32,000 bases of DNA, taken from Nitrosopumilus maritimus SCM1 (GTDB lineage: Archaea > Thermoproteota > Nitrososphaeria > Nitrososphaerales > Nitrosopumilaceae). How positions within the stretch are numbered: the stretch's first letter is position 1; every line of letters starts with the position of its first letter. Positions 1-32,000 of this stretch are shown here, in pieces. A model generated the notes under the pieces. The model saw nothing but the letters and a program-made list of their open reading frames with translations. It did no database searches and had not been told where the DNA came from. The stretch spans positions 1,613,260 through 1,645,259 of the forward strand of contig NC_010085.1 in the NCBI RefSeq assembly GCF_000018465.1, given 5' to 3'. The position numbers and the translations under genes are program-made.

Positions 1-802
1 ACACCCATTACGGGCACTCAAAAAAGCTGCAAATAAAATTGCAGATGGGAATTTTGAGGTTAGGACCAATATCAAAACAAGAGATGAGATCGCAGATTTA
101 TCTAATGCATTTGATTTGATGGCACAAAAATTACAAGAATCATTAATTGAAATTAAACAAAAGGACGAAGTCATCAAACAGCTTGAAGGAGACATGTTGT
201 TAAAGTTCTCACAACATGAAGAGAATGATTGTGTAGGAGTAATTGACATGGCAGACTCTACTAGAATATCATCAAAATTATCTGATCAAGATATTTCAAA
301 ACTATATGAAATATTTTTGAATTTTATGGCAAAGATTGTTCTTAGACATAAAGGAGAAGTCATAAAAAATATTGGAGATGCATTGATGTTCAGATTTGCA
401 AATGTGGATACCAGTAATGATGAAGAATTAAAAAATATTTTAGAATGTTGTTTAGATATGACTGAATCTCACGGTAAATTAGATGAGGAGCTCAAGAAAG
501 CAAATTTGCCTAGTTTAGATTATAAAATAAGTTTAACATACGGTCCTGTAAAAGTAGCTGAAAGTACTACTTCAAAAATTAGTGATGTTTTTGGTCCTAC
601 CGTAAATAGATGTTTTAAAATCAATTCACTTTGTCCTAAAAATAGTATAGTTGTCGGTGAAAATGTTCATAATATTTTCAGAGATTTTTCAGAATACGAA
701 TTTACAGAATTATGTATAATTGAATTAAAACAAAAATATGGTTACAATATTTTTGAAGTTAGAAGAAAAGGACTCGATGGTTTCGGGTCAAAATCTGATT
801 AA
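1..802 (+). CDS. HAMP-linker / class III nucleotidyl (adenylate/guanylate) cyclase-domain signalling protein, 5' end outside the window
   Basis: Frame 2 is open from base 2. Bases 2-115 translate to HPLRALKKAANKIADGNFEVRTNIKTRDEIADLSNAFDLM, which is HAMP-like, and run in frame into ORF 116-802. That ORF carries cyclase-type motifs VIDMADST, KNIGDALMFRF and GPTVNRCFKI. Confidence 0.7.
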   Translation, partial: HPLRALKKAANKIADGNFEVRTNIKTRDEIADLSNAFDLMAQKLQESLIEIKQKDEVIKQLEGDMLLKFSQHEENDCVGVIDMADSTRISSKLSDQDISKLYEIFLNFMAKIVLRHKGEVIKNIGDALMFRFANVDTSNDEELKNILECCLDMTESHGKLDEELKKANLPSLDYKISLTYGPVKVAESTTSKISDVFGPTVNRCFKINSLCPKNSIVVGENVHNIFRDFSEYEFTELCIIELKQKYGYNIFEVRRKGLDGFGSKSD

Positions 803-1953
803 TTTTTAGAAAAACCAAATCTAGATGCCCATCCTGATTTTTGTTTCTTTGTTGGTTTTTTTGATAGATTGTTAAGCATGTCATATGTGATTGTAAATCC
901 ATGGCCAACCATGGTTGCATCATTTGTATAATTCTCCTTGTTAGGAACAAATTCGTCTGCCAAATCTTTGATTTTCTTTGTTTTTAGATCAAATAATCTT
1001 ATTTTCTTACCATTCTCTAATTCAATTTTAGCATCACCACTCAATCCTTGTATTGAGAAATTTTCAAAGAATCGAATTGAGCCTCCTTCTTTTAGTTTGA
1101 TTACAGAATCATAGGTAAGTTTTCCTCCATAAAATAAGACCTCGCGTGCAGAAATTCTCACATCATCTTCCACATTTAGCACAATAACAGTATCAGCATC
1201 TAATGATACAGTATTGACTACATTTTCAGCAATAATTTTTCCATTTGGAGCAGAAATACTAGTTCTATGCTCTAGAATTTTATAGACGCCAACTTTACCA
1301 TCAGGATCTTCAACTCTGAATTTTCTGCCAAAAATATTTCCCACAACAACATTTCCGTTATCTACAGTAATTTGTGCCCCATTTTCAATTTTGTATTTAT
1401 TTTCCACAGGATCAAAAAATTTGAAGTCTCCTTTTGTTAGATGAATGTTTGTTTGAAATTCTCTAGTCCATGACGGACTAGTGATACTTCCTTGCATAGT
1501 AATTGGACCGTCATAAGTTAAACTTCCTGCCATGAAATTTCCTTTAATAGACAAAGCACCATTAGCTTTTCTTTCTAATTCAATTTCACCAAGAGTTTTT
1601 GAACCAAATAATCTAGTTCCAGTAGAATTTGCTCTGTTGTGTGCAGCAGCCCATTCTTCGGCTGTTTTCATTTCTTTAGATAGTTGTTGACCCAAAATCT
1701 GATTTTTTCTTCTTACATCAGCTTCAGATTCATCAGAATAAACTCTAGAGTTTTTTATTTTTTCAATATCTGTTTCGGGATATTTTTTTCCAATTTTTAG
1801 ATCTTCATATGCTTGTTTAATTTTTATGAATTGTTCATTTTCTCCACCACGATCAGAGTGATATTGAAGAGCTAATCTTCTAAATGCATCACGGATCTCT
1901 TTTTCAGTAGTCCCTTCAACAATTCCTAGGATATCATAATTACTTTCAACCAT
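799..1953 (-). CDS. J-domain (DnaJ-like) protein with a non-canonical HSD motif and a Gly/Asn/Val-rich beta-strand-repeat C-terminal domain
   Basis: 384-aa ORF with an ATG start. The N-terminus YDILGI..EIRDAFRRLALQYHSDRGG..IKQAYEDL is a J domain. The C-terminal ~240 aa resemble no DnaJ Zn-finger or CTD. The 3' end overlaps the cyclase gene by 4 nt in convergent orientation. Confidence 0.8.
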   Translation of the reverse strand: MVESNYDILGIVEGTTEKEIRDAFRRLALQYHSDRGGENEQFIKIKQAYEDLKIGKKYPETDIEKIKNSRVYSDESEADVRRKNQILGQQLSKEMKTAEEWAAAHNRANSTGTRLFGSKTLGEIELERKANGALSIKGNFMAGSLTYDGPITMQGSITSPSWTREFQTNIHLTKGDFKFFDPVENKYKIENGAQITVDNGNVVVGNIFGRKFRVEDPDGKVGVYKILEHRTSISAPNGKIIAENVVNTVSLDADTVIVLNVEDDVRISAREVLFYGGKLTYDSVIKLKEGGSIRFFENFSIQGLSGDAKIELENGKKIRLFDLKTKKIKDLADEFVPNKENYTNDATMVGHGFTITYDMLNNLSKKPTKKQKSGWASRFGFSKN

Positions 1954-2052
1954 GTCTGATAGTCCCCGAATAATTTTTCATAATTCCTATACTTGTAGGT
2001 TATCACATTTAGAGAATATCAAGGGTTTGAAAAGAAAAATTAGAAAGATGTA

Positions 2053-2475
2053 CTATTTGACAACTAGTACAGGTATCTTGGTTTTGTGCATGACATAGTT
2101 TGATGTGCTTCCAAGAAATGCTTCTTTGGCGCCACCCATGCCTCTTGCACCAATTACGATCATGTCAAATTTACCTTTTTTAGCATATTTGACAATTTCA
2201 GAGCCGGTGTGACCACCACCTGTTTGATACTTGAATTTGGCGCCAGCTTTTTGGGCTTTTTGCATTGCAGGACCAATTGCTTTTACAGCCTTTTTCTGGG
2301 CGTCATCTTTCATCTTTTGTGTATATTTTATTCCTGCTGCAATAGGTAAATGAAATACGTAAAAGCCGGTAATTTCAGCACCGCTACCTTTTGCAATTTC
2401 AATTGCTCTATCTAGACCACGTGTAGCATTTGCTGAGCCATCAAGTGGAACAAGAATTTTTGAGAATTTTCCCAT
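2053..2475 (-). CDS. universal stress protein (UspA family)
   Basis: The ORF track gives 2053-2481, but that first codon is TTG. The ATG at 2475 gives MGKFSKILVPLDGS, a typical Usp N-terminus. The C-terminal G-x2-G-x9-G(S/T)-like ATP motif GARGMGG..FLGSTS and PVLVV are present. Confidence 0.85.
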   Translation of the reverse strand: MGKFSKILVPLDGSANATRGLDRAIEIAKGSGAEITGFYVFHLPIAAGIKYTQKMKDDAQKKAVKAIGPAMQKAQKAGAKFKYQTGGGHTGSEIVKYAKKGKFDMIVIGARGMGGAKEAFLGSTSNYVMHKTKIPVLVVK

Positions 2476-2583
2476 AATCAAAAAATAAAATTATTCAATA
2501 TAAGAAACAGAGGCGATTTTCAGTATTGAAAATTATGTTATAGGATATAGGTTAAATTTTTGAATTTAGTAAGAAAACAACAA

Positions 2584-3879
2584 ATGTCAGAATTAGATCG
2601 TCACATGGGACTTTTTCATCTTACCATGTATGGTGTCGGATTAATTTTGGGTGCAGGAATTTATGTATTAATTGGAGAAGCTGCTGAATTTGCAGGAAAT
2701 TCAATGTGGATTTCTTTTTTGATGGCTGCAATAGTTGCTATGTTTGCAGGATTAAGTTATGCTGAATTATCTGCATTATACCCAAAAGCAGCAGCAGAAT
2801 ACACTTTTGTAAAGAATGCATTTAAGAATAATTTTTTTGGTTTTATTATAGGATGGCTAACAGCCATTACAGGGGTCATAGTTGCAGCAACAGTTTCACT
2901 AGGATTCGGAGGGTACCTTACTCAGTTTATTGATTTACCAATTACAATTAGTGCTGTTTTTCTCATTATTATTTTATCTATTGTTAATTTTATCGGAATA
3001 AGAGAATCTGCTTGGGCAAATACCATTTTTGCATTAATTACTGCAGCAGGACTTGTTCTCATTATTTTTCTTGGTTTTTCAATGGAACCAATTGAACCGA
3101 TTGATTATTTTGAAGCACCAACCGGAATGACTGGCATAATTCTAGCATTTGTGTTAATTTTCTTTGCCTTTATTGGATTTGAAGATATGGCAAATGTTGC
3201 TGAAGAAGTTAGAAAACCAAAGAAAACAATTCCAAGAGCAATAATTTTGTCCATAGTGATAACTGGGATAATTTACATCCTAGTTTCGTTAGCATCAATT
3301 CGAATTCTGAATTGGGAGAATTTAGCTTTATCTTCAGCACCTTTAGCAGATGTTGCACATTCCGCAATAGGCGTGAACGGGAGTATCACACTTTCATTAA
3401 TTGCGCTTTTTGCTACGGCAAGTACTGTTCTAATTACACTAGTTGCAAATGCTAGAATTCTTTACGGTATGGCAAAGAGCAATTCTCTTCCTAAATTTTT
3501 GTGCAAAGTTCATCCAAAAACTAAAACTCCATGGCTAGCTGTTATTGGAACTTTAGTGGCGTCAGTAGGTTTTGCCTTTGTTGGAGATATAGTAGTTATT
3601 GCAAATATCGTCGTTTTTGCAGTAGTAATTACTTTTGCAGCAATTAACTTGGCAGTGATTGTTCTGCGATATACAGAACCAGTTTTAGAAAGACCATTTA
3701 GAGTTCCAGTAAATGTTGGAAAATTTCCAGTTCTACCATTGTTTGGATTTGGTACAACGATTTACATGGCATTACAGTTTGAAGTTGAAGTAATTCTTGT
3801 TGGATTAGTAATAATTGCAATTGGTTCTGTTTTGTATGTGATTTTAAAGAGAAGAAAAGATTTTATGAATTCTGATTAA
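2584..3879 (+). CDS. APC-superfamily amino acid/polyamine permease
   Basis: The ORF is polytopic and hydrophobic throughout, consistent with about 12 TM helices. The N-terminal helix MYGVGLILGAGIYVLIGEAA is typical of APC transporters. ATG 2584 is preferred over the upstream TTG at 2560 used by the ORF track. Confidence 0.85.
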   Translation: MSELDRHMGLFHLTMYGVGLILGAGIYVLIGEAAEFAGNSMWISFLMAAIVAMFAGLSYAELSALYPKAAAEYTFVKNAFKNNFFGFIIGWLTAITGVIVAATVSLGFGGYLTQFIDLPITISAVFLIIILSIVNFIGIRESAWANTIFALITAAGLVLIIFLGFSMEPIEPIDYFEAPTGMTGIILAFVLIFFAFIGFEDMANVAEEVRKPKKTIPRAIILSIVITGIIYILVSLASIRILNWENLALSSAPLADVAHSAIGVNGSITLSLIALFATASTVLITLVANARILYGMAKSNSLPKFLCKVHPKTKTPWLAVIGTLVASVGFAFVGDIVVIANIVVFAVVITFAAINLAVIVLRYTEPVLERPFRVPVNVGKFPVLPLFGFGTTIYMALQFEVEVILVGLVIIAIGSVLYVILKRRKDFMNSD

Positions 3880-4532
3880 TTCTTTTTAGATTTTGCAAGT
3901 GCGACAATTGCAATTGCTATACCTATTAGTCCAAAACCTATTCCTGCATAACCCATATCCATTTGTTGTGGAGTTTCTTCTAGGTTATTGACAGAATCTT
4001 TCAGATCACTAATGTCTTCGATTAATGCAGTGTGTCCATCAATCATTTGTTGTACAGTAATATCAGATGGTTCAGGGAACTCAATGTATGCTCGTTCTGC
4101 AACTTTTGGGGGATGCATTGATAAACTAATTGGAGTATCTTCAATTGTTCCCAACATATTTGCTTGATAAAATCCAGATACGGTTGGATTTACAAATGCA
4201 TAGTATTTTCCAGGAATGTTGTGATCAGGAGATAGTGGGAGTGTTATACTTTCATCTTTGTAAATTAATTGCATTTTTACTGTTTTTTTCAAACCTTCAA
4301 CTCCATTTTGAAATTCTTGTGATTCAGCACATTTGATTGGATCTGTAATTTCAGGACATGGATCCATAGGACTAACATAGAATTCAATAGCATTTGTTTC
4401 TCCTGAGACAACTGGTTCATTCATCCAACCAATCTCTACCCTATATTCCCCAACAGCATCAACAGTATGTCCATATGCAATACCAATTGAGCCTGGAATA
4501 ATTAGCAAGAGAAGCAATATGCTTAGTTTCAT
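3876..4532 (-). CDS. secreted, C-terminally membrane-anchored protein of unknown function (candidate N-terminal-His metal-binding domain)
   Basis: Signal peptide MKLSILLLLLIIPGSIGIAYG is followed directly by His. Then come a ~170-aa soluble domain with a Cys pair (CPEITDPIKC), an acidic linker, and the TM helix GIGFGLIGIAIAIVALA followed by KSKKN. Confidence 0.6.
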   Translation of the reverse strand: MKLSILLLLLIIPGSIGIAYGHTVDAVGEYRVEIGWMNEPVVSGETNAIEFYVSPMDPCPEITDPIKCAESQEFQNGVEGLKKTVKMQLIYKDESITLPLSPDHNIPGKYYAFVNPTVSGFYQANMLGTIEDTPISLSMHPPKVAERAYIEFPEPSDITVQQMIDGHTALIEDISDLKDSVNNLEETPQQMDMGYAGIGFGLIGIAIAIVALAKSKKN

Positions 4533-4603
4533 AATAAAAAAAATCTATGATTGATTTTAAAAATGTTCTATGTTAATTGGAAAGAATTTGAGCTTTGTAC
4601 CAA

Positions 4604-6049
4604 TTATGCATCAGCATACATTGAAACTTCCCAAGCTGTTGGAGTTTGAGCAAATGCAACATATTCCTTGTATTTTAATTCAGAATACACATTAAGGAAA
4701 TCTTTGGTAAAAACTTCTTCAAGGAATTTTGAATCAGATCCCAAAGAATCAAGAGCACCTTTCAAAGATACAGGTAATGAACCAATTTTGTATTCTCGTT
4801 TCTTTTCTGCAGAAAGTTTGTAGACATTTTCTTCAATTGGATCACCAGGATCAATTTTGTTTTTAATTCCATCTAAGCCTGCAAGTAATAATGCAGCTTC
4901 TAAGAGATAGATGTTTGCAGTAGGATCAGGAACTCTGTATTCTAGTCTCTTACTTTTTTCTTGATTTCTATTATACATTGGAACTCTTATTGCAGCAGAT
5001 CTGTTTGCCAATCCCCAACAAACATTGACAGGTGCCTCAAAGCCAGGAACAAGACGCTTATAGGAATTGGTGGTCGGATTGGAAATTGCACATAATGCTG
5101 ATGCGTGACTTAAGATTCCACCAATATAGTATCGTCCGGTTTGACTCATTTGTGCAAGTTCATCATTTTCATCATACATTGCATTTGAATCTCCATTCCA
5201 CAAGCTTTGATGAGTATGCATTGCTGATGCATTATCACCAAAAATTGGTTTTGGCATAAATGTTGCAACTTTATTTTTTCGTTTAGCTTTAACTTTAACT
5301 AAATTTTTTACTCCAATAACATTATCAGCCATTTGTATCATTTCATCATATACAAGATTAATTTCACATTGACCAGAAGTTGCTACTTCATGATGTTCAG
5401 CTTCAATTTTGATGCCAAAGTGGTTGTATAGATCATCACAAACATCTTTTCTAAATCCTTCAAGTGTATCTTTAGGTTGAGATGGATAATATCCTTCTTT
5501 GATGTCTATTGCAGTACTTACATTTCCTTTAGCCCAAGGTGATTCCTTAGATTCAATTGAATAGCCTGAACCACCGTACGAATGTGTTGCTGCATATGGA
5601 GATGGATAAACATTGATAGTATCAAATACAAAAAACTCTATTTCAGGTCCCCAATTGGTATGAGTAAATCCAAATTCGCCTAGTTTCTTTGATGCTTTAT
5701 GTGCAATACCTCTTGAATCTCTATTGTATCTTGAGCTTTCATCTGTGCTACCATCATACAAATCACAAAATATTCTGGCATTTGTTCTATGTCCAGGATC
5801 ATAATCAGATGGAAGAATTTTAAATGAATTTGGATCAGGCATTAAAATCATATCAGAATTATTTACTGACTTGAATCCAACGATTGAACTTGCATCTAGT
5901 TTTTCAAGACCATTAACAAAACTATTTTTATCAATTGCATAGCTTGGCATTCCAACATTATGTAATTCACCAAAGATGTCTACAAACCAAAAATCAATAA
6001 ATGCAATTTTTTCATCTTGTATAGTCTGTAATACTTGATCTGCGTTCAA
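4604..6049 (-). CDS. glnA: glutamine synthetase type I family, divergent paralog 1
   Basis: Motifs HHEVATSGQCEINLVYD, MPKPIFGDNASAMHTHQSLW, NPTTNSYKRLVPGFEAP and RLEYRVPDPTANIYL are present. The only available start in the open frame is TTG at 6049, with a stop three codons upstream. Confidence 0.9.
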   Translation of the reverse strand: MNADQVLQTIQDEKIAFIDFWFVDIFGELHNVGMPSYAIDKNSFVNGLEKLDASSIVGFKSVNNSDMILMPDPNSFKILPSDYDPGHRTNARIFCDLYDGSTDESSRYNRDSRGIAHKASKKLGEFGFTHTNWGPEIEFFVFDTINVYPSPYAATHSYGGSGYSIESKESPWAKGNVSTAIDIKEGYYPSQPKDTLEGFRKDVCDDLYNHFGIKIEAEHHEVATSGQCEINLVYDEMIQMADNVIGVKNLVKVKAKRKNKVATFMPKPIFGDNASAMHTHQSLWNGDSNAMYDENDELAQMSQTGRYYIGGILSHASALCAISNPTTNSYKRLVPGFEAPVNVCWGLANRSAAIRVPMYNRNQEKSKRLEYRVPDPTANIYLLEAALLLAGLDGIKNKIDPGDPIEENVYKLSAEKKREYKIGSLPVSLKGALDSLGSDSKFLEEVFTKDFLNVYSELKYKEYVAFAQTPTAWEVSMYADA

Positions 6050-6136
6050 TTGATATTTTTAGAAAATCAATTTACTAATGTTATCATGTAAGATAGATTT
6101 GTCAAGATGGTCAGGTAAATTAAAAAAATTTCAGAA

Positions 6137-7483
6137 TTAACTGGTTTTTGATGCTTTTATGGCATCTAATTCATCTTCAAAGAAGAATTTATCACCAAAT
6201 GCAGGTTTTAGATCATCTAACCAAATTGCATTTTCATCATATTTTGCAAAAAATGGTTCTTTAATCCAATTTGGATTTCTACCTTGCAAAAATCTCAAAA
6301 TTAGTAATTTTTCACCATTAATTTGTGTGGTTCCTACAACTTGGACTTTTCCTGGTGTTGCAGACATACTTGGTCCACGAACAGTTCTACCTAATCCACT
6401 AACAGTTGAGTAAGCCTGACTAAAGATTTCATATGCTTTGACTAAAGGCACACCAAAGTAATGTTGAGCTCCAGTATCTCTTACAACAAACATGTAGTAG
6501 GGGATACAACCAAGTTGAACTTGTTTTGTCCACATATTTGCCCACATTTCTGCATCATCATTGATATGAGCTAAAAGTGGAGATTGAGTTCTAATCTGGG
6601 CACCAGTTTTCCTTACTTCTTTGATTGCTGATTTTACAGCATTGGTAGATAATTCGTTTAGATGATTAAAATGTGCCATGAATGCAAGATGCAGACCACT
6701 GTCAGTGATCTTTTGGAAAACTTGTAACATTTCTTGGGAATCTGAATCAGTCAAAAATTTGTATGGCCAATAGGAGAGAGCTTTTGTTCCAATTCTAATA
6801 GTTTTGAGATTTGGTAATTTTGCTTCAATTAATGCATCAACATATTTTGAAAACATTTTTGCTTTCATTATCATTGGATCACCACCAGTGAAAAGAACAT
6901 CAGAAATTTCAGGGTGTTCTGAAACATATTGAACAAGTTGTTCTCCCTCTTGCATTGCAAATTTCATTTCATCCATTCCCACAAACTGTGGCCATCGGAA
7001 ACAAAAACTACAGTATGCATGGCAAGTTTGACTTTGACTTGGAAAGAATAAACAAGTCTCTTTGTATTTGTGTTGCATTCCATACAATTTTGTGCCATCT
7101 TTTAGAGTTGGAACATTTAGTTCCATCTGTCCAGCTGGATGAGGATTAAGTTGTAAGCGAATTTCATTTGCAACATTTGCTATTTCTTTTTTATCTGAAG
7201 TATTTTTTAGAGTATTTTCCATTTTTGCATAATGTTCTGGTTTTAACATTCCTCTCTGAGGAAATGTCAATACATACATTGGATCGTTTGGAATATCATT
7301 CCAATTAATTAATTGTTCAACAACATAGTTATTTGCCTTGAATGGTAAAACATTTCCCACAACTTCCATTTCAAATTGTTTTTCTTCAGAAATATTCTGA
7401 ATTTGTGGAAGATCGCGAAAATTTGATAATGTATATGATTTTAGCGAAGGGGAATCATCCCAAACTGATTCTTGATAGGTCAT
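6137..7483 (-). CDS. KamA-family radical-SAM/PLP aminomutase (lysine or glutamate 2,3-aminomutase-like)
   Basis: CHAYCSFCFRW is a CxxxCxxC 4Fe-4S/SAM motif. FTGGDPM, IRIGTK, SPLLAHINDD, IPYYMFVVRD and TPGK (the position of the PLP lysine in KamA enzymes) are also present. It has the same orientation as the GS paralog, 87 bp upstream of it. Confidence 0.85.
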   Translation of the reverse strand: MTYQESVWDDSPSLKSYTLSNFRDLPQIQNISEEKQFEMEVVGNVLPFKANNYVVEQLINWNDIPNDPMYVLTFPQRGMLKPEHYAKMENTLKNTSDKKEIANVANEIRLQLNPHPAGQMELNVPTLKDGTKLYGMQHKYKETCLFFPSQSQTCHAYCSFCFRWPQFVGMDEMKFAMQEGEQLVQYVSEHPEISDVLFTGGDPMIMKAKMFSKYVDALIEAKLPNLKTIRIGTKALSYWPYKFLTDSDSQEMLQVFQKITDSGLHLAFMAHFNHLNELSTNAVKSAIKEVRKTGAQIRTQSPLLAHINDDAEMWANMWTKQVQLGCIPYYMFVVRDTGAQHYFGVPLVKAYEIFSQAYSTVSGLGRTVRGPSMSATPGKVQVVGTTQINGEKLLILRFLQGRNPNWIKEPFFAKYDENAIWLDDLKPAFGDKFFFEDELDAIKASKTS

Positions 7484-7709
7484 TTAGTAAATAGTATGTT
7501 CACCCTTGTTAAAGGTTACAGGCTCAATACTATTAATTTTCTATAAATAATGATAATATGCCTTAACGTTTTATTCAAGAATATGAATTGGAGTAAAATG
7601 GTGACTAAATCTGGCTGAAGAAGACTTAACACAAATCTCTGTTGGTGAATTTGAAACAGTTTCTCAGTTATTAGCATCTTCGGAGTCACTTCAAATTGCA
7701 TTTACAATA

Positions 7710-9353
7710 ATGATTTTAGGAATTATTGGGATTGTTATAGGATATAGAAAATTTTCATCTTGGATAGGTTCTAAAAAGATCTATTATCAAAGACCACATT
7801 TTTCTAGATTTTTAAGAAGAGCTGTTCTGCCAGTTTTTGCAATTGCGTTAATTACAGCTATTAATATTCATGTACAAACTGGTGTACTGTTAGGAGAAGA
7901 TTTTTCACTTGGGGTTGATGAAGGAGTTTCTCCACAAGAAATTTTTGCAAAAATTCTCAATACATTCAATATTTTGGTAATAGGCTATACAATTTCACAT
8001 CTTGTTCCTATAGCTCTTACAAAATATGACAAATCTGGTTTAGAGAAAGAAGATTTTGATGCATGGTTTGAGATGAGAGGATTTATCGATGATAAAGATG
8101 GCTTGTTTCATAAACTCTACAAATGGCTTCCACCAAAAATGACTCCCGAAGACTTGACAGATGAAGAATTCAATGAAATGCTAAAATCAAAAGAAGGAAT
8201 GAAAAAACTAGAAGAGTTTAGGACTGCGAAAGGAAATCCTATTGGTGGATATGAAAAGTTAGTTGACAATCCATTTGAAGAATGGAAAAAATCAGAGAGA
8301 GGTAAATATCAGAAATATTACCAAAATTGTGTCACTGGAAATAATCAATCTGGAAGAAAATTAAGACCGGGAGCAAAACCGGATGAGATATTTCCTATTG
8401 ATATTTGGAGAGAAGAAAAAAGAACACACGGATATGAACCAATTATTCCAAGTAATCGTCCTCCAGGATATGCAAAGAAGAAAAGAGAAGGAATTCCAAG
8501 ATCAGCAAAACAAATTCTGCCAATTGGAATTTTTATTGCAACAATTTTAGGAGTTGTTGCTTGGTGGGGTGTTGATTTAATTGTATTAGCTACTGCAACA
8601 GGTGGATTAGCAATTGGTTTAGGTTTAGCATTGCAAGAGACAATGCAGAACTATTTTGCTTATATTTTGATTAGAAAAGACAAGATTTTCGTTGAGGGTG
8701 AACGAGTACAACTAGATACAGGGTATAATGGGTATGTACACAAAATCACACCTAGAGTTACATATGTTAGAGATGCATTAAACGAATCAATCGCCATAAT
8801 TCCTACAAGACAGTTAGTCAATGCACAGATTGTAAATTATACACAAGGAGTAAAGATGGTACCTGCAATTGTTGATGTAGGTGTTTCATATCTAAATGAC
8901 CCAAAACAAGTTTCAGCAATTCTTGTTAAAGTAGGAAAACGTGCAATGAAAGAAGTTGTTGATGCTAAAGGAAGACACCTAATAAGACAACGAAGATGCC
9001 CTTATCTAGACATCAATAAACCAAGTTGTGGTTGTGACAAGGATATCCATATAGACATTAATCAACCAGTGATTAGATTTAATCAGTTTAATGATTCATC
9101 ATTAGATTTCTCATTATGGGTATATGTTCGAGATTATGGAGCTCAATTCAAAACAAAAACAGACATGAGAATTATCATGTATGAAGAATTTAAGAGATAC
9201 GACATTAGAATTCCATGGCCAATTAGAACAGTTTACCAAGGAGATGAAAAACGCGAACAAGAAGAGATTGACAGACTCAAGGAACAAAGAAAGAAGGTTA
9301 TTGATGAATATGGTACAGGCGACATTGGTCGTGGAAGTGGAGAAGACGAATAG
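7710..9353 (+). CDS. mechanosensitive ion channel, MscS family, with a large charged insertion
   Basis: N-terminal TM helices are followed by the pore-helix motif TGGLAIGLGLALQETMQNYFAYI and the beta-domain (VEGERVQLDTGYNGYVHKITPRVTYVR). A ~170-aa Lys/Glu-rich insert precedes the pore-proximal helices. Confidence 0.85.
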   Translation: MILGIIGIVIGYRKFSSWIGSKKIYYQRPHFSRFLRRAVLPVFAIALITAINIHVQTGVLLGEDFSLGVDEGVSPQEIFAKILNTFNILVIGYTISHLVPIALTKYDKSGLEKEDFDAWFEMRGFIDDKDGLFHKLYKWLPPKMTPEDLTDEEFNEMLKSKEGMKKLEEFRTAKGNPIGGYEKLVDNPFEEWKKSERGKYQKYYQNCVTGNNQSGRKLRPGAKPDEIFPIDIWREEKRTHGYEPIIPSNRPPGYAKKKREGIPRSAKQILPIGIFIATILGVVAWWGVDLIVLATATGGLAIGLGLALQETMQNYFAYILIRKDKIFVEGERVQLDTGYNGYVHKITPRVTYVRDALNESIAIIPTRQLVNAQIVNYTQGVKMVPAIVDVGVSYLNDPKQVSAILVKVGKRAMKEVVDAKGRHLIRQRRCPYLDINKPSCGCDKDIHIDINQPVIRFNQFNDSSLDFSLWVYVRDYGAQFKTKTDMRIIMYEEFKRYDIRIPWPIRTVYQGDEKREQEEIDRLKEQRKKVIDEYGTGDIGRGSGEDE

Positions 9354-9392
9354 TTTTCTCAAAACTTAAGAGTCCCATTAATTCACATTTTC

Positions 9393-10271
9393 TTGTTGGG
9401 TAAACTATCAGTAATTTGTGGAAAATCCTCTGAAGATTTAGGAAAGAAATTAGCTAGAAAAATTAAAGCAAATTTGGTAAAATCAGAGGTAAGAATTTTT
9501 CCTGATGGAGAAAGTAAGATAACACTCAAGGGAAACATATCTAAAAGAAAATCAATTGTTGTCCAATCAATTTATCCACCTGTTGATACAAATCTTATCC
9601 AAGCATTATCATTAATCTCAAAAGCTAAAGAAACTTCATCTGAAGTAATTGTTGTAATTCCTTACATGGGATATGCAAGACAAGATAGAGAATTTTTGCC
9701 AGGAGAAATTGTTACCATGAAAGTTTTAGCAAAATTGTTCAAGGGTGCTGGTGCATCAAAACTAATTGCAGTAGATATTCACAGTTTAATTGGACTCAAA
9801 TATTTCACCATAAAATCCAAAAATGTATCAGCTGTCCCAGATTTGGCAGCATATTTCAAGAAATTGAGCCTAAAAAATCCGTTAGTTGTTTCGCCTGATC
9901 AAGGTGGAAAAGAAAGAGCAAAAGAATTTGCCAAAGAAATGGGAATAGAATTCATTGCATTACAAAAGAAAAGGGATAGAAAAACTGGTAAAGTACAGAT
10001 AAAAACAAAACAGGCTAATGTAATAGGGCGTGATCTGATTTTGGTTGATGATATGATCAGTACTGGTGGAAGCATAGTTAATGCAACAAAATTTCTTAAA
10101 AAAGAAAAATGCAAGAGAGTTTTTGTTGCATGTACACATGCACTATTGATGAATGATGCTGAAAAGAAAATAAAAAAATCAGGAGTTACAAAAATTATTA
10201 GTGCAAATACCATTCCAGGTAATACATCAATAGTTGATGTATCAAATACAATTGCAAAGGCAATAATATAA
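9393..10271 (+). CDS. prs: ribose-phosphate pyrophosphokinase (PRPP synthetase)
   Basis: Motifs YMGYARQDR, VSPDQGG and the PRPP loop LVDDMISTGGS are present. The start is TTG, with no in-frame ATG after the upstream stop. The stop overlaps the next ATG by 1 nt (TAATG). Confidence 0.9.
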   Translation: MLGKLSVICGKSSEDLGKKLARKIKANLVKSEVRIFPDGESKITLKGNISKRKSIVVQSIYPPVDTNLIQALSLISKAKETSSEVIVVIPYMGYARQDREFLPGEIVTMKVLAKLFKGAGASKLIAVDIHSLIGLKYFTIKSKNVSAVPDLAAYFKKLSLKNPLVVSPDQGGKERAKEFAKEMGIEFIALQKKRDRKTGKVQIKTKQANVIGRDLILVDDMISTGGSIVNATKFLKKEKCKRVFVACTHALLMNDAEKKIKKSGVTKIISANTIPGNTSIVDVSNTIAKAII

Positions 10272-11218
10272 TGCCAGAAAGTTTTTTTGTATTATCTAAA
10301 GAATATTTAGAGATTGCAATTGATGAGGTTATTACAATAGCAAAAACTTTTGATAGATTTTCTAAAATTAAAATTATTTCAAACTTAGTAATTATTCAAT
10401 CAAAAACTAATTGGTATGAAATTTCAAAGAAAGCAACATTTGTAAAAACATCAGGACAAATATTACGAAAAATGTCTGGATTGTTTTTAGATGAAGGAAA
10501 TTTTGAAATATTAAAAAATGCAAAAACATTCGTTTGTAGAATTATCAATTTATCTTCAAATCAGTTCGATATACCAGAATTGGAAAATTCCATGGGTGAT
10601 ATGATTTCAAAATTCTCTAATGCAAAAGTAAAACTTGAAAATCCAGACATTACAGTTTATTTGATTTTTACAAATAAAGAAAATTTTTTTGGGTTTTCCA
10701 AGATTACAAAGGAGAAAAAGAGACCAAAAAAGGCAATATCACAGCCACATGAATTAGATTGGAAATTAACAAGGGCAATGATCAATCTAGTTGGATTAAA
10801 AAAAGGAGAAACAGTATGTGATCCATTCTGTGGAACTGGTACAACGCTTCTAGAAGCTGAGTCAATGGGAATTCACGGAATTGGTCTAGATTTTGATGAA
10901 AAAATGGTTGAAATCACAAAAAAGAATCTCAAAGAAAATGGATACAAATCAAGAGTAATTCATTCAGATTTCCAAGAAATTAAGAACATGGCTGATGAAT
11001 TTGACGGTATTGTAACAGATTTCCCATATGGAAAAAATACAAAAACATCAGAAAAACCTGAAGAGATCATTAAGAAATTTGTGACTATTGTACCAAAAAG
11101 AAAGAAGATGGCTATAATGTACAAAAAGGAATTGGGAGACAAATTGAAATTAAAAGGATTAAAAAAATATCAAATCTATAGGCATAAAAGCTTGACAAGG
11201 ACAATTCTGATAAAATGA
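10271..11218 (+). CDS. THUMP-domain tRNA guanine-N2 methyltransferase (Trm-G10/Trm14-like class I SAM MTase)
   Basis: The N-terminal ~150 aa are THUMP-like. The C-terminal part has the SAM motif I DPFCGTGTTLLEA and the catalytic DFPYG (D/N-PPY-type) motif. Confidence 0.75.
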   Translation: MPESFFVLSKEYLEIAIDEVITIAKTFDRFSKIKIISNLVIIQSKTNWYEISKKATFVKTSGQILRKMSGLFLDEGNFEILKNAKTFVCRIINLSSNQFDIPELENSMGDMISKFSNAKVKLENPDITVYLIFTNKENFFGFSKITKEKKRPKKAISQPHELDWKLTRAMINLVGLKKGETVCDPFCGTGTTLLEAESMGIHGIGLDFDEKMVEITKKNLKENGYKSRVIHSDFQEIKNMADEFDGIVTDFPYGKNTKTSEKPEEIIKKFVTIVPKRKKMAIMYKKELGDKLKLKGLKKYQIYRHKSLTRTILIK

Positions 11219-12114
11219 AACTTGTATTTCTTGGAACTTCAGCTGCACAACCAACTGAGAACAGAGGATTATCATGCATATGTTTAGAGAGAGAAGGTGA
11301 AGTTCTCATGTTTGATGCAGGTGAAGCCGCACAGATTTCATATATGAAATCAGGATTGGGTTGGAATAAAAAAATGAAAATATTTGTTACACATCTTCAT
11401 GGCGATCATTGCGTAGGAATTTTAGGATTATTACAAACAATGTCTATGCAAAATAGAACAGAATCATTAGAAATTTTTGGTCCAAGTGGAATTGAAGAAT
11501 TTATTGCAGCAAACATCAAAGTTTTGAATTTTGGGTTGTCATTTCCTATTTTGATCAATACAATAAAAGATGAAAAAATTTTTGAAGATGAAAAATTTTT
11601 AATCCGTACATGTAAAGCAAATCATTCTATTATTGCATTTTCTTATTTATTTGAAGAAAAAGACAAACCAGGAAGATTCAATGTTGAAAAAGCTAAGGAA
11701 TTAGGAATACCTGAAGGTGAATTATGGAATAAGTTACAAAATGGAAATGAGATTACAGTTAATGAAAAAATAATAAAACCAGAACAAGTTTTAGGAGAAA
11801 GACGTCCAGGTAAAAAAATAGGGATTTCTGGAGATACAATGCCTACAAAAGAATTAGAAGAATTTTTTGAAGAGTGTGATTATCTTGTATTTGATTCAAC
11901 ATTTCTTGAGGCAGAAAAACAAAAAGCGCAAGATACGTGTCACTCAACTGCAAAACAAGCTGCAACAGTAGCAAAAAATGCAAAAGTAAAGAATCTGGTC
12001 TTAACACATTTTTCAGCAAGATACAGAGACGAAGTAGAACATCTAAGAGAAGCAAAAGAAATTCATGATTCAGTAATTACTGCAAAGGATCTTTTAGAAA
12101 TAGAGATCAAATGA
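11215..12114 (+). CDS. rnz: ribonuclease Z (tRNA 3' endonuclease)
   Basis: The metallo-beta-lactamase motif THLHGDHCVG, the N-terminal LGTSAAQPT..RGLS and the C-terminal LTHFSARY are present. ATGA overlaps occur at both ends. Confidence 0.9.
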   Translation: MKLVFLGTSAAQPTENRGLSCICLEREGEVLMFDAGEAAQISYMKSGLGWNKKMKIFVTHLHGDHCVGILGLLQTMSMQNRTESLEIFGPSGIEEFIAANIKVLNFGLSFPILINTIKDEKIFEDEKFLIRTCKANHSIIAFSYLFEEKDKPGRFNVEKAKELGIPEGELWNKLQNGNEITVNEKIIKPEQVLGERRPGKKIGISGDTMPTKELEEFFEECDYLVFDSTFLEAEKQKAQDTCHSTAKQAATVAKNAKVKNLVLTHFSARYRDEVEHLREAKEIHDSVITAKDLLEIEIK

Positions 12115-12839
12115 AAATGTTTGAATCAATTAAAGATCAAGTTAAGAATGCAAAAAAGATTGTTTTTGTTACTGGAGCAGGAATCTCACAAGAAAGTGGA
12201 ATTCCCACATTTAGAGGCAAAGATGGTCTTTGGAGAAACTATGATGCCATGAAATTGGCTACAATTGACGCATTTTATGATGATCCAAAATTGGTTTGGG
12301 AATGGTATAATGAACGAAGACACAATATTTTTTCAGCAAATCCAAACCAAGGGCACAAAGCAATTGCCGAACTTGAAAAATTTGCAGATGTTGTCAGTTT
12401 GACACAAAATATTGATGGATTGCATCAAAAAGCAGGCAGTACCAAAGTTTTGGAATTACATGGAAGTATTGTAAAAATAAAATGTACTGTTTGTGATTTT
12501 AGTGATGAAATAATGACAGATTTTACAGAAAATCCACCTTTATGTAAATGTGGAAGTATTTTGAGGCCAGATGTTGTTTGGTTTGGAGAGTCTCTACCAC
12601 AAGATGTTTGGCAAGAAGCAATAATTCATGCAAATCAATGCGATCTAATGATTATTGTAGGAACATCACTCGTAGTATCCCCTGCAAACACTTTACCAAT
12701 ATATGCAAAACAAAACAATGCAATGCTAATAGAAATTAATCCAGAAAATACTGAAATGTCATCAGAAATGGATCTTGTAATAAGAAACACTAGTGCTAAT
12801 GCATTACCAGAATTTGTTTCGTTATTCAAAAATTTATGA
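12111..12839 (+). CDS. cobB: NAD-dependent protein deacylase, Sir2 family
   Basis: GAGISQESGIPTFRG, TQNIDGLH, LHGS, the Zn module CTVC..CKCG and IVGTSLVVSPA are present. Confidence 0.9.
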   Translation: MKMFESIKDQVKNAKKIVFVTGAGISQESGIPTFRGKDGLWRNYDAMKLATIDAFYDDPKLVWEWYNERRHNIFSANPNQGHKAIAELEKFADVVSLTQNIDGLHQKAGSTKVLELHGSIVKIKCTVCDFSDEIMTDFTENPPLCKCGSILRPDVVWFGESLPQDVWQEAIIHANQCDLMIIVGTSLVVSPANTLPIYAKQNNAMLIEINPENTEMSSEMDLVIRNTSANALPEFVSLFKNL

Positions 12840-13574
12840 AAATATACCACTAATGTTTGAATCCGATGAATCTCCAGGATTAAAAACTGATGAAGTTACA
12901 GTTCCATATTCTTCATGTTCCACAATCATGTCTATGAAATAAGGAATTCCTGCTGCATCATTTACAGTAGTTTCAAAGTTTGAAGAGAAAAATGTTCCAG
13001 AAAAAATTTCTTCTTGTTCTGATCGAAGTATAACATTAACACTATTTGTTTTTCCACTAGAATCAGAATACTGAAGTATGATATTTTCATCAGACATTTG
13101 TTTTGTAGATAATGAAAGTGTTTCATATACTAAAGGAGAAGAATTAGTTATGACTTGGCTTGATGATGAAGGTGGATTTAATGTAGAAATTTCATTTGAT
13201 GATTTTTGTTTGTTCGAAGAACTTCCAGTAAACAAATTTTGTATAGATTCGACAGGATTAAAGTTTGAAACTTTTTCATGAATTATGTTCTGGGAAGTTT
13301 CTTTTACATCAGAAACTTCATTAGAAATTTTATCTCCTGTTTCATGAATTTCATTTGTTATAGCATCACTAGTTTTATCTACAATTTTATCAATGGACTC
13401 ATCAATTCGGTTTTCTACAGCATTTGTTGCTTTAGTACCTATATTTGATATATCATTAGTAAGAGAATCGGTTATTGTTGCAGATGTGGTAGGGAAAAAT
13501 GAATCAATTTCATTTGAGAAAATCATTCCTCCTAGAACAATTATTCCTGCAATTATGCCTAATTTTATGAACAT
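12834..13574 (-). CDS. membrane-anchored Ser/Asn/Asp-rich protein of unknown function
   Basis: An N-terminal TM helix (LGIIAGIIVLGGMIF) is followed by low-complexity periodic acidic/Ser segments and a compact C-terminal domain. There are no recognisable motifs. Confidence 0.5.
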   Translation of the reverse strand: MFIKLGIIAGIIVLGGMIFSNEIDSFFPTTSATITDSLTNDISNIGTKATNAVENRIDESIDKIVDKTSDAITNEIHETGDKISNEVSDVKETSQNIIHEKVSNFNPVESIQNLFTGSSSNKQKSSNEISTLNPPSSSSQVITNSSPLVYETLSLSTKQMSDENIILQYSDSSGKTNSVNVILRSEQEEIFSGTFFSSNFETTVNDAAGIPYFIDMIVEHEEYGTVTSSVFNPGDSSDSNISGIFS

Positions 13575-13648
13575 TTGTTAATAATTCTAAAAAATGGATT
13601 TTAGATTCATACTAAAAAAAATAGTCAAAAATGATTGAATTTTCTTAG

Positions 13649-14062
13649 CTAGTTTTCATCTCCATACACAAACCAATCAATGATTTCATCAATTTTTGAC
13701 GAAGTAAGTATAACTTTGATTGGGCCTAATGGAGATTCTTCAGATTCTTCACAAATGGCTATTTTTTCTACAAATGCAGCCTGTTTGTTTAGATAAAACC
13801 ATGTTGAATCGTTTTTTAGATTTTTTTGAAGATTCCGTTTATAGGTTTTCTGAGATTGCTTTGAGTGAATTACTTCGTATATTTTTTCTAAAGAAGTTAG
13901 GTCTTTTGATTCAGCAGAAATTGAATAATTTTCAGTTTTAATGGTTGAATATGGAAAAATGTTTGAAATTGATTTTTGAGTTTTTTCTGGATCTTCAGAT
14001 GGATTTACTGCACAAAACATTTCAATTTTACAATTAATATTTGGAATCTTCATAATACCCAA
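13649..14062 (-). CDS. UPF0201/COG1931-like predicted RNA-binding protein
   Basis: NPSEDPEK near the N-terminus, NKQAAFV and ESPLGPIKV match my recollection of the archaeal UPF0201 family. The gene overlaps the upstream kinase-like gene by 13 nt. The family assignment is from memory and has not been searched. Confidence 0.55.
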   Translation of the reverse strand: MGIMKIPNINCKIEMFCAVNPSEDPEKTQKSISNIFPYSTIKTENYSISAESKDLTSLEKIYEVIHSKQSQKTYKRNLQKNLKNDSTWFYLNKQAAFVEKIAICEESEESPLGPIKVILTSSKIDEIIDWFVYGDEN

Positions 14063-14643
14063 CTTTGGATAATTTCATTTGCAGATTCTATTAATTCATC
14101 TTTAGTTAATCCAATATTTGAAATTGCATAATCAGATAACGCAATTGAATTACTAATTCCAACACCTAATTCACGATTATCTCTTTCTTCAAAATGTTCT
14201 TTTGTTTGAGGATCATCTGATCTACCTCTTTTTTGTAGAAAATCAAATCTAGTGTCAGTTGATGCATGAATAGCTAATAATTTTACATTTCCAATTTTTC
14301 TTAAGACTTCAATTTCATCATTTGAGCGAACACCGTCAATCAAAATCACATTAGAAGAAGAAGATTCAATTTGTGGTTTTATTAGTTCAGCAATTGCACC
14401 AGGTCCATTTTTCTCTCTAAGTTCAAGCATTAATTTTCCAAGATTTGATCTTGATGGTTCCAAATTTCTTTTTTTTGCTTCCTCCCTTACTGCATTTCCC
14501 ATATTGACTATATCATAGCCTTTTGGTTTTAGTCCTTCAGCAATAGTAGATTTTCCAGCACCTGGCATGCCTGTCAAACACACAATTAGTTTTGTCATTG
14601 AATATCGAAAACCAAACTCGTCTATGAAGCTACCGGAAATCAT
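14050..14643 (-). CDS. P-loop nucleotide kinase-like protein (archaeal UPF0200 / dephospho-CoA-kinase-like family)
   Basis: Walker A GMPGAGKST, IDGVRS, RGRSDDP and RDNRELGVGI..IALSDYAISN are present. The real start is probably the internal ATG at 14598 (MTKLIVCLTG). Confidence 0.75.
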   Translation of the reverse strand: MISGSFIDEFGFRYSMTKLIVCLTGMPGAGKSTIAEGLKPKGYDIVNMGNAVREEAKKRNLEPSRSNLGKLMLELREKNGPGAIAELIKPQIESSSSNVILIDGVRSNDEIEVLRKIGNVKLLAIHASTDTRFDFLQKRGRSDDPQTKEHFEERDNRELGVGISNSIALSDYAISNIGLTKDELIESANEIIQSWVL

Positions 14644-14670
14644 TATAAAGATACATCAAGGAAAATTGTA

Positions 14671-15213
14671 ATGCGAACTTTTGTGGCAATTGAGATTTCA
14701 GAAAATGACATAAAAAAATCTATTAAAGATTTTCAAAATAAATTACAAATTAATGCAAAGCCAATAAATTCAGATCAATTACATTTTACATTACAATTTT
14801 TGGGAGAAATTTCTGAAGAACAAGTGCAAAAAGTAATTGAATCACTACAAACAATCAAGTTTTCTGAATTTACCATAAACTTGAAAGGAATAGGAGCATT
14901 TCCCAAACCAAAATTTCCACGAGTGATTTGGATTGGAACAGATGAAGAAGGAGGGAAAAATCTGATTGAATTGGCAAAAAAAGTGGAAAATGTGCTTAAA
15001 CCTCTAGGATTAGTTTCTGATAAACCATTCAAGCCACACATTACAATATTTAGAATTAAAAAGAAGATTGGAGATATGACAGAGGAATTGAATAAACAAA
15101 AGTTTATGGATTTTGGAATGCAAAAAATTTCTAGGATTATGCTGAAAAAAAGTGAACTTACATCTGATGGACCAATCTATTCTAATTTAGAGGAGGTAAT
15201 TGCTGTAAAATGA
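14671..15213 (+). CDS. thpR: RNA 2',3'-cyclic phosphodiesterase / 2'-5' RNA ligase (2H phosphoesterase, ThpR/LigT)
   Basis: Two H-x-T/S-x motifs are present, HFTLQFLG and HITIFR. The size of 180 aa fits. An ATGA overlap links it to cca. Confidence 0.85.
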   Translation: MRTFVAIEISENDIKKSIKDFQNKLQINAKPINSDQLHFTLQFLGEISEEQVQKVIESLQTIKFSEFTINLKGIGAFPKPKFPRVIWIGTDEEGGKNLIELAKKVENVLKPLGLVSDKPFKPHITIFRIKKKIGDMTEELNKQKFMDFGMQKISRIMLKKSELTSDGPIYSNLEEVIAVK

Positions 15214-16541
15214 AAAAAATTATTGCTAATATAATGAAGAATGTAATTCCAACAAAAACAATAGAAAAATCAAAAGAAGGAATTGCAAAAACAGCATTAG
15301 AATTAGTCAAAAAAGAAATTGAAAAATTTCCTGAAATTATAGGAGTAGAATTTGGTGGATCATTTGCTAAAGGCACATGGCTATCAAAAGATGCAGATGT
15401 AGATATTTTTGTTAGATTCAAAAAATCAATTTCAGAAGAGAAATTTGAAAAAATCTCTAAAAAAATTGGTTTTGATTCATTGAAGGAATTTTCTCCATAT
15501 GTAAGATATTCTGAACACCCATATGTTGAGGCTAAAATGAAGGATACAAAGATCAATGTTGTTCCATTTTATGATGTAAAAGCAGGTGAATGGAAAAGTG
15601 CTGCAGACAGATCACCATTTCATACAAAATTCATGTCAAAATCATTAACACAAAAAATGAGAAATGAAGTTAGAATTCTAAAGACATTTCTAAAATCAAA
15701 TGGAATCTATGGTGCAGAAATTGCAAAACAAGGATTTAGTGGGTATGTATCAGAAGTTCTAGTTTTACATTTTGGAAGTTTTGAAAATATGATAAAATCA
15801 ATTTCTAAAATTGAAGAAAATCAAGTAATTGGAAAAACTTCAAAGAAATTTGATACATCTTTAGTAATAATTGATCCGATAGATAGTAATAGAAACTTGG
15901 CTGCTGCAATATCAGATGAAAATATTGGAAAATTTATTCTTGTTTGTAGGGCCTTTAAAGAAAATCCTAAATCTGATTTTTTTAAGAATAAAAAATCAAG
16001 AGTTTCAAAGAAGCACTGGGGAAATATATTATCTATTAAATTCAATTTCAAAATGAGAAGTCCCGATATAATTTGGGGACAGATAAAAAGAGCTACATCA
16101 TCATTAAACACACAATTAGAATTAGCCGGTTTTACAGTACTAAGGAGTAGAGCATATACAGATCAACAAAAAGAAGCTTATCTCCTATTCCTTTTAGAAT
16201 CAACAAAAATTTCTGATATTTATGCAAAAAGTGGACCAGAGTTTTTCAGGGAAGGCAGTTCGAAGAGTTTCATTTCGAAGAATCTTTCAAATGCAGAATT
16301 AGTATGGATAGGAAATAACAAAAAAATCATCTCTCTAGAAAAGAGAAAACACGTAGATGCCAGTAAATTTATGAGTGAATTTTTGAAAAATAATCTTCAA
16401 ACAGGTATACCAAAGGGCCTCCAAGCTGATTTCAAACAAGGTTTCAAAATCACTATTGGAGAAAAAGGGTTAAGCAAATCAATTAAAGAGGTCGCAAGTG
16501 AATTGATCTCAACTGATGGCACACTCCTTCATTTCAATTAA
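15210..16541 (+). CDS. cca: CCA-adding tRNA nucleotidyltransferase, archaeal class I
   Basis: GGSFAKGTWLSKDADVDIFV is a Pol-beta nucleotidyltransferase G[SG] plus DxD motif. RSPFHT and the 443-aa size also fit. AGGAGGT at 15191-15197 lies 13 nt upstream of the ATG. Confidence 0.85.
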   Translation: MKKIIANIMKNVIPTKTIEKSKEGIAKTALELVKKEIEKFPEIIGVEFGGSFAKGTWLSKDADVDIFVRFKKSISEEKFEKISKKIGFDSLKEFSPYVRYSEHPYVEAKMKDTKINVVPFYDVKAGEWKSAADRSPFHTKFMSKSLTQKMRNEVRILKTFLKSNGIYGAEIAKQGFSGYVSEVLVLHFGSFENMIKSISKIEENQVIGKTSKKFDTSLVIIDPIDSNRNLAAAISDENIGKFILVCRAFKENPKSDFFKNKKSRVSKKHWGNILSIKFNFKMRSPDIIWGQIKRATSSLNTQLELAGFTVLRSRAYTDQQKEAYLLFLLESTKISDIYAKSGPEFFREGSSKSFISKNLSNAELVWIGNNKKIISLEKRKHVDASKFMSEFLKNNLQTGIPKGLQADFKQGFKITIGEKGLSKSIKEVASELISTDGTLLHFN

Positions 16542-17277
16542 GAAATTTGTGGATGAACCATACTCAGAAATTTTGGGATATCCAAAATCAACTCCACGTC
16601 AAACAAAGTCTAGAATTAATGAATTAGACAAATTAAAAATTAAATCAATTTCATTGACGGGTCCTACAACATTAGGAAAACTAGAGATTCTTGGAAAAGG
16701 ATACGTGGGTGTAGTTGTTCTTGCAAAAAAAGGAAGTAGAGAAGTTGCATTAAAAATTAGAAGAATAGATTCGCAAAGAAAAGAAATGAAGAGTGAGGCC
16801 AAATTATTGAAGTTAGTAAATTCAGTAAATGTTGGGCCAAAAATGATTGATGTAAGCAAAAATTTTCTGGTGATGGAATACATTGAAGGAATCAAAATTG
16901 TTGATTGGGTAAATTCTCTCAAAGGGGTAGGTAGTGTAAAAAAATTGAAATCAACAATAAGAAAAGTTCTTGAAGATTGTTATAATTTGGATCAAATTGG
17001 TTTTGATCATGGAGAGTTAAGTAATATCTCAAAACATGTTATTGTTGGAAAAACAAAATCTACTCTAATAGATTTTGAGAGTTCTAGTGTTAAAAGAAGA
17101 CCATCAAATGTTACATCAGTTACTCAAGCAATTTTTATTGGTTCAGGAATTGCAAAAAAAGTACAAAAAATTTACAAAAATCCACCAAAGGAGAAAATTA
17201 TTGGTGCACTAAAACAATACAAACAAGAAAAATCTCTTGAAAATTTTGAAAATCTCTTGAAAATTTTGAAATTGTAA
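16516..17277 (+). CDS. atypical (RIO/Bud32-like) serine/threonine protein kinase
   Basis: The Gly-rich loop plus Lys is LGKGYVGVVVLAKKGSREVALKIRR. FDHGELSNISKHVIV is catalytic-loop-like and LIDFESS is DFG-like. The ATG at 16516 overlaps cca by 26 nt, and an alternative GTG lies at 16549. Confidence 0.7.
   Translation: MAHSFISIKKFVDEPYSEILGYPKSTPRQTKSRINELDKLKIKSISLTGPTTLGKLEILGKGYVGVVVLAKKGSREVALKIRRIDSQRKEMKSEAKLLKLVNSVNVGPKMIDVSKNFLVMEYIEGIKIVDWVNSLKGVGSVKKLKSTIRKVLEDCYNLDQIGFDHGELSNISKHVIVGKTKSTLIDFESSSVKRRPSNVTSVTQAIFIGSGIAKKVQKIYKNPPKEKIIGALKQYKQEKSLENFENLLKILKL
17229..17271 (+). repeat. perfect 20-bp tandem duplication (2.15 copies) at the 3' end of the kinase gene
   Basis: AATCTCTTGAAAATTTTGAA occurs at 17231-17250 and again, identical, at 17251-17270. 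The flanking bases extend the match to 17229-17271. Confidence 0.95.
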
Positions 17278-17351
17278 TGGGACCGGCAGGATTTGAACCT
17301 GCGACCACTAGTCCCCCAGACTAGTATCATACCAAGCTAGACGACGATCCC
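17278..17351 (-). tRNA. tRNA-Pro (anticodon GGG)
   Basis: Hand-folded cloverleaf from the minus strand, which reads GGGATCG TC GTCT AGCTTGGTA TGAT A CTAGT CTGGGGG ACTAG TGGTC GCAGG TTCAAAT CCTGC CGGTCCC A. The acceptor stem is 7 bp, G18G19 is present, the T-loop is TTCAAAT, position 37 is G, and CCA is not encoded. Confidence 0.93.
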
Positions 17352-17372
17352 TTGTCTCAGAGGCACAAAATG

Positions 17373-17384
17373 AAATTATTAAAT
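17373..17384. promoter_or_regulatory. shared AT-rich TATA-like element between divergent tRNA-Pro and the small ORF at 17408
   Basis: AAATTATTAAAT is centred ~28 nt from the tRNA 5' end (17351) and ~29 nt from the ATG at 17408. This is the usual archaeal TATA-to-start spacing, read in both directions. Confidence 0.45.
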
Positions 17385-17407
17385 CGTCGTATTAACAACC
17401 AAAAATT

Positions 17408-17617
17408 ATGAAAATTTGTAATATTTGTCACAAGCTTTCTGCAACAGGAGAAGATCATATAGACTGCATTCAAAAACGAAGCATAGAGTTAGAAGCTGAA
17501 GATTTCAAAAATAATATTCCTGAAAAGCTAAATCTTTCTAAAAATGATAAAGATCTTGGTGTTGAAATGAAAGCTGTTTTAGAACATCTGGCAAGAGAAA
17601 AAGAAAATTCTGATTGA
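17408..17617 (+). CDS. small hypothetical protein with a CxxC..HxxC cluster
   Basis: 69-aa ORF (MKICNICHKLSATGEDHIDC...) with a TATA-like element 24 nt upstream. Its stop abuts the stop of the convergent oxidoreductase with a 0-nt gap. Confidence 0.4.
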   Translation: MKICNICHKLSATGEDHIDCIQKRSIELEAEDFKNNIPEKLNLSKNDKDLGVEMKAVLEHLAREKENSD

Positions 17618-18766
17618 TTAAAGCCATTTGGAAAGTCTGTCTTTTTCAAATTCTAATTTACTTGAAAGATTTTCAGAAGTTTGTTCAGAAATACTAGTAG
17701 AAGGTTCTGGTTGTGAAAACATATCAACTTCAATAATTGATGCTGTTTCTCGTCCTGATTCAATAAAACATCCTCCCTTTCCATCAAATAATTCAGATTC
17801 TTCTTTTGATTGAAGTTTTGATACAATATTTTTTGCAACAGTTATACCCTCACCTTCTGCAAAAATTCCAGCTTTTGGTACTGCTTTATTTTCTGTGACT
17901 ACTAAACTGGTAACATCACCAACTGCAAATACATCTTCAAATGGAGTTTTACAATCTCTATCTATTTGAATAAATCCAGATTCTTTAGCCAATCCAGAAT
18001 CATAGATTACTTTTGGTGCAATATGAGGTGGAACAGCTAAAAGTAAATCAAATTCAGCTTCGCCATTTTCAAAAATTAATTTGTTTGATTCAACTGATTT
18101 TATTTTAGATGAATTGTGAAAAGTAATTTTTTCAGAGTTCACTAACTCAAGAATTTTTTTGCTAACTTCTGGGCCAGCTGCAGGTAATGTAATTGGAGCT
18201 GGGCTGTAAAAGTCAATTTGAACAGAATCACGCACTCCACGTTTTCTGAGCATGGAATCTATCAATAAACTGGCCTCAAATGGTGCTGGAGGACATTTGT
18301 ACGGCATTCCCATTATAGAAATGGCAATTTTTCCAGAATCAATATTTTGGAGTTTGTTGTGAATTTCTGAAAGTTGATTGTGATCATATAGATTGAACCC
18401 ATTTTCTGTTAATCCAGGAATTTTTTGTGGAGCTAAAACTGCACCTAATGATATTACAAGAAAATCATAAGAGATGTCTTCTTGTTTAGTCTTGACATTT
18501 TTGTTTTGAAGATCAATTGACAGTATCTCATCTTGTATGAAGTTGATTTCTTTTTTTTCTAACTGATTTAGGTGACCAATAGAATTTTCAAATGTTCGTG
18601 TTCCATTTATTATCCATAATTTTGCAAATCCCACCATAAACCAGTCTTTTTTATCAATAATTGTGATTTTGACCTGTGAAGATGACAATGAGTTTCTAAT
18701 CTCATTTGCAGTAGCAAGTCCACCAAAACCTCCTCCTAAAATTACAACGTGTGGAATATCTGTCAA
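17618..18766 (-). CDS. FAD-dependent pyridine-nucleotide-disulfide oxidoreductase, sulfide:quinone oxidoreductase-like
   Basis: The Rossmann motif VVILGGGFGGLATA, the PYKCPPAPFEA Cys motif, GDV and the C-terminal GGCFIESG Cys are present. The start is an obligatory TTG, 1 nt after the SDR stop codon. Confidence 0.7.
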   Translation of the reverse strand: MTDIPHVVILGGGFGGLATANEIRNSLSSSQVKITIIDKKDWFMVGFAKLWIINGTRTFENSIGHLNQLEKKEINFIQDEILSIDLQNKNVKTKQEDISYDFLVISLGAVLAPQKIPGLTENGFNLYDHNQLSEIHNKLQNIDSGKIAISIMGMPYKCPPAPFEASLLIDSMLRKRGVRDSVQIDFYSPAPITLPAAGPEVSKKILELVNSEKITFHNSSKIKSVESNKLIFENGEAEFDLLLAVPPHIAPKVIYDSGLAKESGFIQIDRDCKTPFEDVFAVGDVTSLVVTENKAVPKAGIFAEGEGITVAKNIVSKLQSKEESELFDGKGGCFIESGRETASIIEVDMFSQPEPSTSISEQTSENLSSKLEFEKDRLSKWL

Positions 18767-18767
18767 G

Positions 18768-19508
18768 TTAACGTTCTTGTGTTGTAGGTCTTATCAGGAT
18801 TTCATTGACATTAACATAAGATGGTGAGTCTACTGCATACAAAATGGCATTTGCTATATCTTCAGCATGTAAAGCTTCCATCTTTGCTGCATTTTCTACA
18901 AATCCCTTTAAGGATTCATCAGTGATTGTGTTATTGAGTTCTGTATCCACAACACCAGGTTCAATACTTGTTACTCTAATGTTTGAACGTATACTGAATT
19001 CTTGTCTTAATCCCTCACTAAATGCTGCAACTGCATGTTTTGTTGCACAATACACACTACCAGCAGGAAAGACAATTCTTCCTGCTACAGAGGACAAATT
19101 AACAATATGACCAGATTTTTTTTCTTTCATGTGTGTAATTACTGCTGCAGTAGAATACAATACGCCTTTGATATTCACATCAATCATTCTGTCCCATTCA
19201 TCTACTTTGAGATTTTTGAAGAAGCTTAGAGGCATGAGTCCTGCGTTATTTACTAAAATATCAATAGAATTCCATTTTTCTAAAACAGCTTTTGCAAAAT
19301 CATCACATTCTGATTTTTGTGTGACATCTAATTTTTGATAAAATATTTCTCCACCATTTTCAGTAATTTTGTTTGCAAGTTCCTCTAATCTATCAACTCT
19401 TCTGGCACCAATAGCAACTTTTGCACCTGCTTTTGATAATGCTAAAGCAGTGGCAAATCCAATACCACTACTAGCTCCAGTAATTATTGCTACTTTATCT
19501 TTAATCAA
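18768..19508 (-). CDS. short-chain dehydrogenase/reductase (classical SDR)
   Basis: TGASSGIGFATA (TGxxxGxG), NNAG, and the S..YCATK catalytic tetrad elements are present. The start is TTG (or the next codon, ATT), directly after an in-frame stop. Confidence 0.9.
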   Translation of the reverse strand: MIKDKVAIITGASSGIGFATALALSKAGAKVAIGARRVDRLEELANKITENGGEIFYQKLDVTQKSECDDFAKAVLEKWNSIDILVNNAGLMPLSFFKNLKVDEWDRMIDVNIKGVLYSTAAVITHMKEKKSGHIVNLSSVAGRIVFPAGSVYCATKHAVAAFSEGLRQEFSIRSNIRVTSIEPGVVDTELNNTITDESLKGFVENAAKMEALHAEDIANAILYAVDSPSYVNVNEILIRPTTQER

Positions 19509-19611
19509 TTAATCACACTGAATTTTGACATCGTAAAAATGTTTAGTCTAGAAAAATAATTCTCAAAAAAATACTGGCAACTTTATTAAAAGAAAAATAG
19601 TAAATGAATTT

Positions 19612-19833
19612 GTGAAGTCTGAAAAGTGTGCATATTGTGGGGATTTAACAGATTTGCCATTCCAATGCAATTACTGCAAGGATCCATTTTGTTCAGAGCA
19701 TAGACTTCCTGAAGAACATAGATGTGTAAAATTAAGTCAGATTAGAGCAAAACGATTTGGTGAAAAAAAAGTTATCAGAGACGGAGGAAGAGATAGGCCA
19801 AATATTTTTAGAAGAATTTTTGGACGTTTTTAA
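19612..19833 (+). CDS. AN1-type zinc-finger protein
   Basis: CAYCGDLTDLPFQCNYCKDPFCSEHRLPEEHRC fits the AN1 pattern C-x2-C-x9-C-x2-C-x4-C-x2-H-x5-H-x-C exactly. The start is GTG. Confidence 0.75.
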   Translation: MKSEKCAYCGDLTDLPFQCNYCKDPFCSEHRLPEEHRCVKLSQIRAKRFGEKKVIRDGGRDRPNIFRRIFGRF

Positions 19834-20114
19834 TAAGGACTTTTTTCCGGAGAAATTTTTGCACGTCTTCCCTGATAAATTAATGCAATAGCAAGTGCAA
19901 ACATCACTAATGCAGTTAATGGGAAGTTTTGAGGTGCTGGCAAAATGAACCAATAATAAACTCCAAAACCAATTGAGACTACAGCCTGTGTCCACAATTT
20001 TGCCCACTTGGGAGCTTTGACTACTCTACTAATTCCCTCAACAATAAAAATTCCAATTACAGGATAAATTGTATAAAAAAGAAAATCGATTACGTCAACA
20101 CCTGTATGAGACAT
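19830..20114 (-). CDS. small integral membrane protein (3 predicted TM helices)
   Basis: 94-aa hydrophobic ORF with no recognisable motif. Confidence 0.5.
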   Translation of the reverse strand: MSHTGVDVIDFLFYTIYPVIGIFIVEGISRVVKAPKWAKLWTQAVVSIGFGVYYWFILPAPQNFPLTALVMFALAIALIYQGRRAKISPEKSPY

Positions 20115-20146
20115 CTAATTAGAAATGAATTAGGTATAATTTCTAT

Positions 20147-20704
20147 CTAATCTTCCAAACGAACTTTTGTGGCTGCGTTTTTAGCAATTAATGCCTGTGC
20201 ATTTTCATATGGAATGGTTGCAATATCTTCAATTTTAAACGGACCATACTTCTCCAGATCAGCACCTACAATTTCATCTACTTCTTGCAAAAATCTTACT
20301 GCAATTTTCTTTGTTTTGTGATTTTGAGACAAGGATTCAAGGAATTTTGATTTTCCGTTAATTGTAGCTGAGAGAATCATTTCTTTTCGGTCGTTTTCTT
20401 CTTCTTGTGAATCAAGAATGAATTTTTCTTCATCTAAAAGAAAACCGATCTCAAGGTCTTTTGATTTTGAAATTTTTTCCAATCTGACATTTATGAGTAG
20501 AGAGGTCAATTCGGTGGCCATTTCTATCATAGTATCTTTGATTTTACTTTCAACACCATCAAATTCTTGTTTTTTTAGATTTCCTATAAAGTCAGATAGA
20601 TTTCTGTAAAAGTTAGGATCGATTTCTAGTAGGGATTCATCTTCGGTTTCTCGTAAAACAGTATGATGTAGATAGTTGATATCGATTTGATTTGTCTCGG
20701 ACAT
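20147..20704 (-). CDS. hypothetical protein, possibly a GINS (Gins51/Sld5-like) replication factor subunit
   Basis: 185 aa. The N-terminal helical pattern L..E....LLEIDPNFY..L..FI..L and a C-terminal small beta-domain resemble archaeal GINS. The assignment is by recollection only. Confidence 0.45.
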   Translation of the reverse strand: MSETNQIDINYLHHTVLRETEDESLLEIDPNFYRNLSDFIGNLKKQEFDGVESKIKDTMIEMATELTSLLINVRLEKISKSKDLEIGFLLDEEKFILDSQEEENDRKEMILSATINGKSKFLESLSQNHKTKKIAVRFLQEVDEIVGADLEKYGPFKIEDIATIPYENAQALIAKNAATKVRLED

Positions 20705-20745
20705 TTCCTACCTAATCCTTAAATGCTGGATGTATTTGTGTTTGA

Positions 20746-22218
20746 TTGAAGCATAAATTGCCCTATAAAGTCAGTCACGGAAAAGCAATTCAAGTATCAT
20801 ATTCACCTGACGAAGTTTTCTCAAGAATTCAACACGAAGGAATTCAATTCATTGATCTTCAATTTACAGGTCTAACTGGTCATTTCCACCATACCACAAT
20901 TTCTGCCAATACATTTACTCCTGAACAAATGAGAGACGGTCTACCAAAATTAGATGGTTCATCAATTATTGGATTTACAAGTATTGATGATTCAGATTTG
21001 CTTCTAAAACCTGATCCTAATACATTTGCAATAATTCCATGGATGACTGAAAACAAGACAGCTAGATTACTTTGTGATGTTTATTGGGGAGAAAACAGAG
21101 GTAGGTTATCAAGAGATCCAAGAGGAATTTCACAAAAAGCAGAAGAATACATCAAAACACAAGGATTTGATTTTAGTACATGGGGACCAGAAGTAGAGTT
21201 TTTTGTTTTTGATAAAGTTCATTGGGATGTTCTAACACCATACAAAGGACAATCTTATTCAATTGAATCTAAAGAAGCTCCATGGAATCAATCAGGTGAT
21301 GGATATCCTATGGGATTACAAGAAGGATACTATCCTAGTACACCTGCAGATACCCTTACACCATACAGAAATGAATGTGTGAATATTCTCAATAAGAATT
21401 TTGGAATTTTATGTGACAATCATCACCATGAAGTAGCAACAGCAGGACAATGTGAGATTGATATCAAGTATGATTACATGACAAATGCAGCTGATGCTGC
21501 ACAATCATACAAATACGTAATTAGAAACGTTGCTCAAAAATATGGCAAAGTTGCAACAATGATGCCAAAACCAATTGCAATGGATTCAGGTTCGGGAATG
21601 CACGTTAATGTTAGTTTATGGAAAGGAACAGAAAATGCATTCTATGATCCAGATGATGAAATTGAATTGAGCCAACTTGGAAGATATTTTTGTGGCGGAA
21701 TAATCAATCACGCAAAAGCATTATCAGCAATTTGTAATCCAACCACAAACTCCTATCACAGATTAGTTCCAGGTTATGAGGCTCCAGCATATATTGCATG
21801 GAGTTCTGGAAATCGTTCAGCAATAGTTAGAGTTCCAAAACATTTGAAAGGTAAGAATTATGCAAATCTAAAGAGACTTGAATTCAGAGCTCCTGATCCA
21901 TCATCCAATCCGTATCTTGTATTTGCAGCAGTAACTGCAGCAGGTATGGATGGAATTAAGAAGAAGATGGATCCTGGAGATGAGGTTCGTGATGACATAT
22001 TCAAGATGACAAAAAGTGATAGAAACAAGAGAGGAATTGGGGTTCTTCCAAAGAGTCTAGGAGAAGCACTTGACGAGCTGGAAAGTGATAGAAAATTCCT
22101 TAATCCAATTTACACAAATGATGTAATTGATAAAATCATTGAATTAGAAAGAAGAGATCAACGTGAGATTTCAATCAGACCACATCCACACGAATTTTAT
22201 TTGTACTTTGATGTTTAG
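20746..22218 (+). CDS. glnA: glutamine synthetase type I, paralog 2 (canonical motifs)
   Basis: HHEVATAGQCEIDIKYD, MPKPIAMDSGSGMHVNVSLW, NPTTNSYHRLVPGYEAP and RLEFRAPDPSSNPYL are present. The start is TTG at 20746 (or 20758), directly after an in-frame TGA. Confidence 0.9.
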   Translation: MKHKLPYKVSHGKAIQVSYSPDEVFSRIQHEGIQFIDLQFTGLTGHFHHTTISANTFTPEQMRDGLPKLDGSSIIGFTSIDDSDLLLKPDPNTFAIIPWMTENKTARLLCDVYWGENRGRLSRDPRGISQKAEEYIKTQGFDFSTWGPEVEFFVFDKVHWDVLTPYKGQSYSIESKEAPWNQSGDGYPMGLQEGYYPSTPADTLTPYRNECVNILNKNFGILCDNHHHEVATAGQCEIDIKYDYMTNAADAAQSYKYVIRNVAQKYGKVATMMPKPIAMDSGSGMHVNVSLWKGTENAFYDPDDEIELSQLGRYFCGGIINHAKALSAICNPTTNSYHRLVPGYEAPAYIAWSSGNRSAIVRVPKHLKGKNYANLKRLEFRAPDPSSNPYLVFAAVTAAGMDGIKKKMDPGDEVRDDIFKMTKSDRNKRGIGVLPKSLGEALDELESDRKFLNPIYTNDVIDKIIELERRDQREISIRPHPHEFYLYFDV

Positions 22219-22493
22219 ATTCGTCCACTCATTTCAAAAATATAGTATAATGAAACTGCCATTAGAGTAAATCCACTTCCAAGAAATATCTCTCTTCTTT
22301 TCTCAGATGTTGCAGCTTTGTATAATAGCACTCCACCTGCAAGACCTACAAACAATATCAAGACTCCCACAACAACATTATCAAAACTTGTGTTAGTGAT
22401 TAGTGGATGAAAAAATCCTGAAAGTAATACAAAGAATGCAACCAAGTACACATACTTGAATCCAGAAAGAAGTTTTGATGAGGTTTCATTCAA
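22215..22493 (-). CDS. small integral membrane protein (3 TM helices)
   Basis: 92-aa hydrophobic ORF. Its 3' end overlaps glnA by 4 nt in convergent orientation. Confidence 0.45.
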   Translation of the reverse strand: MNETSSKLLSGFKYVYLVAFFVLLSGFFHPLITNTSFDNVVVGVLILFVGLAGGVLLYKAATSEKRREIFLGSGFTLMAVSLYYIFEMSGRI

Positions 22494-22548
22494 TGCTGTT
22501 CGTAAAGTTAGTTATCAAATAAACTTTTGAAAAAAATTGCAAAATAAT

Positions 22549-24261
22549 TTACATCATACCGCCCATGTCAGGCATTCCACCCATACCGCCCATTCCAGGC
22601 ATTCCAGGTGGCATTCCGCCCATTCCAGGTGGCATTCCGCCTTCTCCACCACCAGGTGGACCACCAGCAGATTTCTGAGTAGCGATTACATCATCAATTC
22701 TAAGAATCATACATGCAGCTTCAGCAGATGCTGAAACAATCTGAAGTTTTACTGCAAGAGGTTCAATAATATCACTAGATTTCATGTTAGCAATTTTTCC
22801 TTTCATAACATCAATACCTGTCCATTTCTCACCTTTTTGTTGTTTTGAACGCAACAGGGTAAGAGTATCAATTGGATCCATTCCAGCATTCTCTGAAAGT
22901 GTTAATGGAATTGCTTCTAAAGCATCAGCAAATTTTTCTGCAGCTAATTGTTCTCTACCTTCAAGAGATTTAGCCCAGTTTCTAAGTTTTGTAGCGGCAT
23001 ATGTTTCAGGGGCGCCTCCACCTGCTACAATTTCTGGTTTTTCAATTACATCTTTTACAACCATTAAAGCGTCATGAACAGAACGTTCTACTTCATCAAC
23101 AACTCTTTGTGAGCCACCACGTAGAAGTAATGTTACAGATTTTGGATGTTTACATCCTTCAACAAATACCCATTTGTCTTCCTCAATCTTTCTTTCCTCA
23201 ACAAGGTCAGCACTACCAAGATCTTTTTCAAAGAGATCATCAAGGTTTGTGACTATTCTTGCGCCTGTTGCTTTTGCTAGTTTTGTCAAGTCACTTTCCT
23301 TAATTCTTCTAACAGCTATAATTCCGGCTTTTGCCAAGTAATGTTGTGCCATGTCATCAATTCCTTTTTGACACAAAACTACATTTGCACCAGAACCGAT
23401 AACTTTGTCAACCATTGTTTTTAGCATTCTATTTTCTTCATCTAGAAATGATTTCAATTGTTGAGGATTTGAAATGTTAATCTTAGCATCGGTTTCAGTT
23501 TTACTGATTTCTAGGGCAGTGTTAATCAAAGCAATTTTTGCTTCATTGATCTTTCTAGGCATTCCTCCATGAACAATTTCTTTGTCCAAAACTATACCCT
23601 GAACAATCATAGAGTCCTTTATTGAACCACCTGCTTTCTTTTCAACTTTAATGTCATCAATATCAACATCATAACTTTCAGAGTCTTTTTCTGCAACAGC
23701 AAGAACCGATTTTACAATAATGTCTGCAAGTTGATCAGAATCTTTTCTAACAAGTTTTGTTTGCATAGAAGTTTTTGCAATTTTATTGAGAATATTCTTA
23801 TCATTTGGAGAAATTTTATCAGATATACTTTCAAGAAATTGCTTGGCTTTTCTTCCAGCCTTTCTATAACCATCAACAATAATTGTTGGGTGAACATCTT
23901 GATCAATTAATGACTCGGCATTCTCAAGTAAGGCTCCTGCCAAAACCACGGCAGAAGTTGTTCCATCTCCAACTTCATTGTCAGTTGTTTTAGAAATCTC
24001 AACGAGCATTTTTGCTGCTGGGTGTTGAACATCAATTTCTTTGAGAATTGTTGCTCCATCATTTGTAATAGTAACATCTCCTAGGGAATCAACTAGCATC
24101 TTATCCATGCCTCTAGGACCTAAACTGGTATGAACAATCTCAGCAACTATCTTTGATGCAGCAATGTTGTTCTTTTGTGCATCTCTACCTTTAGTTTCTG
24201 AACCACCTTCTTTGAGCAATACGACGGGCATATTTCCTTTAGAAGTAGCTTGCATAGCCAT
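22549..24261 (-). CDS. ths: thermosome subunit (group II chaperonin) with a GGM-repeat tail
   Basis: [32 protein letters not shown] and the C-terminal [30 protein letters not shown] are present. Confidence 0.95.
22600..22641 (-). repeat. perfect 21-bp tandem repeat x2 encoding GGMPPGM in the thermosome tail
   Basis: CATTCCAGGTGGCATTCCGCC occurs at 22600-22620 and 22621-22641. The repeat is in frame (7 codons). Confidence 0.95.
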
Positions 24262-24285
24262 TGATGCAAAAATTCCAGATTCCCC

Positions 24286-24292
24286 TTTTATA
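24286..24292 (-). promoter_or_regulatory. TATA box of the thermosome gene (leaderless geometry)
   Basis: The minus strand reads GGAAGG TATAAAA GGGG, with 24 nt between the box and the ATG at 24261. A purine-rich BRE-like stretch lies upstream. Confidence 0.5.
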
Positions 24293-24334
24293 CCTTCCAG
24301 ATCAAGAGTGGTGGGTTTGACAGTCTATCGGTGT

Positions 24335-24342
24335 TTTTAAAT
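24335..24342 (+). promoter_or_regulatory. TATA-like box of glyA (leaderless geometry)
   Basis: TTTTAAAT lies 22 nt upstream of the ATG at 24365. Confidence 0.4.
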
Positions 24343-24364
24343 TGGGAAAATCAGGTTGCAAAAT

Positions 24365-25687
24365 ATGGCAAAATCACAAAATAAAGAATCTTACAATAAA
24401 ATTTTCGCAAAATTAAAAGAACATCACAAATGGTTTGAGAACTCAATTCCATTAATTGCCAGTGAAAATATTCCTAGTCCTGCAGTTAGAGAAGCAGTAA
24501 TCTCAGATTTTGGCAATAGGTATGCTGAAGGCTGGCCTGGAGAAAGAGTCTACGCGGGTTGTATCTACATTGATGATGTAGAGTTTGAATGCATGAAATT
24601 AGCCAAAAAACTCTACAAAGCAAAGTTTGCTGATGTAAGACCAATTTCAGGTGTAGTAGCAAATCTCGCTGTATATTCTGCTTATTCAAATCCAGGTGAT
24701 GTTATGCTAGCACCATCTATTCCAGCTGGAGGCCATATCTCACATGGTAAAAAAGAACATTCTGGAACTGCTGGATTAGTTCATGGTTTGGAAATTGAAT
24801 TTTATCCATTTGATGCTGAAGAAATGACAATCGATGTTGACAAGACAAAACAGAAAGTAAAGGAATTAAAGAAAAACAATAGACTACCAAAAATTGCAAT
24901 GTTTGGAGGCTCGTTGTTCTTATTCCCACATCCAGTCAAAGAACTTTCAGATTTTCTAAAGAGTTATGATATGCATATCAATTATGATGCAGCGCATGTT
25001 GCAGGACTAATTGCAGGAGGAAAATTCCAAGATCCACTAAAAGAGGGAGCAGATACAATGACTATGAGTACTCACAAGACATTATTTGGTCCACAAGGTG
25101 GTTTGGTTTTAGGTTCTGAAAAACATGAAGAACCAATCAAAAAAGCAACATTTCCAGGACTGACAAGTAGTCATCACATCAACAATATGGCAGGAAAAGC
25201 AGTTGCATTTGCTGAAGCATTAGAGTTTGGAAAAGATTACGCTGCTCAAGTCATAAAGAATGCAAAATCATTTGCTGAAGCATTAAGTGATGCTGGATTC
25301 AAAGTATTAGGTGAAAGCAGAGGATTTACACAATCACACCAAATTGCTGTCAACGTCTTGGATTATTCAGATGGCGGTAAAGTTGAGGCAGATTTAGAGA
25401 AGGCCAACATAATTGTAAACAGACAACTAATTCCAGGAGACATCAAAGCTGGAAGAAATTATTTCCATCCGGGTGGAATTAGATTAGGAGTTTCAGAAAT
25501 TACTAGACTTGGAATGAAGAAAAATGAAATGCAAGAAATTGCTTCCTTCATCAAACAAGTAGTAATAGAGAAGAAGGATCCTAAGAAATTGCTTTCCAAA
25601 GTAAAGTCATTTAGAAAGAACTACCAGAAGGTAAAATTCTGTTTTGACAACAAATTAGGTGCTTACGAATACGTCAAATTGCGATAA
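24365..25687 (+). CDS. glyA: serine hydroxymethyltransferase
   Basis: The PLP site is TMSTHKTLFGPQGG, and the N-terminal LIASEN and YAEGWPGERVYAGC are present. The ATG at 24365 sits 22 nt downstream of a TATA-like box and is preferred over the TTG at 24356 used by the ORF track. Confidence 0.92.
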   Translation: MAKSQNKESYNKIFAKLKEHHKWFENSIPLIASENIPSPAVREAVISDFGNRYAEGWPGERVYAGCIYIDDVEFECMKLAKKLYKAKFADVRPISGVVANLAVYSAYSNPGDVMLAPSIPAGGHISHGKKEHSGTAGLVHGLEIEFYPFDAEEMTIDVDKTKQKVKELKKNNRLPKIAMFGGSLFLFPHPVKELSDFLKSYDMHINYDAAHVAGLIAGGKFQDPLKEGADTMTMSTHKTLFGPQGGLVLGSEKHEEPIKKATFPGLTSSHHINNMAGKAVAFAEALEFGKDYAAQVIKNAKSFAEALSDAGFKVLGESRGFTQSHQIAVNVLDYSDGGKVEADLEKANIIVNRQLIPGDIKAGRNYFHPGGIRLGVSEITRLGMKKNEMQEIASFIKQVVIEKKDPKKLLSKVKSFRKNYQKVKFCFDNKLGAYEYVKLR

Positions 25688-25688
25688 T

Positions 25689-28600
25689 TCAGGCATAATC
25701 AGTAAGAAGTGACTGGTCACCTGGGCTTTTTCCAAATACTAGTTCAATTTCATCAGAAAGTGCATGAATACGTCCTCTTTGATATTCACTAACATCATAC
25801 TTGTCAACAAGTCTTTTTGCAAGTTTTAGATATTTTTCTACAGAACCACGAGTTATTGTTGGAATTAGTTTATGCCCACAAACACAAGTTTGGATTAATG
25901 GCATACGACGATAGGATTTGCCACATCCAGTACACCTAAAGTTTTGTCTTGCATATGCTCTCAGATTTCCCATAATGTCTGGTACTAGATGAGTTGAGAT
26001 AACATCTGAAACAATTTCTGAAGTATTTACAGCATCAATCAGTTCAGCATTTCTAACTTGCATATCGAATTTGTCAAGCATTGAGCCAAGAGTGGAATAT
26101 GCACTACGTGATTTTGAAGTTGTAAGCGATGAGGTAGTATGTGTAAAATGATAATCATAAAACTGTCTTTCTGTCTCAAGTCTAGATTTGATGATTTCAA
26201 CAGATGAAATGTCCGGTGCTTTGGCTTGTTGAAGTGTTGATTCAAAAAATTCTAAAGGCAATGATTTTGTTACCTCAAGATTATGGGCTTGTGGCTGGGA
26301 TTCATGTGGTAAAACAAGAGGTTGAACAAGTAGTGGTGCATCCATCAATCCACCAATCGCATCTGAAAGGAACTGTCTTGAGAAATTCAAAAGACTATCC
26401 ATCAACAGCATTATAGAATCAGCATCACCGTCTGCGTCTCTTCTTTTTGCAGAATGCCAATTGGGAGTTGCAAAACATACATGGGTTTCAGAATATCCAA
26501 TGATTCTACCTACAATTCCAACTGATGTATGAGGAGCAAGACCAATTATCAGATGTCCAATCAATTCCTCAGAGTTGGTTACATTGTAAAATGAGGTTTT
26601 TCCATAGAATTTTTCTAAAAGAGTATCAATGTATTTGCAAATCGAAACAAGATACTTGCCACTTTCATATGGAATTATCACATCTTGCATTCGAAGTTCA
26701 ACTATCTGCTCTGGATCTTCAAGTGGAATTCCATCAACATCATGAGAGTATCCCAATTCTTTGAGTTTCTCAACAGAGGTTCCAATCCAAGAGGGTTTGA
26801 ATTGAGTTAGAGGAGAATTTGTTGCATCAAATCTAACAGTTCCATCCTTAAAGACTGTCAGTCCAAAGTTTTGACGAACCAATCCTTTTTCCAGAGGTTC
26901 AGCAATCTTATCTTGACTGATTAATTCTTTGACTCCTTTGAAGGGTTCTTGGGCACGTAGGCGAATTTTTTCTTGAGCTTCTAGAAGTTTTGATTTTAGG
27001 GGAAATTCCTTATGAGAATAGGCTAGAGCGTTTCGTTTGCATTTTTCACAAAAAGATTCTTCGAGTGAATCTCTGCAATGTGGGCACCTATAGGTGACAG
27101 TGGTCTTTGTGCCACATTTTGAACATTTAATCCCAATTGACGGGATATTACATTGATTACAATGCCTATTGTAAATACTGGTGAAAAAGTGCTCATTTCT
27201 AGATGCCTTTAGAAGATCTCGTGTAGGTCCTCCTTTGTCACTAATTGGGAATAATACGTGTGTTGGTGGTTTCATCTGTCTAGGGGCAGATTTCTCAGGT
27301 CTTCCAATTCGTACTCCAATAGATGTAGAGAATTTGTTTCTAATTTTGATTCCAGAAGATTTTGAGATAATTTGAGGAACAGAAGAATCATCAATTGTTG
27401 GTTCTTCTCTAAACAACAAATTAAAGAAAATTTTTGCTTCAGTATTTTCAAGAATAATACTGTCATTTTTGACGATATGTGGAACTCCTAATTTTTCAAG
27501 AATTTTCTTTGTTTGTGGAGAGTACTCTACTGATGTTTCATTGATTGTTTTGGGATTCAAAAGTAGTCCAAGTTCTTCAGCAGATAGCTTATCCCAATAA
27601 TACAGGTAATGAGGATGAAGAGTCATATCAAAATCAATCGAGATTTTTAATGCCTCATCTATTGTAGGAATTCTATTGAGAAATCGAGTCAGATAATGGT
27701 CTTCAGGCTCGTATTTCGCAATTTTTTGTTTTAATTCCTCAATCCAATATTCTTCTACATATCCTGATGGAACAAGTTGTGCGTTATTTTCTAGGAAATC
27801 ACCAAAAGATATCAGAATATCTCCAAGGTGAAGTATTTTTTCAATGTCATTTTTGATTTCTATTCCATGTTTTACATCTCTAATTTTTACAACACTGCCA
27901 TCTTTCAAACGAACTACAGGAGTTTCAATCGAATCAACAAATGCTACTGTTGAGCCTTTTCCTGGAATGTCAATCTTAATTTGAGTTCCAACTGCAATTG
28001 TGTGATCAAGTATTTCTGCAACTACAGGATGAAGTCCAACTGCGGCAAAACCAGTATTGCATGCTCGTCCATATCTTAGTCGGAATCCTCCTAGTCTGTT
28101 AGGCATAGAAAGGACTGATCTGCCTGTAATTACCTCATGCATTCTTTTGGTAGCTGCATCCTCCTGTTTTTCACCAGTCTGAACAGCACCCTTTAGGTCA
28201 TTAAGCCACTCCCAACCATCAAGATTGTACATTTCAATTCTTTTGAGTAGTTTCTTGGATCTTCCAATAAGACCATCATTTAGGACACGTAAGGCACCTC
28301 CCCTTACTCTATCAGTTTTGATTCGCGCCATAGATTTGTGATTTACAACCTCATAAGGGTCAGTATCAACACCGTCTAGCTCTACTGGAAGATTGGAAAT
28401 CACATGTTCAATATCTTCATCTAGGATATGGAATTGAAAACTACTAGCCTCTCTTTCATAGATTCTTAACTCCTCAACAAATCGACCTGTTTCATCATCA
28501 AATGAATTGGCCTGGAATTTTGATAGTCCTGCTGTCTTTCTGACATGATCTGCAATCAACATAGTTACGGCAGATTCTGTTCCTCCAGCAGAACGCATAG

Positions 28601-29066
28601 GACCTGCAATGGAAACTGAAAGATATTCAGAACCATCCTTGTTTTTTTTAATCTTTACCTCACTAATTCCTTGCAACGGAGCAATTGTGACTCCTTCTGT
28701 AACAATTGCCAATCCAACACGTACTGCCAGATCAAGTTTTTCTTCCAAAGTAGAATCAGGAAGTGAGTATTTTCCCTGTGCAATCTCTTTTGATAGAATT
28801 AATGCAGAGAGTTCTTTTCCGTTAGTTTTTAGAAGTTCTCGAAGTGGTTCAGCGATATCAATTTCGTGCATTTTTGCTACACGATCAGCCAGATCAAATG
28901 CGATTTTCGGCTCTATTATGCCGGAAGAGTCAACTAGGCTTGATTTTGCAGATGCAGCAGTCTCAAAAATGTTGTATGTTTCTGTAGATAGACTAGAGTA
29001 GTAATCAGAATAGTAATCAGGCATCTTAATGCCACTAATACGAGAAATTGCGTCGTTTTCAGACAT
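25689..29066 (-). CDS. polC: DNA polymerase II (family D) large subunit DP2
   Basis: The 1125-aa ORF has the catalytic acidic cluster HSAKRRDADGDAD and several CxxC zinc modules (CNQCN..CSKCG, CPHCR..CEKC, CTGCG..CVCGH). No intein-sized insertion is present. Confidence 0.95.
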   Translation of the reverse strand: MSENDAISRISGIKMPDYYSDYYSSLSTETYNIFETAASAKSSLVDSSGIIEPKIAFDLADRVAKMHEIDIAEPLRELLKTNGKELSALILSKEIAQGKYSLPDSTLEEKLDLAVRVGLAIVTEGVTIAPLQGISEVKIKKNKDGSEYLSVSIAGPMRSAGGTESAVTMLIADHVRKTAGLSKFQANSFDDETGRFVEELRIYEREASSFQFHILDEDIEHVISNLPVELDGVDTDPYEVVNHKSMARIKTDRVRGGALRVLNDGLIGRSKKLLKRIEMYNLDGWEWLNDLKGAVQTGEKQEDAATKRMHEVITGRSVLSMPNRLGGFRLRYGRACNTGFAAVGLHPVVAEILDHTIAVGTQIKIDIPGKGSTVAFVDSIETPVVRLKDGSVVKIRDVKHGIEIKNDIEKILHLGDILISFGDFLENNAQLVPSGYVEEYWIEELKQKIAKYEPEDHYLTRFLNRIPTIDEALKISIDFDMTLHPHYLYYWDKLSAEELGLLLNPKTINETSVEYSPQTKKILEKLGVPHIVKNDSIILENTEAKIFFNLLFREEPTIDDSSVPQIISKSSGIKIRNKFSTSIGVRIGRPEKSAPRQMKPPTHVLFPISDKGGPTRDLLKASRNEHFFTSIYNRHCNQCNIPSIGIKCSKCGTKTTVTYRCPHCRDSLEESFCEKCKRNALAYSHKEFPLKSKLLEAQEKIRLRAQEPFKGVKELISQDKIAEPLEKGLVRQNFGLTVFKDGTVRFDATNSPLTQFKPSWIGTSVEKLKELGYSHDVDGIPLEDPEQIVELRMQDVIIPYESGKYLVSICKYIDTLLEKFYGKTSFYNVTNSEELIGHLIIGLAPHTSVGIVGRIIGYSETHVCFATPNWHSAKRRDADGDADSIMLLMDSLLNFSRQFLSDAIGGLMDAPLLVQPLVLPHESQPQAHNLEVTKSLPLEFFESTLQQAKAPDISSVEIIKSRLETERQFYDYHFTHTTSSLTTSKSRSAYSTLGSMLDKFDMQVRNAELIDAVNTSEIVSDVISTHLVPDIMGNLRAYARQNFRCTGCGKSYRRMPLIQTCVCGHKLIPTITRGSVEKYLKLAKRLVDKYDVSEYQRGRIHALSDEIELVFGKSPGDQSLLTDYA

Positions 29067-29077
29067 ATAGAGTATTA

Positions 29078-29830
29078 TTACTTGCTTCTTTGAATTGCTT
29101 TTGTTATTTCTTCGAGTTTCTTGAGACTTCCACCTTTCTCAAGGAAAGTGCCAATTACTAAGGCATCAGCTCCTGCTTTAACCAAGTTTTGGGCGGTTTT
29201 TACGTCCTTTATCCCACCACCTACAATCAAAAATCCGTTAAACAACTGTCTAACAGTCTTGACCATCTCTGGTGTAACACTAGATTTTGCACCAGAACCT
29301 GCCTCAAGATAGACAAATCTCATTCCAAGAAATTGAGCTGCAAGTGCATAGGCTGCAGCAATTTTGGGCTTTTCAAATGGGATTCCTCTTGCAGAACCAA
29401 CAAACCAAGCAGTTGTACCATCTCCTATTACCAGATATGCTGTAGGAAGAGGCTCTAAACCAAATTTTAGAACACTTGGTGCACCTAGGGCCTGTGCTTG
29501 TGTGATAAAGTATGGGTTTTCTGAGTTCATTAAGGAACTAAACAAAATGGCATCAGCGTCAGGCACAACCCCCGTAACATTGCCAGGAAAGAGGATTATT
29601 GGTATTTTGATGCCTTTTTTGATGCCTTTTACCACCTGAGCCATCTCTATCTGATCTGTAGCAGACGAGCCACCAACCAAGATTGCAGACGCCCCAATCT
29701 TTTCGACATCTTTTGCTAGTTTAGCAGATGCCTCTAGATTTGATACCTCTGAATCTATTAGAACAAACAATAATGCATTTTTCTTTTTTAATTCTGATTT
29801 TAGGAATGTTTCAACTTTATTTCCAGCCAT
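29078..29830 (-). CDS. geranylgeranylglyceryl phosphate synthase (PcrB/GGGPS family)
   Basis: FVYLEAGSGA, LIVGGGIKD and ADALVIGT are TIM-barrel phosphate-binding motifs. The gene lies 11 nt upstream of polC in the same orientation. Confidence 0.85.
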   Translation of the reverse strand: MAGNKVETFLKSELKKKNALLFVLIDSEVSNLEASAKLAKDVEKIGASAILVGGSSATDQIEMAQVVKGIKKGIKIPIILFPGNVTGVVPDADAILFSSLMNSENPYFITQAQALGAPSVLKFGLEPLPTAYLVIGDGTTAWFVGSARGIPFEKPKIAAAYALAAQFLGMRFVYLEAGSGAKSSVTPEMVKTVRQLFNGFLIVGGGIKDVKTAQNLVKAGADALVIGTFLEKGGSLKKLEEITKAIQRSK

Positions 29831-29895
29831 AGAAATGGTTCGTATGTGGCTCTTTAAAGTTTAATTGGAATGCCATTATACAGATTTGTATAGCT

Positions 29896-30258
29896 ATGTC
29901 GGAGTTTGAAGGATCTAATTTTAACAATATTATTAGGAAAATTATCAAAAAATCTTTGTTTACAGAGCGACAAATTGAAATTATTTTAAATCAGAAGAAT
30001 CTTCTTGAGTTAGAGTTTTCAATTTCAAAAGGTGCGTATTATAGGCAAGTTGGGCAGTCTAGAGAGAAATTAGTCTCATTATTCTACTCAATCATACTTT
30101 TACGCGGTTTAGGCATCATTTTACCTGATGATATTGATGTGATATCCAAGTTATCTGAGCAGATTAGTGTGATAAATGAGAGTGATATATTCCCAGAAAG
30201 GGAGGAAGAGGTCATTAATGTGATAGATAGGCTCGTAAGACAGGCATGTAGTATGTGA
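29896..30258 (+). CDS. hypothetical small protein (possible HTH)
   Basis: 120-aa ORF. LFTERQIEIIL...SKGAYYRQVGQSREKL is weakly reminiscent of a sigma/LuxR-type HTH. No firm motif was found. Confidence 0.45.
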   Translation: MSEFEGSNFNNIIRKIIKKSLFTERQIEIILNQKNLLELEFSISKGAYYRQVGQSREKLVSLFYSIILLRGLGIILPDDIDVISKLSEQISVINESDIFPEREEEVINVIDRLVRQACSM

Positions 30259-30386
30259 TGTTGTGATAATTGTTCAGTTCAATTAGTTGAGTTGTTTGTG
30301 ACAATGTGTGTGAGTTTGTTAATCTAAAGTGTGAAATAATGTTGTTCTATCACGATAAATCACAATGCAGGCATAAAATTTGTGAT
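30254..30386 (+). repeat. array of TGTGA(T)/ATCAC half-sites in a C-poor intergenic region
   Basis: TGTGA starts at 30254, 30262, 30297, 30309, 30330 and 30381. The inverted forms are TCACG at 30350 and TCACA at 30360. The region lies upstream of the TM-wHTH gene. Confidence 0.6.
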
Positions 30387-30987
30387 GTTAATAGAGATTC
30401 CTGACCCAGAAGTGATTTTGAGTGTGATATTAGCCTTCATTGTGGGTTTGGGAGGTTTGTATGGATACTATAAGATTCGACCATTCATCAAATCTAAGAG
30501 TGAGATGGTTGATACATCACAATCTGAGCGTTTAGAATACTATGAAAGGCAATTAATTGATATGAAAATACGCTTAGATGCATTAGAAATACAGGGAATT
30601 GAGCAGAAAACAGAGGATCCAAATTTGGAATTAAAACAATTCTTGGAAAAATTAGCAAAGAATGAAGTCCAAGAAAAGGAAGTTGTAACATCACAAGAGC
30701 CAGAAAAAGTTCCTGAAAAACCAGTTTCCACGCCTAAAATTACCAATATTGAGCACACAAATCCTACCAATTACGTGTTGCATCTAATCACAAACAAAGC
30801 TATGACATCACGTGACATACAAATCACATTAAAGAAGAGTAGAGAGCATACTTCAAGACTGATGAAGAAGTTGTTTGAAGAGGGTCTTGTTCAAAGAAAC
30901 ACTGAATCTAAACCATACACATATTCCATTACTGAAAAGGGAATAGCAAAGGTTGGAGAAGTTGAAACAAATCCAACTGTTGCCTAA
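30385..30987 (+). CDS. membrane-anchored winged-helix (MarR/ArsR-like) DNA-binding protein
   Basis: An N-terminal TM helix ILSVILAFIVGLGGLYGYY is followed by a coiled-coil/charged linker. The C-terminal wHTH is MTSRDIQITLKKSREHTSRLMKKLFEEGLVQRNTESKPYTYSITEKG. The ORF track starts at GTG 30382, and ATG 30385 is adjacent. Confidence 0.6.
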   Translation: MLIEIPDPEVILSVILAFIVGLGGLYGYYKIRPFIKSKSEMVDTSQSERLEYYERQLIDMKIRLDALEIQGIEQKTEDPNLELKQFLEKLAKNEVQEKEVVTSQEPEKVPEKPVSTPKITNIEHTNPTNYVLHLITNKAMTSRDIQITLKKSREHTSRLMKKLFEEGLVQRNTESKPYTYSITEKGIAKVGEVETNPTVA

Positions 30988-31034
30988 AAGATATATTTCG
31001 AGTTTTTCCAAAGTCATTTTACATAATTTTACGC

Positions 31035-31113
31035 AAAAAATACTATTTTTGATTATTAATTATAATTAACATATTTTATTAAATTATATATATTATTAAT
31101 TTATAGTCATAAT
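31035..31113. other. ~94% A+T tract (promoter of the AbrB-type gene and/or an easily melted region)
   Basis: There are only 5 G/C in 79 nt. The tract contains the 14-bp palindrome TTAATTATAATTAA (31056-31069) and one TTAACAT copy (31066). Confidence 0.6.
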
Positions 31114-31275
31114 ATGTCCATTCAAGAAAATGAAGTTTTGGTAAAAATCACATCTGCTGGGACAATTTCTATCCCAAAACAGTTTAGAAAGTATATGGAC
31201 ATCCAAAAAGGTGAATATGTAAAATTAATTCTTGGAAAAGACCGTTTGATTGTTAGAAAAATCACTATATCTTGA
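31114..31275 (+). CDS. AbrB/SpoVT-family (swapped-hairpin) DNA-binding protein, 53 aa
   Basis: This gene is not in the ORF track because it is under 60 aa. My translation is MSIQENEVLVKITSAGTISIPKQFRKYMDIQKGEYVKLILGKDRLIVRKITIS, which matches the SpoVT-AbrB pattern (V.....G.I.IPK..R..L....GD.V......D..I.RK). The stop is TGA at 31273-31275. Confidence 0.7.
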   Translation: MSIQENEVLVKITSAGTISIPKQFRKYMDIQKGEYVKLILGKDRLIVRKITIS

Positions 31276-31280
31276 TTGGT

Positions 31281-31667
31281 TTAGTGTTGTTTTTGGCTGA
31301 TTTTTATGGTTTGATATGTCCATTCTCTACCATTTCTAGTCCTATCTACCCTACCTTTTGAGGAAAATCTTGAGAGATATGTGGAAATTACACTAAGTTT
31401 GATAGGTTCGTTGAATTCATCCTCATATTTTTCAAGAATGTTAGTTGATGTGAATTTGCCCATAGGGAAGAACTTGTCAATAATATGCCAAATTTTAGAG
31501 CCTACAGAATCTATGTTAGTTGTGGTTTCCTCTTCTTCAATATTCATCAAGTCCATCATCTCAAATATTTTCAAGACTTTGTCCCTGGTTACATTACCTT
31601 CAAGTTTGATATCATAACGTGCACCGTCAGAGTCTTCCATGTCTATACGAATACGTTTTTTGGCCAT
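31281..31667 (-). CDS. hypothetical protein with a C-terminal winged-helix-like domain
   Basis: 128-aa ORF with an ATG start. The C-terminus FTSTNILEKYEDEFNEPIKLSVISTYLSRFSSKGRVDRTRNGREWTYQ has an HTH plus wing pattern. Confidence 0.55.
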   Translation of the reverse strand: MAKKRIRIDMEDSDGARYDIKLEGNVTRDKVLKIFEMMDLMNIEEEETTTNIDSVGSKIWHIIDKFFPMGKFTSTNILEKYEDEFNEPIKLSVISTYLSRFSSKGRVDRTRNGREWTYQTIKISQKQH

Positions 31668-31825
31668 GTTAGGATCTATTCGATCTGATGTTAACAGTTC
31701 AAATGATCCGCGAAAATTTGTTAACTAAATGGTTTGTTAACATTGACTGTGTAAGCCACGCCTAGTTATTTTTTTGTTATTAACAATTAGTCGTGTATAA
31801 GCCCCCTAAATTAAGAAATATTCAT

Positions 31826-31848
31826 GCCTGGAGTGGAAATAAAGGGGT
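31826..31848 (+). promoter_or_regulatory. origin recognition box (ORB)-like repeat 1
   Basis: GCCTGGAGTGGAAATAAAGGGGT has GGAAA-N4-GGGGT spacing, as in archaeal Orc1/Cdc6 binding sites. Confidence 0.55.
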
Positions 31849-31887
31849 TAGATTTGAGATATTCACAATGTTAACGTCAATTTTAAC

Positions 31888-31910
31888 GCCTGGAGTGGAA
31901 ATTAGGGGGT
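31888..31910 (+). promoter_or_regulatory. origin recognition box (ORB)-like repeat 2
   Basis: GCCTGGAGTGGAAATTAGGGGGT is 21/23 identical to repeat 1 and lies 62 bp downstream in the same orientation. Confidence 0.55.
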
Positions 31911-31961
31911 CAAAATAGGGTTTTTGGGAGTTTTCTTAACATCAAATTAACATGGTTGTTA

Positions 31962-31975
31962 ATTTCCAGTGGAAC
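31962..31975 (-). promoter_or_regulatory. inverted mini-ORB-like dyad
   Basis: The plus strand reads ATTTCCAGTGGAAC and the minus strand GTTCCACTGGAAAT. This compares with the TTCCAGTGGAAA core of Sulfolobus/Pyrococcus ORBs. Confidence 0.5.
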
Positions 31976-31987
31976 CCACACACCAAT

Positions 31988-31998
31988 ATTTCCACTCT
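31988..31998 (-). promoter_or_regulatory. inverted partial ORB-like core at the window edge
   Basis: The plus strand reads ATTTCCACTCT and the minus strand AGAGTGGAAAT. This is the same GAGTGGAAAT core as repeats 1 and 2, and the window ends 2 nt later. Confidence 0.4.
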
Positions 31999-32000
31999 TC

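Follow-up and report, generated by a model that had tools for sequence, protein, structure and literature searches.

What does the KamA-family aminomutase encoded in Nitrosopumilus, a marine ammonia-oxidising archaeon (AOA), produce, and do the glutamine synthetase (GS) paralog and the mechanosensitive channel encoded on either side of it act together with this enzyme? The original prediction for the window (the whole stretch of 32,000 nucleotides that was analysed) was a beta-amino-acid osmolyte module. That the aminomutase belongs to an osmotic or solute module is indirectly supported by our analysis, with a glutamate-type enzyme likelier than a lysine-type one; the further step of amidation is not established. 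Among the identified metabolites of N. maritimus, beta-glutamate is reported to reach the highest level, ~730 mM (PMC8269262), and for AOA without ectoine genes no alternative osmolyte had been identified as of a 2024 paper (PMC11428151). Our literature search found no paper tying an AOA gene to beta-glutamate synthesis. We regard the aminomutase as the best candidate for the beta-glutamate-making enzyme of N. maritimus, the gene of which is so far unassigned in the literature searched. In the joint model that we prefer, with a probability of roughly 60%, the aminomutase would make beta-glutamate, the MscS channel would release it, and the GS paralog (GS1) would be a coupled ammonia ligase.

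Organization of the locus

Table 1. Features of the aminomutase locus, with positions counted from the first nucleotide of the window
Feature	Position	Strand	Basis
Usp protein	2053-2481	-	Pfam match
APC permease	2560-3879	+	Pfam match
Unannotated membrane/secreted protein, 218 aa	3876-4532	-	Signal peptide and C-terminal TM anchor; no family match
GS1, accessory type-I glutamine synthetase paralog, 481 aa	4604-6049	-	Pfam Gln-synt_N and Gln-synt_C; TIGR00653
Aminomutase-GS1 spacer, 87 bp	6050-6136	-	Read from sequence
KamA-family radical-SAM/PLP aminomutase, 448 aa	6137-7483	-	CxxxCxxC; fold match to 2A5H
Promoter-like element CTGTAACCTTTAACAAGGGT	7502-7521	-	Spacer alignment
MscS-family mechanosensitive channel	7611-9353 (mechanical ORF 7710-9353, 547 aa)	+	Pfam MS_channel_2nd and MS_channel_3rd
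GS2, second GS paralog, comparator outside the module	20746-22218	+	Profile and loop comparison

The predicted layout is confirmed: the aminomutase and GS1 genes are co-oriented, the gap to the GS start being exactly the 87 bp first given, and the MscS gene is transcribed divergently from the aminomutase where it had been placed. The APC permease and Usp genes are likewise present downstream, but few Nitrosopumilus loci have them, and their position beside the cluster is probably incidental. As proposed, no ablB-type acetyltransferase gene is adjacent. No match to the acetyltransferase (GNAT) family came up in the Pfam scan, which covered ORFs near the cluster and others farther on in the window; those of 10271-13574 were only read. 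The arrangement of the cluster is beyond chance: it recurs in distantly related AOA. The conservation of gene order within AOA is partly inheritance and to that extent non-independent evidence.

Between the APC/Usp genes and GS1 lies the ORF of an unannotated protein with TM segments at residues 1-24 and 191-216 and no Pfam match. It has a homologue in 10 of 20 AOA genome loci and is a frequent 3' neighbour of GS1 or of the aminomutase in Nitrosopumilus; no evidence was found for a functional tie of this protein to the module.

Fold and family of the aminomutase

As judged from its sequence and modeled structure, the aminomutase is a radical-SAM, PLP-dependent amino-acid 2,3-aminomutase. Among solved structures (PDB), its only sequence match is lysine 2,3-aminomutase (LAM) 2A5H (E 6e-19). 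The AlphaFold2 model (pLDDT 93.4) also has 2A5H as the top Foldseek match (E 5e-19, TM 0.60/0.66), ahead by about 14 orders of magnitude of other radical-SAM enzymes, which trail at 1e-5. Full-length fold, the CxxxCxxC site (C154/C158/C161), the GGD motif, the carboxylate-binding Arg (R163, LAM R134) and the PLP Lys (K379, LAM K337) are common to the aminomutase and the LAM enzymes KamA/AblA (Clostridium subterminale 2A5H; Methanosarcina/Methanococcus AblA of ablAB), and these motifs and residues are invariant in the aminomutase clade. However, the structural alignment with LAM gives an identity of only 19%, there is no Cys beyond residue 326, so that the C-terminal Cys-rich region of LAM is missing, and the ablB partner is lacking.

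No curated NCBIfam cut-off of the KamA family is passed. Scores against cut-offs (in bits) are 109 versus 525 for AblA, 105 versus 369 for EpmB, 98 versus 600 for arginine aminomutase and 85 versus 650 for Eam, and the distance to each characterised KamA subfamily is roughly equal (85-130 bits). The EpmB score bears on a grouping with EF-P-type enzymes, which had been named as evidence against an osmolyte role; the protein is not EpmB-like. It is instead a member of a tight orthologue group common to AOA and many bacteria, with identities of 57-67% across the two domains. This divergent clade, tightly conserved across Archaea and Bacteria, was previously uncharacterised.

Substrate of the aminomutase

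Each of R163, R335, R366, R369, S372 and K379 is found unchanged in at least 79 (79-80) of the 80 orthologues. Comparison with the lysine enzyme, which the original prediction had proposed as a check, gives a difference at both lysine-binding positions: LAM Asp293 aligns without gaps to R335 (PYYIYQCD versus PYYMFVVR), an Arg in all 80 orthologues, and the position of Asp330 is occupied by Ser. The invariant Arg in place of a lysine-binding Asp suggests an acidic substrate. We predict that the protein most likely represents a new clade of glutamate 2,3-aminomutase converting L-glutamate to beta-glutamate; this assignment draws on one charge-reversed residue together with circumstantial context.

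The same reaction and product are predicted here as for Eam (Clostridium difficile; TIGR04368) and the methanogen enzyme, and a basic residue at the LAM Asp293 position is common to glutamate 2,3-aminomutase and our protein. The characterised glutamate 2,3-aminomutase reportedly has Lys/Asn at the Asp293/Asp330 positions, whereas the present clade has Arg/Ser; this residue pattern and the poor Eam score count against the glutamate reading. The methanogen enzyme is said to have an N-terminal extension of ~160 aa, which our protein lacks, and by this description the two are set apart. An osmolyte role in archaea has reportedly been demonstrated already for the methanogen glutamate aminomutase (Tunckanat et al. 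2022, Biochemistry 61:1077).

A lysine 2,3-aminomutase making beta-lysine would be an alternative, given that close homologues carry that name in the sources, that LAM is the only solved relative, and that in Dehalobacter a tandem Na+/c-di-AMP riboswitch precedes an 'ablA' gene (White et al., PMC9337991). The public names are, however, automatic annotations, the AblA score is far below its cut-off, the invariant Arg would repel the lysine ammonium group, the second Asp is replaced by Ser, and the GNAT family is not among the Pfam matches of the scanned window ORFs or of the immediate bacterial neighbours. We consider a lysine-type enzyme very improbable.

In the preferred glutamate reading, and by analogy with LAM, the [4Fe-4S] cluster on C154/C158/C161 would cleave SAM to give the 5'-deoxyadenosyl radical. 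PLP would rest on K379 before the substrate arrives and would then hold the substrate as an aldimine, with R163 holding the alpha-carboxylate and R335 the side-chain carboxylate, in place of the Asp that binds the lysine ammonium. The product, beta-glutamate, is a metabolically inert anionic solute, which together with K+ would fill the Nitrosopumilus cytoplasm. The proposed role is beta-amino-acid osmolyte synthesis in archaea, as for AblA, whose ablAB operon is salt-induced (PMC1224877).

Osmotic context

In the Chloroflexota, all eight orthologues have a c-di-AMP riboswitch (RF00379) directly upstream on the same strand; the matches score 60-97 bits, and the gathering score is 38. The riboswitch is limited to the Chloroflexota members of the orthologue group, and in a neighbor-joining tree most of the sequences bearing it are among the nearest relatives of the AOA clade. 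These bacterial genes thus stand behind c-di-AMP riboswitches like other osmoprotectant genes, whereas the archaeal aminomutase genes have no Rfam match and carry a putative TATA-type promoter instead. According to White et al. (2022, PMC9337991), both ablA and eam belong to regulons of c-di-AMP (ydaO/yuaA) and Na+ riboswitches.

Of 19 Nitrosopumilaceae loci whose sequence covers the upstream flank, 18 have an orthologue of the MscS gene next to the aminomutase. The Nitrosotenuis cluster holds a different MscS and a Na+/H+ exchanger, and Na+/H+ exchanger or ClC genes adjoin the aminomutase in several archaeal and bacterial loci. The channel could serve as a release valve for the beta-glutamate pool upon osmotic down-shift. 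Linkage of solute genes to mscS has a parallel in the same genus, the hyp-ectABCD-mscS cluster of N. maritimus (Widderich et al. 2016), which also combines solute synthesis with an MscS valve. Its chemistry differs, and its genes are reportedly co-transcribed with mscS, whereas our aminomutase and MscS genes are divergent. The ect genes are confined to few AOA (PMC11428151), whereas the aminomutase-MscS pair occurs in almost all Nitrosopumilaceae loci examined.

The bacterial aminomutase is a stand-alone gene with variable neighbours, the only recurrent one being an AspAT-like aminotransferase (13 loci), and no GNAT family appears among the Pfam matches of its immediate neighbours. The stand-alone gene and the aminotransferase fit synthesis in a single step, starting from a dicarboxylic amino acid of central metabolism.

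Some of this context could also be read in favor of another substrate, such as an acidic or polar amino acid other than glutamate (2-aminoadipate, for example), alanine as a source of beta-alanine for CoA, or a residue within a protein or peptide, in which case the osmotic neighbourhood would reflect a different stress or a cell-envelope role. Besides osmotic genes, c-di-AMP riboswitches regulate genes of the cell wall, and three Chloroflexota loci have a LysM/M23-like gene right after the aminomutase. Low-salt AOA, among them Nitrosotalea and Nitrosotenuis, carry orthologues as well, so that the gene is not restricted to marine lineages. The near-equal distance to every characterised KamA subfamily and the Ser at the D330 position, versus the Asn reported for Eam, point the same way. 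Against this, R163, R335 and R369 suit a dicarboxylate, the recurrent AspAT-like neighbour and the very high beta-glutamate level in N. maritimus (PMC8269262) agree with glutamate, and the cross-domain identity argues for a simple metabolite as substrate. A substrate other than glutamate or lysine is thus unlikely in our view, if less so than lysine itself.

The glutamine synthetase paralogs

The first GS was originally described as divergent, with a GDNASAMH loop. The loop is indeed present (FGDNASAMHTHQS) and corresponds to G265A and G267A in Salmonella GS numbering, with an additional G51A in the DGSS loop of the neighbouring subunit. The divergence is only mild: GS1 passes the TIGR00653 GlnA equivalog cut-off (513.6 versus 429 bits) and retains all metal, catalytic and ammonium-site residues. 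Nor is the loop simply nucleotide-binding, as had been assumed; the glutamate-binding residues of Salmonella GS include N264 and G265 (together with R321), H269 coordinates a metal, and H271 is in contact with the ADP phosphate (PMC5403932). GS2, 44% identical to GS1, had been taken to keep the usual loop, which is not the case: its loop (MDSGSGMHVNVS) carries N264S and H271N. The NASA(M/L)H loop of GS1 does not vary among the 12 orthologues at genome loci, nor in three more deeply branching AOA orthologues with identities as low as 55%.

The pairing of aminomutase and GS1 is ancient and tight. From Nitrosotalea to Nitrosopumilus, GS1 keeps its place 3' of the aminomutase. Among 71 judgeable metagenome loci, 61 have a KamA-like gene directly 5' of GS1 and on the same strand; in the other 10, GS1 is elsewhere, apart from a KamA-like gene. 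The linkage holds even where GS1 identity is down to 55-67%, and it has survived rearrangement: in Nitrosotenuis, a DUF432 gene, an MscS gene and a RAM-domain gene are inserted between the two. At the same time, 8 of 20 AOA species loci (Nitrosopelagicus included) lack GS1, the open-ocean lineages sampled being without it there; one locus has it split into two ORFs, and none of the 60 bacterial aminomutase loci contains it. Its retention in low-salt soil and freshwater genera runs opposite to the expectation for a high-salt solute.

From its conserved active site, we predict that GS1 is active as a glutamate-type:ammonia ligase, with alpha- or beta-glutamate as the candidate substrate. It would be ATP-dependent and anciently coupled to the aminomutase, either converting some of the beta-glutamate by amidation to zwitterionic beta-glutamine or serving as an isoform adapted to a beta-glutamate-rich cytoplasm. 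Since GS1 is missing from the locus in open-ocean lineages and from all bacterial loci, beta-glutamine synthesis is to be considered possible only. It has a precedent in Methanohalophilus portucalensis, where beta-glutamate is turned into beta-glutamine by GS (Robinson et al. 2001, summarised in PMC1224877). Both are type-I enzymes proposed to amidate beta-glutamate to a zwitterionic osmolyte, but the M. portucalensis enzyme is a general GS with unusually high beta-glutamate activity, whereas GS1 is an accessory paralog with a fixed Ala-Ser-Ala loop and a candidate role.

A somewhat better than even chance is given to GS1 being an ordinary second GS for nitrogen assimilation, perhaps differently regulated or beta-glutamate-insensitive, with no beta-glutamine made and the adjacency due to inherited order or to co-regulation of two glutamate consumers. 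The GlnA-level score with a complete active site, the absence from the locus in sampled open-ocean lineages but retention in soil and freshwater genera, the bacterial loci without GS1, the 10 solitary metagenome loci and the possible transcript boundary described below all speak for it; the survival of the adjacency through divergence and rearrangement, the invariance of both Gly-to-Ala changes at a glutamate-binding residue, and the Methanohalophilus precedent (PMC1224877) speak against it.

Spacers, promoter element and channel

A run of seven T directly follows the aminomutase stop codon. It may be an archaeal terminator, and the aminomutase and GS1 may thus be separate transcription units in this genome. 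The aminomutase-GS gap is only 20-22 bp in Nitrosotalea and in another AOA MAG. When the aminomutase-MscS spacers of 16 Nitrosopumilaceae loci are aligned with that of the window, CTGTAACCTTTAACAAGGGT is the sole conserved block outside coding sequence. Within it, a TATA-like TTTAACAA stands roughly 22 nt 5' of the ATG of the aminomutase and implies a putative leaderless or very short-leader transcript; the flanks of the element form an imperfect palindrome (ACC...GGT).

The MscS ORF begins mechanically at ATG 7710, while the conserved start position, 7611, reads CTG in the window. According to its hydropathy profile the channel is atypical, as one N-terminal TM segment is followed by a hydrophilic insert of ~200 aa. 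Next come the TM region that lines the pore (265-309), the beta domain and the C-terminal domain; both Pfam matches exceed the cut-off, and residues 264-412 match MscK/MscS structures.

Organization of the locus

The genes that the original prediction had placed in the window are all present, including the glutamine synthetase paralog GS1 with its gap to the aminomutase gene, the divergent mechanosensitive channel (MscS), the permease, the Usp gene and the second glutamine synthetase, GS2. The G+C content of the window is about 33%. The absence of an adjacent ablB-type acetyltransferase, the partner of the lysine aminomutase AblA in osmolyte synthesis, was also borne out, as no acetyltransferase family was found among the Pfam matches of the scanned window ORFs (the scan left out the ORFs at 10271-13574).

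Features of the window around the aminomutase gene
Feature	Position	Strand	Remarks
Class III adenylate/guanylate cyclase-like protein	116-802	+	228 aa
Protein with N-terminal DnaJ domain only	799-1953	-	384 aa; beside the cyclase-like gene
Usp	2053-2481	-	Pfam/NCBIfam family match
APC permease	2560-3879	+	Pfam/NCBIfam family match
Unannotated membrane/secreted ORF	3876-4532	-	218 aa; between GS1 and permease; no family match
GS1	4604-6049	-	481 aa; family confirmed by Pfam/NCBIfam
Aminomutase (KamA-like)	6137-7483	-	448 aa; exactly 87 bp upstream of GS1
Conserved non-coding block	7502-7521	-	
MscS-like protein	7710-9353	+	547 aa; divergent from aminomutase
GS2	20746-22218	+	Pfam/NCBIfam family match

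The unannotated 218-aa protein has a predicted signal peptide, His as its mature N-terminus (AYG/HTVD) and a C-terminal TM anchor, and is reminiscent of N-terminal-His copper-binding proteins; its gene often adjoins GS1 in Nitrosopumilus, where the DnaJ-domain gene is also a frequent neighbor of the cluster.

Family and fold of the aminomutase

The aminomutase is 94-97% identical to Nitrosopumilus proteins, including that of Ca. N. koreensis AR1, which assigns the window to a marine ammonia-oxidizing archaeon. Its CxxxCxxC motif for the [4Fe-4S] cluster and SAM is formed by C154/C158/C161 and is invariant in 80 of the 80 orthologues listed. By sequence search, the sole relative among solved structures was the lysine 2,3-aminomutase of Clostridium subterminale (LAM, PDB 2A5H; E 6e-19). 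From an alignment of 31 sequences, AlphaFold2 gave a model (pLDDT 93.4, pTM 0.91) with the same structure as its best Foldseek match (E 5e-19, TM 0.60/0.66, 431 columns), with the remaining radical-SAM enzymes at only about 1e-5, and the modeled tertiary fold is thus predicted to be LAM-like.

Scores of the aminomutase against family models
Model	Score (bits)	Cut-off (bits)	Outcome
KamA family, TIGR00238	129.9	199.2	below
AblA/KamA lysine 2,3-aminomutase, TIGR03820	109.5	525.4	below
EpmB, TIGR03821	105.5	369.3	below
Arginine aminomutase, NCBIfam	98	600	below
AblA-like-2, NCBIfam	97	396	below
Glutamate aminomutase Eam, TIGR04368	85.4	650	below

As judged by these profile scores, the protein is a divergent outlier of the KamA family TIGR00238. 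Grouping with the EF-P lysylation enzymes, named earlier as an observation that would count against an osmolyte role, was not found. The EpmB identity, that of the EF-P beta-lysylation enzyme, was rejected on its score below the TIGR03821 cut-off, on the missing lysine-binding Asp pair and on the archaeal host, and no epmA-like neighbor was seen at any aminomutase locus examined. An AblA-type lysine osmolyte operon is not indicated either: the score is below the TIGR03820 cut-off, and no acetyltransferase family was found among the Pfam matches of the scanned window ORFs or of 100 immediate bacterial neighbors of the aminomutase.

Substrate site and probable reaction

The HMMER alignment of the aminomutase with 2A5H is ungapped around the PYY motif (PYYIYQCD in LAM, PYYMFVVR in the aminomutase), and Asp293 of LAM therefore corresponds to R335. 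LAM R134 is aligned with R163, and ungapped extension of the alignment between the SG dipeptide and the PLP-site GK, which spans 18 residues in both proteins, would place S372 at LAM Asp330 and K379 at K337. In LAM, D293 and D330 reportedly bind the epsilon-ammonium group of lysine, R134 is said to bind the alpha-carboxylate and K337 to be the PLP lysine; the glutamate 2,3-aminomutase of Clostridium difficile reportedly has Lys/Asn at the D293/D330 positions. Of the 80 orthologues listed, 79-80 have R163, R335, R366, R369, S372 and K379 unchanged.

The lysine-binding Asp pair of LAM thus appears to be replaced by R335/S372, both essentially invariant. Reversal of charge from Asp to an invariant Arg fits an acidic side chain and is incompatible with lysine or arginine, and we infer from the alignment that glutamate is the likely substrate. 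Compared with the Lys/Asn pair of the bacterial glutamate 2,3-aminomutase Eam, placed via the LAM alignment, the first residue is basic (Arg) and the second is Ser, not Asn. In the comparison of substrate-distal residues that the original prediction had proposed, the aminomutase lacks the lysine-type pair and may be of the glutamate type.

The metabolite itself has been reported. Among the identified metabolites of N. maritimus SCM1, beta-glutamic acid ranks first in abundance, with a concentration estimated at 730 mM, and it rises with depth in the North Pacific (Heal et al. 2021, PMC8269262). Apart from ectoine, no osmolyte has been identified for most ammonia-oxidizing archaea (AOA), according to a 2024 study (PMC11428151), and early NMR work argued against the aminomutase route in methanogens (PMC1224877). 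Our full-text literature search found nothing connecting an AOA gene to beta-glutamate; searches for AOA together with glutamate or lysine aminomutase, and for the Nmar locus tags, gave no published link, and those for beta-glutamate in Persephonella or Thermotoga, as a link between bacterial carrier and metabolite, gave nothing usable.

Distribution of the orthologues

A search of 1.84 billion cluster representatives with the aminomutase returned 326 below 1e-30, and since many of them are full-length at 30-63% identity they point to a sizeable separate subfamily. In P0128 (882 aa), a homologue from this search, the aminomutase domain occupies residues 443-869 and is preceded by some 440 aa of fused N-terminal sequence. 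Another relative, P0232 (608 aa), has an N-terminal extension; searching with it, for a link to the glutamate aminomutase of methanogens, found bacterial "hypothetical proteins" and no Methanococcus among them.

Loci and counts were taken from a genome scan with one genome per species, in which the best 80 of more than 600 aminomutase matches were used. Nineteen of these are Nitrosopumilaceae (Nitrosopumilus, Nitrosarchaeum, Cenarchaeum and Nitrosopelagicus) with 69-86% identity; the other 61, with 57-69% identity, are mostly bacterial, and two are Thermoplasmatota archaea. Bacterial carriers among the best 80 include Chloroflexota/Dehalococcoidia (one an ALOHA marine MAG), Ignavibacteria, Thiohalobacter/Thioalkalispiraceae and Persephonella, together with the Bacteroidota Balneolales, Saprospiraceae, Marinifilum, Carboxylicivirga and Rapidithrix. 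Overall, orthologues at about 60% identity occur in hundreds of mostly marine bacterial species. A neighbor-joining tree without support values has the AOA sequences as one clade nested among bacteria, beside the main Chloroflexota group.

Within the AOA a single aminomutase gene is kept from Nitrosotalea to Nitrosopelagicus. The orthologues in Nitrosotalea, Nitrosotenuis and a MAG labeled Nitrososphaera sp. (69-82% identity to a deep-branching AOA member) indicate that the gene is not restricted to marine AOA. Beta-glutamate may then be a general cytoplasmic anion of the AOA order and not purely a marine adaptation, or else the function of the aminomutase may be broader than osmoprotection.

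Osmotic and solute context

Signaling by c-di-AMP governs K+ and compatible-solute homeostasis. The c-di-AMP riboswitch RF00379 was detected at 8 of the 8 Chloroflexota/Dehalococcoidia aminomutase loci scanned (60-97 bits against an Rfam gathering score of 38), on the same strand and with its end about 100-250 nt ahead of the first aligned position of the aminomutase; the Rfam scan of the window and of 25 loci outside the Chloroflexota found no riboswitches. Na+ riboswitches control ablA and eam, among other genes, and a tandem Na+/c-di-AMP riboswitch precedes an ablA gene (White et al., PMC9337991).

One of the Chloroflexota loci (L050; L-numbers denote orthologue loci from the genome scans) has two back-to-back c-di-AMP riboswitches, at 4465-4599(-) and 4719-4859(+), of which one faces the aminomutase and the second is directed toward a gene of 425 aa on the other strand (3126-4403). 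In L024, L025 and L050 a protein of about 380 aa, resembling LysM/M23-type peptidoglycan hydrolases by eye, is encoded on the same strand one or two genes after the riboswitch-controlled aminomutase, and is possibly co-regulated with it in these three loci.

An orthologous MscS gene adjoins the aminomutase in 18 of the 19 Nitrosopumilaceae loci with upstream flank, nearly always divergently. In Nitrosotenuis aquarius a different, shorter MscS gene is found on the same strand as the aminomutase and three genes downstream of it; after it come genes for a small RAM-domain protein, the GS1 orthologue and a Na+/H+ exchanger. Orthologous Na+/H+ exchangers are found near the aminomutase in four AOA lineages, with distant homologues adjoining it in two bacteria, and ClC chloride channels follow it in two Bacteroidota. 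The non-marine AOA clusters (L202 7691-9560 of Nitrosotenuis aquarius; L204 3184-3411) also hold a DUF432 protein and a stand-alone RAM/AsnC_trans_reg protein of 75-90 aa; in several Nitrosopumilus loci, RAM protein homologues are found no more than about 6 kb from the aminomutase, and none is in the window.

Neither MscS nor glutamine synthetase was found beside the bacterial orthologues in the loci listed. The only recurrent bacterial neighbor there is an AspAT-like class I aminotransferase, seen in 13 loci, 12 of them bacterial and one a Nitrosopumilus MAG in which it lies between MscS and the aminomutase. A stand-alone gene in otherwise variable bacterial neighborhoods fits a one-step pathway from a central metabolite. 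This class I/II aminotransferase has about 430-450 aa, scores below all NCBIfam cut-offs, and is next to or near the aminomutase in L006 (8528-9886), L026, L030, L035, L038, L040, L041, L056, L071 and others. In five Bacteroidales loci (L051, L061, L067, L069, L073) the aminomutase directly follows two cell-elongation genes on the same strand, coding for a 605-618-aa penicillin-binding protein 2-like protein (by eye) and a RodA-family protein (Pfam FTSW_RODA_SPOVE).

Probable role of the aminomutase

Very probably the aminomutase belongs to a new KamA clade and serves the biosynthesis of an osmolyte or other solute; its best-supported reaction is the conversion of glutamate to beta-glutamate. 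We give the statement as a whole a probability of about 0.6, and the aminomutase and osmotic part taken alone a higher one. What is shared with ablA and eam is known chemistry and a known type of role. The present enzyme differs from them in its distinct clade, its other specificity pocket, its new partners (MscS and the glutamine synthetase paralog) and its ecologically weighty host group, marine AOA being among the most abundant cells of the ocean.

The AOA locus offers a concrete, testable candidate gene for beta-glutamate synthesis, and the Chloroflexota orthologues tie the aminomutase to c-di-AMP osmotic signaling. If the assignment is true, it would add a third, sequence-distinct clade of glutamate 2,3-aminomutases with a different specificity pocket, explain a large intracellular C and N pool of the dark ocean, make the gene a metagenomic marker of beta-glutamate production and correct the widespread annotation "lysine 2,3-aminomutase".

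The glutamine synthetase paralogs

GS1 and GS2 share 44% identity and both score above the GlnA equivalog cut-off (for GS1, 513.6 bits on TIGR00653 against 429.15). With residues numbered as in Salmonella glutamine synthetase, GS1 retains the metal ligands E129, E131, E212, E220, H269 and E357, the residues R321, R339, R344, R359 and the E327 flap, and the ammonium-site residues D50, S53 and Y179. The residues compared across GS1 and 12 genome-locus orthologues, the above set without R344, are all conserved. Because the catalytic and ammonium-site residues are kept, GS1 should be an active ligase using ammonia. A polyamine or amine ligase was rejected, as D50, S53, Y179 and E327 are kept and the scores are far below the cut-offs of the gamma-glutamylputrescine and type III glutamine synthetase models.

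The substitutions of GS1 are G265A and G267A, plus G51A in the window genome. In place of the canonical NGSGMH loop, NASAMH is found in 12 of 12 genome-locus orthologues; it also occurs in Nitrosotenuis and the MAG labeled Nitrososphaera sp., and Nitrosotalea has NASALH (all three at 55-67% identity to GS1). The GDNASAMH motif originally noted in GS1 is present. Its description as a nucleotide-binding loop is only partly right, however, since N264, G265 and R321 are glutamate-binding residues of glutamine synthetase (PMC5403932). GS2 does have the letters SGSGMH with which GS1 had been contrasted, but its loop (DSGSGMHVN) is not canonical either: the glutamate-binding Asn is replaced by Ser (N264S) and His271 by Asn (H271N), so both AOA paralogs deviate in the substrate loop.

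Possible coupling between GS1 and the aminomutase

Of 20 AOA species loci, 12 have GS1 directly downstream of the aminomutase. When metagenomes were scanned for the coding pattern of GDNASAMH, 71 loci had flank sufficient to judge; 61 of these carry the aminomutase immediately upstream of GS1 and on the same strand, and the other 10 have GS1 alone in unrelated contexts. The gap between the two genes is only 20-22 bp in Nitrosotalea and the "Nitrososphaera sp." MAG, and in Nitrosotenuis the pair persists despite a three-gene insertion. On the other side, the aminomutase stop codon in the window is followed by seven consecutive T, suggesting that the two genes may be transcribed separately, and 8 of the 20 AOA species loci, among them those of Nitrosopelagicus and of open-ocean single-cell genomes, lack GS1. 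A zwitterion for high salt would predict the opposite of the observed pattern, in which GS1 is kept in soil and freshwater genera and absent from the sampled open-ocean lineages. In L005, a Nitrosopumilus-like MAG, the GS1 orthologue (11440-12700) is split into ORFs of 176 and 250 aa and may be a pseudogene or an assembly frameshift.

The glutamine synthetase of Methanohalophilus makes beta-glutamine (PMC1224877), and this precedent keeps the idea of amidation by GS1 alive. The supplements of the N. maritimus metabolome paper (PMC8269262) contain no beta-glutamine data. Of the route from aminomutase to amidation that the original prediction had drawn, the osmotic or solute part of the aminomutase is supported, indirectly, by the riboswitches, MscS and R335; the amidation step in which GS1 would turn beta-glutamate into beta-glutamine we keep as a minority hypothesis of rather low probability. 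An equally good explanation is that GS1 is a glutamine synthetase isoform tuned to work beside a very large pool of beta-glutamate. GS1 offers a natural experiment on how a glutamine synthetase might discriminate or switch between alpha- and beta-glutamate.

A fuller scheme, which we consider unlikely, would make the two genes an ancient, AOA-specific pathway. A new-clade glutamate 2,3-aminomutase with an Arg/Ser specificity pocket would make beta-glutamate, and GS1 would be the first dedicated beta-glutamine synthetase, a beta-glutamate:ammonia ligase in which the fixed Ala-Ser-Ala loop adapts the glutamate site to the 3-amino isomer. Cells would then be able to switch from an anionic pool of K+ beta-glutamate to a zwitterionic pool of beta-glutamine and back, with MscS as the release valve, and deep-ocean beta-glutamate would come in large part from the same aminomutase clade, found in SAR202-type Chloroflexota under c-di-AMP riboswitch control and in many marine Bacteroidota.

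The MscS-like protein and the intergenic spacer

The MscS-like ORF reaches 30.1 bits against PF00924, for which the cut-off is 20.2, and 29.5 bits against PF21082, for which it is 21; its residues 264-412 match MscS/MscK/YnaI structures. It has the features of the MscS family, a pore-lining TM3 followed by the beta-domain and the C-terminal domain, and is predicted to be a channel.

The spacer between the aminomutase and MscS has a single conserved non-coding block, CTGTAACCTTTAACAAGGGT. Its TATA-like core is about 22 nt from the aminomutase ATG, which suggests a leaderless transcript. The core is combined with an imperfect palindrome (ACC..GGT), and the block may be bound by a regulator at a site that overlaps the promoter. 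Scans for sigma-70 promoters and intrinsic terminators, models that are inapplicable to archaea, gave no excess over shuffled sequence. On the MscS side, an open, conserved reading frame extends over 33 codons upstream of the ATG at 7710 (region 7605-7710, +). Other Nitrosopumilaceae start MscS with ATG GCT GAA GAA, and the window reads CTG GCT GAA GAA at 7611-7622; the CTG at 7611 may serve as a non-canonical start, or may stem from a recent mutation of the start codon or from a sequencing error.

Follow-up and report, generated by a model that had tools for sequence, protein, structure and literature searches.

The 478-bp intergenic region that extends from position 31668 to extrapolated position 32145 of the DNA analysed here is, very probably, oriC, the single chromosomal origin of replication of Nitrosopumilus maritimus. 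The DNA is one stretch of 32,000 nucleotides from strain SCM1 (the window, with positions counted from its first letter), and an earlier note, made from that sequence alone, had read a set of repeats at the right-hand edge as a probable replication origin. The reading is supported by an orc1/cdc6 gene adjacent to the region, by predicted origin recognition boxes (ORBs) that are both non-random and specific to the locus, and by an A/T-rich tract that lies past the box we call ORB-B. The elements and their statistics, their conservation and exclusivity to this locus, the adjacent orc1 and the location of the easily melted DNA are all established in the present analysis. Initiation at the locus in vivo is taken from the literature, where it is reported; the link between the reported peak and this intergenic region comes by way of secondary citations.

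Read from left to right, the region begins at the start of a leftward gene, p128, which is followed by four TGTTAACA boxes, ORB-A1, a TGTTAAC box and ORB-A2; after ORB-A2 come three TTAACA boxes, the inverted ORB-B, an A/T tract of ~110 bp, ORB-B' and, finally, the ATG of orc1. The left 333 bp of the region lie inside the window. Positions beyond 32000 are extrapolated from a 20.5-kb contig (L001/L091), the DNA of which is identical to positions 31001-32000 of the window, the only overlap tested. The features of the region, together with the replication genes around it, are as follows.

20147-20704: Gins51, about 11 kb from the origin
25689-29066: PolD large subunit (DP2), about 3 kb from the origin
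31281-31667, minus strand: p128, a gene of 128 aa, divergent from orc1 and the left boundary of the origin region
31689-31696, 31719-31725, 31735-31742 and (split) 31775-31785: four palindromic boxes of the TGTTAACA type by the p128 start, conserved in the footprint
31826-31848, plus strand: ORB-A1, a predicted origin recognition box of the direct type, GCCTGGAGTGGAAATAAAGGGGT, recognised by weight matrix and consensus match
31869-31875: TGTTAAC box between ORB-A1 and ORB-A2, ~43 bp past the start of ORB-A1 and conserved in position
31888-31910, plus strand: ORB-A2, the second predicted box of the direct type, GCCTGGAGTGGAAATTAGGGGGT, 62 bp from ORB-A1
31936-31941, 31947-31952 and 31957-31962: three TTAACA/TGTTAA half-site boxes between ORB-A2 and ORB-B, at fixed spacing in 32 relatives
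31964-31974: TTCCAGTGGAA dyad, the mini-ORB of the earlier note, an exact match to the consensus ORB dyad
31972-31998, minus strand: ORB-B, an inverted predicted ORB of a second class, AGAGTGGAAATATTGGTGTGTGGGTTC on the minus strand, 45.1 bits
Extrapolated 32001-32110: A/T-rich tract of ~110 bp, 80-88% A+T, the candidate duplex unwinding element
Extrapolated 32121-32147, plus strand, past the window edge: ORB-B', a degenerate predicted ORB of the second class, TGATAGGAAACAAAGGTGTGTGAGTAT, 20.2 bits
Extrapolated 32146-33348, plus strand: orc1/cdc6 initiator gene, 400 aa, TIGR02928 at 368 bits (cut-off 181)
Extrapolated 33325-34770, convergent with orc1: PolD small subunit (DP1), directly downstream

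The most conspicuous elements inside the window are the two 23-bp direct repeats. On re-reading, their coordinates, their identity at 21 of 23 positions and their distance of 62 bp, start to start, are all as the earlier note had given them; similarity around the two reaches 47 nt at 74%. Because 62 bp is approximately six helical turns, ORB-A1 and ORB-A2 would face the same side of the double helix. When up to three mismatches are allowed, the degenerate 23-mer matches the 32 kb at just two places, ORB-A1 and ORB-A2, compared to an expectation of 0.00 from shuffled sequence (n = 100). The sequence GAGTGGAAAT has three perfect copies in the 32-kb window, all of them in the origin region, the third being inverted and located at 31988-31997.

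The repeats also resemble origin recognition boxes described elsewhere among the archaea. Aligned with the archaeal ORB consensus CTTCCAGTGGAAACGAAAGGGGT, ORB-A1 shows 18 identities in 23 positions and a single gap of 1 nt, and the spacing between its core and its G-string is that of the published Methanomassiliicoccales ORBs (table in PMC4153887). Judged by its sequence, ORB-A1 counts as an ORB of the kind by which an archaeal Orc1/Cdc6-dependent origin is recognised. In the earlier note an Aeropyrum ORB, CTCCACAGGAAACGGAGGGGT, had been aligned without gaps at 14 of 21 positions; the arithmetic is correct, and CTCCACAGGAAACGGAGGGGT is present in the literature as a 22-bp duplex, TCTCCACAGGAAACGGAGGGGT (PMC5376975).

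For comparison we used 80 orthologous loci from Nitrosopumilaceae genomes, at an Orc1 identity of 58-96% (alignment of Orc1 homologues). Throughout these loci the GTGGAAA core occurs 2.99 times per kb in the 600 bp upstream of orc1 and 0.19 times per kb elsewhere. The family possesses two classes of ORB element: the direct ORB-A, with the consensus cAtGCCTGGAGTGGAAATaAaGGGGT (built from 92 instances), and the inverted ORB-B, with the consensus AGAGTGGAAAtAttGGTGTGTGGGT (from 50 instances), which has a GGTGTGTGGGT tail. Occurrences of both were counted within two mismatches in the 75 loci with enough upstream DNA. ORB-A is present in 74 of the 75 and in exactly two copies in 63; 145 of its 146 matches are on the orc1 strand, and the spacing of 69 successive pairs is 61 bp (n = 14), 62 bp (n = 51) or 63 bp (n = 1) in 66 cases. 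ORB-B is present in 57 of the 75 loci, with 55 of its 68 matches on the minus strand, opposite to orc1. Outside the upstream region of orc1 there are zero copies of ORB-A and zero copies of ORB-B in ~617 kb from the 80 genomes.

Scored against the weight matrix of the family, ORB-A1 attains 45.6 of a maximum possible 48.1 bits, and ORB-A2 attains 43.9 bits. When the weight matrices were run over 41.6 kb of N. maritimus DNA, scores of at least 10 bits were confined to the oriC intergenic region, where they mark four distinct ORB-type elements; the one further match at this level is a cross-match of the ORB-B matrix to ORB-A1 itself (17.2 bits). Conservation extends past the boxes: in a MAFFT footprint of 32 close relatives, the entire 478-bp intergenic region is conserved at levels like those of coding sequence. 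The layout of the origin is kept in GC-rich distant relatives, in which the short A/T tract is still more conspicuous. Some variation in architecture is seen in outlying lineages, with the ORB-A pair located 570-690 bp from orc1 in five loci (L045, L079 and L082-L084). In a further locus (L088, 3500-4000) there is a ~130-bp tract of almost pure A/T, together with two extra plus-strand elements of the ORB-B type.

To the right of the direct repeats the elements change both class and orientation. The inverted repeat that the earlier note described near the window edge is present but is longer than was claimed, its sequence, AGAGTGGAAAT, being the core of the 27-nt second-class ORB that carries the tail GGTGTGTGGGT. 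The search for further inverted ORBs past the edge, which had been proposed as a check, yields ORB-B' at extrapolated 32121-32147. ORB-B and ORB-B' form an inverted pair around the A/T tract with their GTGGAAA cores facing inward, and ORB-B' overlaps the start codon (ATG) of orc1. In 51 of 79 loci the position equivalent to ORB-B' has a score of 15 bits or more, a comparison in which not one of 352,310 background positions attains 12 bits, and distant relatives have a perfect GAGTGGAAA core at that position. The N. maritimus version of ORB-B' is degenerate, and the GGTG conserved in it may be no more than the ribosome-binding site of orc1.

A different conclusion applies to the dyad in front of ORB-B. 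The sequence ATTTCCAGTGGAAC is indeed found at 31962-31975, and the match of its dyad to that of a mini-ORB stands; conservation, however, does not, for TTCCAGTGGAA is missing from every one of the 80 relatives, even the closest (96% Orc1 identity), and it sits in a variable spacer. Mini-ORBs, as in the origins of Pyrococcus and Methanothermobacter, are dyad-only Orc1 sites that recur, are conserved and lack a G-string, and a single copy with no counterpart in the relatives was not assigned to that class. The function of the TTCCAGTGGAA dyad is doubtful: from its sequence and distribution it may be either a lineage-specific site or a coincidence.

The earlier note had described the array as cut by the window end, and this proved to be the case, the extension adding the A/T tract, ORB-B' and orc1. 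The intergenic region contains no open reading frame of 60 aa or more, as had been noted for the stretch inside the window, and the longest frame found is 41 aa. The A/T tract is the least stable DNA in the intergenic region: in a nearest-neighbour profile, positions 32001-32110 have approximately -40 kcal/mol per 40-mer, compared to a mean of -48.0 (sd 3.1). The tract is at least 90% conserved in the 32 close relatives, and in 61 of 61 loci with ORB-B the least-stable 60-mer begins past that element, at a median distance of 4 bp. The region thus has four ORB-type elements and, within the inverted pair of ORB-B and ORB-B', a tract of 80-88% A+T, which is the arrangement of A/T-rich DNA flanked by ORBs.

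Another A/T-rich tract, at 31022-31131, lies between an HTH gene and an AbrB-like gene, ~700 bp to the left of the ORBs and outside their cluster; no other 110 bp of the 41.6 kb are as unstable or as rich in A/T, and it exceeds the candidate unwinding tract in both respects. A 53-aa ORF with a SpoVT/AbrB (MazE_antitoxin) domain is found at 31114-31275 on the plus strand; its position is conserved in 67 of 80 loci, and no toxin-like gene was seen beside it.

The initiator gene, for which extension of the contig had been suggested as a check, was found with its start at extrapolated 32146, 146 bp past the window edge. Both Orc1 and p128 match N. maritimus proteins at 100% identity. The Pfam matches of Orc1 include AAA, Cdc6_lid and WHD_Cdc6, and its closest solved relatives are 2V1U_A and 2QBY_A (E ~1e-82, full length); 2V1U is A. 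pernix ORC1 and 2QBY_A is S. solfataricus Orc1-1, both of them initiators solved on ORB DNA. These matches are those expected of an ORB-binding initiator of the Orc1-1 type, to which Orc1 is predicted to belong, with AAA+ plus C-terminal winged-helix domains.

Replication genes (Gins51, DP2 and DP1) are clustered around the origin, and the adjacency of DP1 is kept in 77 of 80 loci. The PolD large subunit and the GINS-like gene lie where the earlier note had placed them, as do the genes for GGGP synthase and a thermosome subunit. In one Logan assembly (SRR000223; L003, 2942-6318) the PolD large-subunit gene is split between two gene calls, of 166 and 969 aa, which is probably the result of a sequencing or assembly frameshift rather than of biology. 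Local GC skew is +0.035 to the left and -0.077 to the right of the origin locus, and the ratio of GGGT to ACCC is 38:20 on the left versus 11:18 on the right, but both measures come from 41.6 kb only, which is too short for them to count either way, and both are confounded by gene orientation.

Interleaved with the ORBs are the TGTTAACA boxes, which the earlier note does not mention. TGTTAAC has six matches in the 32-kb window, and all six fall between 31689 and 31875. Across the 80 loci TGTTAACA occurs 3.06 times per kb upstream of orc1 compared to 0.015 times per kb elsewhere, an enrichment of ~210-fold; GTTAAC is enriched ~49-fold upstream of orc1, and the TGTTAA/TTAACA half-sites have a median of 10 per origin. 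The positions of the boxes relative to the ORBs are conserved, and half-sites persist even in GC-rich relatives. GATC sites are clustered in the oriC of E. coli, and on that model we considered GTTAAC as a site of restriction or methylation. This reading was rejected: the ratio of observed to expected occurrences in the background is 0.79, versus 0.70-0.93 for other palindromes, so there is no specific avoidance, and the conserved unit is the TGTTAA half-site, even where the 6-bp palindrome is incomplete. A search of the literature, covering sources other than the primary origin-mapping study, found no description of the TGTTAACA boxes, which are possibly an undescribed feature of the origin.

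The gene at the left boundary, p128, is divergent from and adjacent to orc1 in 74 of 74 loci. Its product has no Pfam family, the only match being a sub-threshold one to winged-helix repressors of the BlaI/CopY type (Pfam Penicillinase_R). An AlphaFold model of moderate confidence (mean pLDDT 69) shows a C-terminal half made up of three helices plus a wing; a fold search with p128 gave no significant match. One possible, though rather unlikely, explanation of the TGTTAACA/TGTTAA boxes is that they are the sites of a second, lineage-specific protein associated with the origin, for which p128 is a candidate, and which would gate either origin firing or the expression of orc1. Binding of p128 to the TGTTAACA boxes is put forward as a hypothesis and not as a result. 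If true, it would mean that a Nitrosopumilaceae-specific module for origin control exists on top of a canonical ORB origin.

The observations made thus far could, in principle, have causes that have nothing to do with replication. The 23-bp repeat might be a dispersed element that merely happens to be near orc1 (a MITE, a generic transcription-factor site or the end of a mobile element), an objection that the earlier note had itself raised. An exact-pattern scan of metagenome contigs with CTGGAGTGGAAATNNNGGGGT gave at least 120 loci. Among the matches listed 109 had flanking DNA long enough for a test, and 83 of these have an orc1 homologue on the same strand 246-448 bp downstream (median 327 bp). 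The listed matches that lack orc1, 26 in number, and a further 19 matches in viral contigs are what a dispersed element would lead one to expect; however, the 26 occur singly, their contigs have 28-70% GC, not one carries the GCC prefix of the ORB-A family and many are inside long open frames, and the viral matches behave in the same way. Within the Nitrosopumilaceae, the position, number, strand and 62-bp spacing of the repeat are fixed, and no copy exists outside the upstream region of orc1 in the ~617 kb from 80 genomes or elsewhere in the 41.6 kb of N. maritimus. The lack of off-locus copies, together with off-target matches that are unrelated, argues, at this depth of sampling, against a MITE, a generic site or the end of a mobile element, and we see practically no prospect that the repeat is one of these. 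Single ORB-like sequences of the form CTGGAGTGGAAAT-N3-GGGGT, apparently non-coding and with no orc1 on the fragment, are present in the metagenome contigs L093/L106, L100/L114, L145 and L147/L191, and may represent ORBs from other lineages of archaea.

A second rival is a region that serves only to control transcription of the divergent genes orc1 and p128, the ORB-like boxes being operators through which Orc1 regulates itself, the TGTTAACA boxes being operators for a local repressor, and replication beginning elsewhere. The region does lie between two divergently transcribed genes, ORB-B' does sit on the start codon of orc1, and the TGTTAACA palindromes resemble sites for dimeric transcription factors and are crowded at the p128 end. 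Against this, the literature places a single mapped origin at ORB repeats and a cdc gene; moreover, the layout is the full canonical layout of an origin, with the least-stable DNA enclosed by the inverted ORB pair in all 61 loci that have ORB-B, and autoregulation and origin function can coexist. We therefore think it improbable, by a wide margin, that control of transcription is all that the region does. Nor does the conservation seem to reflect a structured RNA, either an orc1 leader or a small RNA, rather than a function of the DNA. All 478 bp are conserved as strongly as coding sequence in the 32 close relatives, as such an RNA could demand, but Rfam offers nothing meaningful (best match 17 bits, E = 0.94), the 145 nt upstream of orc1 fold no better than shuffled sequence (z = +0.45), and the conserved units are repeated DNA boxes, found on both strands and kept through large shifts in GC-content. 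The chance that RNA structure accounts for the conservation is, in our judgement, vanishingly small.

If the region is oriC, as we conclude it very probably is, then a mechanism can be proposed by analogy with the Orc1-1/ORB systems of Sulfolobus, Aeropyrum and Pyrococcus. Orc1/Cdc6 from the adjoining gene would bind each ORB as a monomer, via its winged-helix and AAA+ domains, so that monomers would sit on both of the in-phase ORB-A boxes and on the inverted pair of ORB-B and ORB-B'. Orc1 bound in this manner would recruit the MCM helicase to the bracketed A/T tract; the tract would melt, and replication forks would depart in both directions. Orc1 on ORB-B', over the orc1 start codon, might in addition feed back on synthesis of the initiator: since ORB-B' overlaps that codon, repression of orc1 by its own product is probable as well.

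The origin of N. maritimus was reportedly mapped by Pelve, Martens-Habbena, Stahl and Bernander in 2013 (Mol Microbiol 90:538). According to Borrel et al. 2014 (PMC4153887), the consensus ORB CTTCCAGTGGAAACGAAAGGGGT was given by Pelve et al. 2013 from active origins that include that of N. maritimus. Several reviews describe a single N. maritimus origin, mapped by marker frequency analysis (PMC4010727, PMC5333045, PMC4588119, PMC11005403), and a further paper has the ORB repeats of N. maritimus adjoining the cdc6 gene (PMC5797428). Ori-Finder 2 makes one prediction for the N. maritimus genome, which was scored as a true positive (PMC4164010). The oriC locus appears to be the same object as the origin mapped in 2013 and predicted by Ori-Finder 2, from which it is not known to differ in any respect. 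Given the same organism, the published mapping, the match to the consensus and the Ori-Finder 2 prediction, the finding is a correct rediscovery of an origin that is already known.

What the finding means is, in part, that a truncated archaeal origin was correctly recognised from raw sequence alone, with no tools. The comparison adds an anatomy of the origin at the level of single bases and across the family: two classes of ORB, a fixed spacing of 62 bp, a located unwinding tract and an ORB that overlaps the orc1 start codon. Ammonia oxidisers of the Nitrosopumilus type are abundant, replicate slowly and have defined cell-cycle phases; a conserved palindromic box, together with a small protein that is always adjacent, could reveal how initiation is controlled in these organisms, and constitutes a modest lead.

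Among known systems, the oriC of Pyrococcus abyssi and P. furiosus is alike in being a single origin, with ORBs that flank an A/T tract, directly upstream of orc1/cdc6 and within a cluster of replication genes. It is unlike the region described here in several details: in N. maritimus a spacer of 4 nt separates the GTGGAAA core from the G-string, the ORB-A dyad has CTGGA and not TTCCA as its left half, which means that ORB-A is not palindromic, there is no conserved array of mini-ORBs, and the TGTTAACA boxes are additional. With oriC1 of Sulfolobus solfataricus and oriC1 of Aeropyrum pernix the N. maritimus origin shares an initiator of the same clade, ORBs that combine a GGAAA core with a G-string, and inverted ORBs that bracket the unwinding element. 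It differs from both in that the ORBs bracketing its A/T tract belong to a divergent class, in which GGTGTGTGGGT replaces the GGGGT G-string, and in that its two canonical ORBs are located on one side of the tract and in direct orientation.
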